A DNA stretch of 64,000 nucleotides from Anaerolineae bacterium (GTDB lineage Bacteria; Chloroflexota; Anaerolineae; S140-20), in assembly GCA_027021705.1 (NCBI GenBank), contig JALUTT010000181.1, positions 1 to 64,000 on the forward strand, read 5' to 3'. A program made the position numbers and the translations under genes. How positions within the stretch are numbered: position 1 is the stretch's first letter; the number at the start of each line of letters is the position of its first letter. Under the pieces are notes generated by a model. It was not told the origin of the DNA, did not search any database, and worked only from the letters and a program-made list of their open reading frames with translations. Of the stretch, positions 1-64,000 are shown piece by piece.

Positions 1-60
1 AAGCGTAAAGACGTGAAGCGTAAAGACGTGGAGCGTAAAGACGTGAAGCGTAAAGACGTG
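1..60. repeat. 15-bp tandem repeat (AAGCGTAAAGACGTG) x4, may extend beyond the window
   Basis: Four consecutive copies, one with a single A>G change, just upstream of the galE RBS. Confidence 0.9.
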
Positions 61-86
61 AAGGTAAAGGTAAAGGAGGGAAGTCA

Positions 87-1085
87 ATGAAGATTCTGGT
101 CACAGGAGGTGCTGGCTACATCGGCAGCATTGTGGTGGAAGAGTTGGTTCAGGAAGGTGAGGAGGTCGTCGTCTTCGACAACCTGCTCTTCGGTCATCGG
201 GAGGCCGTCCATCCGGCGGCGACCTTTGTCTTCGGCGATCTGGCGGACCGGGCCGCTGTGCACGATCTCTTCGAGAGCCACCGCTTCGATGCAGTGATGC
301 ACTTCGCCTCCCACACGCTGGTGGGCGAGTCCATGCGGAAGCCCTTTCTCTACCTGGGAGCGAACGTGACCAACGCGCTGAACCTGCTTCAGGAGGCCGT
401 GGACCACGGGGTGCGCCGTTTCATCCTCTCCTCCACGGCCAACCTCTTCGACCGGCCGGAGCGGATCCCCATCACCGAGGAAGAGCGGATCGTCCCTGGC
501 AGCCCCTATGGGGAGTCCAAGTTCATCATCGAGCGCTTTCTGCACTGGCTGGATCGGATCTACGGCTTCCGCTACGCGGCCCTGCGCTACTTCAACGCGG
601 CTGGCGCCTCCCCCACCGGAGAGCGGGGTGAGGATCACGACCCGGAGACCCACCTGATCCCCCGGGTGCTCCAGGTCGCGCTGGGCCAGCGGGAGAAGAT
701 CACCATCTTTGGAGACGACTACCCGACCCGCGATGGGACACCGGTGCGCGACTACATCCACGTGACCGACCTGGCCCAGGCCCACATCCTGGCGCTGCGG
801 GCGCTGGACGAGGGGAGCCGGACCTACAACCTGGGCAACGGGCAGGGCTTTACGGTGAGGGAAGTGATCGAGGTGGCGCGGGAGGTGACGGGTCACCCGA
901 TTCCGGCGGAGGTGGGGCCGCGCCGGCCGGGCGATCCGGCGGTGCTCATCGCCAGCAGCGAGAAGATCCGCCGGGAGCTGGGCTGGGAGCCTCGCTACCC
1001 GGACCTGCGGACCATCATCGAGCACGCCTGGCAGTGGCACCGGACCCATCCCTATGGCTATGCTTCGACAGGGGAAAGCGGATGA
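87..1085 (+). CDS. galE: UDP-glucose 4-epimerase
   Basis: [12 protein letters not shown]ossmann motif, SPYGESK (YxxxK), [28 protein letters not shown]. Confidence 0.95.
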
Positions 1086-1091
1086 GCCCGT

Positions 1092-2468
1092 TTAGTCCCC
1101 TCGCAGGTGCACGGCGGGGTCGCCCAGCAGGATGTAGTTGCGGGCGTCGTTGCGGGCCGTCCACCAGCCCACCAGGTCCTGGGGCGGCACCGACCAGCCA
1201 AAGGAAGCCCGCTCCAGGAGTTGCGAGAGCTCCGTCGAGACCTCGGCGAAGCGCTGGTTGAACCCCTCCATCGCGTGCCCCACGGTCCAGCCGGCCAGGA
1301 TTTTGCCCAGGGCGTCCTTGAAGACGTTGAGCTGGGTTCCTGCCCGCCCCCACACAAAGGAGTATCCCCAGGCCCGCTCCACGTGGCCGATCACGGCCAG
1401 CGCACCCCCCTGGGGATGGGCCAGGAGCCGCCGGGGGAGGGCGGCGACGAAGGGGCGCGGGGCCACGTCGGGTGGGGGGCTGCCGGGCCGGTGGGCGAAG
1501 TCCTCTTTCTGAGGCGTGCCGGCGCTGAAGCAGGCGAAGGCGAAGAGGATCATCCCGTGCACCCGGGCCTCGGGGTCCAGGTCGGCCCCCCGGAAGTAGT
1601 GGTCCTCGCTGATGGTGCCCAGGCCGGGCCAGTCCTGGCAGAGGAGCGCGCCCTGCTCGTCGAACTGGCGGGGGTCGCCGACGGGAAAGCCCATCCCGTG
1701 GGTGGCGGTGAAGAGGAAGGCCGGCGGCGGGGCCTCCTTGGCCATCAGCAGCTCCCCCAACTTCTCCTTGGTTGCGGCCTCCCCCCAGAGCTCACGCACT
1801 CCGTAGCCCTGGCGGGCCGGCACCTCCTCGGCCAGGGGCTTGGCCAGATGGTCGGCGCTCAGTTGGGTGGCCGGGTCGTTGGGATGGCGGGTGGCGAAGA
1901 CGGCCATCTCGCGGGCCGTGGGCACGCGGGCGTCCCTCTCGTAGGCGATGACGCTCTCCACGTAGCGGGTGTACTCCTCGGCCGTGTCGAAGGCGAGCCG
2001 CCCCACAGCGTGCTGCACGTCCAGCATATACTGGAAGGAGAAGGGGATGCGCTCCGGCCTCCCCACGATCAGCAGGTAGTAGGGGACCTTCTCCGGGTCC
2101 ACCGGACCGGGGCCGGACCCGTGCCGGGCCAGCCAGAGGTCCTTGGTCTCGCCGGGCTGGTAGTCGAGGACGCGCCCCTGCCGGTGTTCCACCAGGGGGG
2201 CCAGGGCGTCACGGACCTCCTGGGGTTCGTCGGGGTGGAAGATGATGCCCCACTTCGCCTGTTGGAGGTCCAGGGGGTCCACGCCGAAGACAACGCCCCG
2301 CATCTCCTCGCTGATGAGCCGCCACCAGGACTTGAGGAAGCGGAGGAGGGCGGGGTCGTCTTTTTCCCCGAGGATGAGGTCGGCCATCTCCTCCAGTTCC
2401 ATCGGCGGTAGCAAGTAGTCGCCGGTGGCACCGTTAATCCCGTTGAAGTAGAGTTGAGGATCGGGCAT
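1092..2468 (-). CDS. C25 (gingipain-like, clan CD) cysteine peptidase domain protein
   Basis: PYYLLIVG..IPF, VGRL, FTATHG (His), FACFSAG (Cys), GHVERAW and C-terminal NYILLGDP motifs; no signal peptide; GAGGAG RBS. Confidence 0.75.
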   Translation of the reverse strand: MPDPQLYFNGINGATGDYLLPPMELEEMADLILGEKDDPALLRFLKSWWRLISEEMRGVVFGVDPLDLQQAKWGIIFHPDEPQEVRDALAPLVEHRQGRVLDYQPGETKDLWLARHGSGPGPVDPEKVPYYLLIVGRPERIPFSFQYMLDVQHAVGRLAFDTAEEYTRYVESVIAYERDARVPTAREMAVFATRHPNDPATQLSADHLAKPLAEEVPARQGYGVRELWGEAATKEKLGELLMAKEAPPPAFLFTATHGMGFPVGDPRQFDEQGALLCQDWPGLGTISEDHYFRGADLDPEARVHGMILFAFACFSAGTPQKEDFAHRPGSPPPDVAPRPFVAALPRRLLAHPQGGALAVIGHVERAWGYSFVWGRAGTQLNVFKDALGKILAGWTVGHAMEGFNQRFAEVSTELSQLLERASFGWSVPPQDLVGWWTARNDARNYILLGDPAVHLRGD

Positions 2469-2528
2469 AGGATCGTCTCCTCGCTAGCACCTCATCAATT
2501 TGATAAACCACCTACGGAGTTGTCTCCC

Positions 2529-3012
2529 ATCCGTTCAATCTGTTCGCAAATCCGCTGACAGCTATCCGTTCCAGGGCGGCATAGCGGCATAGCGACTGGC
2601 GGCCTAGCGGCCTAGCAGCCTAGCAGCGGGCTGTGGACCGAGGACTGAGGACTGTGCCTCCCATCCGTTCAATCCGTTCGCAAATCCGCTGACAGCTCGT
2701 CCGCTCCGGCCACGGCGGGAGACACGAAGGACACCAAGAGCTCAAAGAGCACGAAGCGGTGCGAAAGGCTGGACAAGCCCTCTTGGGAGCACCACCCCAT
2801 CCGTTCCAAATCCGTTCAATCCGTTCGCAAATCCGCTGACAGCTTGTCCGTCCGCCAACCAAGCCCCCAGAATCACTGAAGCACTGAGGGAGATGAAGAC
2901 ACTGAGCCTTGGGCAGTGCGGCCCAGGTCGTCGGCAAGGCCGTGACCCGACGCCGGGGAGGGGGCGCACAACCCCTCAGTGAGCTCATTTCTTTCAGTTG
3001 CTCAGTGATTCA
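2529..3012. repeat. Composite intergenic repeat: ATCCGTTCAATCCG/TGACAG modules, heptamer tract and ~145-bp GAATCACTGA...TCAGTGATTC inverted-repeat module
   Basis: About 2660-3012 aligns by eye with about 43910-44262; three copies of ATCCGTTCAATC(C/T)GTTCGCAAATCCGCTGACAG. Confidence 0.85.
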
Positions 3013-3034
3013 ACAGCTTTTGGTCACGCTCATT

Positions 3035-3406
3035 TCATATTTCGATTTGCTTGCGGTGGATGAAAGTATCAACGGAGCTGATCTGCCCTCGATATCTGCC
3101 CAGAAGCGATGCGACTTCAGGGGGGCAACCCTCGGCGATGAGCTGTTGTCTTAGCTCGTTTAGGGCTTGCTCTTCTCGGGCTTCTGCGACCTCTCTCCAG
3201 GCGGTGATCCGCTCCAACACGCCGGCCCAATCGCCTGACTGCGAGGCCGTGGTGATAGCGTCAATGAGTTCCTTGAGGAACGAAGTGCGTTCCTCCGGGT
3301 TCAAGGCTTCCAACCAGCGCCACTCTGGTGGAAGGATCAATTGAGTTGTCGAAACGGCGTAGGCTGCGGTGGCCTCTCGCGCTGTTTTCTCGTTCTTAGC
3401 GTTCAT
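3035..3406 (-). CDS. Small hypothetical protein (123 aa), possibly antitoxin-like
   Basis: ATG at 3406 after GAAGGGA; helical charged sequence MNAKNEKTAREATAAYAV...; lower GC than neighbours. The longer ORF-track start overlaps the next gene. Confidence 0.55.
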   Translation of the reverse strand: MNAKNEKTAREATAAYAVSTTQLILPPEWRWLEALNPEERTSFLKELIDAITTASQSGDWAGVLERITAWREVAEAREEQALNELRQQLIAEGCPPEVASLLGRYRGQISSVDTFIHRKQIEI

Positions 3407-3455
3407 GCTCTCCATCCCTTCACTAGGCCGCTCCCTTGCGGGGAGTGATAGCGTT

Positions 3456-3531
3456 TGAATCACTAAGCCGCCGAAGGAAGAAGGACACTGGGCTTCAGTG
3501 GCCCCATCGCCCTCAGCGTTCTCGTGATTCA
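3456..3531. repeat. Short copy of the GAATCAC...GTGATTC inverted-repeat module
   Basis: TGAATCAC at 3456 and GTGATTCA at 3524-3531, with an internal CACTG/CAGTG pair like the 2869-3011 module. Confidence 0.6.
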
Positions 3532-3570
3532 GGAATAGCCGGAAGCAATTGTCAGATTGCCCGACGATTA

Positions 3571-4719
3571 TCAGTAGGGAATCCCCGCCCAGGCGACGGG
3601 CGTCTCCCACGGCTCGAAGTGCCAGGCCGGGCCGACGGGGGCCTGAGCGCCGGGGACCAGCCAGGAAGCTCCCCACTTCTTGACCAAAGCTCCCCAGGCC
3701 CCGGCGTAGTTGAGGGCCCACGGCTGCTGCTCCAGGTTCACCGGCCGGCCCCAGGGAACGCCCGTGCCCGGCCCAACCGCCACAGCGCTGTTCCCGTAGG
3801 CGTGGTCTTTCACCGAGAGGATTGGGATGGGATGCGGCCCCGGCTGGAGGTAGTTGGCGTGGGAGCCGGAGCCCACGTAGACGACGGGGTGGTTGCGAAA
3901 CCGCTTCTCCAGCGCGGGGTCATCCCAGGCGGCACGGCCCGGCGGGCCGATGTGGGCGGAGTAGGCGACGTAGGCCGGCCGATCTCCCCGCAGGAAGACG
4001 AAGACGGTCTCCCAATCCCCCTCGTGATCGTTTATGCCGCCGTGGCCGGTCCCCCAGTCGTTGTAGGCGTAGAAGAACCAGTACTGGATAACCCGGTAGC
4101 CCCGGCTGTACATCACGCGGTAGTAGTAGACGGGAGGGTAGTTGCTGAAATCCCGGTAGGGTTGGTACCGCTTCAACGCTTCCGCGTGGAGTTCCGGGGG
4201 CAGATGCTGGAGGTCGGTGATGAGGAAGTCGGCTTCGGCGGGGGCTTCCACTGATGGCGGCCCTCCACCCGGCGGCGCAAAGGCCATCCCGCCCGGCCCG
4301 GCGGCCCCAGGACCTGTGCCCGGCCCCTCGTCCACACGCCGAAGGGCCGGGTCCTGGAGGGCGAAAGAAACAGCATCGGTCTCCTTCACCAGCAGGTGCG
4401 GTTCCACTTGCCCCTCGATGCCGTAGAGGGCCAGCCCGCCCTTGCGCAGGCGTTCCCACAGGGAGGGGGACCGGCTCAACACGCTATCGGCGGCGTAGGC
4501 CAGGTAGTGCTCCCGGGATTCGGGCGGAGAGATCTGCCCCAGCGTCTCCAGGCTCAGCCCATCGGGCACCTCCACCGGTCCGACCTCCTTGCGATAGAGC
4601 CGACAGTGGGCCACGTAGTGCTCCACGGCCATCGGGAAGAAGTTCTCATCCCGTCCTTTGTCGTCTTTGCTGAAGAGCAACACCGGTTCGTACTTACGGA
4701 CCAGACTCAGTGGGGCCAT
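3571..4719 (-). CDS. Vps62/DUF946-like (NPP1-related HEGDWE motif) protein
   Basis: YEPVLLF, IQYWFFYAYND, HEGDWE, YSAH, PVVYVGSGSHANY, YAGAWG..GP motifs. Confidence 0.7.
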   Translation of the reverse strand: MAPLSLVRKYEPVLLFSKDDKGRDENFFPMAVEHYVAHCRLYRKEVGPVEVPDGLSLETLGQISPPESREHYLAYAADSVLSRSPSLWERLRKGGLALYGIEGQVEPHLLVKETDAVSFALQDPALRRVDEGPGTGPGAAGPGGMAFAPPGGGPPSVEAPAEADFLITDLQHLPPELHAEALKRYQPYRDFSNYPPVYYYRVMYSRGYRVIQYWFFYAYNDWGTGHGGINDHEGDWETVFVFLRGDRPAYVAYSAHIGPPGRAAWDDPALEKRFRNHPVVYVGSGSHANYLQPGPHPIPILSVKDHAYGNSAVAVGPGTGVPWGRPVNLEQQPWALNYAGAWGALVKKWGASWLVPGAQAPVGPAWHFEPWETPVAWAGIPY

Positions 4720-4832
4720 CGCTTCCTCCCTGGGGCTATGGCAAGTAGTGAGTGGTCGGCTCTGAGACCCACCGCCGGAAGAGGGGGGACTGGTCCTGGG
4801 TGAACAGTTACGGCGTCGTGTCCACGGTGACG

Positions 4833-5249
4833 TCAGGCCTGGCTCTCTTCCAGCAGGTGGGAGACCCAGGCAACGGCCTCCTCTGCCAGCTTTACGGCCT
4901 CCAAGGCTGCCTCCTGGGTGTAGACGTAGGCCGGGATGCTGTCCGGCAGGCTATTCGGATAGCGGGTGGGAACGTAGTAGCCATCCAACAGGCTCCAGCG
5001 GCGAGCTTTTTCGGCGAACTCCGGCCGATAGTGGGCAGCAGCCGCACACAGGCGCTCAATGGAGTGGCCCAGGATGATCTCTTCGCCCTGGGCATACAGG
5101 AAGGCTTTCAGGGCCTTTTCCGTTACCTGTTGAGCTAGGAAGCAAGCCAGGTGCCACCCGCCCTCCTGAGCCAGCAGCTTGGCCCAGCGTAGGTCCTCGG
5201 TGGCCTGGGTAAGCCAGCGTCGTCCTTCCTCAAGAGGGCTCCTTCTCAT
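4833..5249 (-). CDS. HEPN domain protein (MNT-HEPN pair)
   Basis: [32 protein letters not shown]; overlaps the MNT stop. Confidence 0.9.
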
Positions 5250-5589
5250 AGAGCGTCACTCCCGTTTCTACGGCCCGCTTGACGAAGCCTCCCTGCTTCA
5301 TCCTCTCGAACTCCTCCGGCGTATAGACCAGCAGGTCCACATCCACGCCCATAGGGATCTGCTGGTAGAGAGCCGCCGTGCGGTGGATGAAGTCCTGGTC
5401 CGAGGCCATCACCACCAAGAGGTCGAGGTCGGTGAAGAGGTCACGCCGGCCGGCGGCATAGGAGCCGAATAGGATCACCCGCTCGACCTCTGGAATGCGG
5501 GCTAGGTGGTCCACGATCCGGGTCAGGGCTTCGTCCAGAGCCCGGACGTAGGCAGCACGTTGGTGAGATAGTTCCCTTTTCTCAGGCAT
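5230..5589 (-). CDS. Minimal nucleotidyltransferase (MNT)
   Basis: ILFGSYAAG...TDLDLLVV and [11 protein letters not shown] motifs; start taken as MPEKREL. Confidence 0.88.
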
Positions 5590-5597
5590 AGCAGGGA

Positions 5598-5659
5598 CCC
5601 TTCCGCAGGTTCTCGATAAGCCGTTGCTGTCGCCGGGCACCGCATGACCTGCGGGAGGG
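5598..5659. repeat. REPIN/MITE-like element, CCCTCCCGCAGGT...ACCTGCGGGAGGG family (copy 1, short)
   Basis: Terminal inverted repeat shared with copies at 16177, 27339, 37819 and 44364. Confidence 0.8.
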
Positions 5660-5674
5660 CGACAAGTCCCGTTT

Positions 5675-8600
5675 CTACCCCTCGCGCCAGTAGATCTCCT
5701 CACTGGTCCAGTAGAAGGCCCGTTCCAGCTCCGGGTTCCAGCCGGTCCTGCCGGCCCGCAGACGGGTCAGCGTCTCTCGGTCGCCGATGTAGGCCAGCGC
5801 CTCGATCGCCTTGCGGCGGAGGTAGGTCCGCTCCCAGCGGCTCAGGCGTGGGCGCAGGGCGATCTTCCCGAAGTCACCTATGGCGATCTCCTCGAAGAGT
5901 GCCTTGTAGCGCCGGTCGTAGAGCCAACCCAGGGACTGAATCGCCTTGCCCTTCAGCCGGACACCTTTGAACTCGAAGAGACAGCGTTCGAGGAAGGCGA
6001 GAGCGGCCGGTTCCTGGGCCCGTATCTTGCCGATCAGGTAGGCCAGCCGCTCGTACCAGGCGGCACGGTTCCTCCAGGTCCTGGCGGGCAGCCCCTGCTG
6101 CCGGGCGACCTGAGCATCGAGGAGGGGTAGGATGGCGCGGCGCGTGACCAGGGCCGGGTCGAGGAGCGCCAGCGCATCGGTCACCGCCCAGCGGGTCTGG
6201 GCCTCGGTCTCCGGGTCGAGGAAGGTCTCGACCAGGTGCTCCACCGCCTCGGATGTCTGGAGATCGCCCAAGGCGAAGGCGGCAAGGGCCTGGAGGCCCA
6301 CCTCCCCGCTCCGCAGGAGGTCCGCCAGCGCCCCCACGTTCCCCTGCTCCCAGAGGTGCAGGAGGTCCGCCAGCCGAGCGTCGGCGTCGCGGATCTGCTT
6401 CATCGCGCGGGGCATCATACGGCGGAGGGACAGAGCGGCCGCCAGCCGCACGCTGCTGACGTCGTAGTCGGGTTCCCCCCGCCAGTTGAGTCGGACCCGC
6501 CGGTTGGCGACACGGGCCAGGTAGGGGATCGCCGAGGGGTGGCCCAGTTGTCCCAGCACCTGGGCGGCCCGGATGCGGCGGGCCACCCGATGCTCGTTGG
6601 CGCTGTCCAGTCGCCAGACCAGGGCGTCCACCACCTGGGCGATCAGGTCGGCGTCAACGCGCTGCTCGCCGCTCTCCAGGATGCAGCGCACGGCCAGGAA
6701 GGGCTGTTCCCCTTCGGTGAGGGCTGCTCCGTAGAGGATCTGCCGGATGAGGACGTTGGGTTTGCGCATCAGCCCGCTGAGCAGCACCAGCGCGTCCTCC
6801 CACCAGCGGAGCCGGGTGAGCCGCCCCAGGGTGGCCGTGATGTCGTCCAGGACCCGGTCCCGGTCTTCCATCGTCAGGAGGGCCTGGGCACAGCCATAGG
6901 CCTGGAAAGCGGGATAGGTGAAGCGCATCGCCTCCTGGCCCACCCGGGTCAGCAGGCCGCAGGCGACGAGGGCGTCGTAGAGGTCTTCCAGGCTGTACTC
7001 CCGGTTGCCCCGCACGGCGGCCATCGTGCGGAAGGCATCGCTCACCGACCAGGTGCTGCAGCGGGCCGTCTGCATCTCCCAGGCCAGGGCGTAGAGGGTC
7101 CGCTCGGCCCGGGCGCGCATGCCATGCTCGACGGGAACGTCGGCGATGGCCTCCTCGACCAGGTTCTGCAACACGGCGGTCCGCGATCGGGGGTACTCCC
7201 CCTCCCGCGCCCGGTCGAGCATCCTCACCAGGAGCCAGGGGATGGCGGCCAGGTCGAAGAGCTGAGCCCGGTCCAGGGCCCGGTAGAGACGTAGGCCGAC
7301 GGGGTCGTTGAGCCCTTTGAGGAACTGCTCGACCTTGCGTTGGGAGAGGGGCTGGATGATCAGGAGATCGGTGGGGTCTAGCCGACGGGGGTCGAAGTAG
7401 TCCGGGTCAACGGCCACGACGTACTCGTGGCGCGGGTAGCGGTGCACCAGACGGCGGATGGCTCGCCACGCCTCACGCCGCATCCGGTCGGGCAGGTCGT
7501 CGCTGCCGTCGAGCAGCACGCGGAAGGTGGGGCCGGTGCTCCGGTCCAGCATCTCGGCGAAGGCGGTCGGCGTCAGCGGTTCGGGCCAGAAGGGCTGCAA
7601 GCTCTCCCGCATCAGGGTCTCCACGGGATTCCCCAGGCCCGTCCGCGCGTTCGGATAGCCTTGCAGGTCCACGTAGAGGGGGACGACGAGGCGTTCGGCG
7701 TCAGGGGCCAAGGAGCGACCGGCCGTGATCCAGGCCAGGCGGCGCATATGGGTGGACTTGGCCATCCCGTGGTCACCGATGAGGGCGACCACGGGAGCCC
7801 GCCGATGCGCTTCCTGCCGCCGAGAGGCGAAAAGGGTGAGCACGGCGTCCACCAGATCACGGGCCGGCGCCAACCCCTCCCGGACCTGGACCAGGCTGCC
7901 CGAATCCTGGCGGCCGACCACGTGCACTGCCTCGAGGGGCAGGTACTCCTCCTCCGGCCAGGGATGGTAGGGGGTGTGGGCGCGGATGGCCTGGAGCGTC
8001 AGGCGGACCGGGTCGGCGGTGAAGAGCTGACCCTGCTGCAGGCGCATGAAGAGGACGGGGACGGCCCAGTCGGTCACCTCCCCCTCGAAGAGGAGCAGCC
8101 GCGCCTGGTTCAACGCCTGGTCCACCACCCCGTGCTCCAGGAGGTAGCCGTAGAAGGCCCCCTCTAACCGGCGCGCCACCTCCATCGGCACCACCGCCTG
8201 CATCGCCACCACCGCCGGCACTCCCGCCCCCACCACCTTCGGCCCCAGCCCCACGAAGGGGTGCTCCGCCTCCGGCTCCCGCCGGGCAGTCTCGCAGGCG
8301 GAGAGAAAGACCAGGCGGGGCAGCGGGTCGAGCCCGGCCAGATGGGTGACCACCTCCTCGTCCCCGACCACCACCGCCTTCCCCTCCTCGTCCTCCAGCA
8401 CCAGGTAGGCCGTCCCCTCCCCTCGCTCCCCCTCCCGCCGGAAGAAGCCGTGGCCCAGGAAATGAAAGGCGTGGCAGTGGGGCAGGTGGCGGACGATCTG
8501 GTCCAGGCCGGTGGGGCCGTCGAGGATCCGGTAGCCCTCCTCCTCCAGTTGGGTCCGGAGCGGGGCCGGAAGCCCGCGCCAGCCGGGCATCAGCGTCACC

Positions 8601-9166
8601 TGGACCTGCTCGGCCCGGCGCAGGTTCCCCAGGGCCTGGTGCAGGTTTTCCACCTCCCGCTCCACGGGGATGGGACTGAGGCCGGGGGGCAGGTCCTGGG
8701 GGCTGGCGATGGCGATGAGCAGGCGGATGGGGCGTTCGGCGAGGGGCTCGGGCTCGGGGATCTCGAGCCCGACGTAGCGGGAGAAGGGGGTGAGGATGGA
8801 GGCGGCGAGGGGGACGGGCTGGCCTCGGTGGAGGTGGTAGAGCCGCTCCCAAGGGATGGCGTGGAGTTCGGCGGCCTCTTGGTCAATCCAGAGGCGCACC
8901 CGGAGGCGGCCTCCGGTCAGGACCTCGGCGCGGCCGGTGGCCTTGTCATAGGCACGGCGGATGGGGCCGTCGAAGAGGGCGTAAAAGAGCTCGAGGCCGT
9001 AGGCTTGGGGGTCGGTTTCGGCCCGCAACAGGGCCTGCCGGTCGAGGCGCAGCCGGCCTCCGGCGAAGAAGCTGCCGTCGTCCAGTCCGGCCTCGACCGG
9101 GTAGGCGTCTATCGTGGCGTCCCAGGGGCGGACGCGGATGAGGAGTTCCCCATACTCATCGGCCAT
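5675..9166 (-). CDS. CHAT (caspase-like) protease + degenerate NACHT/STAND NTPase + HEAT-repeat protein
   Basis: ELHAIPWERL, HFLGHG, LVFLSACETA, VPAVVAMQ, DWAVPVLF (CHAT); GDHGMAKST and VLLDGSDD (Walker A/B-like); C-terminal RIRAAQVLGQLG / AAFALGDL / AIEALAYIG HEAT-like repeats. Confidence 0.85.
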   Translation of the reverse strand: MADEYGELLIRVRPWDATIDAYPVEAGLDDGSFFAGGRLRLDRQALLRAETDPQAYGLELFYALFDGPIRRAYDKATGRAEVLTGGRLRVRLWIDQEAAELHAIPWERLYHLHRGQPVPLAASILTPFSRYVGLEIPEPEPLAERPIRLLIAIASPQDLPPGLSPIPVEREVENLHQALGNLRRAEQVQVTLMPGWRGLPAPLRTQLEEEGYRILDGPTGLDQIVRHLPHCHAFHFLGHGFFRREGERGEGTAYLVLEDEEGKAVVVGDEEVVTHLAGLDPLPRLVFLSACETARREPEAEHPFVGLGPKVVGAGVPAVVAMQAVVPMEVARRLEGAFYGYLLEHGVVDQALNQARLLLFEGEVTDWAVPVLFMRLQQGQLFTADPVRLTLQAIRAHTPYHPWPEEEYLPLEAVHVVGRQDSGSLVQVREGLAPARDLVDAVLTLFASRRQEAHRRAPVVALIGDHGMAKSTHMRRLAWITAGRSLAPDAERLVVPLYVDLQGYPNARTGLGNPVETLMRESLQPFWPEPLTPTAFAEMLDRSTGPTFRVLLDGSDDLPDRMRREAWRAIRRLVHRYPRHEYVVAVDPDYFDPRRLDPTDLLIIQPLSQRKVEQFLKGLNDPVGLRLYRALDRAQLFDLAAIPWLLVRMLDRAREGEYPRSRTAVLQNLVEEAIADVPVEHGMRARAERTLYALAWEMQTARCSTWSVSDAFRTMAAVRGNREYSLEDLYDALVACGLLTRVGQEAMRFTYPAFQAYGCAQALLTMEDRDRVLDDITATLGRLTRLRWWEDALVLLSGLMRKPNVLIRQILYGAALTEGEQPFLAVRCILESGEQRVDADLIAQVVDALVWRLDSANEHRVARRIRAAQVLGQLGHPSAIPYLARVANRRVRLNWRGEPDYDVSSVRLAAALSLRRMMPRAMKQIRDADARLADLLHLWEQGNVGALADLLRSGEVGLQALAAFALGDLQTSEAVEHLVETFLDPETEAQTRWAVTDALALLDPALVTRRAILPLLDAQVARQQGLPARTWRNRAAWYERLAYLIGKIRAQEPAALAFLERCLFEFKGVRLKGKAIQSLGWLYDRRYKALFEEIAIGDFGKIALRPRLSRWERTYLRRKAIEALAYIGDRETLTRLRAGRTGWNPELERAFYWTSEEIYWREG

Positions 9167-9172
9167 ACCGCC

Positions 9173-9200
9173 ATTATAGCCCGGCCTGGGTGGGTGTCAA
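9173..9200 (-). promoter_or_regulatory. Consensus sigma70 promoter of the CHAT gene (probably leaderless)
   Basis: Minus strand TTGACA-N16-TATAAT-N6-ATG. Confidence 0.75.
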
Positions 9201-9234
9201 GGGGGCGTGGTCTGATGAATCACCGGCACCGGCA

Positions 9235-11043
9235 TCAGCGTGTGGCCTTCCTCCGTTGGGTGCTCCCGGTGTCGGTCAGAGGCGCGGCCAGCGGTAGGGT
9301 GAAGTAGAAGGTGCTCCCCCGCCCCGGGGCGCTCTCCACCCAGACCTCGCCGCCGTGGCCTTCCACCACCTCTTTGACGATGGCCAGGCCCAGCCCCGTA
9401 CCCCCGAAACGCCGAGTGCTGGAGCCGTCCACCTGGTAGAAGCGCTCGAAGATGCGCTCGTGCTCTTCAGGGGGAATGCCGATGCCCTGGTCGGCGACCG
9501 CCGTGATCAGCTTCCCTTCCTCCCTCCAGATGCGCACGGTGATGGCTCCGCCGTCGGGGCTGAACTTGATGGCGTTGCTCAGGAGGTTGTCGAAGACCTC
9601 CTCGATGCGACCGGGGTCGGCCTGGACCTTGGGCAGGTGGTCCGATACCTCCAGGCAGAGCGTGATGCCCACCTCCCGGGCCATCGCCTCGGCCGAGGCG
9701 ATGGCGTGGCGGGCGATCTCCACCAGGGAGACCTCGTGCATCTCGTCGGGACGGGGTGCACCCCGCTGGAGGGAGACGATGTCCCGTACCAGATTGGCCA
9801 GGAGCTGCACCTTGGCTGCCACGATGGAGAGCTTCTCCTGCTGCTCCGGCGTCAACTCCCCCAGCCCCCCATCCCGCAGCAGTTCGACGTACCCCCGGAT
9901 GAAGGCGAGGGGCGTGCGCAGTTCGTGGGTGACGTTCTGGATGAACTCGGTCTTGCGCCGATCCAGTTCCTGCAGTTCCTGGTAGGCGGCGGCCAGTTGG
10001 CGGGCCCGCTCCTCCAACTCGGCGTAGAGGCGGGCGTTCTCGATGGCGATGGCCGCCTGACCGGCAAAGGTCAGCGCCAGCCGCTTCTCTTCGTCGGTGA
10101 AGGGGCGGGGACGGACGTCGGACATCTGCATCACCCCGATCACCCGGTCGTGGACGACGAGGGGGACGAGAAGCAGGGCGCCCATCTCCAGCTCCTCGAC
10201 GACGGCCGGCCCCAGGTCCGGATGGCGGGCCACGTCCGGCACGGCGACCACCTGTCGGCGATGCCAGAGCTGTTCGCCCAACTGCCCCAGTCCGCTCACC
10301 GTACCCCGTGTTTCCCGGATTCGCCGGGCCAGGACGCCTTCGTATCCCCACAGGGCGTCGGTGTGGTACCAGTGCTCCCCATCCTCGTCCAGGAGGATGA
10401 TCCCCCCTCGGGAGAGCTGGAGCAGCCGCACCGCCCGCCCCAGCACCTCCTGGAGCACCGTCTGCAGGTCCAGACTGGCCCCCAGGGCCTGGGTGGCGTG
10501 GTAGAGGGCTTCCGCCTGTTCTGCCCGCCGGCGGGCCTCCTCGGTTCGTCGAGCCAGCGCCTCCTGAATCGCCAGCCGCTGTTGGCCTGCCTCCCCCACC
10601 AGGAGGGCTACCAGGGTGAGCGCTCCCACGGCGGCCCCGAAGCGCACCAGGTGCTCTAGGGTGATGGGGTAGGAGAGGAGGGTGAGGACGAGGAGGGCCA
10701 GCGTGACCAGCATCCAGCCCTGGCGGGCCCCCCGCCGGCCATCCCGCACGCTGGCCGAGAGGAGGTCCTCGGTGTAGAGGAAGATGAAGGGGCTGGTGAG
10801 GCCGCCGGAGAGGTGGATGCCGACCGTGAGCAGGGCCAGGTTGCTCAGGCGCACCCCCCAGTTGACCAGCCGGGGATGCACCCCCCGGCGCACCAGCAGG
10901 ACGCCCCCGACGTTGATCGCCAGCGCCACGCCGACGATCAGAGAGAGGAGGGGAATGTAGGTGGAAAATCCCAGCCACCAAGCGGCCAGCAGCCCGACCG
11001 CCACCAGGATGGACAGCCCCAGGAAGGTGTAGCGCAGGGGCAT
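9235..11043 (-). CDS. Membrane GAF-domain sensor histidine kinase
   Basis: N-terminal TM helices, GAF (AIAIENARLY), HisKA (THELRTPL), HATPase (NLLSNAIKF, DQGIGI, GTGLGL). Start placed at MPLRYTF. Confidence 0.9.
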   Translation of the reverse strand: MPLRYTFLGLSILVAVGLLAAWWLGFSTYIPLLSLIVGVALAINVGGVLLVRRGVHPRLVNWGVRLSNLALLTVGIHLSGGLTSPFIFLYTEDLLSASVRDGRRGARQGWMLVTLALLVLTLLSYPITLEHLVRFGAAVGALTLVALLVGEAGQQRLAIQEALARRTEEARRRAEQAEALYHATQALGASLDLQTVLQEVLGRAVRLLQLSRGGIILLDEDGEHWYHTDALWGYEGVLARRIRETRGTVSGLGQLGEQLWHRRQVVAVPDVARHPDLGPAVVEELEMGALLLVPLVVHDRVIGVMQMSDVRPRPFTDEEKRLALTFAGQAAIAIENARLYAELEERARQLAAAYQELQELDRRKTEFIQNVTHELRTPLAFIRGYVELLRDGGLGELTPEQQEKLSIVAAKVQLLANLVRDIVSLQRGAPRPDEMHEVSLVEIARHAIASAEAMAREVGITLCLEVSDHLPKVQADPGRIEEVFDNLLSNAIKFSPDGGAITVRIWREEGKLITAVADQGIGIPPEEHERIFERFYQVDGSSTRRFGGTGLGLAIVKEVVEGHGGEVWVESAPGRGSTFYFTLPLAAPLTDTGSTQRRKATR

Positions 11044-11198
11044 CGAGGGGAAGCGCTGCCGTCGGCCGCCGCCGACCACCCTGGGGTCCCCCGCGCTGCC
11101 GGGCTCTAAAGCACCTGCTCCTCTCCGAGGAGGTGGATGGGAACGCTCGTCAGGGCGCATCGTGGGGGGCTCATAGGGCTCACGGGAGCCCGCGGGCG

Positions 11199-11993
11199 TC
11201 ACGGGCGCTCGGGCCGACGGACAATCCAGACCTGCTCCGGCGAGGTCTCGGTGAGGGGGCTGCGGTCGAAGTCGCCGTACAGGGCCTCGATCTCGAACCC
11301 TGCCTCCTCCAGCAGAGCCCGCATCTGGTCGGGCTCGATCCAACTGAAGCTCAAGCGCCGGTACCGACGGCGGATCAGGACGCCTTCATCGTCCAGTTCG
11401 TCGGTCCAGGCGAGGATCCGCATCGCCTGGGTCTCGAAGTTGTAGCGGGTCAGCACCCAGAGCAGCACGTCATGGCCCGTCTGGGGGTCGGTGTACTCGG
11501 TCCGCAGGCTGGGCGCCTGGTGTTGACGGGCGATCTCGGGCCGGAAGATGAAGTGATCGAGGATGAGCCGCCCGCCGGGGGCCAGTTGGCTGTAGATGTG
11601 GCGCAGCCCCTCCCGCTTCGCCTCCGGCGTCACCAGGTGGCCGATGGTGTGGAAGGGGATGGCGATGAGCCAGGCCGGCTCAGGCAGTTGGAAGTCGCGG
11701 AAATCGGCCTGGATGAGGGTGAGGCGATCGGCCACCCCCAGCGCCTCCGCCCGCTCCCGGCAGCGCCGGAGCATCTCCGCCGAGGCGTCCACGCCGACGA
11801 TGGCCTTCCCCTGCCGGGCCGCCTCCAGGGCGATGCGGCCGTTGCCCACGCCCAGCTCGACCACGGGGTCGTCGCTGCTCAGGTAGGCTTCCACGTAGAA
11901 GGGGAGGGCCCGATGGGCGGAGGGGGCCATCTCTACCCAGACATCGTAGATGTCGGCAAAGGTGTCGTACTCGGCGGTCCGGTGCATCGTCAT
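11199..11993 (-). CDS. Class I SAM-dependent methyltransferase
   Basis: VVELGVGNGRI, GVDASAEML, QADFRDF, LAPGGRLI motifs; GGAGG RBS. Confidence 0.9.
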   Translation of the reverse strand: MTMHRTAEYDTFADIYDVWVEMAPSAHRALPFYVEAYLSSDDPVVELGVGNGRIALEAARQGKAIVGVDASAEMLRRCRERAEALGVADRLTLIQADFRDFQLPEPAWLIAIPFHTIGHLVTPEAKREGLRHIYSQLAPGGRLILDHFIFRPEIARQHQAPSLRTEYTDPQTGHDVLLWVLTRYNFETQAMRILAWTDELDDEGVLIRRRYRRLSFSWIEPDQMRALLEEAGFEIEALYGDFDRSPLTETSPEQVWIVRRPERP

Positions 11994-12025
11994 CCTCCTG
12001 GTTCCAAAGGGGCTTCCCTTCTCGG

Positions 12026-12054
12026 ATTGTACCCGAAGGCTCAGGGGCCGTCAA
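12026..12054 (-). promoter_or_regulatory. sigma70-type promoter for the methyltransferase/kinase genes
   Basis: Minus strand TTGACG-N17-TACAAT. Confidence 0.6.
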
Positions 12055-12057
12055 GCC

Positions 12058-12212
12058 CGGTGATTACCCATATCTTTGGAGATAGGGAGACGAGCCGTCC
12101 ACGAAGGGGGCACGAATACACGAATGAAGGACCGCCTCATTCGTGCAGCGGTGAGAAATTCGTGGACGGTCTGCTACGGACCACTCTCTTGCTCCCTTGT
12201 GGGTAATCACCG
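12058..12212. mobile_element. 155-bp MITE-like element (copy 1), TIR CGGTGATTACCCA
   Basis: 13-bp perfect TIR; near-identical copy at 31412-31566. Confidence 0.85.
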
Positions 12213-12224
12213 CGAGATTCTCCC

Positions 12225-12278
12225 TTGACAGCCCCCCCTGTTTTGCGGTAGAATAGTTGTGTAGTTGTCTAGACAACT
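12225..12278 (+). promoter_or_regulatory. sigma70 promoter plus HutC/GntR-type operator palindrome
   Basis: TTGACA-N18-TAGAAT followed by perfect 16-bp palindrome AGTTGTCTAGACAACT (12263-12278) upstream of the GntR/UTRA gene. Confidence 0.8.
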
Positions 12279-12359
12279 TCTGTTCGGCTGTGCTTCCTCG
12301 GCCGACACCCAAAGGAGTTCCTGGACCTGGTCTACGAGGTGTAGCGAGCGGACACGCCG

Positions 12360-13121
12360 ATGACCGAGACCTTCTCGCCTCCCCGCTACCACCGCATCCG
12401 CGCTGTCCTGCGGGAGCGGATCGCCCGGGGGGAGTACCTGCCCCACCAGCGCATCCCCTCGGAGGCCCAGCTCTGCCGGGAGTTCGGCGTCAGCCGGGGG
12501 ACGGTGGAGCGGGCGATCCGGGGGCTGGTCGAGGAGGGGGTGCTCTACCGCGTCCAGGGCAAGGGGACCTTCGTCGCCTCCCCCTCGCTGGACGAGGTCT
12601 CCTTCCGGCTGGGCTCCATCTGGGAGGAGGCCCGCAGGGCCGGTCGCCGCCTCACCAACCGGGTCATCCGTCAGGCCCGGGAGGCGGCCACGCCCGAGGC
12701 GGCCCAGCGCCTGGGGATCCCTCCCGGCCACCCCGTCATCGAGATCGTCCGCCTGCGGCTGATTGACGACCTCCCCATCGCCCACGAGAGCCGTACCCTG
12801 GCCCTGGAGCTCTGCCCCCAGCTCCTGGAGGAGGACGTGGAGACCCAGTCCATCCACGACCTGCTCCTGCACAAGTACCGGCTGCCCCTGCTCAAGGCCA
12901 GCTACACCATCGAGGTGGTCGTGCTGGAGGGGCCGGAGGCCGAACTGCTGGAGGCGGAGCCGGGCACGCCGGCCTTCCTGGTGGACCGGCTGACCTACAC
13001 GACCGGGTTGCGGCCGGCCGTCTGGCTTCGCCAACTCTTCCGGGGGGACCGCTACCGCTTCGTGGCCGAGATCGCCCCCTTGGGGGATCGGGGATCAACC
13101 CCCGCGACAGGCAACGGGTAA
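12360..13121 (+). CDS. GntR-family (HutC subfamily, UTRA domain) transcriptional regulator
   Basis: IPSEAQLCREFGVSRGTV...QGKGTFV wHTH and UTRA C-terminus (FRGDRYRF); upstream of hutU. Confidence 0.9.
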   Translation: MTETFSPPRYHRIRAVLRERIARGEYLPHQRIPSEAQLCREFGVSRGTVERAIRGLVEEGVLYRVQGKGTFVASPSLDEVSFRLGSIWEEARRAGRRLTNRVIRQAREAATPEAAQRLGIPPGHPVIEIVRLRLIDDLPIAHESRTLALELCPQLLEEDVETQSIHDLLLHKYRLPLLKASYTIEVVVLEGPEAELLEAEPGTPAFLVDRLTYTTGLRPAVWLRQLFRGDRYRFVAEIAPLGDRGSTPATGNG

Positions 13122-13156
13122 CCCGTGAACGCCATACACAGAAGGAGGAGTACACT

Positions 13157-14323
13157 ATGCGCCCCATCTCTCGTCTTTGGGTTCTCCTGATCGTGCTCTC
13201 GCTGGTCCTGGGTGGGCTGGCCGGTTGCGGCAAGAAGGAGCCCGCGACCATCAAGATCGGCATCTTCTCGCCGACGACCGGCTTTGCCGCTGCGGACGGC
13301 ACGAGCGCCCTCCACGCCGCCGAGCTGGCGGTCAAGTTCATCAACGAGGCCGGCGGCATCAACGGCAAGAAGATCGAACTGATCCACTACGACGATGCCG
13401 CCAAGCCCGACCAGGCGGTCAGCGTGGCCCACAAGCTGATCGAGCAGGACAAGGTGGTGGCGGCCATCAGCGGCTCCTACAGCGGGGCCACCCGGGCGGC
13501 CGCGGCCGTCTTCCAGGAGGCCGGCGTTCCGATGATCTCCGCCTACGCCGTCCACCCCGACATCACCAAGACGGGGGACATGATCTTCCGCGTGGGCGCT
13601 CTGGCCGACGTGGAGGGGCGGGCCGGCGGTGCGCTGGTGGTGGACAAGCTGGGGGCCAAACGGGTCGCCATCCTGACCATTGACAACGACTTCGGTCGCG
13701 CCCTCACCGAGGGCTTCAAGGCCTACGCCATTCCCAAGGGGGTCGAGATCGTCCTGGAGGAGAAGTACCCCCTGGGGGAGACCGACTTCCGCCCCCTGCT
13801 GGAGAAGATCAAGGAGGCCAACCCCGACGTCATCTGGGCTACCGCCTACTACGCCGAGGCGGCCAACCTGGTGCGGCAGGCCAAGGAGGCCGGCGTGACC
13901 GCCCAGATCGTCGGGCAGGAGGGGTACGACTCGCCCAAGTTCATCGAGCTGGCCGGTGATGCGGCCGAGGGCGTCATCATCGTCACCGACCTGAATCGGG
14001 ACAGCGATCGGGAGATCGTCCAGAAGTTTCTCAGCGAGTATAAGAAGGCTTACAACCTCGACGCCGACATGGTGGGCGCGTCCGCCTTCGACGCCGTGCA
14101 GGTGCTGGCCTACGCCATCGAGAAGGGCGGGACCGATCCCCAGAAGATCGTCGAGGCCATCGCCGGCATCGAGAACTTCGATCAGGCGGTGACCGGCCCC
14201 ATCCTGCGCTACACGCCGGGCCGGGAGGTGGTGCGCCCCATCGGCAGCCAGATCGTGCGCGACGGGGCCTTCCACTTCTTCGCCGAGTTCACCGACCCCG
14301 AGCTGATCACGCCGCCCTGGTAG
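13157..14323 (+). CDS. Branched-chain amino acid (LivJ/K-type) ABC substrate-binding lipoprotein
   Basis: LAGC lipobox, INEAGGINGKKIELIHYDD, SGSYSG, GETDFR. Confidence 0.9.
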   Translation: MRPISRLWVLLIVLSLVLGGLAGCGKKEPATIKIGIFSPTTGFAAADGTSALHAAELAVKFINEAGGINGKKIELIHYDDAAKPDQAVSVAHKLIEQDKVVAAISGSYSGATRAAAAVFQEAGVPMISAYAVHPDITKTGDMIFRVGALADVEGRAGGALVVDKLGAKRVAILTIDNDFGRALTEGFKAYAIPKGVEIVLEEKYPLGETDFRPLLEKIKEANPDVIWATAYYAEAANLVRQAKEAGVTAQIVGQEGYDSPKFIELAGDAAEGVIIVTDLNRDSDREIVQKFLSEYKKAYNLDADMVGASAFDAVQVLAYAIEKGGTDPQKIVEAIAGIENFDQAVTGPILRYTPGREVVRPIGSQIVRDGAFHFFAEFTDPELITPPW

Positions 14324-14346
14324 CCCGGTTCCCCATCCCCTGACCT

Positions 14347-14377
14347 GGTGGGGGCAGGTCTGGAGCCTGCCCCCACC
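14347..14377. repeat. REP-like hairpin / mRNA stem-loop after the binding-protein gene
   Basis: GGTGGGGGCAGG-TCTGGAG-CCTGCCCCCACC, 12-bp perfect stem. Confidence 0.7.
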
Positions 14378-14416
14378 TCGACCGGTCCGAGCCCCCAACA
14401 GCGAAGCCAAGCGCCT

Positions 14417-15280
14417 ATGATCACCCAAAACCTGGTCAACGCCCTCGTCCTGGGCAGCACCTACGCCCTCATCGCCACCGGCCTGACGATGGTCTACGGC
14501 ATCCTCAAGATCCTGCACATTGCCCACGCCGCCGTCTACACCATCGGGGCTGCCGTGGGGCTGGGGGTCTTCAACGCCACGGGGAACTTCTGGCTCGCCC
14601 TGGTCGTGGCGATGGCGGTCAGCAGCGGGGTGGGCGTCCTCATCTACACGGGCGTCTACCGGCGGATGCTGGACGCCCCCCGCATCGTTCCCCTGATCAC
14701 CAGCATCGGCCTCTTCATTATGGCCCAGGACCTGTTGCAGAAGCCCTACCTGCTGGGGCCGTACATCCAGGATTTCCCGGCCCGGAGCGGGCTCCCCGGC
14801 TGGCGGACGCCCTGGTTCGACCTGCCGGCCACCGGCTTGCTCATCATCCTCCTGGCCGCCGCCTTCCTCGCCTTCGTCTACCTGGTGATGACCCGCACCC
14901 GGTTGGGGCTGGGCTGGCGGGCGGCCGCCCAGGACCGGGAGATGGCCGCCGCGCTGGGGGTCAACATCAACCGGGTCATCGCCCTCAACTTCCTGCTGGG
15001 GTCGGCGCTGGCGGGGGCGGCCGGCGTCCTCGTCGGCGTCTACTACAACCAGGTCTTCGCCACGATGGGCGACGTTCCCTCCTACAAGGCCTTCGTCATC
15101 ATCGTCCTGGGCGGGATGGGGAGCCTCCAGGGGACGGTGGTCGCCAGCCTGCTGCTGGCCCTGGCCGAGACCTTCCTCATCGCCACCGTCGGCTTCGTCC
15201 TGCCCCGGGATGCCATCGCCTTCCTGCTGCTCATCCTGGTGCTGATGTTCCGACCGGAGGGGCTCTTTGGCCGCCGATAG
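14417..15280 (+). CDS. livH: Liv-type ABC permease (LivH-like)
   Basis: LGSTYALIATGLTMVYG, AQDREMAAALGVN, IIVLGGMGS, RPEGLFG. Confidence 0.88.
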   Translation: MITQNLVNALVLGSTYALIATGLTMVYGILKILHIAHAAVYTIGAAVGLGVFNATGNFWLALVVAMAVSSGVGVLIYTGVYRRMLDAPRIVPLITSIGLFIMAQDLLQKPYLLGPYIQDFPARSGLPGWRTPWFDLPATGLLIILLAAAFLAFVYLVMTRTRLGLGWRAAAQDREMAAALGVNINRVIALNFLLGSALAGAAGVLVGVYYNQVFATMGDVPSYKAFVIIVLGGMGSLQGTVVASLLLALAETFLIATVGFVLPRDAIAFLLLILVLMFRPEGLFGRR

Positions 15281-16148
15281 GGCACGGTGGAAGGGGTATG
15301 GGCTGGCGCTGCTGGCAGCGACGCTGTGGGCCAGCCTTTCCATCCTGGGCAAGCTGGCCTACCGCTACCAGGCCCACCCGCTGACGGTGGTCACGCTGCG
15401 GGCGGCCCTCGCCTTCTTCACGCTGGCCGGCCTGCTGGCGGTGGCCCGGCCCGACCGCCTGCGGATCACCCGCCGGGACCTGCCCTTCCTGGTCCTCTAC
15501 GGCGGGCTGGGGGTCGGCCTGAACTACGGCAGCTACTTCTACGCCCTGAGCTACACGACGGTGGCGGTGGCCATCATCCTGCTCTACACCTACCCGGCCA
15601 TCGTCGTCCTGCTGGCGGCCCTCCTGGGGGAGGAGCCGCTGAGCCGGGCCAAGGGGGTCGCTCTGGTCCTCACCTTCGGCGGCTGCTTCCTGGTGGCCCA
15701 GGGGTACGATCCGGCGGCCCTGCGCCTCAACCTGGCCGGCGTCGCCTGGGGGCTGCTGGGGGGCTTCGGCGCGGCGATGTACGGCCTGCTGGGGAAGCGG
15801 GCCCTGGCCCGCCACGCCACGGAGACGGCGCTGCTCTACGCGCTGGGCTTCGGCGGCCTCGCCCTGGCCCTGTGGCGGGGGCCGGCCCTCGTCGAGGCGG
15901 TCCACTACCCGCCGGGGCTCTGGGCCATCCTGCTGGCGATGGCCTGGCTGCCGACGCTGGTGGGGTACGGTAGCTTTCTGACGGCCCTCCACTATGTGGA
16001 GGCGGGCCGGGCCAGCATCACGGCGACCGTCGAACCGGTCCTCGCCACCGCCCTCAGCTACCTCTTCCTGGGGGAGACGCTGGAGCCCCTGCAGGGGGTG
16101 GGGGGGCTGCTGGTGCTGGCCGGCGTGGTGCTCATCCAACTCCGCTAG
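15267..16148 (+). CDS. EamA/DMT family transporter
   Basis: About ten hydrophobic helices in two EamA repeats (LLYTYPAIV, TVEPVLAT...LGETL); start uncertain. Confidence 0.85.
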   Translation: MAADRARWKGYGLALLAATLWASLSILGKLAYRYQAHPLTVVTLRAALAFFTLAGLLAVARPDRLRITRRDLPFLVLYGGLGVGLNYGSYFYALSYTTVAVAIILLYTYPAIVVLLAALLGEEPLSRAKGVALVLTFGGCFLVAQGYDPAALRLNLAGVAWGLLGGFGAAMYGLLGKRALARHATETALLYALGFGGLALALWRGPALVEAVHYPPGLWAILLAMAWLPTLVGYGSFLTALHYVEAGRASITATVEPVLATALSYLFLGETLEPLQGVGGLLVLAGVVLIQLR

Positions 16149-16176
16149 ACGGGAATCGGGGGCATCTATTCAGCCT

Positions 16177-16273
16177 ACCCTCCCGCAGGTCACCGGTCGA
16201 GGGCGCTTTTAGCGCCGATGGGCTATTTGAAGCACGGTTTCGCGTCGGGAACGCGCCTAACCTGCGGGAGGGT
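16177..16273. repeat. REPIN/MITE-like element, CCCTCCCGCAGGT family (copy 2)
   Basis: 14-bp perfect TIR ACCCTCCCGCAGGT / ACCTGCGGGAGGGT. Confidence 0.85.
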
Positions 16274-16302
16274 GAACAGCGACAATCGGGGAACGAGGGA
16301 CG

Positions 16303-17193
16303 ATGCTAAGCGGGTACGTCATTAGCATCTTCATCTTCGCCGGCATCTGGACGGCGCTGACGCTGAGCTTGAACATCCTCACCGGCTACGCCGGGCAGGT
16401 CTCCCTGGGCCACGCCGCCTTCTTCGGCATCGGGGCCTACACCTCGGCGATGCTGGCCGTGCGCTATGGTTGGCCCTTCCTGCCGGCCCTGCTGGCGGCG
16501 ATGGTGGTCACCGGCTTGGTCGGGGGCTTCCTGGGGCTGCCCAGCCTCCGGGTGCGCCACGACTTCTTGGTCCTGGCGACGATGGGGATCAACTTCGTCG
16601 TCGTCGCCCTCTTCAAGTACGTGGACTTCTTCGGAGGCTCCCTGGGCATCATCGGCATCCAGAAGCCGGTCCTGCTGGGCCACCGAATCCAGGGAGGCGG
16701 CTACCTGCTGCTGGTCTGGCTTTACGCCGGGCTGGCCATCGCCCTCAGCCTCTACGTGGCGCGGGCCTGGGTGGGGCTGGCCCTGCACACCGTGCGCGAG
16801 GATGAGGAGGCGGCCGAGGCGGTGGGGGTCAGCGTGCCCCGCTTCAAAATCTACGCCTTCATCCTGAGTGGGTTGCTGGCCGGCGGGGCGGGGAGCCTCT
16901 ACGCCCACTTCCTGGGCAGCGTCTTCCCCGACCACTTCGCCTTTGCCGAGTCCATCGGCATCCTCTCGATGCTCGTGCTGGGGGGGATGGGGACGGTGCG
17001 GGGGGCGGTCTTCGGGGCCGTCCTGCTGCGGGCGCTGCCGGAGTTGCTGCGCACGGTAGGGGATTACCGCTACACCCTGTACGGGGGCACGCTGGTGCTG
17101 ATGATGCTCTTCCAGCCGATGGGGTTGTTGGGGGAGGAAAGCTGGCTGTGGAAGCGGATCGCCGGTATCCGACGGATTCGGAGAGCGGATTGA
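16303..17193 (+). CDS. livM: Liv-type ABC permease (LivM-like)
   Basis: GYAGQVSLGHAAFFGIGAY, VREDEEAAEAVGV, LVLGGMGT. Confidence 0.88.
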   Translation: MLSGYVISIFIFAGIWTALTLSLNILTGYAGQVSLGHAAFFGIGAYTSAMLAVRYGWPFLPALLAAMVVTGLVGGFLGLPSLRVRHDFLVLATMGINFVVVALFKYVDFFGGSLGIIGIQKPVLLGHRIQGGGYLLLVWLYAGLAIALSLYVARAWVGLALHTVREDEEAAEAVGVSVPRFKIYAFILSGLLAGGAGSLYAHFLGSVFPDHFAFAESIGILSMLVLGGMGTVRGAVFGAVLLRALPELLRTVGDYRYTLYGGTLVLMMLFQPMGLLGEESWLWKRIAGIRRIRRAD

Positions 17194-17572
17194 ACGGACT
17201 GCTTACGGAGGGGGAGGCACCGAGGGCCGAGGCACTGGGGCAAGCGGCTTAGCGGTTGGCGGCCTAGCGGCTAGCGGCATAGCGGCTGGCGGCATAGCGG
17301 CTGGCGGCTAGCGGCATAGCGATGGCCTATGGACTGAGGACCGAGGACTGTGGACTGCGTCCGACCGCCGACGACCGACCGCGGACCGCCGATCGAGCGG
17401 CATAGCGACGGACCGAGGACCGAGGACCGAGGACTACTCGACCAAACGACCAAGCGACCAAGTGACCAAGTGACCAAAGGGTGGCGGATTGCTGTCAACG
17501 GATTTGGGGAGCGGATTGAACGGAGAGGGGTGCCCCAGGGGAGCTAGTCGGAATCATCCTGATGAAGTGCTA
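17170..17572. repeat. Mosaic of short tandem repeats (GGCATAGC, GAGGACC/T, GACCAAGT) flanked by CGGATT..GAGCGGATTGAACGGA modules
   Basis: Directly visible 7-8-mer tracts; the same motifs recur at 2575-2650, 36080-36445 and 43034-43170. Confidence 0.85.
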
Positions 17573-17648
17573 GATCGGAGAGCTTTTCCTCAAAAGGGAT
17601 GTACCGGGCCATCTCGGCGCGGATCGCTTCTGCCGAGGGCACTATAAA

Positions 17649-18419
17649 ATGACCGAGACGAACACACTTTTGCATACGGAAGGGCTGAGCAAACATTTCG
17701 GCGGCCTGCGGGCGGTGGACCGGGTGGACCTGGCGGTCCGCCCTGGCGAGATCCTGGGGCTGATCGGCCCCAACGGTGCTGGCAAGACCACCCTCTTCAA
17801 CCTGATCTCCGGCATCCTCCGCCCCACGGCCGGCCGCATCTGGTTCCGAGGCCGGGAGATCCAGGGCCGGCGGCCCCACCAGATCGCCGCCCTGGGCGTC
17901 GGGCGGACCTTCCAGATCGTCCGCCCCTTCCGCTCGCTGACGGCGCTGGAGAACGTGCTGGCGGCCGTGGGCCACCCCTACTACCCCTCGCTGTGGGCCT
18001 TCGCCGCCTCCTTCCGGGCGCCGGCCTACCAGCGCCGGGCGTGGGCGCTGCTGGAACGGGTGGGGTTGCAGGAGTATGGGGCGGTCCGGGCCGGCACCCT
18101 GCCCATCGGCCTGCAGCGGCGGCTGGAGATCGCCCGCGCCCTGGCCCTCGACCCGGTGCTGCTCTTGCTGGACGAGTCGGCGGCGGGCCTGGTCCACGAG
18201 GAGGCGGCCGAGCTGGCCGACCTGATCCGCAGCCTGCGCGACGACGGCATCACCATCATCTTGGTGGAGCACAACATGCCCTTCGCGATGGGGCTATGCG
18301 ACCGCATCGTCGTCCTGGCCCACGGGCAGGTGATCGCCGAGGGGCCGCCGGAGGAGGTGCAGAACGACCCGCTGGTCATTGAAGCCTATCTGGGACATCG
18401 GAAGGCTGGCAGTCCGTAG
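17649..18419 (+). CDS. livG: Liv-type ABC ATP-binding protein (LivG-like)
   Basis: GPNGAGKTT, RTFQ, LLLLDE, LVEHNM, VIEAYLG. Confidence 0.9.
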   Translation: MTETNTLLHTEGLSKHFGGLRAVDRVDLAVRPGEILGLIGPNGAGKTTLFNLISGILRPTAGRIWFRGREIQGRRPHQIAALGVGRTFQIVRPFRSLTALENVLAAVGHPYYPSLWAFAASFRAPAYQRRAWALLERVGLQEYGAVRAGTLPIGLQRRLEIARALALDPVLLLLDESAAGLVHEEAAELADLIRSLRDDGITIILVEHNMPFAMGLCDRIVVLAHGQVIAEGPPEEVQNDPLVIEAYLGHRKAGSP

Positions 18420-18463
18420 TCCGTGGTCGGCAGACCCTCTTGACGTTGCCGGAAGGGGCTCAT

Positions 18464-18641
18464 TTAAAGCGATTTTTCAGGGATGCTATGGTGCTCCAGC
18501 CAGCGGGCAATCTTGGCGAGGGGGGGCTTTGATTCTGCGACATAGAGGGTAAACGCTCGAAGTTCTTCTTCAGCTTCCCCCGGTCTCTTGGATCAGGCAG
18601 GCGTGCAGAAAGAGAACCTGCTCCGGCGTCAAGTGCTTCAT
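18464..18641 (-). pseudogene. Internally deleted Doc/Fic toxin remnant
   Basis: ATGA overlap with the antitoxin stop; reads MKHLTPEQVLFLHACLIQETGGS* then, out of frame, AEEELRAFTLYVAESKPPLAKIARWLEHHSIPEKSL*. These resemble Doc N- and C-termini with the HPFxDGNKR core missing. Confidence 0.75.
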
Positions 18642-18880
18642 TGGTGGGCCAAAGCTTCGAGGGCCGAGCGGTATTGCTCGATGAACTCGGCGACTTGACG
18701 GGCGAACTCCTCGTCAACCCCGGCGGGACGTTCACCTATCGGCGCGATGATGATCTGACGCCGGTCTCGATCCAATTTGACCGATACCTCAGCGCCCTCG
18801 GTCAGACCGAGGAAGTCCAGCGCGTCTTTGGGGAGCGAGACAGCGATGCTGTCCCCTGTTCTGAAGACCTTGTGGGGCAT
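18638..18880 (-). CDS. AbrB/MazE/SpoVT-family antitoxin
   Basis: KVFRTGDSIAVSLPK..L..LGLTEGAEV swapped-hairpin motif; C-terminal FIEQYRSALEALA like Doc-associated antitoxins. Confidence 0.88.
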   Translation of the reverse strand: MPHKVFRTGDSIAVSLPKDALDFLGLTEGAEVSVKLDRDRRQIIIAPIGERPAGVDEEFARQVAEFIEQYRSALEALAHQ

Positions 18881-18910
18881 GCTGCACCCTCCTCTCCCGG
18901 ATGTTCCTGG

Positions 18911-18977
18911 AGGTCAATTGACCTGTTGCCCTCCCTCCGAGCAGTAGTAGTATACCCTGCCGACACAGGCTGGTCAA
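18911..18977 (-). promoter_or_regulatory. Promoter and palindromic operator of the AbrB-doc module
   Basis: Minus strand TTGACC-N17-TATACT (18949-18977); perfect palindrome AGGTCAATTGACCT at 18911-18924. Confidence 0.6.
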
Positions 18978-18984
18978 ATGGAGG

Positions 18985-19710
18985 ATGAACCGGATGGTAG
19001 AGCCCCTGTTACGGGTTCAGGAGTTGAGCGTCGCCTATGGGCCGATCCGGGCGCTGCACGCCGTCTCGTTGACGGTGGCCCCGGGGGAGGCGGTCGCCAT
19101 CTTGGGGGCCAACGGCGCCGGCAAGTCCACGCTGATGAAGGCGCTGATGGGCTGGCTCACGCCCCAGGCCGGCGCCCTCTACCTGGACGGCGAGGAGATC
19201 ACCCGGCTGCCGGCCTGGGAACGGGCGGCGCGGGGCTTGGCCCTCGTGCCCGAGGGCGGGCGCGTCTTCCCTGACCTCACCGTCGAGGAGAACCTGCGGC
19301 TGGGGGCCTATCTGGAGCCGACGCCGGCCGCCCTCCGCCGGGGGCTGGAGCGGGTCTTCGCCCTTTTCCCCGTCCTGGCCGAGCGGCGACGGCAGCGGGC
19401 CGGCACCCTCAGCGGCGGGGAGCGCCAGATGCTGGCCATCGGGCGGGCCGTGATGCGCCTCCCCCGGCTGCTCCTGGTGGATGAGGTCTCGATGGGGCTG
19501 GCCCCGCTGCTGGTGGAGACGGTCTTCGACGCCCTGCGCGACCTGCGGGCCCAGGGCATCGCCCTCCTCCTGGTCGAGCAGAACGCCCACGAGGCCCTGC
19601 GCGTCGTGGACCGGGGCTACGTGCTGGAGAACGGCCACCTGGTCCTGGAGGGGCCGGCCGACGCCCTGCGCCGCGACCCCCGCGTCCAAGCTGCTTATTT
19701 GGGGGGGTAG
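18985..19710 (+). CDS. livF: Liv-type ABC ATP-binding protein (LivF-like)
   Basis: GANGAGKST, VPEGGRVF, LSGGERQMLA, LLVEQN, AYLGG. Confidence 0.9.
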   Translation: MNRMVEPLLRVQELSVAYGPIRALHAVSLTVAPGEAVAILGANGAGKSTLMKALMGWLTPQAGALYLDGEEITRLPAWERAARGLALVPEGGRVFPDLTVEENLRLGAYLEPTPAALRRGLERVFALFPVLAERRRQRAGTLSGGERQMLAIGRAVMRLPRLLLVDEVSMGLAPLLVETVFDALRDLRAQGIALLLVEQNAHEALRVVDRGYVLENGHLVLEGPADALRRDPRVQAAYLGG

Positions 19711-19768
19711 ACGATTCCCCCGTTCTTGTGCCTACGTGGGAGCACAAGGATTCCCTCCGGCCTTGCCG

Positions 19769-19796
19769 TTGACACATCCGTGGTATCACGTATAAT
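19769..19796 (+). promoter_or_regulatory. Consensus sigma70 promoter
   Basis: TTGACA-N16-TATAAT, upstream of the repeat dimer and PIN TA module. Confidence 0.75.
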
Positions 19797-19874
19797 ACCA
19801 TAGCTGACAAGGCAACCAAGGTCACAAGCCGTTTCACAGCTATTACCTCATCAAACGGACTTTGCCAAACCGCT

Positions 19875-20093
19875 TGCGGAATCGTCGTCTCTCATCCGCT
19901 CAATCCGTTTTCCAATCTGTTGACAGTTATCCGCTCCAAGACGAACGGCTGTCAACGGATTCGGGGAGCGGATTGAACGGATTGCCTGCGGAGTCGTCGT
20001 CTCTCATCCGCTCAATCCGTTTTCCAATCCGTTGACAGTTATCCGCTCCAAGACGAACGGCTGTCAACGGATTCGGGGAGCGGATTGAACGGA
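19875..20093. repeat. 112-bp tandem duplication of a palindromic repeat unit
   Basis: Units start at 19875 and 19987; each has the inverted arms ATCCGCTCAATCCG..GTTGACAG / CTGTCAAC..CGGATTGAACGG. Confidence 0.9.
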
Positions 20094-20150
20094 GAAGGGT
20101 GCTCCCATAGGAGATGAACCAACGGGTCGGAATCACCTTGATGAGGTACT

Positions 20151-20585
20151 ATGAGGAAGCTCCAAATAGTCATAGATACCAGCGTGTTCATTGCTGCCCT
20201 CCGATCCCGCCGGGGCGCATCTCACAAGCTGCTCTTGCTTCTGGGAGACGAGCGATTTGAGATCAATGTCTCGGTGCCACTGGTGCTGGAGTATGAAGCT
20301 GCGGCACGAAGATTGGCTTCGGCCGGAGAGATTTCCCTGTCTCTGGATGACATCGAGGACATCTTGGATTACATCTGTGCGGTAGCCAATCGGCGGAAGG
20401 TGTATTACCTTTGGCGGCCTGTCTTAAAGGATCCAAGAGATGAGATGGTCCTTGAACTGGCTGTTACAGCAGGTTGCGAGTACATTGTAACCTTTAACAG
20501 GAAAGATTTTGGGGGAGCAGAGCAATTCGGCCTTCGAGTGGTGACACCTGCGGAGTTCCTACGGGAGATAGGAGAGCTGCTATGA
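20151..20585 (+). CDS. PIN-domain toxin
   Basis: IVIDTSV, LEYE, DPRDEMVLELA, IVTFNRKDF acidic PIN motifs. Confidence 0.9.
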   Translation: MRKLQIVIDTSVFIAALRSRRGASHKLLLLLGDERFEINVSVPLVLEYEAAARRLASAGEISLSLDDIEDILDYICAVANRRKVYYLWRPVLKDPRDEMVLELAVTAGCEYIVTFNRKDFGGAEQFGLRVVTPAEFLREIGELL

Positions 20586-20818
20586 GCGCAATCAGTGTCC
20601 GGTTACCGGAATCCCTCCATGAAGCGGTGCGGGAGTTGGCCAAGCGGGAGAAGGTCTCGATCAACCAGTTCATCACGCTGGCTCTGGCGGAGAAGGTGTC
20701 GGCCCTGATGACGGAGGAGTACCTGGAGGAGAGGGCCAGGCGGGGGGATCGGACCAAGTTTGAACGGGCGATGGCCAAGGTGGCCGACGTGCCCCCGCCC
20801 GAGGAGGACCGCCTGTAG
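20582..20818 (+). CDS. Ribbon-helix-helix (HicB-like) antitoxin
   Basis: ISVRLPESLH...EKVSINQFI..ALAEK; ATGA-coupled to the PIN gene. Confidence 0.88.
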   Translation: MSAISVRLPESLHEAVRELAKREKVSINQFITLALAEKVSALMTEEYLEERARRGDRTKFERAMAKVADVPPPEEDRL

Positions 20819-20919
20819 CCGGCCGCCCTATCCCCGTCCCGGGAAGCCCGCTGCCCGCTGCACACCGCGCCGCGCATCGGTACGTCGGTAGGTGGTGAGA
20901 GAAGAAAGGAGGTGGACCG

Positions 20920-22566
20920 ATGAGACGAGTGATCCGTGCGCCCCGAGGGACGCAACTGCACTGCAAGAACTGGCTCCTGGAGGCTCCCTACCGGATGCTC
21001 CAGAACAACCTGGACCCCGACGTGGCCGGCGACCCGGAGAACCTCATCGTCTACGGGGGGCGGGGGAAGGCCGCCCGCAACTGGGAGGCCTTCGAGGCGA
21101 TCCTGCGCACCCTGGAGACGATGGAGGTGGACGAGACGCTGTTGGTCCAGAGCGGCAAGCCCGTCGCCGTCTTCCGCACCCACGAGGATGCCCCCCGCGT
21201 CCTCCTGGCCAACTCCAACCTGGTTCCCAAGTGGGCCACCCAGGAGGTCTTCGACGAGCTGGAGCGCAAAGGGCTCATTATGTACGGGCAGATGACGGCC
21301 GGCTCCTGGATCTACATCGGCACCCAGGGCATCCTGCAGGGGACCTACGAGACGCTGGGGGCCGCCGCCCGCAAGCACTTCGGCAGCAGCTTGAAGGGGA
21401 AGTGGGTGCTGACGGCCGGCCTGGGCGAGATGGGCGGGGCCCAGCCCCTGGCCATCACGATGAACGAGGGGGTGGGCCTCATCGTGGAGGTGGACCCCCG
21501 CCGGGCCGAGCGCCGGCTGCGAACCCACTACGTGGACGAGATCGTGGACGACCTGGATGAGGCGCTGCGCCGGGTGGAGCGCTACCTGGCCCAGGGCGTG
21601 GCCCGCTCCATCGGCCTCATCGCCAACGCCGCCGACGTCTACCCGGAGCTGGTGCGGCGGGGCATCACCCCCGACGTGGTGACCGACCAGACGCCGGCCC
21701 ACGACCCGCTGATGTACGTGCCCCGGGGGCTCTCCGTTGAGGAGGCGGAGGCGCTGCGCCGGCGCGACCCCGACGACTACACCCGGCGGGCGATGGAGAG
21801 CATGGCCGTCCACTGCGCGGCGATGGTCGAGTTCCAGAAGCGGGGGGCCGTCGTCTTCGACTACGGCAACAACCTGCGCCAGCGGGCCTACGACGCCGGC
21901 GTCGAGGAAGCCTTCTCCTACCCCGGCTTCGTTCCCGCCTACATCCGCCCGCTCTTCTGCGAGGGCAAGGGGCCCTTCCGCTGGGTGGCCCTCTCCGGCG
22001 ACCCCGAGGACATCTACGCCACCGACCAGGCCATCATCGAGATGTTCCCGGAGAACGAGCACCTGGTGCGCTGGATCAAGATGGCCCAGAAGCGGGTGGC
22101 CTGGCAGGGGCTGCCGGCCCGCATCTGCTGGCTGGGCTACGGGGAGCGGGCCGAGGCCGGCCTCCGCTTCAACGAGATGGTCGCCCGGGGCGACATCAGC
22201 GCCCCCATCGTCATCGGGCGCGACCACCTGGACGCCGGCTCCGTCGCCTCGCCCAACCGGGAGACGGAGGGGATGTTGGACGGCTCCGACGCCATCGCCG
22301 ACTGGCCGCTGCTCAACGCCCTGCTCAACGCCGTCGGCGGGGCCACCTGGGTCAGCATCCACCACGGCGGCGGCGTCGGCATCGGCTACTCCATCCACGC
22401 CGGCCAGGTCATCGTCGCCGACGGGACGCCGGAGGCCGCCCCCCGGCTGGAGCGGGTGCTGACCACCGACCCCGGCCTGGGCGTCGTCCGCCACGCCGAC
22501 GCCGGCTACCCCGAGGCCATCGCCTTCGCCAAGAAGCACGGCATCAAGATGCCGATGTTGGAGTGA
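20920..22566 (+). CDS. hutU: Urocanate hydratase
   Basis: [59 protein letters not shown]. Confidence 0.97.
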
Positions 22567-22568
22567 CT

Positions 22569-23569
22569 TAGTACAGCTTTGCGTAAATGTGTTCCTGGTT
22601 TTGACTAGCCGGCCAAATGGGGTATACTTGGGCCAGGAGGTGAACGATGCCAGGACCTCAGCCCAAGTACCCCATCCAATTGACGCCGGAGGAGGAGAAG
22701 GAACTCCGCCAATTGGTCAACTCTCCCAAAGCGCCCCAGGGTCTGGTGATGAGAGCCCGCATCATCCTGGCGGCGCACGATCATCCCGGCTGGAGCAACC
22801 GGCAGATTGCCCGAGAAGCGGGCTGTACCGACCGGACGGTCCGGAAGTGGCGGCGGCGATGGGTGGAACGGCGCAGCATCGAAGATCTGCCCAGGCCGGG
22901 GGCTCCCCGGCGTTTTCCCCCCTGAGGTGCGGGCCCAGGCCACGGCGCTGGCTTGTAGTATGCCCCAGGAGGAGGGGGTGCCCCTGGGGCGGTGGAGCTA
23001 CGCCGAGATCGCCCGTCGGCTCGTTGCCTTGGGGTTGGTCGTTTCCATTGCCGTCAGCACCATCGCCCGCTGGCTGGCCGCCGAGAAGCTGAAGCCGTGG
23101 CGCTACCACACCTGGCAGCACATCTTGGACCCCCGGGCCTTCTTGGAGCGGGCTCGCCCCATCCTGAACCTCTACCGGAAGGCTCAGGCCCTGTGGGAAG
23201 AAGGCGTATGGGTGGTCTGTGTGGATGAGAAGACTTCCCTTCAAGCTCGCCAACGGAAGCCTCCTCCCGAGCCGGCCATTCCGGGGCAACCGGTGCATAT
23301 CCCCTCCCGTTACCGGCGCCGTGGGGCCTGGCAACGGTTCGCCGGATTGAGCGTGGTGGATGGGATGGTCTTTGGGCAATGTTGGGAGCGAAAGCGCTTC
23401 GTGGACTTCCAAGCTTTCCTGCTGGAGACGCTCTTCCCGGAGGCCTTGAAGCGGGGGGGTCGCACCCTGGTGCTGATCTTGGACAACAGCACCACCCACG
23501 CCCCCAAGCAGTGGGAAGGATGGCTGCAGGAACAACTCGATAGGAACGAACTTGTGCAAAGCTGTACTA
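22569..23569 (+). mobile_element. IS630-family insertion sequence, C-terminally defective
   Basis: Imperfect 26-bp TIRs GTACAGCTTTGC(GTAAATGT/ACAAGTTC)GTTCCT flanked by TA on both sides; HTH ORF plus DD ORF inside; TTGACT-N16-TATACT promoter at 22601-22628. Confidence 0.92.
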
Positions 23570-23577
23570 AGGACTGA
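22647..23577 (+). pseudogene. IS630 transposase in two frames (orfA 22647-22925; orfB to 23577), lacking the catalytic Glu region
   Basis: [32 protein letters not shown] and LILDNSTTH (two Asp motifs); runs into the right TIR before any SWLNxIE motif. Confidence 0.8.
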
Positions 23578-23597
23578 AAACCACAGGAGCGTTTGCT

Positions 23598-25178
23598 ATG
23601 TCCACCAAGAATCCTTTCAAGCTGACCTACGCGACAATGTTCAGCCCGCCTGAGGAACTGCACACCCGCTACGAAGCCGCCCTGGCCGATGTCCGGGCCC
23701 GGCTGGGCCAGGAGCACGGCATGCTCATCGCCGGCCAGGACCGCTTCGCCGAGGAGAAGTTCGAGGACCGCTCCCCCATAGACACCAGCCTGGTGCTGGG
23801 CCTCTTCCAGAAGGGCACCCGCAAGGACGTGGAAGACGCCCTGGCCGCTGCCCGCCGGGCCTTCCCCCACTGGAGCCGGATGAAGTGGCAGGACCGCGTG
23901 GCCCTGATCCGCAAGGCGGCCGATCTCCTCGACGAGCGGATCTTTGAGATCGGGGCCGTCCTCTCGCTAGAGGTGGGCAAGAACCGGATGGAAGCGCTGG
24001 CCGACATCGCCGAGGCCATCGAATTGATGCGCTACGCCTGCCACCAGATGGAGAAGAACCACGGCTTCATCGTGGAGATGGGCCGCGATCCGCTGGTAGG
24101 CTACCGGGCGACCAACGTCTCCGTGCTGCGCCCCTACGGTGTCTGGGTGGTGATCAGCCCCTTCAACTTCCCCGCCGCGCTGACGGGAGGGCCGGTGGGG
24201 GCCGCGTTGGTGGCGGGCAACACGGTGGTGATGAAGCCGGCTACCGACACCCCTTGGACCGCGCGGCTGCTGGCCGAGGCCTTCCGAGACGCCGGCTTCC
24301 CCGACGGGGTCGTCAACTACGTCACCGGCCCCGGCAGCAGCGTGGGCCAGGCCCTGATCGAGAGCCCGGAGGTGGACGGCATCACCTTCACCGGCTCCTA
24401 CGACGTGGGGATGCAGATCTACCGCACCTTCGCCCAGGGGGTCTATCCCCGCCCTATCATCCTGGAGATGGGGGGCAAGAATCCGGCCATCGTCTCCCGC
24501 AACGCCGACCTGGAGCGGGCCGCCCTGGGCATCGTCCGCTCCGCCTTCGGCCTGCAGGGCCAGAAGTGCTCGGCCTGCTCGCGGGTCTACATCGAAGCGC
24601 CCGTCTACGACGCGCTGGTGGAGCGGATCGTCACGCTGACCAACAAGCTGACCATCGGCGATCCCACCCGGCGTGAGGTCTTTATGGGGCCGGTGATCAA
24701 CCGGCGGGCCTACCAGGACTTCCGGGCCTACACCGAGGAGCTTTCCCAGGCCGGCACCTTCCTCACCGGTGGCCGGGTGCTCACCGAGGGCGAGTACGCC
24801 AAGGGCTACTTCTGCACGCCCACGGTGGTGGCCGACGTGCCTGTGGACCATCGGTTGTGGAAGCATGAGATGTTCCTCCCCATCACGATGGTGCACAAGG
24901 TGAACGACCTGGAAGAGGCGATGACGCTGGCCAACGATGTGATCTATGGCCTGACGGCCGGCTTCTACGGCTCCAAGGAGGAAGCCGCCTGGTTCTTCGA
25001 GAGGATCGAGGCCGGCGTCACCTACGTCAACCGACCCCAGGGGGCGACAACGGGGGCCTGGCCGGGTTACCAGCCTTTCGGCGGCTGGAAGGCCTCGGGG
25101 GCCACCGGGAAGAACGCCGGCGGCCACTACTACCTGCCCCTCTACCTGCGGGAGCAGGTGCAGACGATCATCGAATAG
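23598..25178 (+). CDS. Aldehyde dehydrogenase, 1-pyrroline-5-carboxylate dehydrogenase-like
   Basis: ISPFNFP, FTGS, LEMGGKN, GQKCSACSR, YGLTAG, TTGAWPGYQPFGGWKASG. Confidence 0.88.
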   Translation: MSTKNPFKLTYATMFSPPEELHTRYEAALADVRARLGQEHGMLIAGQDRFAEEKFEDRSPIDTSLVLGLFQKGTRKDVEDALAAARRAFPHWSRMKWQDRVALIRKAADLLDERIFEIGAVLSLEVGKNRMEALADIAEAIELMRYACHQMEKNHGFIVEMGRDPLVGYRATNVSVLRPYGVWVVISPFNFPAALTGGPVGAALVAGNTVVMKPATDTPWTARLLAEAFRDAGFPDGVVNYVTGPGSSVGQALIESPEVDGITFTGSYDVGMQIYRTFAQGVYPRPIILEMGGKNPAIVSRNADLERAALGIVRSAFGLQGQKCSACSRVYIEAPVYDALVERIVTLTNKLTIGDPTRREVFMGPVINRRAYQDFRAYTEELSQAGTFLTGGRVLTEGEYAKGYFCTPTVVADVPVDHRLWKHEMFLPITMVHKVNDLEEAMTLANDVIYGLTAGFYGSKEEAAWFFERIEAGVTYVNRPQGATTGAWPGYQPFGGWKASGATGKNAGGHYYLPLYLREQVQTIIE

Positions 25179-25265
25179 GGAGCGCCGGAGAAAAACGCGA
25201 ACCGACTCCCCCCGTAGGTGGGGCGAGCGTTGGGCACCGGTGAGCGGATGGGGGATCCTCAGGGG

Positions 25266-26540
25266 ATGAACGAGGACCTACTACGTCGGTTGCGCCAACT
25301 GGGCGTCGTCAAGGGGACGGGCCGGCTGAAGCCTCCGCCGCCACCATCCCGACCTGTCCCCCAAGCCGAACTGCCCGGGGAAACGGTCGAGACCCCCTAC
25401 GGCCCCTGCCACGTGGTCGAGACCCGCTATCCAGGGGATCACCGCCACGGCCCCACCCCTCTCCGGAGCCTGCTCGACTGCCCATCGGCCACGCTGGCCC
25501 ACCTGGCCGACTTGCCGGACCTGGCGGAGGTGGACCTGAGCCGGCTCCTCTTCCTGGACACGGAGACGACGGGGCTCGCCGGCGGAACGGGCACCATCCC
25601 CTTCCTCGTCGGCCTCGGGCGCTTCGAAGGCGGCCAGTTCGTCCTGCGCCAGTACTTCCTGCGCGACCCCGATCAGGAGCGGGCGATGCTCCACCTGCTG
25701 TCCCACCAGATGGAACAGGCCCAGGCTCTGGTCAGCTTCAACGGGCGGGGCTTTGACCTGCCGATCCTGGAGACCCGCTTCCTCCTGGCCCGCCGGCCCG
25801 CCCCCTTCCTCCAACGGCCTCACCTGGACCTCCTCCCCTTGGCCCGGCGGCTCTGGCGCATCCGGCTTCCCTCCCGCGCCCTCACCGCCCTGGAGCAGGA
25901 TGTGCTGGGGGTTCGCCGGGAGCAGGCGGACGTCCCCGGCTACCTCATCCCTTTCCTCTATCGGGATTACCTGCGCAGTGGCAACGTCGCCCCCATCCGG
26001 CGCATCCTCTACCACAACGTTGTGGACATCCTCTCGATGGTCACGCTGACGGAGACGCTGAGCCGCTTCTGGGCCGATCCCGAGGCGGCGGGATTGGCCC
26101 CGACCGATCGGTACAGCTTGGGACGCTGGTACGAAGCCCGGGGGGAGGTGGAGGCCGCCGAGCGAGCCTACCGGGCCGCCCTGACGAGGGAACTGCCCGC
26201 CCCGATCCGGCGGGCCGTCCTGCGCCACCTGAGCTTCCTGCTCAAGCGGCAGGATCGGCGCTCCGAGGCAGTTCCTCTCTGGACCCAACTGGCGGAACTG
26301 GGCGAGGCCGAGGAAGAGGGGGAAGGGGATGCCGTCCTGGCCTGCGTTGAGCTGGCCAAGTACTACGAATGGCACGCCCACGACATCGGGGCGGCCATCA
26401 CCTGGTCCCGGCGAGCCCTAAGGGTGGTGACCGGCTGGCCGCCCGGTCCTCATCGTGAGCGGGTCGAAGGGGAACTGCGCCACCGGCTGGGACGGCTGGA
26501 GAGGAAGGCGGGGGAAAGGCTAATGGTGCAGGATCTGTGA
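25266..26540 (+). CDS. YprB/MrfB-like RNase H-fold (DEDD) exonuclease with C-terminal TPR
   Basis: [39 protein letters not shown]; start uncertain (25218-25266). Confidence 0.85.
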
Positions 26541-27296
26541 CAGGAAGAGCTTGGTCCGATCGTGCTTGGGGTTCTCGAAGATCTCCTCCGGCGTCCCTTC
26601 CTCCACGATGGTCCCCTGATCGAAGAAGATCATCCGGTCGGCCACCTCACGGGCGAACCCCATCTCGTGGGTGACCACCAGCATCGTCATCCCTGACTGG
26701 GCCAACTCCCGCATCACGTCCAGCACCTCCTTGATCATCTCCGGGTCCAGGGCGGAAGTAGGCTCGTCGAAGAGCATGATCTTCGGCTGCATCGCCAGGG
26801 CTCGGGCGATGGCCACCCGCTGCTGCTGGCCGCCGGAGAGCTGGGCCGGATACTTGTGGGCTTGATCCTCCAGCCCTACCCGCTCCAGCAGCTCCATTGC
26901 CACCTCCTCGGCCTTCGCCCGAGGCCACTTCCGCACCCAGATGGGAGCCAGCGTGATGTTCTGGAGCGCCGTCAGGTGGGGAAAGAGGTTGAAGGACTGG
27001 AAGACCATCCCCACCTCGCGCCGGATCGCCTCGATGTTGCGCAGGTCGTTGGTCAACTCGATGCCGTCCACGATGATCCGGCCCTTCTGGTGCTCCTCCA
27101 GCCGGTTGATGGTGCGGATGAAGGTGGACTTGCCCGATCCTGAGGGACCGAAGATGACCACCTTCTCCCCCCGCCGGACGGCGGTGGTGATGCCCCGCAG
27201 GACGTGGAAATCTCCAAACCACTTGTGCACGTCTTGGCAGATGATGATGTAGTCGTCCGCCATCTCCTGGGCGGACGTGACGGGCTCTTTGGCCAT
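26520..27296 (-). CDS. Polar amino acid ABC ATP-binding protein (AapP/BztD-like)
   Basis: [33 protein letters not shown]; start MAKEPV after GGAGG. Confidence 0.93.
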
Positions 27297-27338
27297 CAAT
27301 CCCTCCTCCTGCAAACCCCGATAGACGAATCCCAGAGG

Positions 27339-27434
27339 CCCTCCCGCAGGTTCCCCCTACGGCTGAAGCGTGTCATAGGCGGTCTCCGATATAAGCCATG
27401 GCTCCCGCCGGGCACTGCGTGACCTGCGGGAGGG
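27339..27434. repeat. REPIN/MITE-like element, CCCTCCCGCAGGT family (copy 3)
   Basis: Same TIR; interior similar to the copy at 44364-44458. Confidence 0.85.
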
Positions 27435-27441
27435 TGGGTCC

Positions 27442-28611
27442 CTACCGCTCGCCGACGCCCAGGGCCACTTCCAGCCGTCGGCTGGCGTAGGACATCGCGT
27501 AGCTGAAGACGAAGTAGACGAGGGCGAGGAAGACGTAGACCTCCCGCTGGAGGCCCAGGAAGTCCGGGTTGGCCAGCACGCTCTTGCCGATCAAGACCAG
27601 ATCCAGCAGGCCGATGATGGAGACCAGCGAGGTGTCCTTGAAGAGGCTGATGAACTGGCCGACGATGGCGGGGATGACGTTGCGCAAGGCCTGGGGGAGG
27701 ACGATCAGCAGCAAGGTCTGGAAGCCGTTGAGCCCCAGCGCCTTGGCCGCCTCGATCTGCCCTTCGGGGATCGCCTGCAGGCCGCCCCGCACGTTCTCGG
27801 CCGTGTAGGCGGCGGAGAAGAGGGTGATGCTGACCATCGCCCGCACCACCTGGTCCACCCGCACATCCTCGGGCAAGAAGAGGGGAAGCATCAGGCTTCC
27901 CATGAAGAGCACCGTCACCAGCGGGACCCCTCGCACGACCTCGATGAAGGCGATGCTGAAGAGCCGGATGGCCGGCAGGGCACTCCGCCGCCCCAAAGCC
28001 AGCAGGACGCCGACGGGGAAGGAAGCACCGATGCCCACAATGGTCAGGATGAAGGTCAGTAACAGCCCTCCCCAGCGCTGGGTGCTGATGGGGGGCAACA
28101 CCCCTCCTATCCCGGCCACGATCAGGAGGATGAGGGGAAAGGAGGCGACCCAGCCGATTACGCCCCAGCGGGGGGAGACCCGCTGGCCGATTCCGTAGCC
28201 GGCGGCCAGGACAACCAGGTTGCCCAGCAGCCAGAGGCGCACCGGCAGGGGAAAGGGGAGCAAGGCCAGCACGGCGAAGGCAGCGGCCAGGGCGACGGCG
28301 AACTGGCGCATCGCGCCGCCCCACAGCCCCCAACTGAGGCCCATCAGCAGGGAGACAATCACCACGCACAACGCCGGCCGCCAGACCTGATCCGGTGGGT
28401 AGGGACCGACCATAAAGAGCCGCAAGTTGGCGGTGATCACCCGCCAGTCGGCCTCGGTCAGCGCCCAGCGCAACGTGCCGCCCAGGACCACGTAGAGAAT
28501 CCACAAGCTCAAGAAGGTGAGCAGCGCGTTGTACCAGGTGCTGAAGAGATTCTTGCGCAACCAACCGATCGGCCCCAGCGAGATACGAGGAGGACCCGCG
28601 TACTCAGCCAT
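27442..28611 (-). CDS. Amino acid ABC permease (AapM/BztC-like)
   Basis: WLRKNLFSTW, WGGLLLT, RGVPLVTVLF, AENVRGGLQAIP.GQ.EAA, FKDTSL. Confidence 0.92.
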   Translation of the reverse strand: MAEYAGPPRISLGPIGWLRKNLFSTWYNALLTFLSLWILYVVLGGTLRWALTEADWRVITANLRLFMVGPYPPDQVWRPALCVVIVSLLMGLSWGLWGGAMRQFAVALAAAFAVLALLPFPLPVRLWLLGNLVVLAAGYGIGQRVSPRWGVIGWVASFPLILLIVAGIGGVLPPISTQRWGGLLLTFILTIVGIGASFPVGVLLALGRRSALPAIRLFSIAFIEVVRGVPLVTVLFMGSLMLPLFLPEDVRVDQVVRAMVSITLFSAAYTAENVRGGLQAIPEGQIEAAKALGLNGFQTLLLIVLPQALRNVIPAIVGQFISLFKDTSLVSIIGLLDLVLIGKSVLANPDFLGLQREVYVFLALVYFVFSYAMSYASRRLEVALGVGER

Positions 28612-29811
28612 CTATCGCTCCACAAAGGCAATGCGACGGTTGTAGAGGTTCATCAGAATCGCCGTGGTCAGGCTCATCGCCAGGTAAGTCCCCATGATCA
28701 GCACGATGATGGGGACCGGCCTTCCGGGCTGGTGGTTGTAGATCACCCCACCGATGAAGTAGAGATCCGGGTAGGCGACGGCCACCGCCAGGCTGGAATT
28801 CTTGGCCAGGTTCAGGTATTGACTGGTGAGGGGCGGAATGATGACCCGCAGGGCCTGGGGGAAGATGATGAGGCGCAGGGCCTGCATGTTGGAGAAACCC
28901 AGGGCGCGGGCAGCTTCCACCTGCCCCTTGCGCACCGAGAGGATGCCGGCCCGTACCACCTCGGCGATGAAGGCCCCCGTGTAGACGACCAGTCCGATCA
29001 ACAGAGCGCTGAACTCCGGCGAGAGGTTGGAGCCTCCCTTGAAGTTGAACCGTTGCAGCACCGGCGTCTCTACGGTGAAGGGCCGTCCCCCGGACAGGAG
29101 GACCCCCAACCCGAAGAGGACGACGAAGAGGCCGAAGCCCACCAGGCCGGGGTGGCGTTCTCGGCCCGTCTCTAACTGTTGGACGAGCAGGATGCGGTAG
29201 ACGACCAGCCCGATCACCAGGCCGGCGGCGAAACCGATGGCCCACAGACGAAAAGCGGGGGTGGGGTGCAGGGCAGGGATCGTGATGCCCCGCTGATGGA
29301 GGTAGATGGGGCCGGGCAACTGAATGCTCTCCCGGACCGGCGGGAACTTCTGGATGACGGCGAAGTACCAGAAGAAGAGCTGCACCAGCAGCGGCGTGTT
29401 GCGGAAAATCTCGATATAGGCAGCGGCAATCTTGTTGACCAGCCAGTTGGTGGAGAGGCGGGCAACCCCAGCGATGATGCCCAGGAGCGTGGCGAGGATG
29501 ACGCCCAGGAGGGAGACCCGTAGCGTGTTCAACACGCCCACCAGGAAGGCTTTGCCGTAGGACTCTGAGGGGTCATAGGGGATGACGCTTTCCTTGATGG
29601 CAAAGCCGGCCTCCAGTTTCAGGAAATCGAAACTGGTGGACATCCCCCGACGGGCCATCGCCTGGGTCAGGTTGGCGTAGAGCAGGCCAACGATAATGAC
29701 CACGGTCAGAACGAAGGCCACCTGGGCCAAGACCCGCAGCACCCGCACATCGCGCCAGAAGGGGATGCGTTGGGGCTGGGCGATGGGGATGGTCCCAATG
29801 GATCGTTCCAT
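28612..29811 (-). CDS. Amino acid ABC permease (AapQ/BztB-like)
   Basis: FRNTPLLVQL, AFIAEVVRAGI, QYLNLAKNSSLA; start MERSIG. Confidence 0.92.
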   Translation of the reverse strand: MERSIGTIPIAQPQRIPFWRDVRVLRVLAQVAFVLTVVIIVGLLYANLTQAMARRGMSTSFDFLKLEAGFAIKESVIPYDPSESYGKAFLVGVLNTLRVSLLGVILATLLGIIAGVARLSTNWLVNKIAAAYIEIFRNTPLLVQLFFWYFAVIQKFPPVRESIQLPGPIYLHQRGITIPALHPTPAFRLWAIGFAAGLVIGLVVYRILLVQQLETGRERHPGLVGFGLFVVLFGLGVLLSGGRPFTVETPVLQRFNFKGGSNLSPEFSALLIGLVVYTGAFIAEVVRAGILSVRKGQVEAARALGFSNMQALRLIIFPQALRVIIPPLTSQYLNLAKNSSLAVAVAYPDLYFIGGVIYNHQPGRPVPIIVLIMGTYLAMSLTTAILMNLYNRRIAFVER

Positions 29812-29868
29812 AAAGCTCCCTCGCGTTGTCGTGGCGAATCGGAAGCTCCGACAGGGCATATGCCCGGT

Positions 29869-29907
29869 CTGGGGGGTGCCTTCCGGCAACCCGGAAGACA
29901 CCCCCAG
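29869..29907 (-). terminator. Strong intercistronic hairpin downstream of the binding-protein gene
   Basis: CTGGGGGGTGCCTTCCGG-CAAC-CCGGAAGACACCCCCAG; no clear U-tract, so possibly an mRNA-stabilising stem. Confidence 0.5.
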
Positions 29908-29938
29908 AAGTTACGACCCTATAGCCCCCTCCAGGGCT

Positions 29939-31069
29939 TTACCGGAAGGGTGGCGAGTAGAGCAGGCCCCCTTCGGTCCAGAGGGTGTTGACCCCCCGGC
30001 CCAACCCCAGCGGGGTCAGGTTGCGATCGAAGATCTCCGCGTAGTTGCCGACGTGGCGGATGACGCGGACGGCGAAGTCGTTGCTCAGACCAAGCTGCTG
30101 GCCCAGATCGCCCTCCAGGCCCAGGAAGCGGCGGATCTCCGGCTTATCGCTGTCCATAAACTGGTCAATGTTCTGGGAGGTGATGCCGAACTCCTCGGCC
30201 TGGATGGTGGCGAAGACGACCCACTTGACCACGTCGAACCACTGATCATCGCCGTGGGGAACCACGGGCCCCAGAGGCTCCTTGGACATCACCACATCGA
30301 GGATGACGTGGTCGTCGGGGTTCTTGAAGACGGTGCGGCGAGCAGCCAACTGGGAGCGGTCGCTGGTCACGGCGTCGCACCGGCCTTCCTCGTAGGCGGC
30401 ATAAGTGGAGTCAATGTCCTCGAAGACCACCGGCGTGAAGTCCACCCCCAACTCGCGCATCTTGTCGGTCAGGTTGAGCTCGGTGGTGGTGCCGGTCTGA
30501 ACGCAGATGGAAGCACCCTCCAGGTCCTCCAGCTTGGTCACCCCCAGGTCCTTGCGGACCATCATGCCCTGGCCATCGTAGAAGATGGTGGGGGCGAAGT
30601 TACCCCAACTGGCGTCACGGCTGCTGGTCCAAGTGGTGTTGCGGATGAGAACGTCAATCTCGCCGCTCTGCAGGGCGGTAGAGCGCTCCTTGGCGGAGAG
30701 GGGGCGGAACTCCACAGCGTTGGGGTCGTTGAAGAGGGCGGCAGCGACGGCGCGACAGTAGTCGGCGTCGAAGCCGGTAAACTGACCGGTCGCCTCATCA
30801 AGGAAGCTGAAGCCCGGCAGCCCGCCGTTGACGCCGCAGATGAGCTTACCCCGATCCAAGATCGTCTGCAGGCGCGTGCCGGTCGGCGCGGCAGCGGCCG
30901 GGACCTCCCGCGTCACCTCGACGACGACCGTCTCGACCACCTTCTCCCCCTCGGCGGGGACGAGACGGGTGACCTCGACGGTCTTCTCGATCGTCTTCGT
31001 GCCACAGGCGGACAGCAGAAGGGCAGCGACGATAAGAAAAGCGGTGAGCGTCCAGAGCTTGCGGTTCAC
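29939..31069 (-). CDS. General L-amino acid ABC substrate-binding lipoprotein (AapJ/BztA-like)
   Basis: GTG start after GGAGGAG, LSAC lipobox, GFDADYCRA, RNTTWT, SKEPLGP, VGNYAEIF, GGLLYSPPFR. Confidence 0.93.
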   Translation of the reverse strand: MNRKLWTLTAFLIVAALLLSACGTKTIEKTVEVTRLVPAEGEKVVETVVVEVTREVPAAAAPTGTRLQTILDRGKLICGVNGGLPGFSFLDEATGQFTGFDADYCRAVAAALFNDPNAVEFRPLSAKERSTALQSGEIDVLIRNTTWTSSRDASWGNFAPTIFYDGQGMMVRKDLGVTKLEDLEGASICVQTGTTTELNLTDKMRELGVDFTPVVFEDIDSTYAAYEEGRCDAVTSDRSQLAARRTVFKNPDDHVILDVVMSKEPLGPVVPHGDDQWFDVVKWVVFATIQAEEFGITSQNIDQFMDSDKPEIRRFLGLEGDLGQQLGLSNDFAVRVIRHVGNYAEIFDRNLTPLGLGRGVNTLWTEGGLLYSPPFR

Positions 31070-31370
31070 TTTTTCTCCTCCTTCGTGTTCAGATGGGGTA
31101 AAAACGACCGTTGCAATTTGCAATCCGCAATTCGCATTCGCAACTTGCAGTTTGTAGGGCCTCACCTCCTTCCACAGTAAAGTAAAAAACGTTTCTCCCG
31201 TAGAGGGTACAACGGGCTGGGAACGAAACGACCATGAGGAAACCCCCAACCTGGCGTGGCCTGGAGGGGATAGAAACACCGGGCGGGGGCAGACCGGCAG
31301 GATAGCTTGTCGGTTGACCGTCGTATGAGCACAACGTAAACTGGAATTGGGCTGCGTAGAGGTCTACATC

Positions 31371-31399
31371 ATTATACACGATTGGGACGAAACACGCAA
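31371..31399 (-). promoter_or_regulatory. Putative sigma70 promoter of the aap-like operon
   Basis: Minus strand TTGCGT-N17-TATAAT about 300 nt upstream of the start. Confidence 0.5.
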
Positions 31400-31411
31400 C
31401 ATCTATTTTTG

Positions 31412-31566
31412 CGGTGATTACCCATATCTTTGGAGATAGGGAGACGAGCCGTCCACGAATGGGGCACGAATACACGAATTAAGGGCCGCCTCATTCGTGC
31501 ATTGGTGAGAAATTCGTGGACGGCCTGCTACGGACCACTCTCTCGCTCCCTTGTGGGTAATCACCG
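31412..31566. mobile_element. 155-bp MITE-like element (copy 2)
   Basis: TIR CGGTGATTACCCA; flanked by direct repeat CTATTTTTG (31403-31411, 31568-31576). Confidence 0.88.
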
Positions 31567-31674
31567 GCTATTTTTGCATCAACCCGCCTCTTTGGTCTTT
31601 CGCGTCCCGTGTGTTATCATCCCTGCAAGGCGGAAGGGCGAAGCAAAGGCGAGCGGAGGCAGGAGGAAGCTCTT

Positions 31675-32634
31675 ATGGCCGAAGGGGTCGCCGTCGTCAT
31701 CGTCAACTGGAACGGTCTGCAGCACCTGCGTATCTGCATCCCGGCGGTGCTGGCCCAGGATTACCCCGACTTCCAGGTGGTCGTGGTGGACAACGGCTCG
31801 ACCGATGGCTCCGGGGAGTGGCTGCGGGCGGAGTTCCCAGGGGTGCGTCTGATCGCCAACGACGCCAACCACGGCTTCGCCAAAGCAACCAATCAGGGGA
31901 TCCGCGCCACCAAAAGCGCTTACGTGGCCACCCTGAACAACGACGCCCGGCCAGAGCCCTACTGGCTGAGCGCGATGGTGGAAGCGATGGAGCGTGAGGA
32001 CCGGGTCGGGATGGTGGCCGCCCAGATCCGACTCGCCCACCATCCCGACCGGCTGGACTCGGCAGGGATCGAGGTGGATCGGCTGGGGATCGCCTGGAAC
32101 CGCCGCTTCGGACAACCCGTCGAGGAGGAACCCCCGGGGGTTCAGGAGGTCTTCGGTCCCTGCGGGGCCGCTGCCCTCTACCGGCGGGCGATGCTGGACG
32201 AGGTCGGCCTCTTCGACGAGCGCTTCTTCGCCTACTACGAAGACGTCGAACTGGCCTGGCGGGCCCGGCGGGCCGGATGGCGCTGCCTCTACACCCCCCA
32301 GGGGCGGGTCTACCACGTCCACTCGGCCACCGGCGGGCGGATGCCGGCCTTCAAAGCCTACCACCTGGGTCGGAACAAGTGGTGGACCCTCTTCAAGCAC
32401 TATCCCTTTCGTGCGTTGTGGCGGTGGGTCCCCCTGATGGTCATCGGCGACACCATCGCCTGGCTGTGGCCGCTGCTCCGGCGGGGGGAGACCGCCGGAC
32501 TCCGGGGGCGGTGGGCGGCCTTCCGGCAGCGAAAACCCTTCCTGGCCGAGCGGGAAGCCCCCTTCTACCGGGTCTCCCCCACCCTCCAGCCCCCTCGGTT
32601 CCGGCGGTTCCTCCTCGCCCTCTTCAGGGGATAG
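31675..32634 (+). CDS. Glycosyltransferase family 2 (WbbL/rhamnosyltransferase-like)
   Basis: VIVNWNG, VVDNGSTDGS, LNNDA, FDERFFAYYEDVE. Confidence 0.9.
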   Translation: MAEGVAVVIVNWNGLQHLRICIPAVLAQDYPDFQVVVVDNGSTDGSGEWLRAEFPGVRLIANDANHGFAKATNQGIRATKSAYVATLNNDARPEPYWLSAMVEAMEREDRVGMVAAQIRLAHHPDRLDSAGIEVDRLGIAWNRRFGQPVEEEPPGVQEVFGPCGAAALYRRAMLDEVGLFDERFFAYYEDVELAWRARRAGWRCLYTPQGRVYHVHSATGGRMPAFKAYHLGRNKWWTLFKHYPFRALWRWVPLMVIGDTIAWLWPLLRRGETAGLRGRWAAFRQRKPFLAEREAPFYRVSPTLQPPRFRRFLLALFRG

Positions 32635-32646
32635 CCCGATAGCCCG

Positions 32647-35600
32647 CTACTTGCGCCGCCGAGGGAAGCGGGAGAGGATGGTTGCCGGGCCGGGCAGCAC
32701 GATCCGGTCCCCCCACTCCAGCGCCTCCAGCGGCTTCTCCTTGGGCTTGCGGCGCGGCATCGTCAGAATCCCCACCGGCGTCCCCTCCTCGGCGTACTTC
32801 AGGTCCACGTAAGCCTGCCCCAACAGGTAGCCCTCGCTGTCAATGGCGCAGCTGGTCACGCGCCCCACCACCTTCCCCTTGCGGTCCACCACGGCGGTCA
32901 TCGGATGGGGCATCGGCACCCCCTTGTCGTTCATGCGGAAGCGGGTGACCACCGCCTTGCGCTCTCGCTCGTGGGCGAGGAAGGCATCGCGGCCCACGAA
33001 GAAGGGCTTGTAGACCTTGACGTAGCTGGCGAACCCGGCATCGCCCGGCCCCAGGTCTAGCGGACCGGCCAGTTCGTGGCCGTAGAGGGGCAGCCCCGCC
33101 TCCGTCCGCAGGCTGTCCCGCGCCCCCAGCCCGATGGGCTTCAGTCCGAAGGGCTCCCCCACCTCCAGGAGCAGCCTCCAGAAGTCGGGCGTCCGGTCGG
33201 GGTCCAGGAAGAGCTCGAAGGCGACCCGCTCGCCGGTGTAGCCGGTCCGGGTGACGATGACGTCGAAGCCGCTCAGCGTCACCTGGGTCACGCCGGCCCA
33301 GGGCAGCGCGGCGATCTTGGCCCGGTCCTCCTCGCTCGCCTCCAAGGCCAGGAGGATTTCCCGGGAGCGCGGCCCCTGCAGGGCCAGGTCCACCCGCCGG
33401 GCAGCGCCCAGAGCCGGGTCCCGCAGGTCGCGCAGCGTCACCTCGCCTTGGAAGCGGGCCCAGGGCCGCTCCCGGCTGATGCGGTAGGCCCCCCGTAGCA
33501 CACCGTTGAGCCAGGCCCAGTCCTTGTCGTTGTTGGCCGCATTGACCACGAGCATGAAGCGGTCTCCGGCCAGCCGGTAGACGAAGATGTCGTCCAGGAC
33601 GTGGCCGGTGGGGTCCAGCAGGTAGCTGTAGTGGGCCTGGCCCACGGGCAGGGCGGCCACGTCGTTGGCCGTCACCAGGTCCAGGAAGGACTCGGCGTCG
33701 GGGCCGGCGACCTCGAAGACGCCCATGTGGGAGACGTCGAAGAGGCCGGCTGCTTGGCGCACCGCCCGGTGCTCCTCCAGGACACCGCTGTACCAGACCG
33801 GCATCTCCCATCCGGCGAAGGGGACCATCTTCGCCTTCATCGCCCGGTGGGTCTCGAAGAGGGCCGTCCGCTGCATCTCCCCCTCCTCCGTCTCCTCCCA
33901 GGTGAAGGCGGGGAGGGCCGGCCAACGGCCGGCCGAGGGGATCCCTTTCATAGCGCCGGCGTAGCCGATGAAGGTGGGCTTGGTGAAGTCGGCACCGGCG
34001 ACGGCGGCCTCCGGCGGGGCGTCGTCCTCACCCGAGGGAAGGACCTCGGCCCCCACGAGGGGTCGGGGGAGTTGGGCCTGTAGGCGGTCCACCACCTCCT
34101 GGGGCAGTTCCTCGATGACGACAGGACCGGGGGCCTTGGCCGGCAGGTCCTCGGCGTCCACTTCGACGTAGCCGTCGGAGAGGGCCCGCAGCCAGGTGGC
34201 GACCCGCCCGAAGGCCTCCCGGGGCAGGAGCAGGTGGTAGCGATCCCGCTCCGGGCCGGGCCGGACGAGGAAGGCCGGGGCCATCACCTGCCCCGTCTTC
34301 TCCAGCAGCCAGGTGACCCGGCCCTGTCCCGGCTCCAGCCGCCCCACCCGACCGGTCGTCGCCAGGTCCAGCAGGGCGGTGGCCCGCCCGCCGATGACCG
34401 CCAGGCCGGCGTAGTCTCCCCCCGTCGCCGGGGCATCCTGGAGGCTGTAGAAGTGGGGGTAGCCTCGAGGCGGCCCGGAAGGCTCTTGACAGGCCCAGGG
34501 GAGCAGGGCGGCCACCCGGGCCTTGGCCGCCTCCAGAGCGTCGAAATCCACTTTGGCCCGGAGGAGGAAGCCCTTGCGCCCGGCGTAGCGGTAGGGCGTC
34601 GTCGCGCGGAGCACCTGGGCGATGATGGCGGCCAACTCCCGCATCTCCGGCTCCTTCATCCCCCGCTGGGTGACCCAAGGGGTGCCCAGCCGGATGCCGC
34701 TGGCCTTCAAGGCCGAGGCGTCGCCGGGGATGGTGTTCCGGTTGCAGACGAGGCCGGCCAGGTCCAGGATGCGGGCCGCCAGGTCGCCGCTGAGGGGCGT
34801 GCCATCGGGCCCCCGCACGCTCTTGCAGTCCACCAGGAGCATGTGGGACTCGGTGCCCCCGTAGGGGATGCGCAGCCCCTCCTCGGCCAGGCCGGCGGCC
34901 AGCGCCTTGGCGTTGGCGACGATCTGGTGCTGGAGGGTCCGAAACTCCGGGCTCTGGGCGATCTTAAAGGCGACGGCCATCGCGGCGAACTTGTTGACGT
35001 GGGGACCACCCTGGAGGCCGGGGAAGACGGCCCGGTCCAGCTTGCGGGCCAAGCGGCGGTCGGTCGTCAGGATGACGGCGGCGCGGGGACCGCACAACGT
35101 CTTGTGGGTCGTGAAGGTGATGACGTGGGCGTGGCCCAGAGGGGTGGGGAAGGCCCCGGCGACGACGAGGCCGGCGACGTGGGCGATGTCGGCCAGCAGG
35201 TAGGCGCCGACCGCATCGGCGATCTGGCGGAAGCGGGCCCAGTCGGGCGGGTAAGGATAGGAGGTGTAGCCGGCGATGATCATCTTGGGCCGGTGCTCTC
35301 GGGCCAGGGCCTCGATGACCTCGTAGTCCAACCGCTCCGTCTTCGGGTCCACGCCGTAGTGGACGATGTGAAAGTGGCGTCCTGTGGCGCTGACGGGCGC
35401 TCCGTGGCTCAGGTGGCCGCCGTGGATGAGGGACATGCTCAGCACCGTATCCCCCGGCTCCAGCAGCGCCTCGTAGACGGCCAGGTTGGCCGGTGCGCCG
35501 GAGAGGGGCTGGACGTTCACGTAGAGGTCCTCGGGAGCGAAGCCGGGGGCGGTGGCGGCGAAGAGCTCAGCCGCCCGGCGGCGGGCCAGCGCCTCCACCA

Positions 35601-35913
35601 GGTCGGCGTACTCCACCCCCTTGTAGTAGCGGGGGTCGGAGTAGCGGCGGTACTCGGCCAGCCGCCAGCGGTAATCCAGGATTTCGGCCTCGCTCATCCA
35701 GCGGGTCTCCTCAGGAGGGTATCCTTCGGCGTAGATGTTCTCGAAGACCGAGCCTAGGGCCTGTTGAACGGCCAAAGGGGCACACGATTCCGAGGGAATG
35801 AGGATCAACTTGCGAGTCTGGCGCTCCGTCTCCAGGTCCAGCAGCTCTGCCACTGCCGGGTCCACCTCGGCCAGGCTCTGTCGGGAGAAAGACTGGACAT
35901 TCGGCGTAGCCAT
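32647..35913 (-). CDS. glyA-gcvT: Serine hydroxymethyltransferase - glycine cleavage T protein fusion (1088 aa)
   Basis: LIPSES, YAEGYP, GGHLSHG, TTHKTLCGPR, PGLQGGP, SGIRLGT (SHMT) continuous in frame with FAGWEMPV, FDVSHMG, RTGYTGE, GLGARDSLRTEAGLPLYG (GcvT); start MATPNV after AAGGAG. Confidence 0.93.
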   Translation of the reverse strand: MATPNVQSFSRQSLAEVDPAVAELLDLETERQTRKLILIPSESCAPLAVQQALGSVFENIYAEGYPPEETRWMSEAEILDYRWRLAEYRRYSDPRYYKGVEYADLVEALARRRAAELFAATAPGFAPEDLYVNVQPLSGAPANLAVYEALLEPGDTVLSMSLIHGGHLSHGAPVSATGRHFHIVHYGVDPKTERLDYEVIEALAREHRPKMIIAGYTSYPYPPDWARFRQIADAVGAYLLADIAHVAGLVVAGAFPTPLGHAHVITFTTHKTLCGPRAAVILTTDRRLARKLDRAVFPGLQGGPHVNKFAAMAVAFKIAQSPEFRTLQHQIVANAKALAAGLAEEGLRIPYGGTESHMLLVDCKSVRGPDGTPLSGDLAARILDLAGLVCNRNTIPGDASALKASGIRLGTPWVTQRGMKEPEMRELAAIIAQVLRATTPYRYAGRKGFLLRAKVDFDALEAAKARVAALLPWACQEPSGPPRGYPHFYSLQDAPATGGDYAGLAVIGGRATALLDLATTGRVGRLEPGQGRVTWLLEKTGQVMAPAFLVRPGPERDRYHLLLPREAFGRVATWLRALSDGYVEVDAEDLPAKAPGPVVIEELPQEVVDRLQAQLPRPLVGAEVLPSGEDDAPPEAAVAGADFTKPTFIGYAGAMKGIPSAGRWPALPAFTWEETEEGEMQRTALFETHRAMKAKMVPFAGWEMPVWYSGVLEEHRAVRQAAGLFDVSHMGVFEVAGPDAESFLDLVTANDVAALPVGQAHYSYLLDPTGHVLDDIFVYRLAGDRFMLVVNAANNDKDWAWLNGVLRGAYRISRERPWARFQGEVTLRDLRDPALGAARRVDLALQGPRSREILLALEASEEDRAKIAALPWAGVTQVTLSGFDVIVTRTGYTGERVAFELFLDPDRTPDFWRLLLEVGEPFGLKPIGLGARDSLRTEAGLPLYGHELAGPLDLGPGDAGFASYVKVYKPFFVGRDAFLAHERERKAVVTRFRMNDKGVPMPHPMTAVVDRKGKVVGRVTSCAIDSEGYLLGQAYVDLKYAEEGTPVGILTMPRRKPKEKPLEALEWGDRIVLPGPATILSRFPRRRK

Positions 35914-36005
35914 CGGTTCAACTCCTTGTGACCTATGGTCTTGTGACCCGTGGTGTAGGAGGAGATCGTCAACAACGCTGTTGACCGCGTTCACTGACGT
36001 GAGGC

Positions 36006-36061
36006 ACTTGTCAGACAACTAGGGCTACGCCATTGTAGCACGGTTGGTGGGGGCCTGTCAA
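36006..36061 (-). promoter_or_regulatory. Promoter and GntR-type operator upstream of glyA-gcvT
   Basis: Minus strand TTGACA-N18-TACAAT then TAGTTGTCTGACAAGT palindrome. Confidence 0.65.
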
Positions 36062-36079
36062 GGAGGAACGTCCAGCCGA

Positions 36080-36445
36080 CATAGCGGCAGCGGCAGAGGA
36101 GGCACCGAGGGCCGAGGCACTGAGGATCGAGGGGCAAGGGGCAGGGGGCAGGGAGCAAGGACCAAGTGACCACGTGGCCGACCGCCGACGGCCGACCGCC
36201 GACCGCCGATCAAGCGGCAAGCGGCAAGCAGCAAGGGGCAGGGGGCAAGGGGCAGGGGGCAAGGGGCAAGGACCAAGTGACCAAGCGACCACTCGACCAC
36301 TCGACCAAGCGACCTAGCGGCGGACCGAGGACTGAGGACTGCGGACTGAGGACTGCGGACCATCCGACCACTCGACCAAGCGGCCTAGCGGCGGACCGAG
36401 GACTGAGGACTGCGGACTGCGGACTGAGGACTGCGGACCACTCGC
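36080..36445. repeat. Heptamer/octamer tandem repeat mosaic (GGGGCAA/G, GACCGCC, GACCAAGT, GGACTGA/GGACTGC)
   Basis: Directly visible tracts between glyA-gcvT and the DUF362-like gene. Confidence 0.9.
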
Positions 36446-36449
36446 CCCC

Positions 36450-37784
36450 TCACGAGACCTCGACCCGCCGGTAGTCAATCTGCGTGTAGCCGCTCCCCCA
36501 GGGGTCGCCCCGTTCGTAGGTGCCCAACCCCGCCTGAGCCGCCAGCTTGAGATAGTCATCCCGGTGGCCCGCTTGAGGATGGTAGACCGGCTCCGCATCC
36601 AGGATGTCCAGCATCACGCAATCCACCGCCACCTGGTCGGAGGAGAGGAAGAGACTGTTGGGGGCCTGGTCGCCGAAGGTGCTCCAGCGGCGAGGCTCGG
36701 TGTTGGTGTTGCCCAGAGCCCCAAAGAGCCCATCCCCCAAGACCAGCACCGTCTTGTCCCGGATGTGGGGATTCAGGCAGATGTCCACCAGGGGGCTGTA
36801 GCTGGTGCTGTAGAGGGAGTTGGTGGGGTTGATGTAGTAGTGCAGGTTGTCGTTCCCCGCCCCCTGGACATACTCGATGGTGCCAAAATGGTTCTTCAGC
36901 CCCAACGTCACGCCGCTGATGCCGTGGTCCTTCATAATGGGCACGTTGATCAGGTAGTCGGCGTTGATCACCACGTCCGTCAACCGCCGGTTCTTAAGGT
37001 CGGAGGCCTGGAAGGTGACTTCGGCATTGGGGTCGTTGCTGGTGAAGGTGGCATCCTCCCGGCATCCCTTGCTGATGTCGTCGAAGAAGCGCACGCCGCT
37101 GTAGAGGCAGCCGTTCACGAAGCGGTTGGGGAGCGCCCGGGAGGCGTCGAAGATCCAGATGTCGCTCTCGGCCACGCCGAAGCTCTTGAGCGTGGCGATC
37201 AGGGCGTTGACCGGCTCGATCAGCCCATCTATCACGTTATCGCTGTCCGTGCAGGTCGAGTTGTTGAAGTTGACCTTGATGGCGATGACCTGCCCTGACC
37301 GGTAGTTGGGGAGCAGTTGTTGCCAAGCGGCCTGCACCGAGTTGGTCCCCGTCAGCGCCTTCAGCCCCTCCTCGACCATCGTGTTGACCACCGATTGGTT
37401 GACATAATCACCGTACCAGCCCGTGCTGAAGTCCCACGAGGTGGCGTTGGCGGCGTGGACGTGGACGACGCGAGAGGAGCCGGGTTGAGGCGTGCTTCCG
37501 GGCGTCGGTGTGGCCGTGGCGGTGGGCGTTGCCGTAGGCGTTGAGGTCGGTGTAGCCGTAGCGGTGGGCGTTGCCGTAGGCGTCGGAGGCACAGACCTAC
37601 TCACGTAGGGGAGGTAGGACCGAGGCGTCAGGTCGAGGGTCTGCGCCCGGGGGGCCTCACCGGCCAGCCAGGAGAGCAACGCTCGGCCCGTCAGCAGCCC
37701 TCCTCCCAGGGTAACCAGTCCCTTCAACAGGTCTCTACGGCTGATCCGTCGCACATTCCCAGAGTCCTTCCCGTCTGCAGCCAT
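36450..37784 (-). CDS. Tat-exported DUF362-like protein with Pro/Thr linker
   Basis: SRRDLLK Tat motif, PTATPT linker, IAIKVN, INVPIMKDH, TLGLKNHFG, DQVAVD. Confidence 0.8.
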   Translation of the reverse strand: MAADGKDSGNVRRISRRDLLKGLVTLGGGLLTGRALLSWLAGEAPRAQTLDLTPRSYLPYVSRSVPPTPTATPTATATPTSTPTATPTATATPTPGSTPQPGSSRVVHVHAANATSWDFSTGWYGDYVNQSVVNTMVEEGLKALTGTNSVQAAWQQLLPNYRSGQVIAIKVNFNNSTCTDSDNVIDGLIEPVNALIATLKSFGVAESDIWIFDASRALPNRFVNGCLYSGVRFFDDISKGCREDATFTSNDPNAEVTFQASDLKNRRLTDVVINADYLINVPIMKDHGISGVTLGLKNHFGTIEYVQGAGNDNLHYYINPTNSLYSTSYSPLVDICLNPHIRDKTVLVLGDGLFGALGNTNTEPRRWSTFGDQAPNSLFLSSDQVAVDCVMLDILDAEPVYHPQAGHRDDYLKLAAQAGLGTYERGDPWGSGYTQIDYRRVEVS

Positions 37785-37818
37785 TGTACTCTCCCTCCCA
37801 CTAGGTCCTCTCTCAGGC

Positions 37819-37857
37819 TCCCCCCGCAGGTTCCTCCTAGCGTGACCTGCGGGAGGG
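37819..37857. repeat. REPIN/MITE-like element, CCCTCCCGCAGGT family (copy 4, minimal)
   Basis: CCCGCAGGT-TCCTCCTAGCGTG-ACCTGCGGG hairpin. Confidence 0.75.
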
Positions 37858-38067
37858 TGACATTAGCTTAGCACAAAATCCGCAAGCTGCCCATAGTTCT
37901 GCGGTCCTCCGGCTCATTTCTTACAAACTTTTAACGCCTTTGCTACTCCCCTTTAACCTTTCGTCCCTATACTGGGGCCAGGCGCGGGAACAATAAAGGC
38001 GACTTGTGGGTCGCCCTATGGTTAGGTCCGGGTAGGGTGCGACGTCAGAACAGGTGAGGGAAGCGCG

Positions 38068-39018
38068 GTGATCTCCTGCACAGTGGCCATCATGGCTTAC
38101 AACGAAGAGGCGAATATCGGTCGGCTGCTGGAGGCCCTTCTCCAGCAGCGGCTGAAGCGCGTCCAGATCGTCGAGATCGTGGTGGTGACCAGCGGCTGCA
38201 CCGATGGGACCGATCAGATCGTGGCTTCGTACGCCCGCCGCTACCCCCAGGTCCGCCACCTGCGCCAGCCCCGGCGCGAGGGCAAAGCCTCCGCCATCAA
38301 CCTGGCGCTGCGCACCATCCGTCAGGAGGTCATCGTCCTGCACAGCGCGGACACCATCCCGGCTCCTGATGCCATCGAGCACCTGGTCCGCCCCTTCGAG
38401 GACCCCGAGGTGGGGATGACGGGCAGCCGTCCGGTGCCCACCAACGACCCCCGCCGCTTTATGGGCTACGCGGCCCACCTGGAGTGGCAGCTCCACCATC
38501 AGATTTCGTTGCACCGCCCTAAGATGGGCGAGGTGATCGCCTTCCGCAACATCTTCCGCCAGATCCCCTACGATTCGGCGGTGGACGAGGCGAGCATTGA
38601 ACCCCTCATCCGGGGGCAGGGGCTGCGACTGGTCTACGTGCCCGAGGCGATCATCTACAACCGGGGGCCGGAGACGTTGTCCGACTTCCTCAAACAGCGA
38701 CGGCGCATCTACGCCGGCCACCTCTACGTCCGGGATATGCTGGGTTACCGGGTTTCGACGATGAGCGGCCGGCGCATCCTCCCCCTCTTCCTGAAGGAAA
38801 TCCTCTTCCCCTCTCCAACGCCGCCAGTGCCGGGCCAACCGGCTCGTCGGGTGGGTCGGCTGCGCCACCTGGTGTGGGGGCCGCTGGTGGCGGCCCTGGA
38901 GCTCTACGGTCGCCTGCTGGGACGTTGGGACTACACCATCTGGCGGCGCAAGCCTTTCGTCTGGCCGGTCGCCGAGACGACCAAAGAGGTGGTCGAGGTC
39001 GGGCAGGTCGGCCTGTAG
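38068..39018 (+). CDS. Glycosyltransferase family 2
   Basis: AYNEEANI, SGCTDGT, GKASAIN, QRRRI motif. Confidence 0.88.
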   Translation: MISCTVAIMAYNEEANIGRLLEALLQQRLKRVQIVEIVVVTSGCTDGTDQIVASYARRYPQVRHLRQPRREGKASAINLALRTIRQEVIVLHSADTIPAPDAIEHLVRPFEDPEVGMTGSRPVPTNDPRRFMGYAAHLEWQLHHQISLHRPKMGEVIAFRNIFRQIPYDSAVDEASIEPLIRGQGLRLVYVPEAIIYNRGPETLSDFLKQRRRIYAGHLYVRDMLGYRVSTMSGRRILPLFLKEILFPSPTPPVPGQPARRVGRLRHLVWGPLVAALELYGRLLGRWDYTIWRRKPFVWPVAETTKEVVEVGQVGL

Positions 39019-39043
39019 GAGCCTCTCCCCTCCCGAGGCGACG

Positions 39044-40120
39044 ATGTTCCACGTATTATGGCGCATCCCCCTCTACCGGCTCAGCCGGCGGCTGGGCTGG
39101 CCGAGGATGCTCCCCATCAACCTCACCCTCTCCCCCTCCCCCCGCTGCAACTCCCGCTGCTTGACCTGCAACATCTGGATGAAGCGGGAAGAGGAACTGA
39201 CGATGGAGGAGTGGGAGAAGGTGCTGCAGAGCCTGGGTCGGGCTCCCTACTGGGTGACTATCAGCGGTGGAGAGCCCTTTCTCTTCCCCAACCTGGTGCC
39301 CCTGGCTCAGGCCGTCTGCCACTACTGCCGACCGGCCATCCTCAACATCCCCACCAACAGCTTGCTCTACCAGCGCATCCCCCCAATGGTCCAGGCCATC
39401 GCCGAGAGCTGCCCCGACGTCCAACTCATCATCAACCTCTCCCTGGACGGGGTGGGGGTGGCCCACGACCGCATCCGGGGTGTGCCGGGCAACTTCGAGA
39501 AGTTCGAGCGCAACTACGCCGCCCTGCGCGAGCTCTCCCAGAGCCTTCCCAACCTGACCCTCGGCATTCACTCGGTCATCTCCACGTTCAATGTGGACCG
39601 GGTGTCCGTCCTCTACGATTACGCCTTCGGCCTGGCCCCCGACTCCTACATCACCGAGATCGCCGAGGAGCGGGTGGAGCTGGACACGGTGGGCAGCGGC
39701 ATCACCCCTTCCCTAGAGGCCTACAGCCGGGCCATTGACGAGCTGGTGCAGCGACTGGAGCGGCAGTCCTTCCGGGGGATCGCCCGCATCACCCAGGCGT
39801 TCCGGCTGGAGTACTACCGGCTGGTGAAGCGGTTCCTGGCCGAGGAGACCCAGGTGATCCCCTGCTACGCCGGCTGGGCCTCGGCCCAGATCTACGCCGA
39901 CGGCACCGTCTGGCCCTGCTGCGTGCGGGCCGACGGGATGGGGAACCTGCGCGAGGTGGGCTACGACTTCAAGAAGGTCTGGTTCTCCCCCCAGGCCGAC
40001 CGCATCCGGCGCAGCATCCGCAACAAAGAATGCGCCTGCCCCCTGGCCAACGCCGCCTACACCAACATGCTGATGCACCCGCCGACGGTGGCCCGGGTCC
40101 TCCGGCGCATCGTGGGGTGA
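39044..40120 (+). CDS. Radical SAM protein with SPASM/twitch domain
   Basis: CNSRCLTC (CxxxCxxC), SGGEPFL, SLDG..HDRIRG, CYAG..DGTVWPCC..GNL, C-terminal cysteines. Confidence 0.9.
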   Translation: MFHVLWRIPLYRLSRRLGWPRMLPINLTLSPSPRCNSRCLTCNIWMKREEELTMEEWEKVLQSLGRAPYWVTISGGEPFLFPNLVPLAQAVCHYCRPAILNIPTNSLLYQRIPPMVQAIAESCPDVQLIINLSLDGVGVAHDRIRGVPGNFEKFERNYAALRELSQSLPNLTLGIHSVISTFNVDRVSVLYDYAFGLAPDSYITEIAEERVELDTVGSGITPSLEAYSRAIDELVQRLERQSFRGIARITQAFRLEYYRLVKRFLAEETQVIPCYAGWASAQIYADGTVWPCCVRADGMGNLREVGYDFKKVWFSPQADRIRRSIRNKECACPLANAAYTNMLMHPPTVARVLRRIVG

Positions 40121-40211
40121 GGGGCAAGGGGCAAGGGGCAGGGGGCAAGGGGCAAGGGGCAAGGGGCAGGGGGCAAGGGGCAAGAGGCAAGGGGCAGGGG
40201 GCAAGGGGCAA
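40120..40211. repeat. (A/G)GGGGCA heptamer tandem array, about 13 copies
   Basis: Continuous tract between convergent genes. Confidence 0.92.
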
Positions 40212-40221
40212 GGACTGAGGG

Positions 40222-41529
40222 CTAAGGACCGAGGACTTCCAGCACGGCGTCAACGGCGATCTGGGCACTCTCCCGGGCCAGCCGGGCCGGGAAGCGGTAG
40301 AAGAAGGGAACCGTATCCACCTCGTAGCCCCCCTCGTCGTGGGCCTCGGCCGTGGGCAGGTAGCCGATGCAGCCGTCACTGACGCTGGCGAAGAGGGTGA
40401 CGGGGGCCGGCGAGCGGGCCTTGATCGCCATCCCGATCTCGGTGAAGACCTCCGCGCCAAAGGTGACCAGGGCCAGGTCGCCCGCCCGGGCAACGTTGAC
40501 CCGCATCGGCACCTGCCAGACCCCCTCCCGCGCCTCGACCCGCGACCGCCAGGGGTAGCGCTGGTTCAGCAGGAAGTCCACCGCCGGGCGCAGGAAGAAG
40601 GGCAGGCCGGCCACCTTCGCCAGGGCCTTGCGGTAGGTGCGGGGCGGTCGGGGCGTCGTCGCCGGCGCCTCCAGCGGCAGCCAGACCTCCCCCTGGTGCA
40701 GCCGGAGGGGCACCCCCGTCAGCGGCGTGAGCCCCCGGTGGACGGTCTCCAGTACCCCCTGGGCCACCCGCTCCCCCAGCGCCCGGACCGCCTCCCAAGG
40801 GTCGCCCTGGCCCCACTGGTGGTCCGGGTTGAGGTTCGCCGTCGCCCCTTGGAGGAAGAGCACCCGTCCTCCCAGCGCCTCCTCGACCCGCGCCCGCATC
40901 GCTCCGATCCAGTCGGCGGAGACGAGGCGGTTGTCCGGCCCCAGGACGGTGCCGTGGCAGGCGAAGTTGACCAAGGTGGCGAGGGGGGCGCCGTCGGCTC
41001 GGCGCACCTGGACCACCCCTACCGACCGGTCCACAGGGCCGTCGGGGTTGACGCCGATGACGACGCTCCCGTCGGGCCGGCGCTCGCGGCGGTTGACGGC
41101 GATGTCGGCCTCGCCCTGGCCCCAGGCCAGCGTCACCGGCGTCAGGGCGGCCTCGGCCCGGCGCACCGCCCGGACGATCCGCTCGACCAGCGTCTCGATG
41201 TAGGCCCGGCGGGCGGGGCGGGAACGGCGGTCGGCGTAGGCAATGGGGCCGGCGTGGGTATGGGAGCAGGCGACGATCGCCGGCGTCCCCTCCCCCAGCC
41301 GCCGCCGCACCCGGTCCACGACGAACTCGTTGAGGCAGAGGAGGTCGCAGGCGACCAGGGCCAGCCGGCTCTGACCGTCGTCCAGCACCAGCGCCGTGGC
41401 CGTCAGGTCGTCGTGGACGCCCTGGTTGCCCTTGGTCCGGTCGCCGTAGCCGATGAGGTAGAGGCCCCGGGGGGGCGAGATCACCTCCCGGGCCACGCCG
41501 GCCCGCAGTTGCCGCTCCGTCTGTGCCAT
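40222..41529 (-). CDS. Neutral/alkaline ceramidase-like N-terminal domain hydrolase
   Basis: GVHDDL.A.ALVL, CSHTHAGP, NRR, NFACHGT, SADW, GYLPT...EGGYE. Confidence 0.8.
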   Translation of the reverse strand: MAQTERQLRAGVAREVISPPRGLYLIGYGDRTKGNQGVHDDLTATALVLDDGQSRLALVACDLLCLNEFVVDRVRRRLGEGTPAIVACSHTHAGPIAYADRRSRPARRAYIETLVERIVRAVRRAEAALTPVTLAWGQGEADIAVNRRERRPDGSVVIGVNPDGPVDRSVGVVQVRRADGAPLATLVNFACHGTVLGPDNRLVSADWIGAMRARVEEALGGRVLFLQGATANLNPDHQWGQGDPWEAVRALGERVAQGVLETVHRGLTPLTGVPLRLHQGEVWLPLEAPATTPRPPRTYRKALAKVAGLPFFLRPAVDFLLNQRYPWRSRVEAREGVWQVPMRVNVARAGDLALVTFGAEVFTEIGMAIKARSPAPVTLFASVSDGCIGYLPTAEAHDEGGYEVDTVPFFYRFPARLARESAQIAVDAVLEVLGP

Positions 41530-41541
41530 ACCCCGCTCCTC

Positions 41542-42876
41542 TCACGCTTCCGTCAGGCCCAGGTTGCGGCGGGTCTCGGCGGGCGTGTCCCCCAGCCGGT
41601 ACGCCTGGAAGATCCAAGCTCCGATGAGGGTGGCCCCGGCGATGGCCAGGAAGGCGGCCCGCACGCCCAGGGGGTTCTCGCTGGTGTAGCCCAGCCCCTT
41701 GAGCAGGAGGGGCAGGATCAGCGTCCCCACGGAGATGCCCAGACCGTTGGCGAAGCTGAAGGTGCCGTAGTAGATGGCCTCGCGTCGCCGGCCCGTGAGC
41801 ATCTCGTCGTAGTCCACCACGTTGCCCATCATCGCGTAGATGACGATGAAGTAGCCGCCCAGCATCGCCGCGACGGGGACGAGGGCGATCAGCCCCTGGG
41901 CCATCAGAGAGAGGCCGGGGATCGTCCCCACGCCGAAGGTGAGGGCCGAGGTCACCGCCAGCCCGACCATCGCAATGGTCAGCAGCCGGCGCTGGGAGAC
42001 GTAGCGGTCCGCCAAGGCCCACAGCGGCCCCGTCACCGCCATCATCAGGATCAGCACGCCCTGGAAGATGCCCACGTCGGCCTCGCTGCGGCCCAGCACC
42101 AGGGTGACGAAGTAGGGCAGGTTCGCCAGGAGCATCTGGTAGGCCAGGTGGACGAAGAGGGTGGAGAGGAAGACGATGAGGAACTGCCGGTTGCCGAGGG
42201 TGATCCGCAGCCCTTCCACCGCGCCGATGGGCCGGCCCAGGGGGCGCTCCACGTCCCGCAGCCCCAGCAGCGCCATCCAGATGGTGAGCATCCCGACCAG
42301 GCCGACGACCAGCCCCATCGCCACCGGCCCGATGCTGTCGAAGAGGGGGGCGGCGACCAGAGAGCCGATGAGCACGCCCAGGATGCCGAAGAGGTTCTTC
42401 CAATAGCTCAGGACCACGCGGTCGTGGGAGTCGGGGGCCATCTCCGGCAGCGTGCCGTCGTAGGGGATGCCGACCAAGCTGAAGGCGGTGAAGTAGCCCA
42501 AGGTGATGAGGGTGAAGTAGAGGGCGTTGAGAGGGCTGGTGCCCTGCACCGGCGGGGTCCAGATGAGGACCAGGAGCAGGGCGGCGGCCGGAGCGCCAAA
42601 CAGCAGGAAGGGCCGACGGCGGCCCCAGCGCGATTGCAACGTATCGCTCCAGTGGCCGATGAAGGGGTCAATGAAAGCGTCCCAGAAGCGCCCGACGGTG
42701 AGCAGGACGCCCACCAGGGCGACGGGGAGGTAGGCCACGCGGCCCGAATCGGGTGGGGGGGCGTAGAAGTAGAGGATCCAGGTGCTGACGGTGATGCTCA
42801 TGATGTTGAGGCCGATGGAGGCCATGCTGTAGAGCAGAACGCGACCCAGGGTGAGCTTGGGGGGTGTAGGGGACAT
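41542..42876 (-). CDS. MFS transporter, glycoside-pentoside-hexuronide (MelB-like) family
   Basis: WDAFIDPFIGHWSD..SRWGRRRPF, VDYDE..TGRRREAIYYG. Confidence 0.9.
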   Translation of the reverse strand: MSPTPPKLTLGRVLLYSMASIGLNIMSITVSTWILYFYAPPPDSGRVAYLPVALVGVLLTVGRFWDAFIDPFIGHWSDTLQSRWGRRRPFLLFGAPAAALLLVLIWTPPVQGTSPLNALYFTLITLGYFTAFSLVGIPYDGTLPEMAPDSHDRVVLSYWKNLFGILGVLIGSLVAAPLFDSIGPVAMGLVVGLVGMLTIWMALLGLRDVERPLGRPIGAVEGLRITLGNRQFLIVFLSTLFVHLAYQMLLANLPYFVTLVLGRSEADVGIFQGVLILMMAVTGPLWALADRYVSQRRLLTIAMVGLAVTSALTFGVGTIPGLSLMAQGLIALVPVAAMLGGYFIVIYAMMGNVVDYDEMLTGRRREAIYYGTFSFANGLGISVGTLILPLLLKGLGYTSENPLGVRAAFLAIAGATLIGAWIFQAYRLGDTPAETRRNLGLTEA

Positions 42877-43033
42877 CTTCCTCCTCCCGCTGCGCTAGGG
42901 GATGCGGTTGGTCAGGGGAACTCCTCGGCGTCCGGGCCGGACCGGGGGTATCCCCTCCGCCCAAAGGGGGATTCCAGCCGACTCCGCGTCATCACTGCCT
43001 TCAACCCCCTTGAGTATACCTCTGACCTGCCGA

Positions 43034-43170
43034 AGGGGCAAGGGGCAAGGGGCAGGGGGCAGGGGGCAAGCGGCGTAGCGGCGGGCCGAGGGCTGAGGGC
43101 TGAGGCACTGAGGGCCGAGCGGCGTAGCGGCTGGCGGCGTAGCGGCGTAGCGATTGGCGGCTTAGCGGCC
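43034..43170. repeat. Heptamer repeat mosaic (GGGGCAA, GAGGGCT, GGCGTAGC)
   Basis: Directly visible tracts adjoining the 224-bp array. Confidence 0.85.
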
Positions 43171-43196
43171 GGCGGTCAGCACCTCAGCGGACTGCC

Positions 43197-44262
43197 GTCA
43201 ACGGATTCGGAGAGCGGATTGAACGGAGCTGCCGCCCCCCCATCCGTTCAATCCGCTCAATCCGTTCCCCAATCCGTTGACAGCCTGTCCGCTCCGGCCA
43301 CGGCGAGAGACACGAAGAGCACCAAGGGCGCAAAGAGCACAAAGCGGTACGAAAGGCTGGACAAGCTCCCTTGGGAGCACCAGCCCCACACCCGTTCAAT
43401 CCGTTCCAAAGCGGATTGCTGTCAACGGATTCGGAGAGCGGATTGAACGGAGCTGCCGCCCCCCCATCCGTTCAATCCGCTCAATCCGTTCCCCAATCCG
43501 TTGACAGCCTGTCCGCTCCGGCCACGGCGAGAGACACGAAGAGCACCAAGGGCGCAAAGAGCACAAAGCGGTACGAAAGGCTGGACAAGCTCCCTTGGGA
43601 GCACCAGCCCCACACCCGTTCAATCCGTTCCAAAGCGGATTGCTGTCAACGGATTCGGAGAGCGGATTGAACGGAGCTGCCGCCCCCCCATCCGTTCAAT
43701 CCGCTCAATCCGTTCCCCAATCCGTTGACAGCTTGTCCGCTCCGGCCACGGCGAGAGACACGAAGAGCACCAAGGGCGCAAAGAGCACAAAGCGGTACGA
43801 AAGGCTGGACAAGCTCCCTTGGGAGCACCAGCCCCACACCCGTTCAATCCGTTCCAAAGCGGATTGCTGTCAACGGATTCGGAGAGCGGATTGAACGGAG
43901 CTGCCGCCCCCCCATCCGTTCAATCCGCTCAATCCGTTCCCCAATCCGTTGACAGCTTGTCCGCTCCGGCCACGGCGAGAGACACGAAGAGCACCAAGGG
44001 CGCAAAGAGCACAAAGCGGTACGAAGCTCTCTTGGGAGCACCGCCCCCCCATCCGCTCAATCCGTTCAATCCGTTCCCTAATCCGTTGACAGCCTGTCCG
44101 TCCGCCAACAAAGCCCCCAGAATTACTGAACCACTGAAGGGGGTGAAGACACTGAGCCTCGTGCAGCGCGGCCCAGGTCCTCGGCCAGGCCGTGACCCGA
44201 CGGAGAAGCGGGGGCGCACAATTCCTCAGTGAGCTCATTTCTCTCAGCGCTTCAGTGATTCA
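43197..44262. repeat. 224-bp tandem array (three full units plus a partial fourth) ending in the GAAT(C/T)ACTGA...TCAGTGATTC module
   Basis: Units start at 43197, 43421, 43645 and 43869 and are nearly identical; the tail is homologous to 2660-3012. Confidence 0.93.
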
Positions 44263-44283
44263 AAACGCTCCCCCAATCCATTC

Positions 44284-44311
44284 ATTATACATCACCCCGT
44301 TCGGCCGTCAA
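44284..44311 (-). promoter_or_regulatory. Near-consensus sigma70 promoter pointing into the repeat array
   Basis: Minus strand TTGACG-N16-TATAAT. Confidence 0.55.
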
Positions 44312-44363
44312 CGTGCCCGCAAAGCGAACCAGAGCTTTTCAGCGCTCTAACCCTTGGGGGGAA

Positions 44364-44458
44364 CCCTCCCGCAGGTCCTTCCCACGGCCTGAAGCGCGTC
44401 GTAGGCGGCCTTCAATATGCTATGGCAGTTGCCGGGCGCCGCAAGACCTGCGGGAGGG
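44364..44458. repeat. REPIN/MITE-like element, CCCTCCCGCAGGT family (copy 5)
   Basis: 13-bp perfect TIR; interior related to 27339-27434. Confidence 0.85.
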
Positions 44459-44588
44459 CGACAACACCGGTAGCTGCTCCCACCACCCTACCTCCCGCGC
44501 ATCACCAGGGGCAGGTAGATGGGAAACACCCTCTCGTCGGCCCCCAGGTCGTAGCCGCCCCCACCGGGCCCTCCTTATAGACAGAAAG

Positions 44589-46148
44589 TCAACAGGAGGC
44601 GGAGCCGGGGGGGTGGTGGACCGGGGGCGGAGTGGACCTGATCATCGTCTCCAGCCGCTTGCGGGGGAACTCCACCGTCCGGCCGCCTTGGACCAACTCC
44701 ATAAAGTGCTGCTGCTCGACAATGCGCGTGCGCAGCTCGCAGGCCAGGGCGCCCAGCTCTTGCAACTCTTCGTCGGTGACCCGGCCGTCGGGGTAGAGGA
44801 GCTTGACGTAGCCGTTCAGCAGGCGCACCAAGGCTTCCTCGTCGCGGGTGGTGAGCGGCCCGCCTTCGGCCGAGAAGCGCAGCCGGGCGCGGATCTCCGC
44901 CGTGTGATCGTCCCGGCGCAGGCGGTGCAGGATCTCGGAGAAGTAGTCGGAGATGAAGCCCAGGCCGTCGGAGAAGGAGCGCATCTCCAGCTTAGGCACC
45001 CGCCAGCCAGGGATGAAGCCGTGGAGCCGGTCGAAGAGGGCCGTGTCGTGCAGGGCCACGGGCAGCGACTGGAAGAGGTAACGCTCGCCAACGGTCCCTT
45101 GTTCCTCGTCCACCGACGGCGTGTCCACCCCCGGCACGGCATCGTCCGCCAGCAGTTCCTCGATCTCCTCTCCCTCTTCTGCCTCTTTCGTACCATGGTC
45201 GGTGTTTCCCACCATCAAGATGCTGCACTCGCTGGGCATCTCGATCCCGCCACGGCTGAAGAGCCCCGAGGCCATGTAGTCCTTGAGGATGCCCAGCACG
45301 TCGTCGCGGGTGGCGTCGAACTTGGCGTAGGCGATCTCGTCGAAGACCACCACATCCTTGCGGGCGATCACCCCTACGCTGCGGGTGCGCAGGTCCAGGA
45401 AGAGTTGCGCGGCGGTGGCCTTGCCGCCCGAGATGACAAAGCTGTAGGGCGAGATGTTGCGGATGCCGTAGGTCTTGCCCGTGCCCCGGGGGCCGAGCTC
45501 CAGCAGGTTGAGGTTGGGCTCCACCAGGGGCAGAAAGCGGGTGAGCACGTAGAGGCTCTCCCGGCGGCTGTAGGCGGCCGGATTGAGGCCGATGGTGCTC
45601 ATCAACACGGCGATCCACTCGTCGGAGGTGAACAGGCTGCGGGCCTCCTTGTAGTCTTCCACATCAATGCGGGCCACCTGAAAGGGGGCGAAGTTGGCGA
45701 TGAAGAAGGGGAGCTTGCGCCCATCCACCTCGGCGTTGGGCTCGTAGTGGATCTCGGCGATGCCCCAGGCGCCTCCTTCCAGCAGGATGGGGTACTCCTT
45801 GGGCAGCCGGGTGCTGATGCGCATTTCCCGCCGGCCCAGAAGCGGCGTGCGGATCAGCGGGGCGTGGATTTTGTCGTCGAAGTGACCGTAGAAGAAGCCC
45901 AGCAAGCGCAGGCTGCCCTGTTGAGCCAGCTCGAAGACCACTCGCTCGGCGTGGCGCGGCTCGGGGAAGTGTTTCTGGACGATGTCGTTGACCACGCGCA
46001 GCGCCTCCGTCTCCCCACGGTCGGCGTAGCGAGCGAGCAGGTACTCGGTGACGAAGCGGGGGAGCTGGCGCCGGATGATCTTGCGGGTCAGCGCCTTGTT
46101 CACGATCTTGTCCGGGAACCGCTGGCGTAGCTTCTCTTGCCAATTCAT
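44589..46148 (-). CDS. brxL: BREX BrxL-like AAA+ protein without a recognisable Lon protease domain (519 aa)
   Basis: P.FV.EYLL..Y N-terminus, FTSDEWI..L..TIG, RFLPLVE.NLNLLELGPRGTGKT, VVFDEIA, LKDYMASG.FSRG, DTALFDRLHGFIPGW, DYFSEILH.LR; start MNWQEK. Confidence 0.88.
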   Translation of the reverse strand: MNWQEKLRQRFPDKIVNKALTRKIIRRQLPRFVTEYLLARYADRGETEALRVVNDIVQKHFPEPRHAERVVFELAQQGSLRLLGFFYGHFDDKIHAPLIRTPLLGRREMRISTRLPKEYPILLEGGAWGIAEIHYEPNAEVDGRKLPFFIANFAPFQVARIDVEDYKEARSLFTSDEWIAVLMSTIGLNPAAYSRRESLYVLTRFLPLVEPNLNLLELGPRGTGKTYGIRNISPYSFVISGGKATAAQLFLDLRTRSVGVIARKDVVVFDEIAYAKFDATRDDVLGILKDYMASGLFSRGGIEMPSECSILMVGNTDHGTKEAEEGEEIEELLADDAVPGVDTPSVDEEQGTVGERYLFQSLPVALHDTALFDRLHGFIPGWRVPKLEMRSFSDGLGFISDYFSEILHRLRRDDHTAEIRARLRFSAEGGPLTTRDEEALVRLLNGYVKLLYPDGRVTDEELQELGALACELRTRIVEQQHFMELVQGGRTVEFPRKRLETMIRSTPPPVHHPPGSASC

Positions 46149-46176
46149 AACCCTTGTCTCCCAAAAGGCCTCTCGT

Positions 46177-48642
46177 CTACTCCGGCAGCAGCGCGGCGGC
46201 GGCGCTCTCGTACTTGCCCCGTCGCGGCTGAACGGTGACCTCGGCTTCGGCGTGGGCGACCTCTCGATCATCGTGGTAGCCCACAGCACGCAGGTAGACG
46301 GTCTCCGGCTCCACCGGCTCACGAGGTGGCAGGGTGGGCCGCCACGTAACCTGCCACTGCTGGAAGGGCAGCCCCGGTTGGGGCTGAGCGGCAAAGCTTA
46401 GCGGCGGGCGGCCGGGGAGCCACACTTCCACATGCACCTCCCCGGCGATCCCCGCCGGCGTCCGCAACTCCAGCGTGACCATCACCGCTTCGTCCTCGGT
46501 GACCACCGCCGGCACGCCCACGAAGCGCAGGCCGAATCGGGGCCTCGCCGGGCCGACGCGCAGCCAGGCCGCCGGCACCACCACCTCCTCCAGACCGATG
46601 CCGCTGTGATAGCCCACTTTCGGCTGATGCTTGAACCGGCCGCCGAAGTCGTACAGGGCCAGGAAGGGACCGCCCAAGTCGTAGACCAGATCGCGGCACC
46701 ACACGGCCGGCAGCTCCGCCGTGCCCCCCGTGTCCGAGGTCGCCCTCAGCAGGCGGGTCTCCGCCACGTTGGTCCCCGGCGGCACCGGCCATTTCCGGTC
46801 CCCATCCGGGGTGAACCCGTGGTCGGCCACCAGGAGCGCGGCCCGCGGCGAGGCGCGGGCCGCATCCAGCACGGCGGTCAGGAAGGCGTAGCCCTTCAGC
46901 TCCAGGGGGAAGGGGGCGTGGGCGGGGGATTGCACTGCCTCGTCCACCTCGTTGACCACCACCACGACCAGGTCGTGCTGCATACCGCGGATGGCAGTCA
47001 TCACCTTCTCCGGTGCTGTTTTCAGGTCCCGCTTCTTGAACACCGCCACGGCGCGGCCCGGCAGGGCTGCCTGGAGCGCCTTGAGCTCGTCCTCACCGGG
47101 AGCCTCATCGTCCGGCTCGGCCAGGTCGGGGTAGACGTGGGAGGCGACCGGGCCGGAGAAGAGGGCGTAGCGGCTCACGGCGGTGACCGTGGGCAGCAGG
47201 GCCAGGGCGTAGCCGTCCTCGATCCCCCATCCACCGGCCATCAGGTCGGCGCGGAAGCGCTGCCAGAGGGGATAGCTCAGGCCGTCCACGATGATCACCA
47301 GCACCCGCTCGCCGGCGTCAAGGCGCGGCTTGATCGCTTTGGGCAGCAGGTGCACCACCAACGGGAGCACGCCACCGCCGAAAAGGTGGGGGTACTCCCG
47401 GGCGTAGCGCTCCGCGAAGGCGCGGTTGAGGGCAGTGCGGGTTTCCCGGTACGCCTTGCGCAGTTGCTGGATCTCGCCGTGCAGCGGGATGGCCTGCTTG
47501 GCCAGTGCCCCCAGTTCCATCCAGGCCAGGTCGCCGGCCGAGATGCGTTCCACGTAGGCCTCGATCAGCCGGGGGAGGTCGGCATCCTCGGCCAGCAGGT
47601 CTTCGATCTCCGGGCGCAGTTGGGCGAGCAGAGCCAGCCGGCCGATGGCATCCACCCAGGGTTGGTATTCATCGTAGAAAAGGTGCCCGCGCCACAGCCG
47701 GTCGTCCAGCGCCGTGCGCCTTCCTTGGACCAGCTCATCCAATTGACGGCGCAGGTCGGCTTTCAGGGCGGCAGGCAAGATGCGGGAGGGGTGGGTGACC
47801 GCGTGGACGGGCAGCCGACGCACGAAGTCGCGCCCCCACTCCGGCTCGGCCAGGAGCGCCTCTTCCAGGCGGGCGGCGAAGGCCTCCAGCAGGGCAACGT
47901 CGTTAACGGCGGCGTGTTCCAGGAATCGGCTCGCCAGGGGATCAGAGGGCACTTTGCCCTCCCGGCGGCTGATCTCGGCCTGGAGCAGGGCCCGGGCCAC
48001 GGCCGCGCGGCTGTGTTCAAAGGTCAGCAGGCCGGCGACCAACGGCTGGTACGGCGGGCTGAGGGTGGCGGCGTACTCCCGGCACAGCACGTGGGCTTCT
48101 CCGGGTACCGAAGCATCGCTGCGCAGGATGCGGGCCAGGGCCGCGGCGTCGGAGGGCAGGTCCAGGAGGTCCTCGCCCAGCAAGGCAGAGAGCACCGCCC
48201 GAGGCAAGTTGGCGCGGGAGATCGGCCGACCCTGGAAGGGCTTCAGGCGCTCCGGGTGCTCCAACAGGGTGGCGGTCAGCGGGTCGAGGCGCGTGTCATC
48301 GGGCAGACGCACGTCGGTCAGCACCCGCAACAGGTGGGCGCCCCCGGCCGGCACATGAGGGGCAGCGGCAGTGAGGTCGCGCAGCCCGGACAACGGCGCA
48401 TCTCGCGGTGCGATCAGGGCCACGCGCTGAGGCTGCCTCTCCCACAACCGGCGGCGCACTCCCAGGAGCGGGCCCGCGGCGATGGCGAACCACGTCTGCC
48501 CGGCCACGCGCACCTCCACCCCGTCCCCCATCGCCGGTCTCAGCAACCCGGTGCGGTCCTCGACGACCAGGGTTTTGGCTCCGACGGCGTGGGGCGCGAT
48601 AAGCTCCCGCAGCACCCGCTCCGCCTCTTCACGCCTCAGCAT
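46177..48642 (-). CDS. pglZ: PglZ-family alkaline-phosphatase-like protein
   Basis: IIVDGLS, LPTVTAVSR.ALFSG, VDEAV, ADHGF, YHSGIGLEEVVVP; beta-rich C-terminal extension. Confidence 0.88.
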   Translation of the reverse strand: MLRREEAERVLRELIAPHAVGAKTLVVEDRTGLLRPAMGDGVEVRVAGQTWFAIAAGPLLGVRRRLWERQPQRVALIAPRDAPLSGLRDLTAAAPHVPAGGAHLLRVLTDVRLPDDTRLDPLTATLLEHPERLKPFQGRPISRANLPRAVLSALLGEDLLDLPSDAAALARILRSDASVPGEAHVLCREYAATLSPPYQPLVAGLLTFEHSRAAVARALLQAEISRREGKVPSDPLASRFLEHAAVNDVALLEAFAARLEEALLAEPEWGRDFVRRLPVHAVTHPSRILPAALKADLRRQLDELVQGRRTALDDRLWRGHLFYDEYQPWVDAIGRLALLAQLRPEIEDLLAEDADLPRLIEAYVERISAGDLAWMELGALAKQAIPLHGEIQQLRKAYRETRTALNRAFAERYAREYPHLFGGGVLPLVVHLLPKAIKPRLDAGERVLVIIVDGLSYPLWQRFRADLMAGGWGIEDGYALALLPTVTAVSRYALFSGPVASHVYPDLAEPDDEAPGEDELKALQAALPGRAVAVFKKRDLKTAPEKVMTAIRGMQHDLVVVVVNEVDEAVQSPAHAPFPLELKGYAFLTAVLDAARASPRAALLVADHGFTPDGDRKWPVPPGTNVAETRLLRATSDTGGTAELPAVWCRDLVYDLGGPFLALYDFGGRFKHQPKVGYHSGIGLEEVVVPAAWLRVGPARPRFGLRFVGVPAVVTEDEAVMVTLELRTPAGIAGEVHVEVWLPGRPPLSFAAQPQPGLPFQQWQVTWRPTLPPREPVEPETVYLRAVGYHDDREVAHAEAEVTVQPRRGKYESAAAALLPE

Positions 48643-51600
48643 CGTGGCGCACCTCTACGGTCACTTCCGCGTCGTCGGATAATTCGCTCAAGGCTCCCCA
48701 ACCTGTTGCGGGTTGGAGATTGACGGCTTCCAGCGCCTTTCGTAGAGCGCCAAAGCGGGCCTTGAATCTCAGCGGCTCGAAGGCCGGTGGAACAGGCGGC
48801 TTCTCCTCCTCCTGGTGCAACGTCTGGAGCTGCGTCAGTAGTTGGCTCCGCGGCATCTGCCCGGTGATGTACCGGGCGATGGCCTCCCGGGCTATTGCTT
48901 GCGACTCGGACTTCCGCAGCCCCTGGTACAGGTCCCGCATCTCCACGTCCTGCAGCCGGCCGACCATCTCGCGTGCCGCTTGGAGCATCTCCGGCAGGCT
49001 CTGGGGCGGAGCCGAGACCTTGGTCAGCCGGCGGATGCCGGCTTCCGAGGTAGGCTCTGCCAGCGCCCGGTCAATTGTTTCCAGGATGGCCGCGACCTGC
49101 TGCAGAGCCTGCTCCAGCTCTCGCGGGGCGCCCCCCAGCGGCTTGGCCGCTTCCGTCACCGCCTTGCGCAGTTGTCGGTATCCCTGCTCCTGTTGGGTGA
49201 AGAACTGCTGGAGGGAGGCCCAGGCCGCGTCCTGACGACGCACGCCGGGCTGGTCGGGGAGGGAGCCGGCGCCGATGGCCGCGTAGAAGGCGCTGAAGGC
49301 GGCCCACTCCCCGTGGCCCACCCGTTGGCCGGGGGTGAGCAGGTCGTTGCTGTGCAGGCTCAGTTGAGCCGGGTCCTCCACGGCCAGCGGCCCCCGCCCG
49401 CGCACAACCCGCAGGTCGCGAAAGATCACCGTCAGCCGGATCAGGAAATCGGCCAGGAAGGGTTGCAGGCCAAACTCTCTTCCCAGCCGGTTCTGCAGCT
49501 CCTTGACCCGCACGCCCTCCCCGCCTTTCAGGGCCTCCTCGATGGTCTGCACGTAGGGGGAGTTGCCCAGGTCCAGGGCATAGGCGGTGCCGGCGGGCTT
49601 GACGATGCGCAGGGGCATCCCGTAATGGGCAGCGTAATCGTGCGGCGGCCCCACCTCCGGCCCCACCCGGCCCTCTCCCTTGACCAGCGCCCGGTAGAGG
49701 CTCTCCAACGCCTGGGAGGTGACGTCGGCAGTGAACTCGGGATGTTGACGGAAGCGGGCGTCCAGCAGCCGCGCCCCCAGGTCCTTGAGAGCCTCCTGCA
49801 GCGTGGCCCCGGCCGAAGGGTTCTCGCCGATGCTCACCGAGGCGCTGAGCCGGCCCTGGCTGTAAAGGGAGGCTAGGCCGGCCAGCAGGCTCTCCCGCAA
49901 CTGAAAAGCCGCGGCCGTCCAGCTCTCCGTCAGCCGGCGTCCCTCCTCGCCGCTGTACTTCTCGGCGATGTAGGCCGTGCCCGCCGGGCTCTCGGTGAGG
50001 AAGAGGATGCGGGCCAGGTTGTCCAGCTGTTGACGCAGTTGATCGTCGGCCTCCTTGGGGATCCACACCGCGCCCGGCACACCGTTCTTGGGCGGCTTTG
50101 ACGGCACAGGGTCGCCGGGGAAGCGGGGGAAGGCGATCCAGACGGTGAACTCCGCCTTGGGGTCGGGCGGGGGAAGGTGGCCGGCGCCCGTCTCCACGGC
50201 TTGGACTGTCCCCGAGCGGTTGGTGCCGCGCCACTTGATGTTCAGCTTGCGCCGGCCCTGCAGCTTGTCGGTGCCGAAGAGGTTGTTCAGAAGCCCCAAC
50301 ACGGCCTGGCGGCGTTGCTCGGTCACGTCCTGGCTCACCTTGCGCAGCTCCGCCATAGGGTCGAGCCCCAGGCTCAGCTCCACCACCACCGCCTCGCCCT
50401 CGCGCTTGAAGGTGCCCAGCAGCCGGTCGCAGAGGAGGTCCACGACCTCCTCCAGTTGCTTGCGGGCCAGGATGACCACCTGGGCGTTGAGCACGGCGGC
50501 GTTGAGGGCCGCGATGACGGCGGGGGTCATGCGCCCGCGCAGGGGCGTCCCCTTGTCCGTCAGTTGGCCCAGGATGATGCTTTCCGCCACGGCCCGCCCT
50601 CGGGCGATGCGCTTGGCGTGGCCCAGGAAGTGTTCCTCCAGAAGAGGAACGACTTTGTCACGCATGATCACTTTGGCTGCCTGCAGCGCGGGCCGGTCTT
50701 TGAGCTCTCCCTCGGAGGCTTGCTCGATGAGGTAGTGGAAGGCGCGGTGGTAGGGAATGAGGGTGCCCAACGGCTCATCGGCCAGGTCGAAGAGCATATC
50801 GTACATGACGCTGATGGCGGTGCGTTCGCGGCTCAGCATGTGGGTCACCGAGACCAGGGTGTCCACGATGGCCGGATGGAAGGGGTAGAGGGCGCGGACG
50901 GCTTCCTCAAAGCGCTTGTGGCCGTAGAGTTGATGGAGCACCTCCAGTTGTTCGCCGGGGATCTGGGCCAGACTGGCTTTGACCGCTTCGTCCAGGGCTT
51001 TCTTGCGCCCCTTTACCGGCTTGAGGACGCGCTTGCCCAGCACCTCGTACAGGTCCACGTCTTGGATGTCTACGTCCCGTCCCGCGAAGCGCCCCTTGAC
51101 ATTGTCTAGGATGTCCCGGCCCACGTCGCGCACCACGTCCTCCAGGGGGGCGTGGCGCACCACCAGGGCCCAGACGGGGAGGGCGGCGCCCTCGGCCTCC
51201 AGAAGGGCCTTGAGTTCGACCATGGGCCGCGTGCGGTCTTTGGCGTTGATGAGGAAGAGGGTGAGTTCGTCAATGAGGAACGTGACGGCGGTGAAGCCGT
51301 GGTGCTTCAGGTGGGCGGTGATGCGCTTCATGCCCTCGGCCATCTCCACGGCGAAGGCGCCACCGCCCACCTCAGAAGGTAAGGCGATGTGCGAGGCGAT
51401 CTCGCGGGCCAGGAGTTCGCGGCCCTGGGGCGTGGCCTTCTGGGCCTCGTACTCCTGGCGGGAGGTCACCACCAGGCTGCGGTTGAAGAGGGTGTCCCAG
51501 AGGGCGGGGGTGTCGGCGGCCAGGTCCTCGAACCATCCGATGACGCGCTGGAAGTAGGTGAGTTCCACGGGGGGCAGGCCCTGGCGTTCCAGTTCGCGGG

Positions 51601-52015
51601 CGACGGCCTCGTAGAGGCCCAGGCGGAAGTCGTCGGGGCGGTCCAGGCTGTTGAAGGGCACCACGAAGACGGGGCGTTTCTCCAGGATGGCGCGCACGTC
51701 ATCCGAAAGGCCGGGGATCTCCCGCGCCCAGGCGGCGGACTCCCCGCGCAGGAGCATGCCGGCGAAGGAGAGGAAGTGGGACTTGCCGGTACCGAAGGAG
51801 CCACTGACCCAGACCCCCTGGCCGGGGAAGCCCTTGTCGGCGGACTCGGCCACGCTGCTCACCACGCGCCGCAGCCCCTCGGCCACGGTGTCGGTGATGA
51901 CGTACTCCCGGGCGTGGAAGACCTTGCGCTCCTCGTCGTTGATCTCGCCCACCTTGACCACCAGGGGTGGTTTGGTGGGTGGGATAGCGATGACGTCACG
52001 GATGTGGAGGGTCAT
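48629..52015 (-). CDS. PglY/BrxC-like P-loop ATPase
   Basis: YVITD, VSGSFGTGKSHFL, FLIDEL, YPFHPA..DTLVSV...LSRERTA (PglY-like); GAGGTGA RBS; overlaps pglZ. Confidence 0.85.
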   Translation of the reverse strand: MTLHIRDVIAIPPTKPPLVVKVGEINDEERKVFHAREYVITDTVAEGLRRVVSSVAESADKGFPGQGVWVSGSFGTGKSHFLSFAGMLLRGESAAWAREIPGLSDDVRAILEKRPVFVVPFNSLDRPDDFRLGLYEAVARELERQGLPPVELTYFQRVIGWFEDLAADTPALWDTLFNRSLVVTSRQEYEAQKATPQGRELLAREIASHIALPSEVGGGAFAVEMAEGMKRITAHLKHHGFTAVTFLIDELTLFLINAKDRTRPMVELKALLEAEGAALPVWALVVRHAPLEDVVRDVGRDILDNVKGRFAGRDVDIQDVDLYEVLGKRVLKPVKGRKKALDEAVKASLAQIPGEQLEVLHQLYGHKRFEEAVRALYPFHPAIVDTLVSVTHMLSRERTAISVMYDMLFDLADEPLGTLIPYHRAFHYLIEQASEGELKDRPALQAAKVIMRDKVVPLLEEHFLGHAKRIARGRAVAESIILGQLTDKGTPLRGRMTPAVIAALNAAVLNAQVVILARKQLEEVVDLLCDRLLGTFKREGEAVVVELSLGLDPMAELRKVSQDVTEQRRQAVLGLLNNLFGTDKLQGRRKLNIKWRGTNRSGTVQAVETGAGHLPPPDPKAEFTVWIAFPRFPGDPVPSKPPKNGVPGAVWIPKEADDQLRQQLDNLARILFLTESPAGTAYIAEKYSGEEGRRLTESWTAAAFQLRESLLAGLASLYSQGRLSASVSIGENPSAGATLQEALKDLGARLLDARFRQHPEFTADVTSQALESLYRALVKGEGRVGPEVGPPHDYAAHYGMPLRIVKPAGTAYALDLGNSPYVQTIEEALKGGEGVRVKELQNRLGREFGLQPFLADFLIRLTVIFRDLRVVRGRGPLAVEDPAQLSLHSNDLLTPGQRVGHGEWAAFSAFYAAIGAGSLPDQPGVRRQDAAWASLQQFFTQQEQGYRQLRKAVTEAAKPLGGAPRELEQALQQVAAILETIDRALAEPTSEAGIRRLTKVSAPPQSLPEMLQAAREMVGRLQDVEMRDLYQGLRKSESQAIAREAIARYITGQMPRSQLLTQLQTLHQEEEKPPVPPAFEPLRFKARFGALRKALEAVNLQPATGWGALSELSDDAEVTVEVRHDAEA

Positions 52016-52039
52016 GATTGTCACCTCACAACTCACAGA

Positions 52040-55000
52040 TCATAGCCAACTGCGTCTCTCCCATTCCTCTTCCGCCTGTTCGCGTTCGATCATTGACTGG
52101 AGCAAGTCAACCATGCGGCGTGCGAAGAGACGGACACGGAGATACTCATCCTCGAGCCACGGAGATATCGCTTCCAGGCGTTTTTGATAGAACGATACGA
52201 ATCCCGAAATAACGCCGGGGGTGCTACTGATCGCTCCTTCAACTTCACCGAGTACCTTCCGATCATCAGTGCGTCGGATGATCTCACGGCTCAGCTTGTA
52301 AAAGGCATCCCCTTCGTTGAATTCCCGTAAGATAGTGGCTGTAGCCCGGAGCTTTTCGACCTCATCGGACTCAACCCACTCCGTGAGCACCGCGTAGAGA
52401 GTCTTATCAAGGCCGCCGGCGATGGCCTTCAGTACATAGGGGGCTTCCCAGCGGAACCAGAAGTTTTCGCGCAGCATCCAATTGCGAACACGCCGTAGAA
52501 CGTCAGGGTACTCTTCGCTCTCGCGAATGCTTTCCATAGCTCGTGCAAACTGGAAGGGTACGGGTTCGTATCGTCTCTCTTGGGCCTCACGTTCATAAGC
52601 TATAGTGATGCGCTGCTCGATGAAGTCTATCACCTGCATCGGAGCAATTTGGCCCAATCTGTCCAGGCATCTTTCCACATGAAAGTCAAGCTGCGGTAAT
52701 CGTCCAAAGTGCTGAATGATCTCGAGAAAGTCTTGTGGGTCCTCGAACTCCACAGCCCAACCCTCCCCTGTGCTATCCGACCATGATAGTACCTCAGCAA
52801 TGTGCCGCAAGACAGCTTCGTCGCCACGAGCCGCAATAGTTTTGAGAACCTCAACCGCGAGAGCAGGGTTATGTGGTGCGTATTGCCGTGTCAGCCACAC
52901 CATCTCATGATCCAGGGCCGCTGTATTACAAGCCACGAGTTGGCGTAGCATCTCCCAGTCTTCATCCTCCATTTGACGCCAGTCCACAAACCGGAAGCTA
53001 TGCGCAGCAGCCAGCCAGAGGATCGCATCGCCGCTGGTGGTCCAATGTTTGAGGTATCTTTGCGCTATCTCGGGGACGCTTTTCCGCAATCCGGCAATCA
53101 CGAGCCCAAGGTGATGTTTAAGGGTCAACTCTTCAACTACGGCGCGGTCTATGAGCTGCTGGGCCAGATCAGGATGCTGTTCACCCAGACGCTGCAATAG
53201 CCGATTGAGCCAAGTAGTACCTGTTTCGCCAACAGTACGCGCTTGATGAGCAATTGTCTCCAAGTCGCGCAAAGCTCGATCAAAAGTGTCTGGCTTAAGC
53301 TGACCGAGGTAACGCTCGACAGCCTCCTGGCGCCGCCGCTCGGCTTCCCGCCAATCCAATTCCTTGTCCGGTTCCTCCGCGTCCCGGCGATGCCATCCAA
53401 CCAGCACTCGGTAAAGTTGATAGAGTTGATGGCTGTTAAGCCGCTCACTAAGGCGGTCCAACGCCTCATCTTCATAAGCAGCCCACCGTCTGGCATGCCA
53501 GAGCCATTCCGAGATTGCGTCCAGAACGGGAAGGTCCGCTGTCTCAACCACGTCAGAGAAGAAACGGGCAGTATTCACACAGTCAGGTCGAAGCCATTCA
53601 CGGATTTCATCTGGCACGCGAACTATTGAGGGGAAATGTGGGATCGCTCCATCCAGAGCCTGAACAATACGGAGTCGCTCAGCGGGAGAAGTTGCTTGAC
53701 GATATGCGTTATAGAGGATGTCTAGCGCCTGCTGTCGGATGTGTCTCAAGGGCTCGGCAGGAGTGAGCAGGCCCCGATGGAGGATCACTTTGAAAGGTTC
53801 CGTTGGATCGGCCTCAGCGCTATGTAACTCCATCGACAACATTGCTTCTACCAGTTTCAAGGCCAGGTCGAGGTTCTCCGTGAAATCCTCAGCCAGCCAC
53901 CGGGGAATGGCTTCCAGAAGCGTCAGTTGCACAGCATAGGGCTTGCGCGGCTTAAATTCGGCAATTTCAGTCAACACTTTGCGCGCTTCTTCTCTCACAT
54001 AGGCATAACTCGAATCGTGAGGGCAATATCTGGCAAGTTTATGCAAATAGGTGATAGTATCTCGCAAGGCGCTATACTGGGTGCGCTTCAGTATTTCGAC
54101 AGCCTGACCCAACACCATCTCGTGGCTAATCTCATAAGCACCACCCCAAGGGGCACGATAGGTCTCGGGAGGCTGTTCTCTGCCATCCACGATGCGGGCG
54201 ACGATCGCCAACGTATCGTCGGCTCTCAGATAAGCCACGTTCTGCAACCAATCGAGAATGGCATAGCGGGCTATGTTGCCTTGGGTATCGATAGCCCGAG
54301 ACAGTTCATCGAGTCTGCGACCCAAGAGCACACCTGCTTCACGGGATTCTCCCTTGACCTCTGCCTTGGCCAAGTTAGTCAGGATTTCTTTGGCTTTCAG
54401 ATCGAAGAATGGTTCGATGACTTGTTTTTGGTAGTCGGCGCGTCGAGTTGTGGGGTCAAAGTAGTGGCTCACCAGGATGTGGTCGGCCAAGACCTCAGAG
54501 GCGATCCGAATGGTCTGCCAGTAGCGATCTATTAGGCCTGACGCTTCCAGTCGTGTAACAATGCGTTCTTCTTCAGATGGTGAGATACCGACGACCTCTT
54601 GCACACGTTGGCGGAGAGTGTCGTTGGTCAGCTCAATTGTGCCCAGAGCAGCAAGGATTTCGAGATAGTGCACATATCGATCATCGTAGCCAGCCTCGGC
54701 CAAGTCACGGATGAGTTCATGAAAGTAGCGGGAAAGCACTTCATCTCTGGTAAGTCTGGTTACATCTTCGCCACGCTGAACCAGGCGTGCGCCCAATTGG
54801 GCGAGCAGCGGGTTACCTTCGGCCACAGCAATCAGTGCCCGACGCGCGTGCTGATCCTCGATATGGTAAGGTTCGCTTTGAAGCAGACGATCGATGTCAG
54901 CATTTGTCAGTGGACCAAGTTCCAAGTAAGCGATTTCATCCCCTGAGATTTGAGGGAAGCGAGCTGCTATATACTCAACGAATACGCTGCGTGTGCTGAG

Positions 55001-55633
55001 AATGAGTTTCACCTTACCGGCGTAGTCTGGATTAACCAGTACCTCGCGAAGGTGAGAAAGCGGCGTAAAACGATGGGCGTCATCCACGACGATTACGTGC
55101 TGTTGGTCCCGATCGAGAGTAGCCAAGTCGTATTCGATGCTTTCAGCTTCAGTGCGGGCGTACCACAGTTTGACATCTTCGGGAACGATCTCTGACAAGG
55201 CGAGTAGCAATCGAGTCTTACCGATACCCCCAGGACCATGAAGAACAATGATACGTTTTTGTTCTTGGAGCCATGCCGCCACTTGCTGAAGAGTCTGCTC
55301 CCGTCCCACCATTTCTCCCCTGTAGCATCCAAGCGCAGTTTGCTCAATCCGCACTGCAAAATCCTGAACTGTGAGTAAGGATCGAAATCCAGTATGAACG
55401 GCCTGCCATATAGCGACTGCATCTGGGCCTTTGATAATACAGACTATGTTGTTATCACCAGTTATAACGACAAGGTCGTGCGCGTCTCCTCCTAATGCCA
55501 CAGCCCGATCACCAGTGGCAAGGGTAATCCGTCCTGTTTGAAGGGCTTGGCGCAAGGTGGCGATGTCGGCATCAGTGTAGGTGCCGGCTGCAATGCGGTC
55601 GAGAACACGCTTCAATTCGTTAAACTCCGTCAT
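52040..55633 (-). CDS. STAND-class (NLR/Avs-like) ATPase with N-terminal EAD10-like helix and amyloid-like motif and a long helical-repeat C-terminus
   Basis: LHGPGGIGKTRL, IVVDDAH, ILSTR, EGNPLL; N-terminus ELKRVLDRIAAGTYTDADIATLRQAL + ATGDRAVALGG..VVITGDNNIV. Confidence 0.8.
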   Translation of the reverse strand: MTEFNELKRVLDRIAAGTYTDADIATLRQALQTGRITLATGDRAVALGGDAHDLVVITGDNNIVCIIKGPDAVAIWQAVHTGFRSLLTVQDFAVRIEQTALGCYRGEMVGREQTLQQVAAWLQEQKRIIVLHGPGGIGKTRLLLALSEIVPEDVKLWYARTEAESIEYDLATLDRDQQHVIVVDDAHRFTPLSHLREVLVNPDYAGKVKLILSTRSVFVEYIAARFPQISGDEIAYLELGPLTNADIDRLLQSEPYHIEDQHARRALIAVAEGNPLLAQLGARLVQRGEDVTRLTRDEVLSRYFHELIRDLAEAGYDDRYVHYLEILAALGTIELTNDTLRQRVQEVVGISPSEEERIVTRLEASGLIDRYWQTIRIASEVLADHILVSHYFDPTTRRADYQKQVIEPFFDLKAKEILTNLAKAEVKGESREAGVLLGRRLDELSRAIDTQGNIARYAILDWLQNVAYLRADDTLAIVARIVDGREQPPETYRAPWGGAYEISHEMVLGQAVEILKRTQYSALRDTITYLHKLARYCPHDSSYAYVREEARKVLTEIAEFKPRKPYAVQLTLLEAIPRWLAEDFTENLDLALKLVEAMLSMELHSAEADPTEPFKVILHRGLLTPAEPLRHIRQQALDILYNAYRQATSPAERLRIVQALDGAIPHFPSIVRVPDEIREWLRPDCVNTARFFSDVVETADLPVLDAISEWLWHARRWAAYEDEALDRLSERLNSHQLYQLYRVLVGWHRRDAEEPDKELDWREAERRRQEAVERYLGQLKPDTFDRALRDLETIAHQARTVGETGTTWLNRLLQRLGEQHPDLAQQLIDRAVVEELTLKHHLGLVIAGLRKSVPEIAQRYLKHWTTSGDAILWLAAAHSFRFVDWRQMEDEDWEMLRQLVACNTAALDHEMVWLTRQYAPHNPALAVEVLKTIAARGDEAVLRHIAEVLSWSDSTGEGWAVEFEDPQDFLEIIQHFGRLPQLDFHVERCLDRLGQIAPMQVIDFIEQRITIAYEREAQERRYEPVPFQFARAMESIRESEEYPDVLRRVRNWMLRENFWFRWEAPYVLKAIAGGLDKTLYAVLTEWVESDEVEKLRATATILREFNEGDAFYKLSREIIRRTDDRKVLGEVEGAISSTPGVISGFVSFYQKRLEAISPWLEDEYLRVRLFARRMVDLLQSMIEREQAEEEWERRSWL

Positions 55634-57072
55634 CAGTGGTCCCTCTCTTCACCTGTTTCTCTGGCCAAACGTGCTAGGTTATGAGACACGGTGTTTGCCA
55701 GTTCCTGATCGCCGGCCTGGATAGCTAGCCGTAAAGCCTCAGCGTAGAGAACTCGGGATCGAACGATGTCACCTTCAAATTGACAGGCCAAAGCCAAGTT
55801 GTTGAGTGCAATGGCTTCACCTTTCCGATTCGCGAGGCTCTGAAAAAGCTGGCGCGCTTGTTCAAGGTTTTCACGGGCCAGATGAAACTCTCGTTGGTGC
55901 AAATGGATTTCACCGATTGCTGCCAACGTATGAGCCTCGGCGTTCTTGTTGTTCAGCATACGCCATAGACTCAGTGCCTTCTTCCGATACGTGAGCGCCT
56001 CATCGAAGGCGTAGCGGGTCTGATGGATCGCAGCGATATTATCCAGCAGCGTAGCCTGTTCAACTTTGGACCCTAGCCCTTCAAAGAGTGTTAACGCTCG
56101 CTCGTTGTAGTCCAAAGCACGTTCAAAATCACCAATTGCACTGTAGAGGCTGCCCAGATTGGCTAGAGATATTGCTTCCTGCAAAGGAGCTCCGATCTCA
56201 CGGAAGATCTCCAGGGCCTGTTCGCTATAAAGCCGGGCCTTATCAAGTTGTCCTAGACACTGCGCCAGTTCACCCAGGTTTCCCAGAGCAACCGCTTCAT
56301 GGAAGCGATGACCCGTCTGGACAAAGAGTTCCAGTGCCCTGGAACCATAGGTTAACGCTTTGGAATACCACGCATCTCGTTCAGCTGATGAAACAACGTC
56401 TGCTTTGTTTCGACACGTAATTGCCAGATTGTTTAGTGTCGAGGCTATGGCGACCTGATCATCTTGAGTACGGTATAAAGCCAGTGCTTGTTCATAGAAC
56501 GAGATGGCATCGTCCCATTGCTCTAAATCGGCATAAGCCCGGCCCATGTTCTGCAAAACGGTTGCTTCGCCTGAAGAGTCACCTTCGACACGGAAGAGTT
56601 GCAATGCTTGTTCGTAATAGTGCAAGGCTCCAGTTATTTTACCCTCAGCCTGGGATACTAATCCCAGCCCGTTAAGAGCCCTGGCCTGGCAAGGACGGTC
56701 ATCCAATTGACGAAAGATGGTCAGCGCCTGCTCATAACATTCACGGGCTCGAGACCACTCGCTCAGTGTATACCACGCAGCACCCAGGTTATTCCAGAGA
56801 GCACCCACGTCGTGGGTTTGACCCTGGTTTTGCGCGGCAGCGAGCCCGCGTTGATACCATGCAATGGCTTCCCGCCACAAAGCGCGTTGCTCAAGAAAGG
56901 GGCGCACTGCCCATACGTAGGCTAATATTAGCCCTGCATCACCGTTGATGTCGTTCACCCAGGTCCAAGCACGGCGAATTTGCTCCAATTCACCTTCAAG
57001 CCGCTGCCAGTCACCAGGGTTAGATTGGATCAGGGAAAGATAATAGTACGCGTACCGTTCCCAGGCACTCAC
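55633..57072 (-). CDS. Stand-alone TPR-repeat protein (sensor 3)
   Basis: ~40-aa repeats A..LNNLG..Y..L.....A...YEQAL; GTG start; TGATG coupling to the STAND gene. Confidence 0.9.
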   Translation of the reverse strand: MSAWERYAYYYLSLIQSNPGDWQRLEGELEQIRRAWTWVNDINGDAGLILAYVWAVRPFLEQRALWREAIAWYQRGLAAAQNQGQTHDVGALWNNLGAAWYTLSEWSRARECYEQALTIFRQLDDRPCQARALNGLGLVSQAEGKITGALHYYEQALQLFRVEGDSSGEATVLQNMGRAYADLEQWDDAISFYEQALALYRTQDDQVAIASTLNNLAITCRNKADVVSSAERDAWYSKALTYGSRALELFVQTGHRFHEAVALGNLGELAQCLGQLDKARLYSEQALEIFREIGAPLQEAISLANLGSLYSAIGDFERALDYNERALTLFEGLGSKVEQATLLDNIAAIHQTRYAFDEALTYRKKALSLWRMLNNKNAEAHTLAAIGEIHLHQREFHLARENLEQARQLFQSLANRKGEAIALNNLALACQFEGDIVRSRVLYAEALRLAIQAGDQELANTVSHNLARLARETGEERDH

Positions 57073-57074
57073 GT

Positions 57075-58598
57075 TTAACCGGTCGTTGATATCTGCTCCA
57101 AACGTTCTCGAAGTTTGGTCAGGTGAAAAGCATGTTGCTCTACCTCAGGATCACCGACTGATCGTTCGTAATCCACAACAATTTGGAGAAGTTCCACTGC
57201 ACGCGGTAAATCGCCTGCGCGTTCGTATAACCGGCTTAGGTCCCAGGTGTAGATCGCTTCCCCTCCCTTATCTCCGATCTCGCGAGCGATATGTCGTGCC
57301 TGTTCATAGTACTCTAATGCCTTCTGGATATCTCCCAACTGCCAGTAGACCAATCCCAGCCGGCTCAACCGGATGCTTTCTCCCCATCTATCGCCTATGT
57401 CACGAGCAATCTTCAAGGCTCGTTGGTAATATTCGATAGCCTTGGACGTGTCGCCCAAATCCTGCAGAATGCGGCCCAGATTGCTGAGCCACGCCCCCTC
57501 GTTTTGCCGGTCACCCACACGGTGAGCAATTTCCAGGGCTTGTTCGTAACAGTGTGTAGCTTCTTGCCACTCGCCCAGGTCAGCGTACGCCATTCCCAGG
57601 ATACCCAAGCGAGCCCCTTCTGCTTGTAAATCTCCAATCTCCCTGGCAATCTCCACAGCACGTTTAACGTACTCAATCGCCCTGTCCGGATCGCCCAGAA
57701 CAAGATACGTTCGGCCCAGGTTACTCAGCCACGTCCCCTCACTCAGCCGGTCACCAATGTCACGGGCTATCTGCAACGCCTGCTTGAAACATTCAATAGC
57801 CTTTTGCCAGTCTCCCAGGTCAAGCCAGCCACGCCCCAGATTGCCCAACCAGACCCCCTCATTTCGACGGTCACCCGTGTCACGGGCAAACCGAAGAGCC
57901 CGCTCATAGTACGAGATAGCCGTTCGCACTTCTCCCAGGTCAGCATAGGCGAGACCCAGATTCCCCAGATCAGCTCCTTCGCTGCGCCGATCCCCTATCT
58001 CTCGATCAATCGCCAATGCTTGTTCGAAGCAGGAGATGGCTCGTTGGGTCTCTCCCAAGCTCAGGAGGGCCAACCCAAGATTACCTAGCCAGATAGATTC
58101 CTGTTTGCGGTTCTGTAACTCGTGGTGAATCGTCAGGGCCGCCTCAAAGTGCCGGATAGCTTTGTCAATCTCCCCAATGTCTAAGTAAACCAGCCCCAAG
58201 TTGCCCAGACGGCTACCTTCTGCGCCCCGATCACCAACATCCTGTGCAATTCGCAGAGCCTGTTCATAACACTCGATGGCCTTGCGTGCTTCGCCAAGGC
58301 GGTAATACGCTAATCCCAGGTTCGCCAACATTACACCCGCTACCTGATTACCGTTCGGAAGTGTTCTTGCCACCACCAAGCCTCGCTCATTCCAAGCGAT
58401 GGCCTCCAGCCACAGTCCGCGCATCTCCTGAAAGGGGAAGAAAGCTTGAACGTAAGCCAGGACCAAATCCTTGTTCTCCTCTTTGCTCACCCAGGCCCAG
58501 GCACGACGAATCTGGTCGAGCTCACGTTCGACCGCTTGCCAATCGCCGTTTTGAGTCACTGCCAGATAGTAGCGCGCGTGCCGCTCACGGGGGCTCAT
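57075..58598 (-). CDS. Stand-alone TPR-repeat protein (sensor 2)
   Basis: Regular 40-aa repeats GDR..EG..LGNLG..Y..LG....AI..YEQAL.IAR; start MSPRERH, ATGA-coupled. Confidence 0.9.
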   Translation of the reverse strand: MSPRERHARYYLAVTQNGDWQAVERELDQIRRAWAWVSKEENKDLVLAYVQAFFPFQEMRGLWLEAIAWNERGLVVARTLPNGNQVAGVMLANLGLAYYRLGEARKAIECYEQALRIAQDVGDRGAEGSRLGNLGLVYLDIGEIDKAIRHFEAALTIHHELQNRKQESIWLGNLGLALLSLGETQRAISCFEQALAIDREIGDRRSEGADLGNLGLAYADLGEVRTAISYYERALRFARDTGDRRNEGVWLGNLGRGWLDLGDWQKAIECFKQALQIARDIGDRLSEGTWLSNLGRTYLVLGDPDRAIEYVKRAVEIAREIGDLQAEGARLGILGMAYADLGEWQEATHCYEQALEIAHRVGDRQNEGAWLSNLGRILQDLGDTSKAIEYYQRALKIARDIGDRWGESIRLSRLGLVYWQLGDIQKALEYYEQARHIAREIGDKGGEAIYTWDLSRLYERAGDLPRAVELLQIVVDYERSVGDPEVEQHAFHLTKLRERLEQISTTG

Positions 58599-60019
58599 CT
58601 CGTCCTTCCCCTGCGCATGAAACGCCGTGCTATTTGTGCAAGACGAGCAAGAGGTTTCTGGATGTTTCGCTTCGCTGCCGGCCCCGTTTGTTCCTGAGCT
58701 GGCCACTCAGGCGATTCATTGACCTGTATCAAGGTGCTCTCTCGTTCCAGAACGAGACTGCGATTCCGGCGAATAACCGCGCTAAGGTGTTCATCTCCGA
58801 TTTCTTGAGCAAGGCTCAAAGCCTGTTCATAATACATTACCGCCCGATGTTCCTTGCCTAGACCTTCGGCAAGATTGCCCATTGCCGCCAGCAAGCGCGC
58901 TTCCATCTGCTTCTGTCCTATTTCCCGGCTTATGCGCAACGCTTGCTCGTAGTATCGAGCTGCCCTTTCGAGTTTGCCCAGACGATGATAAGCCTGTCCA
59001 AGGCTCGCAAGCCGACCACCTTCGACAACCCTGTTGCCTATGTGGCGTGCAGCAACCAGGTTCTGCTCAAAACACTGAATAGCACGCTCAATCTCACCTG
59101 TTTCCAGGTAAATATCACCAAGACCGCCTAATAGATCGCTCTCTTGAATCCTGTCACCCATTAAACGCGCCAAATTCAATGCATCCTCAATAAGTTCTAC
59201 CGCCTTTGAAAGGTTACCTTCTATCCGAGCAATACTTGCCAGGCTATACAAAAACCCTATCTCCAGGTCCTGATCTCCTGCCAAGAGAGCGTGCTTCAAT
59301 CCTTTTCGGTATGTTTGGCGTGCTTTGCGCCAATTGCCAACATCGAGGAGTGCATTCCCTCTCATCTGGAGTGCAAGCGCGATAGATCTATGATCACGCT
59401 GCTTAGAAGCAAGAACATACATCTGTCTTTGCAGTCTTTCCGCCTGACGTAGATTACCCAGGCGACGGAAGGCGCTTTCCATGCTCATCAAGGCAACAAA
59501 CTCTGTCTGCCAGTCTTTGGCGTTCTGCGCCAGAATCTGTGCACGTTTGTAGCATTCAAACGCTTTTGTTGTATCCCCCATCGCCAAATAGGCACTACCA
59601 AGCCGCAAAAGTATCAGGGATACAATACGGTTCCCGTGTTGCTCTAGAGACACGGATGAGAGGAGCGAATAGGCTCGCTCACAGCAATCGGCAACCTGCT
59701 TTGAATCGCCCAGGTTGTCGTGGACTTCACTGAGTCGCAAAAGAGAGAAAAGTTCGGCGATTTTGTCCTGTTTGCTCCGCGTTACCTCTAGCTCGCGCTG
59801 TGTCCATTCAAGCGCCTCTTTCCACAGACCGCGCAGTTGTAAGTGCGGATAGAACGTTTCTACGTAATCCGATAGCAGTTGCGGATCCCCTTGAGCAGCA
59901 ACCCAATTCCACGCATGCCTTATTTGCGGCCATTCGGCGTCGAACCATTGCCAATCCTTAAGATGGGCTTTGGCATATTCCAGGTAAAATCGAGCGTGTC
60001 GTTCCAGCACCTTGCTCAT
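58595..60019 (-). CDS. Stand-alone TPR-repeat protein (sensor 1)
   Basis: TPR-like repeats (LGSAY..G...KA..CY; LGQAYHRLG..ERA..YYEQAL); ATGA-coupled to the NB-ARC gene. Confidence 0.88.
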   Translation of the reverse strand: MSKVLERHARFYLEYAKAHLKDWQWFDAEWPQIRHAWNWVAAQGDPQLLSDYVETFYPHLQLRGLWKEALEWTQRELEVTRSKQDKIAELFSLLRLSEVHDNLGDSKQVADCCERAYSLLSSVSLEQHGNRIVSLILLRLGSAYLAMGDTTKAFECYKRAQILAQNAKDWQTEFVALMSMESAFRRLGNLRQAERLQRQMYVLASKQRDHRSIALALQMRGNALLDVGNWRKARQTYRKGLKHALLAGDQDLEIGFLYSLASIARIEGNLSKAVELIEDALNLARLMGDRIQESDLLGGLGDIYLETGEIERAIQCFEQNLVAARHIGNRVVEGGRLASLGQAYHRLGKLERAARYYEQALRISREIGQKQMEARLLAAMGNLAEGLGKEHRAVMYYEQALSLAQEIGDEHLSAVIRRNRSLVLERESTLIQVNESPEWPAQEQTGPAAKRNIQKPLARLAQIARRFMRRGRTR

Positions 60020-61164
60020 AGTCCCATCTTTTCCATCATTTCCGCCGCATAGTCGGCCAGCAGCGCATGCATCCAGTAGCGCTCGCCCCGACGCTCCACC
60101 AGACCGCGTTGGATAAAGCGCGAGATGGTCGCTTCAGCTTCTTCCACCGAACATTCCCACACATGAGCAGCAGCCTTGATCTCCCACGTAAGTGGCTCGC
60201 CGCCGAAGACGGCCAGCATGGCAAAGCGTTCTTGGTCGGTCTTGCTCAGCCGCTCCACGCTCATCCCCAGAATCGCCTGAAGGGAGACGGGTTGGTCTTC
60301 GGCCAGACCTAGGCGTCCTTCCGCCTGGAGCAGCTGCAAACGGGCTTCCCGGTGCTCCATGAGCTCATCCAGCAGCCGTTGCATCCGCGTTGGCACGTCA
60401 GCCTCGCTGGCTAGCAACCGCCCTGCCAAGGTCAGAGCCAAAGGCAGGAACTCTAGCCGTTCACAGAGACGCATTGCGTTTTGCTCATCAGCGGCAACAG
60501 CTTCGGGTGCCAAGCGGCGTAATAGTGCCAGAGCAGCCTCCGGTTTCAGCACATCTACCCGCAGTGTCCGTCCGCGTGTGGCCAATGTATAAGCAATGGG
60601 TGCCTCACGGGTGGTAAGGACCGTACGACAACGAGGACCGGCGACCATGAAGTACTGACCGTGGGTTACCTCCCAAACATCATCCACAATCAGCAGCACG
60701 CGTCGGTGATAAAGAACGGCCCGGAGACGATCACGACAGGCATTCTCATCGCGCTCTGGTAGCAAATCTACCCCAAGGGCCCGACCCCACCCATCGAGGA
60801 GGATGCGAATGGTTGGGTTAGGCCCCAAGGCTACCCAAAGCACACCATCGGGGAAGAGCTTGGGAATGATCTCTAACCGTCCTAAGGCGATGGCTAGGGT
60901 TGTCTTGCCGATGCCGCCCATCCCACGCAGAGCTACTGGGGGGATATCAGTCGCCTGCTCATCATCAAGAGCCAGCAGGTCGAACAAGCGAGTCAGGTCC
61001 TCGTCACGGCCGAGAACACCCTGGGGTGGGAGCGGCGGCGTCATAAACGGTGGCGGCGTTCGCGTTGCTGGCATACCGACGGTAGCAGCCGCTTGGTCAC
61101 CGATAGCTAGGCCGTAGACGGTGCCATGAATCGTCACCTTGTGCCGATCGAGTTCGTTGCTCAT
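60016..61164 (-). CDS. NB-ARC protein lacking a C-terminal sensor domain, with N-terminal amyloid-like motif
   Basis: LGRDEDL, LRGMGGIGKTTLA, FPDGVLWV, LLIVDDVW, VLTTR, FLPLAL, YWMHALL, then a stop 13 residues later. Confidence 0.9.
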   Translation of the reverse strand: MSNELDRHKVTIHGTVYGLAIGDQAAATVGMPATRTPPPFMTPPLPPQGVLGRDEDLTRLFDLLALDDEQATDIPPVALRGMGGIGKTTLAIALGRLEIIPKLFPDGVLWVALGPNPTIRILLDGWGRALGVDLLPERDENACRDRLRAVLYHRRVLLIVDDVWEVTHGQYFMVAGPRCRTVLTTREAPIAYTLATRGRTLRVDVLKPEAALALLRRLAPEAVAADEQNAMRLCERLEFLPLALTLAGRLLASEADVPTRMQRLLDELMEHREARLQLLQAEGRLGLAEDQPVSLQAILGMSVERLSKTDQERFAMLAVFGGEPLTWEIKAAAHVWECSVEEAEATISRFIQRGLVERRGERYWMHALLADYAAEMMEKMGL

Positions 61165-61220
61165 AGACTTCTCCTCATGGCCGTTCCACTAGCCGCCCAG
61201 CGGTTTTGCCTATGGAACGC

Positions 61221-61763
61221 TCAGGATTCGCTTGCTTCTCCAGATGCTGGTGGTTCAGCTCCTTCTACGTTCACATTAACCAGTGCCTGGTTGCCAAGAG
61301 CCATCCCCCTGGCTTCGCCGACATTCACGCTGTATTTCCCCTGTTGCACCACGTTCTGGTCACCGGTCACGATGATGCTGCCTTCAATCTTTCTAGCTGC
61401 CACGCTGTGTTCACCGCTAGCAATTACGGTTACGCCCATAGCCTTTGCCTTTTCCCACAATTGGGCCACTTCAGCAGCCAGTTCTTCGTCCTCGGACAGG
61501 ATTTTCCTGAGTTGCAGGCGCAGGGCGGCTTGGGCGTCCCCATCTTTCGGCGCTGCGGCCACATCCTGCACTGCTTCCCGTGCCGCTGGCTTGGCCTCCA
61601 CCTTGGAGCGCAGTTTGCCCCACAGCGCCTTGGCTTTCTCCCAGGCGTCGCCACCCAGTTTCTTGCCTGCTTCCTCAGTCGCTCTTTCACCTGCCTTGAG
61701 CAGGTAAGGCAAGAAAGGGGTAAGAAAAGCGGCTACGTCCTTCGCCAGCATTGCTATGTCCAT
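61221..61763 (-). CDS. Small helical Bell/HeLo-like putative effector with two C-terminal amyloid-like motifs
   Basis: FLTPFLPYLLKAGE..EEAGKKLG.DAWEKAKALW helical domain followed by a G/N/Q/V-rich beta-type tail. Confidence 0.7.
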   Translation of the reverse strand: MDIAMLAKDVAAFLTPFLPYLLKAGERATEEAGKKLGGDAWEKAKALWGKLRSKVEAKPAAREAVQDVAAAPKDGDAQAALRLQLRKILSEDEELAAEVAQLWEKAKAMGVTVIASGEHSVAARKIEGSIIVTGDQNVVQQGKYSVNVGEARGMALGNQALVNVNVEGAEPPASGEASES

Positions 61764-61778
61764 CGTAAGCTCCTTCTG

Positions 61779-64000
61779 TTATCCCATCACCACATACGGA
61801 TACGGCTCCACGTCCCCGATGATGCTCCGCAGCCCCTCCCGTACCTCCGGATCCTCGATGTCCGGCGCCTCTTCCGGCAAAGTGATGAGCCGGGCCACCC
61901 AGCGGTAGAAGGGCGTTTTGTCCTGGGCCTCTTCCGCCAGGGTGAGGAAGATGTTGGCCTGGGCCTCCGGGCTCCACCCCGTCCAGCCGTACAAATCCCG
62001 ATTGACGCCGTCGAAGCGGAAGAAGCGCTCGTGGAGGACGTCTACCTTCTTGGGCTTGCGGCCCACCAGCACTTTCTCCTCGTCGAAAGGGATGGGCCGG
62101 CAGTCCCAGTCCATGCACTCGCGCACGAACTGCTCCGCCGAAATGGGCCGGCCGCCGTAGTAGACCGCCCGCAGGGGCTCGAACTTGGGGTTTCGCGCCA
62201 GAATACCGGCGACCTCTGCCGGGGTGAGCGGCCGCTCCCGCAACGGCGGCTGGGCGGCGAAGATGTCTTCGATGAGGTCGCAGATGTAGTCGCGGATTTC
62301 GAACTGCATCTCTTTATGCCAATCGAAATCGTGAAGGAGATCCGAGGATTCCCAATCTGCTAATGCCGAGACGACCTCCTCTTCAAGTTGATAAATGTCT
62401 CGCACGCAGCCATCGACTTCTCTTTGTAGTTCCACCCACCTTTGAGCAAGTTGCTCAAGATTGCCGCGATATGCTTGCTGGCGAGTTTGTAAGTCGGCTA
62501 GTGACTCGAAATGCACGTCTCGTATCAGGTGATACGGATGTAACGCGTTGATCTGCTCCACGAGGCTTGTCATTTCTTGTGAAAGTGCTATCAGTGTCTC
62601 GGCTGCAGTTCCATCTGGCACTGGGATCGGGAACCCTTTGATGTGATGGCCATAGATGTCGAAATACTGCTGGCGCACCCGGCTTGCCGTTCTCGCCACG
62701 TAGAAAGCAAACAAAGACGAATTCATCAACGCTGCCAAATGGAAAGTAAGTTCCCCTTCATCCAATTTCGGGTACGCAACCTGGGCTGGATGATCCACCA
62801 AGAATCGGCCTATACTGTCACCGAAGGCATGTGGGCGCAACACCACGCTGGGCCAGGCAATCTTCGGCACGCCCAGGCGGGCGTTGGTCTGATGGAGCCG
62901 GAAAAAGGGGATGCCAGCGTCCTTGTAAGTCATCCGTTCCCAGGTGGCTCGCGCCCAAAGATATTCCTTGTACCTCAGTAGGTAACGGTAAGCGTTGGGA
63001 TACCGTTCGGCGAAATCGGCGATAAGTTCGCCTGTCTCCTTATCATGGGTGTAAAGCACATACGTCTGCTCCTTCTTCCGGTTCCCGTGCCAAGTGACGG
63101 TCCAGTTGCGGATGTTCTTCCCCCGCAGGCAGGGGATGCAGATTTCCCGCTCCAGCTTGTTCCGGCGGATGAAGCTCTCCGTGATGTAGTCGCAGAAGAC
63201 CGGGTCGGCGTTGGTCATGAAGTCCACACCGATGCGCGCGTAGTCGGCCAGGGTCTTGTCGGAGGCGGCCCGGATTTTGCCCAGCAGGTCGCGGGCGCTG
63301 CGGCGCAGGGTCCAGGGATGAGAGCGGAAGTGCTCCTGCCGCTCCCAATAGTGACCGGCATAGTCCTTGAAGACGGCACCCCCTCCCCGGCCCTCCCACC
63401 CCCCTCCGGCTCCCCCCTGAGAGGGGGGAGTGAGCAGGCAGTGCAGGGCGGCCCATGTCTCCTCTCGCGTCCGGCCCGCCGGCTGGTAGGTGGCCAGCAC
63501 CTCCACCGGCGCATCGGCGGGCACGGGGGCATCGTCCTCCGGCCGCTGCACCACGATGAGGGCGGGGTAGGCGCCGGCCTCGAAGACCTGGGCGTCGGTC
63601 AGGTCGGCGAAGAAGAGCAGGCGGTAACGCTCGCCCGCCAGCAGCGCGGCCAGCTTCTTGCCATAGGCCTGCTTGGCGAACTTGCCGCTGGTGATGTAGC
63701 CCAGGTAGCCACCGGGCACCAGCAGTTCCAGCCCCCGTTCGACAAAGGGTACCGAGAGGTCAAAGTTGCCACTGGCTGTCTTGTAGTTTGTGCGCAGGTA
63801 CTGGACGAAGTCCACCCGCTCCCAACTGCCGTTCACCGGTGCGACCACCTCGGCCCCCTGACGGTGGATGCGCACGTAGGGCGGGTTGGCGTTGACCACG
63901 TGGAAGCCCTTGGCCAGGGCGTCCCGCAGGTCCACCCGCAGGTGGGTTAGCTCCCGGCCGTACCAGCGGGCCACAGGGTCCGTCTCCCGGCGGGGCGGCC
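61779..64000 (-). CDS. PglX-like / type IIG N6-adenine DNA methyltransferase, 5' part outside the window
   Basis: GFHVVNANPPY, DLSVPFVERGLELL..GG.LGYITS.KF, LRGKNIRNW, AALMNSSL (TaqI-C-like); frame is open to the window edge. Confidence 0.85.
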   Translation of the reverse strand, partial: PPRRETDPVARWYGRELTHLRVDLRDALAKGFHVVNANPPYVRIHRQGAEVVAPVNGSWERVDFVQYLRTNYKTASGNFDLSVPFVERGLELLVPGGYLGYITSGKFAKQAYGKKLAALLAGERYRLLFFADLTDAQVFEAGAYPALIVVQRPEDDAPVPADAPVEVLATYQPAGRTREETWAALHCLLTPPSQGGAGGGWEGRGGGAVFKDYAGHYWERQEHFRSHPWTLRRSARDLLGKIRAASDKTLADYARIGVDFMTNADPVFCDYITESFIRRNKLEREICIPCLRGKNIRNWTVTWHGNRKKEQTYVLYTHDKETGELIADFAERYPNAYRYLLRYKEYLWARATWERMTYKDAGIPFFRLHQTNARLGVPKIAWPSVVLRPHAFGDSIGRFLVDHPAQVAYPKLDEGELTFHLAALMNSSLFAFYVARTASRVRQQYFDIYGHHIKGFPIPVPDGTAAETLIALSQEMTSLVEQINALHPYHLIRDVHFESLADLQTRQQAYRGNLEQLAQRWVELQREVDGCVRDIYQLEEEVVSALADWESSDLLHDFDWHKEMQFEIRDYICDLIEDIFAAQPPLRERPLTPAEVAGILARNPKFEPLRAVYYGGRPISAEQFVRECMDWDCRPIPFDEEKVLVGRKPKKVDVLHERFFRFDGVNRDLYGWTGWSPEAQANIFLTLAEEAQDKTPFYRWVARLITLPEEAPDIEDPEVREGLRSIIGDVEPYPYVVMG

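Follow-up and report, generated by a model that had tools for sequence, protein, structure and literature searches.

In the fungal HET-S/NWD2 and related pairs, the N-terminus of an NLR templates the prion-forming C-terminal motif of a pore-forming helical protein. For bacteria, Bell features and BASS pairs were described by Dyrka et al. (bioRxiv 10.1101/2020.01.06.895854), and Bab/Agp amyloid signalling was reported by Ibarlosa et al. (bioRxiv 10.1101/2024.11.07.622273) to guard E. coli against phage T5. Kaur et al. (PMC7159879) proposed that EADs are homotypic effector couplers, EAD10 being a mixed alpha+beta domain, and EAD10 was reported in PMC8195603 to head the TPR-GreA/B-C-PIN architecture, which is the architecture of Agp itself. 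According to PMC12839542, BREX loci embed GmrSD/BrxU, PARIS-like OLD-TOPRIM, Shedu, HEPN and Schlafen; a word search of its main text found no occurrence of NB-ARC, TPR or EAD.

The window analyzed here is a stretch of 64,000 nucleotides from an Anaerolineae bacterium, and all of its genes and motifs described below are located on the minus strand. It contains a BREX-like operon. The methyltransferase gene pglX is represented by its 3' two thirds (61779–64000; Pfam Eco57I 1.8e-17, PADLOC PglX 1.5e-35) and runs past the window to contig position 65168, encoding about 1129 aa in all; its overall GC3 of 0.815 falls to 0.60 over codons 751–900. The ATPase gene brxC/pglY (48629–52015; GC3 0.872) matches PADLOC BrxC (6.9e-62) and, under the cut-off, NCBIfam PglY (3.9e-30). 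The operon also includes pglZ (46177–48642; PADLOC PglZ 1.7e-36, Pfam PglZ 1e-8) and brxL (44589–46394; PADLOC BrxL 2e-111, Pfam BrxL_ATPase 4e-103, TIGR02688 428.6 bits, above the cut-off). The true start of brxL is probably later than the start of the listed ORF.

A previous sequence-only reading of the window had proposed a novel NLR/amyloid-signalling immunity cassette nested in this operon, and its position between pglX and brxC/pglY was supported. The ORF list and the sequence place six co-oriented genes (g1–g6; 52040–61763, 9.7 kb) in the pglX–brxC/pglY gap, which they fill. The tight packing given in that reading was found as described: the g1 ATG lies 15 bp after the pglX stop, the g2/g3 and g3/g4 junctions are ATGA overlaps, g4 and g5 are separated by 2 bp, g5 and g6 overlap in TGATG, and 24 bp separate the g6 stop from the brxC ATG at 52015. 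A spacing of 56 bp between g1 and g2 had not been listed. Domain annotation reproduced the proposed order, in which a helical protein and an NB-ARC protein precede three TPR proteins, with a large STAND protein last, and the presence of two intact STAND NTPases together with the three TPR proteins was supported. In agreement with the same reading, domain searches including Pfam and PADLOC matched no nuclease, TIR, SIR2 or protease family on g2 or g6. The junctions carry good ribosome-binding sites, and the coding strand from 51500 to 62300 yielded neither a terminator-like nor a promoter-like site. Since the junctions are tight, carry ribosome-binding sites and are free of terminator-like sites, BREX transcription must cross the cassette to reach brxC, pglZ and brxL, and expression is therefore at least coupled; the cassette is probably co-transcribed with the BREX operon.

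The cassette has a lower GC content than its flanks (0.51–0.60 versus 0.68–0.71 for brxC and pglZ), as had been seen by eye: the values are 0.512–0.551 for g3–g6 and 0.573–0.598 for g1 and g2, compared with 0.676–0.709 for the two BREX genes. Calculation of GC and codon usage, a check suggested by the sequence-only reading, placed both GC and GC3 far from those of the host, GC3 being 0.50–0.62 in the cassette genes and 0.87 in brxC and pglZ. Among the 1843 windows of 5 kb into which the 5.19-Mb assembly was divided (mean GC 0.661, sd 0.030), two that lie inside the cassette (0.528 and 0.530) rank fourth and fifth lowest, which is far beyond chance. In a sample of 401 Chloroflexota genomes, including the genome under study, a g6 relative was found in five and a close g2 relative in three. 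The cassette is a foreign block, probably acquired horizontally. The genome is metagenome-assembled, with 183 contigs and an estimated contamination of 4.5%, and a low-GC block could in such a case be an assembly or binning artefact joining the DNA of two organisms. Both flanks, however, are parts of a single BREX operon and share its strand, and in an independent assembly of a sequencing run (X1, probably from the source sample) a single contig of 9979 nt covers 51987–61965 and crosses both junctions, with a depth of 60.8 compared with 57–69 for the other X1 flank contig pieces. Because this contig spans the block at flank-like depth, the block is not a chimeric join, and we consider an artefact extremely improbable.

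The first gene, g1 (61221–61763), encodes a candidate Bell-like executioner of 180 aa with a helical part (aa 1–108) and a disordered tail (aa 110–180). No Pfam family was matched by the helical part. Modeling using AlphaFold 2 yielded helices at residues 3–108 with pLDDT 66–90 and a tail with pLDDT below 50. The protein carries an aspartate at position 2, followed by a hydrophobic first helix; its family comprises 718 matches, and g1 relatives are located directly upstream of NLR-like genes. Fold searches returned helical-bundle background only (best Z 5.5, best Foldseek E 0.92) from libraries that contain no Bell model, and the term "Bell-like" therefore rests on these features, on gene context and on phyletic spread. 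In line with the small helical effector of the sequence-only reading, g1 shows the features that define a Bell-type executioner, and the N-termini of both NTPases are matched by its C-terminal tail, as in Bell/BASS-NLR pairs.

The tail consists of two halves, a division that the sequence-only reading had not noticed. The first, motif A (aa 110–139; 61347–61436), matches the N-terminus of g6: an HMM built from relatives only, with the protein of the window left out, found it with E 9.7e-7 among 53,824 ORF segments of the assembly, and in a Smith–Waterman comparison the g1 tail scored z 4.4 against g6 residues 1–140, a value reached by one of 1000 shuffles. The second, motif B (aa 141–166; 61266–61343), matches the N-terminus of g2. 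Tails of 42 relatives aligned with 47 N-termini of the g2 family over 22 columns (hhalign probability 97.3%, E 2.7e-11), and the tail scored z 5.0 against g2 residues 1–140 (0/1000 shuffles). The shuffle test was significant for g2 and g6 only; it gave no significance against g3, g4, g5, BrxC or PglZ. In genome-wide searches the motif B link was weaker, with the motif B HMM placing g2 at rank 6 (E 0.11) and the HMM of the g2-family N-terminus finding the g1 tail as its best non-self match at E 0.33. Note that motif A occurs at E ≤4.4e-4 in at least nine further ORF segments of the genome, so that g6 need not be the only or main partner of g1.

Motif B was present in 48 of the 120 g1-family members among the matches listed. 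At all five loci with a two-part tail, the following gene or reading frame carries motif B or a g2-type tag among its first ~215 residues; at one of them (L012), the two-part tail and the g2-type/motif B tag share one ORF, which continues into the NB-ARC part. No motif A sensor was found near the other two-part-tail loci, and the halves might instead be parts of a single long tag. In a wider set of 46 loci, defined by a small g1-like protein with an ORF of 300 aa or more starting within 500 bp downstream, the tail beat all 300 shuffles against the downstream N-terminus in 30, and in the remaining 16 no match was obtained; the type of tag co-varies across lineages, e.g., in Nostoc, L065 and L035. 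At locus L015, a simple shuffle test of the g1-like tail against the g2-like N-terminus was not significant (z 1.7). Both tag matches are consistent with one g1 tail serving two different NTPases of the operon, which is the reading that we prefer.

The last gene, g6 (52040–55633), encodes a STAND NTPase of 1197 aa, recognized by EAD10 and P-loop models. Its N-terminal EAD10 (55436–55633; 2.6e-9, 37.4 bits versus a cut-off of 24.1) includes the motif-A-like stretch (55442–55537), so the tag on g6 is one already named in Pfam, which the sequence-only reading had overlooked; the EAD10 match of the g1 tail is sub-threshold (20.7 versus 24.1 bits). A P-loop (55208–55252; weak nSTAND5/AAA_16 matches) and a helical C-terminal region of ~900 aa are also present, and a sequence search revealed no solved relative. 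The g6 family comprises 119 matches, which carry EAD10, DUF4062, trypsin, EAD8 or HTH-Mrr at the N-terminus. Its members adjoin PNP_UDP effectors at seven loci (L098–L104) and caspase/CHAT effectors at L095–L097. A matching C-terminal tag was found on all seven PNP_UDP effectors and on the partners at L095 and L097, where the L097 tag differs in type and co-varies with its partner; the C-terminus of the L096 partner shows no matching tag.

These tags could also act through a folded adaptor. With the parts unchanged, EAD10 would fold into a small globular alpha+beta domain and associate with its own kind in the manner of Death-fold domains, recruiting g1 to activated ATPases without amyloid or prion-like templating. 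PMC7159879 indeed presents EAD10 as a small non-enzymatic alpha+beta domain for homotypic effector coupling, and g6 covers the first 55 positions of Pfam EAD10 including a helical part that is missing from g1. However, the beta part of ~25–55 residues is all of EAD10 that is present on g1 and on the PNP_UDP and caspase partners, and in g1 this part was modeled as disordered. The G, N, Q, V and I composition and the placement at the effector C-terminus and the sensor N-terminus are BASS-like as described for those pairs, and TPR-GreA/B-C-PIN, which is EAD10-headed in cyanobacteria, is reported to signal via an amyloid motif in E. coli. On balance, we find coupling by a folded adaptor rather doubtful.

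The gene g2 (60016–61164) encodes a stand-alone NB-ARC NTPase of 382 aa (Pfam NB-ARC 1.6e-24) with an N-terminal tag that is the partner of motif B (aa 8–29; 61078–61143) and a P-loop (60895–60936). In 37 sequences of the family, Walker A and B, TTR, LPLAL and an MHD-like histidine are invariant. Among the matches listed, 48 of 120 g2 relatives are 375–395 aa long and none of the 120 is annotated with a TPR family. The repeats are encoded separately by g3 (58595–60019; 474 aa; TPR_12 3e-32), g4 (57075–58598; 507 aa from the ATG; TPR_12 9.1e-78) and g5 (55633–57072; 479 aa; TPR_12 1.9e-54), three candidate trans sensors, with g4 being 36% identical to g5 and 31% to g3. A head of ~95 aa is common to the N-termini of all 12 trans-encoded TPR proteins compared, including g3 and g5. 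The same organization, a g2-type NB-ARC gene and then three or four TPR genes, was found at L015, L115 and L116; successive TPR genes of the latter two overlap by 4 bp, and the second TPR gene of L115 is 55% identical to g4. The NB-ARC of L115 is 75% identical and is preceded, in a natural fusion, by a domain sharing 50% identity with g1 (E 4e-39). Acidobacteriota NLRs that are single fused proteins align collinearly with g2 and then g4, residue 5 of g4 falling ~10–20 residues past their NB-ARC end. Since this widespread NB-ARC family lacks repeats and is accompanied by three or four separate TPR proteins with a conserved head, g2 and g3–g5 appear to form a conserved split NLR, with g2 predicted to pair with the TPR proteins; the sequence-only reading had overlooked this arrangement.

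Profile searches with g2 matched AfsR (3.7e-21), Apaf-1 (7.7e-19) and plant NLRs. Of solved relatives, the transcription factor AfsR is the closest, and HTH or BTAD N-domains, as in transcription regulators, occur on some members of the g2 family. The NB-ARC/TPR genes could belong to an AfsR/MalT-type signal-transducing regulator, or to a death pathway that serves development or kin recognition in a multicellular bacterium, with no role in phage defence; Bell/NLR pairs are described as more frequent in multicellular lineages, with a function still regarded as open in 2024. On the other hand, g2 has no DNA-binding domain, its N-terminus being a tag shared with the Bell-like protein, and a Bell-like domain is fused to the NB-ARC of L115. 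Conflict systems are marked by just such a setting among defence genes, by foreign composition, by a patchy distribution and by exchange of effectors (here caspase and PNP_UDP), and a regulatory or developmental role is in our opinion unlikely.

It seems fairly probable that the six genes arrived by horizontal transfer and make up an NLR-type abortive infection module, in which two sensors act through a single executioner, and that the module fills a cargo slot of the BREX-like operon and is probably co-transcribed. The executioner would be g1, a Bell-like helical bundle that keeps its hydrophobic first helix buried and carries an unstructured tail in two halves, rich in glycine, asparagine and valine. 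One sensor would be g6, with a copy of the first tail half at its EAD10 N-terminus; the other would be the split NLR, in which g2 bears a copy of the second half and may be completed in trans by one of g3, g4 and g5, docking via the conserved head of ~95 aa. A phage-derived ligand would bind the helical or TPR sensor, the ATPase would oligomerize, and the clustered N-terminal tags would fold into a beta-arch or amyloid-like template. This template could then convert the matching half of the g1 tail and free helix 1 for membrane attack, so that the infected cell is killed.

The sequence-only reading had further suggested a role as a backup to BREX, for instance through detection of phage proteins or BREX inhibitors. 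Because parts of the cassette travel without BREX, this specific functional tie is the weakest part of the interpretation. Outside X1, metagenomes hold g2–g6 at about 90–95% identity: runs X2, X3 and X4, from other studies, cover 52008–61062 at ~90–95%, and X2 and X3 contigs continue past 61062, and one X2 contig past 52008, into sequence unlike the window. No match to brxC, pglX or pglZ was found in the stretches fetched around L015, L115 and L116, where the NB-ARC/TPR operon is present. A related BREX locus (G099; PglX 62% and BrxC 59% identical) has other cargo at the pglX–brxC junction, where an AbiEi/AbiEii pair is accompanied by two pieces of the brxC 5' end. These data lead us to lean slightly towards an autonomous mobile defence or cell-death module that occupies a permissive BREX junction, neither depending on BREX nor sensing its inhibitors. 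In opposition to such autonomy, the 15-bp and 24-bp junctions with their ribosome-binding sites and the lack of terminator-like sites at least couple expression of the cassette and the operon, and the recurrence of Abi-type cargo at a single BREX junction agrees with the idea of a backup layer as presented in PMC12839542.

Overall, the sequence-only interpretation is partly supported; the term "novel" does not apply to the parts of the cassette, every component being of a described kind. Like the BREX-embedded accessory genes of PMC12839542, the cassette would be a second defence layer within the core operon with BREX genes on both sides; the effectors described there are nucleases, and g2 and g6 contain no nuclease family. 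The putative pairing of an NLR N-terminus with an effector C-terminal motif resembles HET-S/NWD2, but the cassette is bacterial and has another fold, other motifs and a split NLR. In the STAND and ternary conflict systems coupled by EADs (Kaur et al., PMC7159879; PMC8195603), one EAD likewise occurs both on a core NTPase and on an effector encoded separately by the neighbouring gene, as EAD10 does here, and the N-terminal effector/adaptor position varies as it does in the g6 and g2 families; here, the effector has the EAD10 beta part only and there is no vWA-MoxR or GTPase core.

Bab/Agp, as reported, also consists of a small Bell-related executioner with a C-terminal tag adjoining a large sensor with an N-terminal copy, and the EAD10 found on cyanobacterial TPR-GreA/B-C-PIN proteins (PMC8195603) is the family present on g6. 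In contrast, the sensors of the cassette, which is known from sequence only, are two STAND NTPases, and the helical domain of g1 is ~108 aa compared with ~80 aa in Babybell. The described Bell/BASS-NLR pairs resemble the cassette in that their small helical protein has an acidic second residue ahead of a hydrophobic first helix and ends in a short motif rich in G, N, Q, V and I, a copy of which opens the product of a nearby, collinear NB-ARC/STAND gene. They also have the same spread over Chloroflexota, Nostocales, Acidobacteriota, Methanotrichaceae and actinomycetes. In such systems the tag is also reported on CHAT effectors, and fungal amyloid motifs on PNP_UDP effectors. The cassette differs from these pairs in its location inside BREX, in g6 belonging to an nSTAND5-like STAND family that is neither NB-ARC nor NACHT, in the division of one NLR into an NB-ARC gene and three TPR genes, and in a single tail apparently shared by two NTPases of one operon.

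The cassette lies in a BREX-like operon on the minus strand of a 75,783 bp contig, which belongs to a metagenome-assembled genome of 5.19 Mb (183 contigs, completeness 94.9%, GC 0.66). The gene order on this strand is three small ORFs, pglX, six cassette genes, brxC/pglY, pglZ and brxL. The PADLOC search revealed a complete BREX core, namely pglX (contig position 65168..61779, PglX, 1.5e-35), brxC/pglY (52015..48629, BrxC, 6.9e-62), pglZ (PglZ, 1.7e-36) and brxL (BrxL, 2e-111), all on the minus strand. The six cassette genes g1–g6 (61763..52040, minus strand) are located between the first two of them, giving the order pglX-[cassette]-brxC-pglZ-brxL; the underlying order pglX-brxC-pglZ-brxL is itself an unusual arrangement. 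According to NCBIfam, the PglY and PglZ proteins are closest to the BREX-2 models yet fall under the cut-offs of those models. A family search was performed for the three ORFs directly upstream of pglX (161, 283 and 256 aa; contig position 65404–67470, minus strand, or 1404–3470 in L007, the fetched region of the source contig), and no match was found in Pfam, PADLOC or NCBIfam. In this position, genes like brxA/brxB could be anticipated. Glycosyltransferase genes (GT4, GT2 and PMT-like) and a gene for a glycoside-hydrolase-like protein form a cluster upstream of the BREX locus (L007 position 3912–11600), and one of the GT4 proteins encoded there matches GT4-conflict as well (5.8e-16).

The sequence-only reading had described the cassette as tightly packed and lower in GC than its flanks, and both descriptions were borne out. 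The junctions read from the sequence are 15 bp, ATGA, ATGA, 2 bp, TGATG and 24 bp; beyond the junctions listed in that reading, a spacing of 56 bp was found between g1 and g2. The GC content is 0.51–0.55 for g3–g6 and 0.57–0.60 for g1–g2 versus 0.68–0.71 for brxC and pglZ, while GC3 is 0.50–0.62 in the cassette versus 0.87 in brxC and pglZ. The 5-kb windows of the cassette have the fourth and fifth lowest GC among the 1843 windows of the assembly. In addition, an independent assembly of the metagenome run X1, which is probably the source sample, contains a single contig over positions 51987–61965 with a depth equal to that of the flanks. The divergent composition and the spanning contig at flank depth allow us to conclude that the block is both real and foreign. 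Within pglX, codons 751–900 (window position 62469–62918) show a GC3 of down to 0.60, versus 0.79–0.96 in codons 1–600 and 0.74–0.85 in the adjoining segments; this stretch may be a mosaic or exchanged methyltransferase segment beside the insertion.

Close relatives of the cassette genes are rare among 401 genomes of the phylum, with the source genome included: g6 relatives were found in five of them and g2 relatives in three. In the metagenome runs X2, X3 and X4, which come from other studies, the region from g6 to g2 (position 52008–61062) was found at roughly 90–95% identity. Beyond position 61062, the X2 and X3 contigs continue into sequence unlike the window, as does an X2 contig beyond position 52008; an X4 contig follows the 5′ end of brxC to position 52016 and then diverges. 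At 90% likeness, the BREX flanks are nearly uncovered in X2–X4, with trace depth in a few bins and short X4 pieces on brxC, and this absence was not used as evidence. One X1 contig (depth 8.79) joins position 52016 to position 61781, skipping 9764 nt, with a shorter side of 28 letters versus a bar of 31. It hints at a direct junction of pglX and brxC; such a junction would create an ATGA-type overlap. Neither the 3′ end of pglX nor the 5′ end of brxC was found a second time in the assembly.

A single related BREX locus was found, in the genome G099 (PglX 62% and BrxC 59% identical). At this locus (L119, contig G099:C155), the genes of an AbiEi (236 aa)/AbiEii (271 aa, Pfam 2.6e-28) pair are located between pglX and brxC (position 5549–7596). 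The stop codon of the pair overlaps the brxC ATG, and two fragments similar to brxC residues 1–41 are located directly after pglX. This arrangement resembles a scar left by several insertions at the junction. In the region 51000–64000 of the source sequence, direct or inverted flanking repeats were not found except for 14–31-nt matches at chance level, nor was a recombinase ORF; the repeats detected there represent a 120-nt TPR periodicity.

The first putative sensor, g6, is a STAND NTPase of 1197 aa with an N-terminal EAD10 domain, an intact P-loop and Walker B motif and a long helical C-terminal part, for which no solved relative was found by sequence search. EAD10 (Pfam PF19954) was assigned to residues 1–54 with 37.4 bits versus a gathering score of 24.1. 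PADLOC (PADLOC-DB of 2023) gave only weak rows for this protein, namely OloA (1.8e-6), mad8 and PDC-M16A; g1 and g2 matched no family, and g3–g5 matched generic TPR models only. Thus, no model of the known anti-phage STAND systems (Avs, bNACHT and others) was matched by the cassette. Among the 119 matches of the g6 family, there were many rows with EAD10, eleven with DUF4062 and single rows with trypsin, EAD8, HTH-Mrr and SMEK.

The second putative sensor, g2, is a complete NB-ARC NTPase (Pfam 1.6e-24) with profile matches to AfsR, Apaf-1 and plant NLRs including ZAR1. Its Walker A/B, sensor and MHD-like motifs are intact, and all of the invariant residues are kept (G81-T89, D161-D162, T184-R186, L240-L242 and H366). 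The polypeptide stops at residue 382, behind the winged-helix part, and contains no repeat sensor (TPR, WD or LRR). TPR repeats are instead carried by g3, g4 and g5, which share 31–36% identity. A total of 48 of the 120 listed g2 relatives are 375–395 aa long, longer ones add HTH, BTAD or alpha/beta-hydrolase N-terminal domains, and a TPR family was found in none of the 120 (the search covered proteins of 210–669 aa). The same NB-ARC/TPR split was found at three further loci. The first (L015) encodes a caspase with a two-part tail, a TPR protein, a g1-like protein (68% identical), a g2-like NB-ARC protein (77% identical, 381 aa) and four TPR proteins, in this order. At the second (L115), the first part of a 497-aa protein is 50% identical to g1 (E 4e-39) and the rest is 75% identical to g2; three TPR genes that overlap by 4 bp come after this fusion gene. 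The third (L116) contains a gene for a 510-aa NB-ARC protein (66% identical to g2), with three TPR genes behind it. Operons with such an NB-ARC/TPR split are common among the metagenomes of Chloroflexota.

All 12 aligned trans-encoded TPR proteins share a head of ~95 aa, and in the fused NLRs of Acidobacteriota the g2-like part stops ~10–20 residues before the point where residue 5 of g4 aligns. Because the TPR heads are conserved and the fused NLRs are collinear with the split genes, g2 together with g3, g4 or g5 can be read as a putative single NLR that is split at the transition from winged helix to repeats. The DNA of g3–g5 (window position 55633–60019) contains repeat families with 60–76% identity, whose 120-nt spacing is explained by TPR units of 40 residues. 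This internal conservation is modest versus the 80–90% reported for hypervariable NLR repeats.

The candidate executioner is g1. Bell proteins were characterized as short (~120–140 aa), with a hydrophobic N-terminal helix, an acidic residue at position 2 or 3 and an all-helical globular domain of ~100 aa, forming a bundle that cups helix 1. The g1 protein begins with M-D followed by a hydrophobic stretch, with a helix at residues 3–14 in the model, and D2 is nearly invariant across 97 sequences of the family. Its relatives are mostly 141–172 aa long; the length of g1 (180 aa) is due to a longer tail. The AlphaFold 2 model contains helices over residues 3–108 (pLDDT 66–90) and a disordered region at residues 112–180. 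Fold searches with this model returned helical-bundle background only (Foldseek against PDB, best E 0.92; wide VIA-align search, best Z 5.5), the family profile found nothing under E 0.17 among PDB sequences, and no Pfam family was found for the helical domain when 97 family members were scanned at E up to 1. Pfam, NCBIfam and PADLOC contain no Bell model, and g1 is called Bell-like by its features. The nearest clusters in the ESM Atlas comprise proteins of 137–145 aa, some with RHIM (12–19% of members) or HetE-N (15–22%), which is a lead only. The g1 family comprises 718 matches, and the 76 genome loci fetched for g1 relatives came from Chloroflexota, Nostocales, Acidobacteriota, Methanotrichaceae and Microbispora. 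Searches of the viral contig collection for relatives of g1 and g6 gave no match.

The tail of g1 consists of motif A (residues 110–139, g6-like) and motif B (residues 141–166, g2-like), the latter being present in 48 of the 120 listed family members. When the 53,824 ORF segments of the assembly were searched with an HMM of motif A built exclusively from relatives, the g6 N-terminus was matched at E 9.7e-7. The g2 family has a strongly conserved N-terminus, and its comparison with motif B by hhalign gave a probability of 97.3% (E 2.7e-11, 22 columns); the genome-wide matches of single sequences between motif B and g2 were weaker (E 0.11 and 0.33). In local-alignment shuffle tests, the g1 tail scored z 5.0 against g2 (none of 1000 shuffles as high) and z 4.4 against g6 (one of 1000), and the results were not significant for g3, g4, g5, BrxC and PglZ. 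EAD10 was also matched by g1 (residues 132–162 against profile positions 33–63) with 20.7 bits, under the cut-off of 24.1, so that a second EAD10-type copy is located on the neighboring effector as a below-cut-off match. EAD10 matches at E up to 1 were found in 32 of the 97 family members, the best with E 1e-7. The C-terminal motif of the Bell-like protein thus recurs at the N-termini of the collinear NLRs g2 and g6, as in Bell/BASS pairs.

In 46 loci, an ORF of at least 300 aa begins no more than 500 bp after the gene of a small g1-like protein. The tail beat all 300 shuffles against the N-terminus of the next ORF in 30 loci, and no match was found in the other 16; the tag type varies across lineages and co-varies inside pairs. 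At all five other loci with a two-part tail, motif B or a g2-type tag was found within the first ~215 residues of the following gene or frame (in L012, of the same ORF), and a nearby motif A sensor was absent from all five. The apparent g1–g2 fusion ORF of L012 was set aside, its assembly having X residues and fragmented TPR ORFs. In Roseiflexus and Chloroflexus (L011 position 2832–6128, L013 position 10777–14102 and L014 position 10958–14554), a NACHT-type protein of ~1100 aa is encoded directly after the Bell-like gene with the two-part tail; its motif B tag is located at residues 183–203, after an N-terminal domain of ~180 aa without assignment. The caspase of L015 (position 819–1925, Peptidase_C14 1.5e-17) has a two-part tail like that of the Bell-like protein of the same locus, and two different effectors may answer to one sensor there.

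For g6, 17 metagenome loci with relatives were fetched, with the window's own left out; 14 with a usable homologue were screened, and selected neighbors were scanned with Pfam at 13. In seven loci (L098–L104), a PNP_UDP phosphorylase with a matching C-terminal tag is encoded directly upstream of the g6 relative, while caspase or CHAT partners adjoin g6 relatives in L095–L097. The C-terminal tag of the effector was present in nine of the ten printed pairs of a g6 relative with a PNP_UDP or caspase/CHAT protein. In L097 (position 2157–7157), the C-terminus of the CHAT protein and the N-terminus of the adjoining g6 relative carry another tag type in common, which is a clear co-variation of the coupling motif.

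The source genome contains many further ORFs with the motif A tag, including six of more than 1000 aa besides g6, as well as a 161-aa ORF that carries motif A C-terminally (E 1.4e-11). An 890-aa ORF includes a domain similar to g1 (37% identity), and the motif B tag occurs in proteins of this genome, too. Tagged or g1-like ORFs are located at C120:92074-92556, C144:47675-52105, C77:110237-115627, C36:3-2672, C40:18400-18993 and C51:9887-13033 and on contigs C88, C162, C73, C178 and C175. This genome has a large NLR/tag repertoire that allows cross-talk.

All these characteristics, read at the level of sequence, allow us to regard the cassette as a putative NLR-type death module, acquired by horizontal transfer into a BREX cargo slot, that combines two sensors with a single executioner; its mechanism beyond the sequence logic is what we infer. 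A more far-reaching reading, which we consider rather improbable, is that of a modular hub. One prion-like executioner would then serve two unrelated NLR sensors, with each half of its tail templated by a different ATPase, and g2 would be a "plug-in" engine that takes any of three interchangeable TPR subunits, giving four specificities and one death switch. The pglX|brxC junction would be a dedicated slot that exchanges abortive modules (the NLR hub here, AbiE in the relative), and failure or inhibition of BREX would be answered by suicide. The cassette is a compact natural test bed for whether one executioner heeds two NLRs via separate tail halves, and for whether a bacterial NLR can draw its sensor repeats in trans from several alternative subunits, which, if true, would be an easy route to widen or swap specificity. 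It also bears on whether abortive back-ups have a defined place within BREX operons.

Neither a split NB-ARC/TPR operon nor a two-part tail that serves two sensors was found in the accessible parts of the literature searched. BREX loci are described as embedding nuclease back-ups in the 2026 BREX survey (PMC12839542), and NB-ARC, TPR and EAD do not occur in its main text. The layout of the cassette is similar to that of the Bell/BASS-NLR pairs, as outlined in the available text (bioRxiv 10.1101/2020.01.06.895854), and to the EAD principle, as far as it is set out in the excerpted source (PMC7159879). An architecture of TPR-GreA/B-C-PIN headed by EAD10 appears in the consulted sections of another report (PMC8195603). 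The cassette links EAD10 (Aravind naming) and BASS-type tags (Saupe naming) on the same proteins. To our knowledge, Bab/Agp is the sole amyloid-signalling defence pair tested so far. According to the available text of the 2024 preprint, Agp of E. coli (TPR-GreA/B-C-PIN) signals through an amyloid motif to the Bell-related Bab and confers protection from phage T5, and the function of Bell/NLR pairs is still termed open (bioRxiv 10.1101/2024.11.07.622273). The Bab/Agp pair has no NTPase, whereas the cassette has two.

Follow-up and report, generated by a model that had tools for sequence, protein, structure and literature searches.

A small protein encoded in the window (the whole stretch of 64,000 nucleotides from an Anaerolineae bacterium that was analysed) ends in a tail that joins two motifs, and each of these is matched at the N-terminus of a different NTPase of the same operon: motif 1 in a STAND NTPase and motif 2 in an NB-ARC protein. 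The best explanation, to which we give about an even chance, is that this protein is an effector that forms the shared output of two NTPase sensor modules, in an operon that belongs to the Bell/BASS type or, equivalently, to the EAD10-adaptor type. The parts of the operon are of known kinds; the combination of two motifs with two sensors has not been described. Adaptors of the amyloid type and of the EAD type are thought to form private lines, which connect one sensor to its own effector or to several effectors.

Genetic organization and origin of the operon

The genes and segments that are discussed in the following are:

61221..61763, minus strand: effector gene, ORF of 180 aa; Bell-type helical N-domain and composite tail
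61347..61430, minus strand: effector motif 1, residues 112-139; BASS6-like / EAD10-A type
61272..61340, minus strand: effector motif 2, residues 142-164; BASS3-like, matches the beta part of Pfam EAD10
60016..61164, minus strand: NB-ARC protein, 382 aa; Pfam NB-ARC 1.6e-24, motif-2-like N-terminus, no sensor repeats
61078..61140, minus strand: NB-ARC N-terminal motif, residues 9-29; from position in the sequence, shuffle test and orthologue alignment
58595..60019, minus strand: TPR protein 1, 474 aa; start overlaps the NB-ARC stop (ATGA)
57075..58598, minus strand: TPR protein 2; TPR domains, likely start ATG at 58598, overlapping the TPR1 stop
55633..57072, minus strand: TPR protein 3, 479 aa; ORF with TPR domains
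52040..55633, minus strand: STAND NTPase, 1197 aa; EAD10 N-terminus, one-base overlap between its start and the stop of TPR3
55394-55633, minus strand: STAND EAD10 domain, residues 1-80; Pfam EAD10
55442..55528, minus strand: STAND motif-1 segment, residues 36-64; part of the EAD10 domain

The six genes follow each other in the order effector, NB-ARC, TPR1, TPR2, TPR3 and STAND, all on the minus strand, with junctions of, in that order, 56 nt, ATGA, ATGA, 2 nt and a 1-nt overlap (the longest ORF of TPR protein 2 reaches 58706, beyond its likely start). Their GC3 of 0.50-0.62 lies below that of the flanking BREX genes (0.78-0.88), from which we conclude that the six genes arrived together; a single, tightly packed and horizontally acquired operon is part of the explanation that we favour. 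Neither the effector nor the NB-ARC protein is covered by a PADLOC model.

The 382-aa protein stops after its NB-ARC domain, i.e. the domain and C-terminal repeats do not occur in one polypeptide, and the same split between NB-ARC and separate TPR ORFs is found in three related loci (L090, L009 and L006). The NB-ARC and TPR proteins of the window work like an NB-ARC-TPR NLR, but in split form. The three TPR paralogues have a common N-terminal sequence. We considered the three TPR genes as pieces of one broken NLR and rejected this reading, because L090 again has both the ATGA overlaps and the common N-terminal sequence.

The effector has a Bell-type N-domain

The Bell proteins described in 10.1101/2020.01.06.895854 are short (some 120-140 aa plus the motif); their N-terminal helix is hydrophobic, and position 2 or 3 carries a negative charge. 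The effector, for which 718 homologues were recovered, is similarly short (180 aa) and starts with MDIAMLAKDVAAFLTPFLPYLL; its N-terminus is a hydrophobic helix with Asp at position 2. Its AF2 model shows a helical bundle of six helices across residues 3-108, most of them with a pLDDT of 88-93, and a tail (residues 113-180) with a pLDDT <50 that is predicted to be disordered in the monomer. An HMM of the N-domain matched effectors from Nostoc (L031, 5e-43) and Chloroflexus (L046, 4e-41), the tails of which hardly differ from two Bell-side entries of PMC8086366, C09_s014 and C09_s010, respectively. Judged by this indirect test through the L031 and L046 tails, the effector is homologous to the authors' Bell set at the sequence level, in line with the original prediction of an effector whose tail is shared by neighbouring NLR-like proteins. 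No second strong Bell N-domain was found in this genome.

The model of the effector gave no Foldseek match in the PDB at E <= 0.001. In a wide VIA-align search the highest Z was 4.9, and the ZAR1 CC domain appeared at Z = 4.6 amid unrelated rows; when PDB sequences were searched with a profile, no match fell below E = 0.14. These structure and profile searches thus returned no significant match for the N-domain that would speak for or against a HeLo/MLKL/CC relationship. Membrane attack therefore rests on sequence features and family context, by which the effector is probably a small helical, membrane-attacking executioner.

Motif matches within the operon

The four segments were recovered where they had been predicted (effector 112-139 and 142-164, STAND 36-64, NB-ARC 9-29), and the predicted pairing of motif 1 with the STAND NTPase and motif 2 with the NB-ARC protein exceeded what composition-preserving shuffles produce. 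The effector tail aligned to NB-ARC residues 1-45 with a local score of 44 (shuffles 19.8 ± 3.6; reached by 0/2000) and to STAND residues 1-80 with a score of 48 (shuffles 24.4 ± 4.6; reached by 1/2000). The cross pairs were weaker: the score of motif 1 against NB-ARC was reached by 427/2000 shuffles and that of motif 2 against STAND by 22/2000.

An HMM of motif 1, built on effector tails only, found the STAND N-terminus in a genome-wide search of 53,824 ORF segments (domain E = 1.9e-5; E is about 1e-15 for the effector's own motif 1). The effector-derived HMM of motif 2 reached the window NB-ARC at E = 0.6 only and, genome-wide, did not find it at E <= 1. Because this HMM match is weak, the link between motif 2 and NB-ARC is based on the shuffle test together with conservation among orthologues: the N-terminal motif is conserved in the NB-ARC orthologues of L009, L090 and L094, each of which follows a two-motif effector, and in a fourth (L006) that was read through an assembly break.

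The effector-STAND pairing stood up only in part: it is above the shuffles, but the identity of the two motifs (31%, 11/36) falls below that of each of the 19 adjacent motif-1 pairs (range 39-79%, median 55%). Within this genome, the effector's motifs resemble receptors encoded elsewhere more closely, with motif 1 nearer to C144 (48%) and C77 than to STAND; the STAND motif, for its part, has more in common with two small proteins, C120 and C175 (43% and 42% with their tails), than with the window effector (32%). About ten large proteins elsewhere in the genome have motif 1 or motif 2, and motif sharing is therefore not specific to the operon.

Relation of the motifs to BASS and EAD10

Tails of the motif-1 type are present in cluster C09 of the PMC8086366 supplement. 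This cluster has 111 members (s111 is present, s112 absent), the same as the BASS6 training size in Table 1; from this member count we infer that C09 is BASS6 and that motif 1 is of the BASS6 type rather than of the BASS1 type that had been proposed. The proposed resemblance of motif 2 to the RHIM-like BASS3 was seen in part, by eye, in the C03 (BASS3) sequences of the same supplement, for which the pattern compared was a G-K-Y-x-V ... G-hydrophobic-Q-hydrophobic-G-D core followed by N-T-Q-x-N-x-F. By the same visual comparison, motif 2 and the NB-ARC N-terminus have the first two thirds in common with C03 (GKYxVxI...G-L-A-I-G-D) and are without its central Q and NTQxNxF end.

Within Pfam, the STAND N-terminus matched EAD10 (PF19954) at 2.6e-9 and 37.4 bits, above the gathering cut-off of 24.1; its matches to nSTAND5 and AAA_16 were below their cut-offs. 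Residues 132-162 of the effector matched EAD10 below the cut-off (20.7 bits for the whole protein, 22.8 for the tail alone), and the NB-ARC N-terminus gave no match to this model. The AF2 model of STAND residues 1-100, made from 10 sequences only, has an alpha+beta fold with a pLDDT of 79-86 over residues 11-80; the STAND motif is thus predicted inside a compact domain, as one would expect of a globular adaptor rather than of a free amyloid segment. The BASS3/BASS6 motifs and the beta part of Pfam EAD10 appear to be the same objects, which links two literatures.

Canonical EAD10-type partners from four loci (L020, L021, L096 and L098) aligned to motif 2 together with the final strand of motif 1. 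The two codes overlap in the tail, contrary to the idea that they are orthogonal. The free tail may be pictured as a succession of three strand segments (a, b and c). Of these, a+b would constitute motif 1, which is BASS6-like and corresponds to the beta part of EAD10 type A, and b+c, or c alone, would constitute motif 2, which is BASS3-like and corresponds to that of canonical EAD10.

Two-motif tails across the family

We surveyed the tails of the 118 nearest homologue clusters (120 listed, minus P0112 and P0113): 52 contained both motifs, 66 motif 1 only and none motif 2 only. By these sequences, effectors with the two-motif tail form a subfamily that is conserved and modular. The mean pairwise identity of motif 1 is 0.649 in two-motif and one-motif effectors alike. 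The same tail occurs on caspase effectors (L009, L006) and on a CHAT-fused effector (L090), and a fragment of it (C09_s051) is contained in the published Bell-side training set (PMC8086366).

The type of tail co-varies with the motif on the neighbouring gene, as expected from the prediction that the pairing is conserved in homologous loci. After de-duplication, a motif-2-like N-terminus was found on the next gene in 9/14 two-motif loci versus 0/36 one-motif loci (Fisher p = 8e-7), and motif 1 on the next gene in 0/14 versus 19/36 (p = 3e-4), p values that overstate the association because relatives are not independent. Eleven of the 14 non-effector matches to the motif-2 HMM at E < 1 were the gene next to, and 3' of, a two-motif effector. 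The pairing of one-motif effectors with motif-1 receptors in those 19 loci makes motif 1 a receptor code elsewhere in the family. The contingency count replaced a rank test of cognate versus non-cognate partners with whole tails, which did not discriminate for two-motif tails, because motif 1 scores high with any motif-1 receptor.

The complete layout is repeated in a second locus, L096, in the same order of effector, motif-2 NTPase and motif-1 NTPase: a Bell-tail-KTSC effector, an EAD10-NACHT-HEAT protein of the motif-2 type and a NACHT protein with half of motif 1. A motif-1 NTPase was present in 2/7 two-motif Bell loci with at least 6 kb of downstream sequence (the window and L096). With two profiles, a large motif-1 protein was not found in 3/5 other genomes that encode a two-motif effector, two of these three being incomplete MAGs. 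A quick tree of the N-domain forces at least 4 gains or losses of segment c. Homologues of the STAND body were matched in 9 genomes (G000 included) among the 401 genomes of the phylum searched, and a neighbouring Bell effector was not seen in their short loci. One of these homologues has a Mrr_cat nuclease where the window STAND has EAD10; as read from the sequences, this swap is the published pattern of all-in-one versus adaptor proteins and supports an adaptor role of the STAND N-terminus.

Proposed wiring and its alternatives

Judged from sequence, a two-receptor wiring of the operon, i.e. an OR gate, is plausible. The NB-ARC switch would carry segment c at its N-terminus and, having no sensor of its own, be served by the three separate TPR sensor paralogues encoded next to it, and the STAND NTPase encoded by the last gene would carry a+b within its N-terminal EAD10 domain. 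Upon sensing an invader, either NTPase would oligomerise and so present clustered motif copies, on which the corresponding section of the effector tail could be nucleated into a homotypic beta-strand assembly, either by amyloid-like templating or by stoichiometric beta-augmentation. The effector would thereby be concentrated and switched on, with membrane damage and abortive infection as the outcome, and further motif-bearing receptors encoded elsewhere in the genome might feed the same effector. The sequences show the gene order, the motif matches, the conservation in the family and the way in which effector motif 2 co-varies with the motif of the neighbouring gene; binding, templating, membrane attack and a role in defence are what we infer from the arrangement. 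Somewhat more specific, and tentative at rather less than an even chance, is the proposal that the a-b-c tail is a combinatorial adaptor, through which receptors with a+b and receptors with b+c (or c) would nucleate one executioner, and which would be rewired by gain or loss of c.

It is highly improbable that the likeness of these Gly/Val/Asp-rich, low-complexity segments arose by chance, with no functional link. The segments are short and compositionally biased, and the E-value of the motif-2 HMM on the window NB-ARC is poor, but shuffles of the same composition hardly ever reached the observed scores, the type of effector tail tracks the motif type of the neighbour throughout the family, and the NB-ARC motif is conserved in three orthologues and in L006, across its assembly break. 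A more serious, though unlikely, reading has a single cognate receptor: a-b-c would be one self-assembly unit with motif 1 as its own core and motif 2 as the coupling to NB-ARC/TPR, and the STAND NTPase would belong to a separate system that has the same widespread adaptor and other motif-1 partners. It agrees with the absence of motif 2 without motif 1 (0/118), with the retention of motif 1 in two-motif effectors even where no large motif-1 receptor was found (3/5 genomes), with the low effector-STAND identity (about 31%) and with the greater proximity of the STAND motif to C120 and C175. Against it speak the overlap of the STAND start with the TPR3 stop and the low GC3 that STAND shares with the cassette, in which no other Bell-type or motif-1 effector is encoded and which holds the genome's only strong Bell N-domain, as well as the repetition of the two-receptor layout in L096 and the use of motif 1 to pair one-motif effectors with motif-1 receptors in 19/36 loci.

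The wiring could also be the same and its chemistry different, with the motifs being the beta part of a globular EAD10 adaptor that docks homotypically and stoichiometrically, like Death-fold adaptors, with no templating of the prion kind. We regard this as somewhat unlikely. The compact helix-strand domain modelled for STAND 1-100 (pLDDT 79-86, from the 10 sequences only), the EAD10 match of STAND above the cut-off together with those of the canonical partners (1e-15 to 5e-24) and the description of EAD10 as a mixed alpha+beta homotypic adaptor in PMC7159879 point in this direction. The predicted disorder of the effector tail in the monomer model does not, nor does the position of the motif at the extreme N-terminus, without helices, in many partners (L022, L023, L036 and the window NB-ARC); moreover, the published BASS training sets hold the same motif types, and BASS3 peptides are reported as fibrils and prions (10.1101/2020.01.06.895854).

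If the combinatorial reading is true, the three-segment tail would be a natural node of many-to-one integration in prokaryotic amyloid/adaptor immune signalling, and this would also apply to the caspase and CHAT effectors that carry the tail. A two-motif effector beside two single-motif sensors moreover offers a compact test bed for the specificity of the codes, their convergence and rewiring by motif swap.

Comparison with known systems

Pairs of Bell and NLR proteins, and the prion behaviour of BASS1 and BASS3, are reported in 10.1101/2020.01.06.895854. The operon resembles the Bell/BASS-NLR pairs described by Dyrka et al. (2020) in its small helical protein, whose N-terminal helix is hydrophobic and whose position 2 is acidic, in the C-terminal motif of about 25 aa, a second copy of which begins a collinear NB-ARC/NACHT protein, and in the tiny intergenic gaps; tails of the effector's family (C09_s010, C09_s014 and C09_s051) are in their Bell-side training set. 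It differs in that the window tail joins two motif families, each matched by a different NTPase of the operon, and in that the window NB-ARC has no repeats of its own and the three TPR proteins are separate. The main text of Dyrka et al., in the parts drawn on here, describes one-motif repeats and no composite of two families.

The EAD principle, as given in PMC7159879 and PMC8195603, is that copies of an adaptor domain occur on a core NTPase and on separate effectors, in the same operon or elsewhere in the genome, and the copies found here are distributed in this way. As for EAD10 (PF19954) in particular, the STAND N-terminus is similar to it above the cut-off and the effector tail below it; unlike EAD10, the window effector lacks the two helices and has the strand part only, in two flavours that are joined, and the Pfam model does not recognise the window NB-ARC N-terminus.

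Bab/Agp of E. coli is a Bell-like amyloid anti-phage pair shown by experiment (10.1101/2024.11.07.622273), and likewise consists of a Bell-related small protein and an adjacent sensor with a common terminal motif. Its amyloid signalling and abortive infection are proven experimentally and it sits in a defence island; unlike the window operon, it has a BASS11 motif, a single partner and a TPR-GreA/B-C-PIN sensor instead of STAND NTPases. [quoted passage not shown] Its topology is the reverse: there, one NLR is connected to two effectors by one PP-motif, whereas the window combines one effector with two NTPases and two motif types.

Gene order and composition of the cassette

The window contains a BREX-type operon (pglX, brxC, pglZ and brxL; 44589-63974) with an NLR cassette between pglX and brxC/pglY, in the following order:

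61779-63974 (continues past the window edge), minus strand: PglX-like methyltransferase
61221-61763, minus strand: effector, 180 aa
60016-61164, minus strand: NB-ARC protein, 382 aa
58595-60019, 57075-58598 (longest ORF: to 58706) and 55633-57072, minus strand: three paralogous TPR proteins
52040-55633, minus strand: STAND NTPase, 1197 aa
48629-52036, minus strand: BrxC/PglY
46177-48642, minus strand: PglZ
44589-46394, minus strand: BrxL

The junctions within the six-gene block are, in order, 56 nt, two ATGA overlaps, 2 nt and a 1-nt overlap, and the gaps to pglX and brxC/pglY are just 15 nt and 3 nt, respectively. GC3 is 0.50-0.62 in the block versus 0.78-0.88 in the BREX genes that flank it (genome GC 0.66), and therefore the block is a foreign cassette within the BREX operon, i.e. 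a defence module nested in another defence operon. The repeat-less 382-aa NB-ARC protein and the three separately encoded TPR paralogues that follow it (55633-61164) constitute a split NLR: ATGA overlaps join the genes and the TPR paralogues all start with a common ...ERHARYYL...DW...QIRRAW.WV... sequence. The NB-ARC/TPR split was seen again in related loci (L090:3494-6092 and L009:4823-9008), and may provide one switch with interchangeable sensors.

The effector family

Homologues of the effector number 718, the majority recovered from Chloroflexota metagenomes, and fall into two length classes: ~142 aa, ending directly after motif 1, and ~170 aa, in which motif 2 comes after motif 1. Among 118 of them (the best 120 of the 718, minus the two odd rows P0112 and P0113), 52 carried both motifs, 66 motif 1 only and none motif 2 only. 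The N-domain was modelled by AF2 as a helical bundle (pLDDT ~88-93) and gave no significant match to solved structures; the tail is predicted to be disordered in the monomer model.

A KTSC domain is added in a few homologues. It was found C-terminally (PF13619) on two-motif Bell effectors of L088, L091/L092, L096, L098 and L101 and of the homologue clusters P0020, P0041 and others; for some of these (L088/L089) an NLR is absent within 10 kb and the next gene is unrelated (~230 aa). The succession of motif 1 and motif 2 also ends caspase (Peptidase_C14) effectors (L009:819-1925, L006:6591-7613, L111 and L112), with L009 holding a two-motif caspase, a two-motif Bell effector and a 197-aa EAD10-only protein in one locus. 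Finally, ~700-aa fusions of a Bell N-domain, a two-motif tail and a CHAT protease are followed by a motif-2 NB-ARC (L090:1379-3481 and L094:2389-4473).

Motif matches and their conservation in related loci

The original prediction had motif 1 of the effector tail (residues 112-139) matching the STAND N-terminus (36-64) and motif 2 (142-164) the NB-ARC N-terminus (9-29), and all four segments lie exactly there. With 2000 composition-preserving shuffles per pair, the tail scored 44 against NB-ARC residues 1-45 (shuffles 19.8 ± 3.6, 0/2000 reaching the score) and 48 against STAND residues 1-80 (24.4 ± 4.6, 1/2000); of the cross pairs, motif 1 with NB-ARC was not significant (427/2000) and motif 2 with STAND showed weak similarity (22/2000). 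At the level of sequence, the observation that the tail motifs are matched by two receptors is confirmed.

We fetched 80 genome and 32 metagenome loci (one of the latter being the window's own contig) and scanned all their ORFs with N-domain, motif-1 and motif-2 HMMs, each built from effector sequences only. Removal of near-identical tails left 73 effector/next-gene pairs. The effector tail had motif 1 alone in 36 of these and both motifs in 14; the remaining 23 had tails of other types. In the one-motif loci the next gene carried an N-terminal motif 1 in 19/36 cases (identity 39-79%, median 55%) and motif 2 in 0/36; in the two-motif loci it had a motif-2-like N-terminus in 9/14 and motif 1 in 0/14. 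Motif pairing, as predicted, is thus conserved in homologous loci (Fisher p = 8e-7 and 3e-4 for tail type versus next-gene motif, values that overstate the significance because the relatives are not independent). The nine motif-2 pairs comprise the window, L005, L008, L009 (called by alignment, the motif-2 HMM not reaching it), L020, L021, L090, L094 and L096. Among the five unpaired loci, L006 has effector and motif-2 NB-ARC in a single frame in an assembly with X's, L087 is at a contig end, and L088, L092 and L101 have KTSC-fused effectors with no NLR adjoining. Outside the effectors the motif-2 HMM had 14 matches (E < 1), 11 of them in the gene directly 3' of a two-motif effector, one in a frameshifted effector end (L006) and two elsewhere. 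In one adjacent pair (L028:5346-6190), effector and receptor alike have TGN versus TGD in the family, which looks like a two-sided motif change.

The motif-2 partners are of three kinds: sensor-less NB-ARC proteins like that of the window (L006, L009, L090, L094), canonical EAD10 NTPases (L020, L021, L096, L098), and large NACHT proteins with the motif around residue 200 after a helical N-domain (L005, L007, L008). The alignment of the canonical EAD10 partners to the effector spans the last motif-1 strand through motif 2, and the tail is therefore more aptly divided into three segments a-b-c, of which a+b make up motif 1 and b+c the EAD10-type motif 2. The predicted orthogonality of the codes did not hold: they overlap in that last motif-1 strand, common to both in these alignments.

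Possible use of motif 1 by a second receptor

Several findings argue that motif 1 is in use in two-motif effectors. Its mean pairwise identity is 0.649 in both the one-motif and the two-motif group (N-domain identities 0.70 and 0.72), and the two-motif tail also occurs on caspase (L006, L009, L111, L112) and Bell-CHAT (L090, L094) effectors. On a quick N-domain tree the one-/two-motif label requires 19 changes, at least 4 of these forced by well-supported branches, so segment c is often gained or lost. L096 repeats the window's layout, with a two-motif effector, an EAD10-NACHT-HEAT protein and a NACHT protein with the second half of motif 1; in L092 a motif-1 NLR lies 1.2 kb from a two-motif effector, but has its own one-motif effector. 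Against such use, among the seven two-motif Bell loci for which 6 kb or more of downstream sequence was covered, a motif-1 NTPase occurs in only two (the window and L096) and is absent from L006, L008, L009, L020 and L088. With two profiles, the genomes of L006, L009 and L020 showed motif 1 on small effector-sized ORFs only; those of L007 and L008 have large motif-1 carriers.

The window's own genome holds one strong Bell N-domain, that of the effector, and many motif carriers, all of the others encoded by genes of native high GC. Motif 1 is found on C144 (EAD10-STAND-WD40), C77, C88 (CHAT-AAA-TPR), C162, C36, C73 (trypsin-motif-NACHT) and C178 and on the small proteins C120 and C175 (trypsin), and motif 2 on C51 (EAD10-NB-ARC), C52 (NACHT-TPR), C77 and C40. 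C77, with both, is a receptor-like protein of 1797 aa (110237-115627; L121), in which motif 2 (~191-210) precedes motif 1 (235-259), the reverse order, after a helical N-domain. The effector's motif 1 is 48% identical to that of C144 versus 32% to the operon's STAND, whose own motif is nearer to the tails of C120 (43%) and C175 (42%); the operon's two matches are real, yet closer ones exist elsewhere in this genome. One possibility is that the effector serves as a hub for receptors beyond these two; another is that the STAND signals through different outputs. Convergence of two receptors on the effector in this cassette is plausible, about equally likely to hold or to fail, and can be tested experimentally.

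STAND residues 1-100, modelled from 10 sequences, form a compact alpha+beta domain with motif 1 as strands (pLDDT 79-86), in agreement with the mixed alpha+beta adaptor EAD10 described in PMC7159879. The model is compatible with coupling through prion-like templating as well as through stoichiometric docking of strands. In a homologue of the STAND body, an Mrr_cat nuclease occupies the position of EAD10, a swap that usually marks the N-terminal module as the output port.

Comparison with known systems

Cluster C09 in the supplement of PMC8086366, which provides the Bell-side training sequences for BASS, includes motif-1-type tails, some near-identical to those of L046 and L031, and a fragment of a two-motif tail (C09_s051). 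Since its size of 111 equals the BASS6 number in the paper's Table 1, motif 1, predicted to resemble BASS1, is read as BASS6 instead, a mapping that we infer from set size. The resemblance of motif 2 to RHIM-like BASS3 was borne out in part: judged by eye, motif 2 and the N-terminus of the NB-ARC protein follow the first two thirds of the pattern of cluster C03 (GKYxVxxxxAxGVQIGDxNTQxNxF), taken as the BASS3 set by its GVQIGD core, but lack the central Q and the NTQxNxF end.

Bell/BASS pairs and EAD10 adaptors are already published, as are one NLR with two effectors (PMC7885112), a single motif repeated on an effector (10.1101/2020.01.06.895854) and a combined two-motif N-terminus in five fungal NLRs (PMC9815663). 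An effector tail that joins two motif families, each with a different matching NTPase, was not found in the literature searched, the supplementary tables of 10.1101/2020.01.06.895854, which could bear on the point, lying outside it.

Pfam EAD10 matched the STAND N-terminus above cut-off (37.4 bits) and the effector tail below it, at residues 132-162, a stretch that takes in the last part of motif 1 together with motif 2. Canonical EAD10 proteins in related loci (1e-15 to 5e-24) have two helices and then ...VQxGKYN[IV]x[IL]xxGQxxxIGDxxYxG, with the strand pattern of motif 2, which suggests that EAD10 (Kaur et al., PMC7159879, PMC8195603) and the BASS motifs are largely the same objects. The strand part of PF19954 looks like the same sequence object as the BASS3/BASS6 motifs in print, two groups having reported them separately. 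In the experimentally shown amyloid anti-phage pair Bab/Agp of E. coli (10.1101/2024.11.07.622273), the Agp architecture (TPR-GreA/B-C-PIN) is one that PMC8195603 gives as discovered via EAD10.

Follow-up and report, generated by a model that had tools for sequence, protein, structure and literature searches.

The 64,000-nucleotide stretch of an Anaerolineae bacterium analysed here (GCA_027021705.1 JALUTT010000181.1:1-64000; hereafter the window) probably encodes a naturally split NLR-type (STAND) receptor, as part of a defence island gained by horizontal transfer and embedded in a BREX-like operon. A stand-alone NB-ARC switch is followed by three genes, each of which opens with a conserved N-terminal segment (the 'head') and continues as a TPR sensor. 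To our knowledge, all characterised STAND/NLR receptors are single chains that unite switch, arm and sensor, with intramolecular autoinhibition. The reading proposed here draws on what is directly observed: the locus anatomy, a split that is conserved and of single origin, a head that is homologous by position, turnover of the cassettes, shared motifs and the defence setting.

We infer a mechanism that comprises TPR–NB-ARC binding, autoinhibition in trans, ligand sensing and effector activity. The arm-position segment (∼80 residues) and the TPR sensor, continuous in single-chain relatives, would here be encoded three times as translationally coupled genes, and one NB-ARC molecule would bind one arm-TPR subunit non-covalently, through the contacts between winged helix/NBD and arm that operate in cis in single-chain STANDs. 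The arm would keep the switch closed until a ligand, probably a phage protein, binds the TPR and the arm is withdrawn; NB-ARC would then exchange nucleotide and oligomerise. Clustered NB-ARC N-terminal motifs would recruit or activate an upstream 180-aa effector via its matching C-terminal motif, and the infected cell would be killed or arrested. Three diverged paralogues would broaden the sensing range of one switch, while recombination in the conserved head would swap or delete cassettes.

Anatomy of the locus

The NB-ARC and TPR genes are all encoded on the minus strand:

60016..61164, minus: stand-alone NB-ARC switch, 382 aa (ORF call; Pfam NB-ARC)
58595..60019, minus: TPR1, 474 aa, arm-position head and TPR sensor (ORF call, Pfam, alignment)
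59774..60019, minus: TPR1 head, residues 1-82 (head alignment)
57075..58598, minus: TPR2, 507 aa, arm-position head and about ten regular 40-aa TPR units (ATG at 58598)
58353..58598, minus: TPR2 head (head alignment)
55633..57072, minus: TPR3, 479 aa, arm-position head and TPR sensor (GTG start)
56827..57072, minus: TPR3 head (head alignment)

The Pfam NB-ARC model matches residues 71-274 of the 382-aa protein at 86.9 bits (cut-off 23.5; E 1.6e-24), and residues 77-375 are collinear with the NBD, HD1 and winged helix of Apaf-1 (residues 150-447; E 3.5e-14), residue 447 of Apaf-1 being the end of its winged helix. Invariant across 62 clade sequences are the Walker A/P-loop residues (G81, G83, G84, G86, K87, T89), Walker B (D161, D162), the TTR (T184, T185, R186) and LPL (L240, P241, L242) motifs and the MHD-like His (H366). 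The chain ends in YWMHALLADYAAEMMEKMGL, 15 residues past that His. A short motif at its N-terminus and a Pro-rich linker precede NBD, HD1 and winged helix, and the chain has neither arm nor sensor; it does not unite NOD, arm and repeat sensor in one polypeptide as a canonical NLR/STAND does. No PADLOC family, including the Avs/NLR models, matches this NB-ARC protein, and the TPR proteins match only generic TPR models.

The TPR proteins align with one another from residue 1, at 42-58% identity over the first 82 columns versus 20-31% in the remainder. A profile built only from the three N-termini in the window matches TPR genes of other loci at their N-termini (i-E down to ∼1e-33) and the segment that follows NB-ARC in fused proteins (down to 3e-24), so the resemblance exceeds chance. 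The genes are tightly packed: ATGA overlaps join NB-ARC to TPR1 (60016-60019) and TPR1 to TPR2 (58595-58598), the GTG of TPR3 stands two bases beyond the TAA of TPR2, and the TPR3 stop overlaps the start of a second STAND gene (TGATG at 55633). TPR2, whose gene has a 120-nt periodicity, could be extended to a GTG at 58706 (longest ORF); we set this aside for the biologically consistent ATG at 58598. An earlier note, made from this sequence alone, had described an NB-ARC ORF ending just after the winged-helix motif and, next to it, three ORFs beginning at one homologous point with their own coupled starts, and the alignments and junctions bear this out.

Cassette repertoires across related loci

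Head-bearing TPR ORFs directly follow the NB-ARC stop in 19/19 clade loci that have downstream DNA, and their number ranges from one to at least four:

Three TPR genes: the window, L001, L008, L009, L011, L013, L015, L091
Two TPR genes: L003, L010
One TPR gene: L017
Four TPR genes downstream and one upstream: L007
At least two TPR genes (contig end or scant downstream DNA): L002, L014, L023
At least one TPR gene (contig end or scant downstream DNA): L012, L018
Two head matches in fragmented ORFs: L004
One short head ORF: L005

Between these loci NB-ARC is 62-90% identical, versus 27-74% for the best TPR match. Orthologous cassettes hold their order, with some gained and some lost: the TPR1 body groups with cassettes L008_2, L007_2 and L011_2 (support 100), TPR2 with L007_3, L011_3 and L001_2 (support 99), and TPR3 with L008_3 (support 100). 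TPR1 itself is a hybrid: its head is of the first-position kind, its body is B-type, and the breakpoint falls near 59900, inside the conserved head. These sequence comparisons support the view that TPR cassettes have been gained, lost and recombined between related loci.

The same data bear on a rival reading, in which the split is real and the TPR proteins are not alternative sensors, instead forming a joint hetero-complex with NB-ARC, or comprising one partner, with the others competing for its site as decoys, inhibitors or buffers. The three genes are translationally coupled as one unit and are therefore probably produced together, most loci hold two or three members in conserved order, and the head is kept in every paralogue, so that paralogues would compete for one surface. 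However, loci with one, two, three and at least four members all occur, and TPR sets differ even between loci whose NB-ARCs are 88-90% identical; such variation suits independent modules more than an obligate complex whose composition is fixed, and we regard this rival as unlikely.

Candidate effector and genomic setting

The island and its flanks also contain the following, which the earlier note had not brought up:

61221..61763, minus: candidate effector, 180 aa, helical N-domain, then a tail bearing two EAD10-type beta motifs at the C-terminus (ORF; EAD10 score)
61248..61454, minus: two-motif tail, effector residues 104-172 (local alignments)
61054..61161, minus: EAD10-core-like adaptor motif, NB-ARC residues 2-37 (alignment to effector tail)
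52040..55633, minus: second STAND NTPase, single-chain, 1197 aa, with EAD10, P-loop NTPase and helical/HEAT-like C-terminal part (Pfam)
61779..64000, minus: flanking PglX-like methyltransferase, continuing past the window to contig position 65168 (PADLOC PglX, whole-ORF E 7.7e-83; Eco57I match)
48629..52036, minus: flanking BrxC/PglY-like ATPase, starting 3 nt past the STAND stop (PADLOC BrxC, E 6.9e-62)

The effector and NB-ARC genes lie 56 nt apart on the same strand. Effector residues 104-139 align with residues 28-64 of the 1197-aa STAND, and residues 136-172 with NB-ARC residues 2-37; for either motif, 0/2000 shuffles scored as high. EAD10 scores 37.4 bits on the 1197-aa STAND (cut-off 24.1), where nSTAND5/6, AAA_16 and HEAT_2 matches are weak, and 20.7 bits, under the cut-off, on the effector, whose homologue P0393 reaches 26.8. 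A Pfam search with the NB-ARC N-terminal motif gave no match; a similar motif is present in 33/50 clade members with a short N-terminus. Effector residues 1-135 are 50% identical (E 4e-39) to the N-terminus of P0027, in which the same domain is fused to a clade NB-ARC, and such a fusion is present in L001 and L004; in relatives, upstream genes encode EAD10 with CHAT, or a caspase. The effector family search returned 718 matches, none of them named, and the N-domain has no Pfam match and belongs to no known family. HetE-N occurs in 15-22%, and RHIM in 12-19%, of the members of the Atlas clusters nearest to the effector, which we take only as a lead towards small proteins that carry these domains.

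On either side lie BREX-like genes, with PADLOC matches also to PglZ (1.7e-36) and BrxL (2e-111). Under the curated NCBIfam models the flanks score below cut-off (PglZ_2, 131.7 vs 200; PglY, 104.5 vs 1700; BrxC also under), and the gene order is atypical for BREX. GC content is about 0.50-0.60 in the island, versus 0.66-0.70 in the flanks, and the whole low-GC island sits within the BREX-like operon.

This setting weighs on another reading, that of a signalling or transcription-type STAND, akin to AfsR or MalT, whose TPR proteins read endogenous signals and which is no immune receptor. AfsR is the closest solved NB-ARC-TPR protein by sequence, and the best partial NCBIfam matches are to the AfsR, FxSxx-TPR and HaaT models, all far under their cut-offs. 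XRE-type HTH or BTAD N-termini occur on many clade members, so that regulators as well as immune receptors may belong to the clade. Yet the copy in the window has no DNA-binding domain, has an EAD10-type effector as its partner and is situated in a low-GC island with BREX-like genes on both sides, while TIR, caspase, CHAT, PNP and DUF4062 domains occur on close relatives; for the window, a purely regulatory role seems distinctly improbable.

Conservation and origin of the split

Among the homologues listed (62-100% identical), 119/120 end 0-3 aa past the end of the query, and none has a head. Of the nearest longer relatives (P0122-P0131 being those concerned), 10/12 differ only by added N-terminal domains (TIR, caspase, kinase, DUF4062, PNP or phosphatase) and keep the same end point. 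Relatives that are fused to a TPR region are, P0121 excepted, at most 46% identical to this NB-ARC. Against the head profile, 57/100 long relatives match, and in 55/57 the match starts 0-10 residues past the end of the NB-ARC alignment. A search of 1.84 billion representatives with a head profile gave 606 matches; the best 150 include 69 N-terminal heads, 68 of which begin with M, and 56 heads right behind NB-ARC.

In the tree, the 62 split NB-ARC rows form one clade amid fused relatives (support 100), within which P0121 and P0132 also fall; the tree has 6 changes of state versus a mean of 54 after shuffling, and on this topology the split is of single origin. P0121, the sole close fused form, still has the start Met of the TPR gene within its junction and branches inside the split clade, which points to a secondary re-fusion or an indel. 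The relatives come from Chloroflexota, with comparative depth drawn mostly from metagenome contigs; the clade is present in 3/401 sampled genomes of the phylum, counting that of the window.

The head corresponds to the ancestral segment at the arm (HD2) position, right behind the winged helix of single-chain relatives, an equivalence of position only; no sequence relative of the head was found among solved structures. The earlier note had also stated that fused bacterial NB-ARC-TPR proteins have an RHAxYY..ExxNLxxAxxW-type segment straight after the MHD motif, and the 55/57 positions uphold this. Its picture of a shared docking domain serving an expandable repertoire is supported as regards a variable repertoire, since TPR number and identity vary between loci; the 'docking domain', on the other hand, is no new device, being the arm-position segment itself. 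Its preference for a functional split over a broken gene is likewise upheld: shared ends among the homologues listed, the 19/19 loci, the single clade and the head positions together support a functional, conserved gene fission.

There is very little likelihood that a single-chain NB-ARC-TPR1 is made by ribosomal frameshifting at the overlap, with the split as a recoding site. The TPR1 frame stays open over 38 codons 5' of its ATG (stop-to-stop ORF 58595-60133) and one natural in-frame fusion, P0121, exists; however, no slippery heptamer is visible at the NB-ARC/TPR1 junction, the only A-rich codon of the C-terminal peptide varies between loci, downstream genes in nearly all loci retain their own Met/Val start at head position 1, as the M starts of the N-terminal-head representatives also attest, and TPR2 and TPR3 have the same layout with different junction types. 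A pseudogene, sequencing indel or mis-assembly can be dismissed almost outright despite the fragmented TPR ORFs of L004 and L005, as the stop position and layout are conserved, the catalytic motifs are all intact, and contigs from an independent run (93-97% identical) span all four junctions, including that at 60016-60019 which the earlier note had wished to see verified, with 0 gaps and no indels.

Relation to known receptors

In the plant NRC network and in NAIP-NLRC4, one signalling hub serves several sensors, which are themselves complete NLRs that activate a helper NLR. The sensor subunits of the window differ in lacking an NTPase, and would complete a switch that has no sensor of its own. 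Single-chain NB-ARC/AP-ATPase TPR STANDs (PH0952, PDB 6MFV; MalT; AfsR, PDB 8K60/8JKE) have the same order of NBD, HD1, winged helix, arm-position segment and TPR; here, in contrast, the chain is cut between winged helix and arm, and arm plus sensor form a gene of their own, present as three diverged paralogues. In single-chain TPR STANDs, autoinhibition comes mainly from the arm, according to the portion of PMC6468293 consulted.

With the EAD-coupled STAND conflict systems (Kaur et al. 2020, PMC7159879, in the sections available to us), the locus shares EAD10 on a STAND NTPase, variable effector domains and occurrence in Chloroflexota; the EAD10-type match of the adjacent small protein is sub-threshold, that of its homologue P0393 above threshold. 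Those sections describe separate genes for effectors and adaptors, as well as a TIR-AP-ATPase whose gene is distinct from that of a TPR-bearing vWA protein; an NB-ARC with an array of arm-TPR genes was not found among the systems they describe. The locus also resembles Bell/BASS pairs (Dyrka et al. 2020, bioRxiv 10.1101/2020.01.06.895854, as far as the text available to us goes) in that a C-terminal effector motif matches the N-terminus of an adjacent, collinear NB-ARC, and in that a helical effector domain is fused straight onto NB-ARC in relatives. It differs in that its motif is EAD10-like; a Bell assignment of the N-domain is an Atlas lead only, and amyloid character is putative. The proposed logic is that of Avs, in which recognition of a phage protein by a TPR-like sensor leads to NTPase oligomerisation and effector firing (Nature 2026 paper and its preprint, in the parts available); Avs proteins are, however, single-chain, and in the same parts split proteins appear only in one methods sentence. 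Our literature search found no paper that describes the layout seen here.

Going further, and tentatively, the locus may encode an innate-immune receptor of combinatorial design. Its NOD chassis, having lost its arm, would be held off and aimed by any of several strain-variable, exchangeable arm-TPR subunits; recombination inside the conserved arm would add, remove or rebuild specificities while the switch stays untouched, and one small membrane-type effector would be common to two NLRs via tandem EAD10-type motifs. Were this so, removing or sequestering the arm-TPR subunits would itself fire the switch, a guard-like logic.

If the split operates as proposed, with arm and sensor naturally in trans and in several copies, arm-based autoinhibition could be probed directly by combining separate components. 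Evolution would then have a cheap way of widening a receptor's range, through duplication or exchange of a 1.5-kb cassette in place of an entire NLR, and the system would offer a modular scaffold for sensor engineering. Dyrka et al. 2020, in the text available, define an NLR as NB-ARC/NACHT plus TPR/WD within one protein; surveys that define bacterial NLRs as one-protein combinations of NB-ARC and repeats would undercount them in Chloroflexota.

Organization of the gene array

On the minus strand, a candidate effector gene, an NB-ARC gene, three TPR genes (TPR1, TPR2 and TPR3) and a second STAND NTPase gene are tightly packed in one run.

Genes of the array
61221-61763, minus strand: 180-aa ORF, candidate effector (ORF call)
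60016-61164, minus strand: NB-ARC protein, 382 aa (Pfam NB-ARC, 86.9 bits; cut-off 23.5)
58595-60019, minus strand: TPR1 (Pfam TPR families)
57075-58598, minus strand: TPR2 (Pfam TPR families)
55633-57072, minus strand: TPR3 (Pfam TPR families)
52040-55633, minus strand: STAND NTPase, 1197 aa (ORF call)

The NB-ARC/TPR1 and TPR1/TPR2 junctions are both ATGA (60016-60019 and 58595-58598, respectively), TPR2 and TPR3 are joined by a TAA stop, two bases and a GTG start (57070-57077), and the TPR3/STAND junction is TGATG at 55633, where the STAND start overlaps the TPR3 stop. The longest TPR2 ORF begins at a GTG at 58706; its homologous and coupled start is the ATG at 58598. All three TPR proteins can be aligned from residue 1, with 42-58% identity over the first 82 columns (the ‘head’) and 20-31% beyond, bearing out an earlier note that had described three TPR ORFs sharing a homologous start and then diverging; given these ORFs, junctions and alignment, its description of the genes is correct. 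The 60016-60019 junction, for which a check in sequencing reads had been proposed, is intact: contigs of run X2, from another study and 93-97% identical to the window, span all four junctions with no gaps. Contigs from run X1 are identical to the window, and this run is probably the source of its sequence. Within TPR2 (57270-58340), approximately ten regular 40-aa units form a 120-nt periodicity with 60-76% DNA identity, and are too diverged for Tandem Repeats Finder, giving no sign of recent concerted evolution.

Conservation of the split NB-ARC protein

A homologue search at similar lengths returned 527 matches, of which the 120 listed are 62-100% identical to the query; 119 of these 120 match its end point within 0-3 residues beyond the query end (the sole exception is a truncated 337-aa entry), and the TPR head is absent from all 120. 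Among 291 matches to longer NB-ARC proteins, the twelve nearest include ten (P0122-P0131, at 56-68% identity) that share this end point and bear additions at the N-terminus only, including TIR, caspase, kinase, DUF4062, PNP, metallophosphatase and HATPase-like domains. True NB-ARC-TPR fusions are at most 46% identical to the query, with two exceptions: P0121 (70% identical), a fusion that retains the TPR gene's own Met-Ser start within the junction, and P0132 (1579 aa, with a clade NB-ARC 56% identical), whose 1260-aa C-terminal extension lacks the TPR head and is possibly the capture of a different sensor.

A FastTree phylogeny, a type of tree that readily joins long branches, was built from 169 NB-ARC domains, of which 70 come from sensor-less proteins and 99 from proteins whose tail is 150 aa or longer. 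The window's group forms a single clade in it (support 100), to which 62 sensor-less rows belong and within which P0121 and P0132 fall. The split or fused state changes six times over the whole tree, against a shuffle mean of 54, and 0 of 500 shuffles were as low. The shared end point (119/120), the gene order at all 19 clade loci with downstream DNA (see below) and this single clade uphold the proposal of a functional split rather than a broken gene. Special conservation of the C-terminal tail of the NB-ARC protein, as an element for docking in trans, was considered and set aside: the tail columns show 40-87% conservation within the split clade, which is narrow, and the linker columns 19-50% within the fused proteins, a far broader set.

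The same tree contains a second, small sensor-less clade of eight rows (P0147, P0151, P0152, P0160, P0162, P0173, P0177 and P0180), 33-36% identical to the query; these NB-ARCs end just past the winged helix and carry N-terminal alpha/beta-hydrolase or HATPase-like domains, and one is named as from Mesorhizobium waimense.

Census of related loci

Loci were assigned to the clade when their NB-ARC was at least 62% identical to the window's. Genome contigs supplied six loci, five of them in the clade; the best 80 of 287 relatives on metagenome contigs included 13, and a further genome, G354, gave one more. Downstream DNA is present in 19 clade loci (window included; L008 and L009 are near-duplicates) and lacking in L016. 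In all 19, head-bearing ORFs lie directly 3' of the NB-ARC stop, and in nearly all loci the head start coincides with the gene's own start codon.

Head-bearing ORFs at clade loci (minimum counts, ‘at least’, apply where the contig ends or little downstream DNA is present)
Three downstream: window, L001, L008, L009, L011, L013, L015, L091
Two downstream: L003, L010
One downstream: L017
Four downstream and one upstream: L007 (first truncated, last cut by the contig end)
At least two downstream: L002, L014, L023
At least one downstream: L012, L018
Broken: L004 (two head matches on fragmented ORFs), L005 (one short head ORF)

Clade loci have from one to at least four downstream TPR genes, the variable number that the earlier note had anticipated. 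The broken TPR ORFs of L004 and L005 are either pseudogenes or assembly errors. At L004 (11144-15679 of CP059258.1, a complete chromosome), the TPR genes following the clade NB-ARC are split into many ORFs of 100-340 aa, reflecting either array decay or assembly indel errors.

Origin of the shared head

When the three heads of the window were combined into a profile and compared with 100 long fused relatives, 57 of these matched, and in 55 of the 57 the projected first head position falls 0-10 residues past the end of the NB-ARC alignment, in agreement with the earlier note, which placed this segment directly behind the MHD motif in fused proteins. The window's NB-ARC protein aligns with Apaf-1 residues 150-447, and residue 447 is, by the usual Apaf-1 domain limits, where the winged helix ends and HD2 (the ‘arm’) starts. 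From its position in fused relatives and the Apaf-1 alignment end, we interpret the head as the ancestral arm-position segment, an equivalence that is positional. The three TPR proteins do share a common domain, as had been suggested, but as this ancestral segment rather than as a new docking device.

No sequence relative of the head was found among solved structures by comparing the profile with PDB sequences, the only matches being weak ones to consensus TPRs at profile positions 55-78. A profile of 26 heads against 1.84 billion representatives yielded 606 matches (218 at 1e-10 or better). In the best 150 of these, the head is N-terminal in 69 (68 starting with M; many of the 69 entries are short and truncated) and lies right behind an NB-ARC in 56, while 25 are fragments or entries with over-called starts.

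Proposed mechanism and alternatives

By all features tested bar one, the window's protein is an NB-ARC STAND; it lacks the single-chain NOD-plus-sensor architecture that defines STANDs. The best-supported reading of the NB-ARC and TPR set is a multi-subunit NLR. One account of single-chain TPR STANDs describes the arm as the main autoinhibitory element, packed on the winged helix and NBD (PMC6468293). In the window's set, the NB-ARC switch would bind one arm-TPR subunit through the contacts that single-chain relatives make within one polypeptide, and the arm would hold the switch closed until a ligand on the TPR released it; the NB-ARC would then oligomerize, clustering N-terminal EAD10-like motifs that could recruit or activate the upstream effector, and three diverged TPR subunits would widen recognition. 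The gene layout, its conservation, the position of the head, the turnover of TPR genes, the shared motifs and the genomic setting are shown by the sequence comparisons, whereas the binding itself, autoinhibition in trans, the nature of the ligands and what the effector does are inferred. The set would work like EAD-coupled STAND conflict systems (PMC7159879) and Bell/BASS pairs (bioRxiv 10.1101/2020.01.06.895854), as far as the available portions of those sources describe them.

Among alternatives to a multi-subunit NLR, it is unlikely, if still credible, that the TPR proteins form a joint complex with the NB-ARC protein or act as decoys, and we think it improbable that the set is a regulator rather than an immune system. 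An NB-ARC-TPR1 fusion recoded by frameshifting was rejected as highly improbable. A broken gene, less probable still, was rejected given the end point kept in 119 of the 120 listed homologues and the gap-free X2 contigs at the junctions.

In the accessible literature text, we found no description of an NB-ARC gene followed by an array of separate arm-TPR genes, and figures or bioRxiv supplements might show such neighbourhoods; the outline and abstract of 10.1101/2024.11.07.622273 contain no such description, and the available portion of a Nature 2026 Avs paper names ‘split proteins’ in one methods sentence only.

Effector, shared motifs and the second STAND

Effector residues 104-139 align with the N-terminal EAD10 of the 1197-aa STAND, and residues 136-172 with NB-ARC residues 2-37; 0 of 2000 shuffles reached either score. 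EAD10 scores 37.4 bits on the STAND (above the Pfam cut-off), 20.7 bits on the effector (below it) and 26.8 bits on the effector homologue P0393 (above it, exactly over the second motif). The effector family (718 matches; nameless in all sources checked) has two forms, of ~142 aa with one C-terminal motif and ~171 aa with two; the window's 180-aa effector has both, each matching a different NTPase of the operon. The second STAND (52040-55633, minus strand) is single-chain, with an N-terminal EAD10 and a helical/HEAT-like C-terminal part; the upstream effector may serve both this STAND and the split NB-ARC.

In L001 and L004, the clade NB-ARC carries the effector N-domain as a direct fusion. 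This N-domain matched no Pfam family (E up to 1); its neighbours in the Atlas are small proteins of actinobacteria and cyanobacteria, some of which contain HetE-N or RHIM, and this offers a lead, at most, to the Bell family. In relatives, the upstream genes encode EAD10 plus CHAT (L002), CHAT only (L008) or a caspase (L010). PADLOC gave no match for the NB-ARC protein or the effector.

Turnover of TPR genes

Between the window and 11 loci, NB-ARC proteins are 62-90% identical and best TPR matches merely 27-74%; for L002 the values are 90% and 28-38%. A quick IQ-TREE analysis of 27 full TPR proteins (L002_2, L007_4, L009, L012, L013_3, L014_2, L018, L023, L004, L005 and L091 were left out as partial, duplicate or broken) grouped TPR1 with L008_2, L007_2 and L011_2, the second gene at each of these loci (support 100), TPR2 with L007_3, L011_3 and L001_2 (support 99), and TPR3 with L008_3 (support 100), indicating orthologous TPR cassettes whose order is kept, with gains and losses.

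TPR1 residues 1-37 are nearest to first-position genes (L002_1, 27/37; L001_1, 24/36), and residues 38-82 to second-position B-type genes (L008_2, 26/45; first-position genes, 7-16/45). DNA identity to L002 and L008 is 72-88% from the NB-ARC gene to about 59901, and ~53-60% thereafter. TPR1 is thus, judging from these comparisons, a hybrid with a recombination breakpoint at ~59900 (codon ~40), inside the conserved head, a pattern that fits deletion by recombination within the head. In X2 and X3 contigs (93-97% identical), the match ends at 61062, approximately NB-ARC codon 34, and unrelated sequence follows; in these relatives the NB-ARC N-terminal motif and upstream region have evidently been exchanged.

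Genomic setting and distribution

The array occupies an island (~52.0-61.8 kb) with a GC content of 0.50-0.60, versus 0.64-0.73 in the flanks. A PglX-like gene borders it on one side, 15 nt away, and BrxC/PglY-, PglZ- and BrxL-like genes follow on the other, the nearest at a distance of 3 nt; the GC content of these neighbouring genes is 0.64-0.70. The PglX C-terminal part (62000-63000) is also low in GC; its contig, C181, was analysed up to 65168. No tRNA or other RNA gene marks the island (Rfam, tRNA scan), no att-like direct repeat was found at its borders in a flanking-repeat search, and repeat searches within it returned the 120-nt TPR periodicity alone. A promoter/terminator scan found no minus-strand site within the island, which is weak evidence, since it found fewer sites overall than in shuffles.

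The source genome (5.19 Mb, GC 0.66) has a single split set, that of the window. Four other NB-ARC-like ORFs in this genome (C51 9887-13036, C92 84766-87915, C144 47675-52108 and C37 27596-30892; 1049-1477 aa stop-to-stop) show distant similarity only (E 1e-7 to 5e-38). Among 401 genomes sampled from the phylum, the clade was found in three, this one included, with at most four candidates scored per genome. The best match on plasmids reached 36% identity and those on viral contigs 32% or less, so that neither search gave a close relative.

L003 (886-7400), L007 (5279-8313) and L004 (14359-18426) also encode a P-loop ATPase (~464 aa) that is unrelated to the NB-ARC protein and has a weak AAA_16 match only and no PDB sequence relative. 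Between one and four separate TPR genes lie behind it and share an N-terminal head of their own (alignment A6), indicating that these neighbourhoods contain a further family with the split design.
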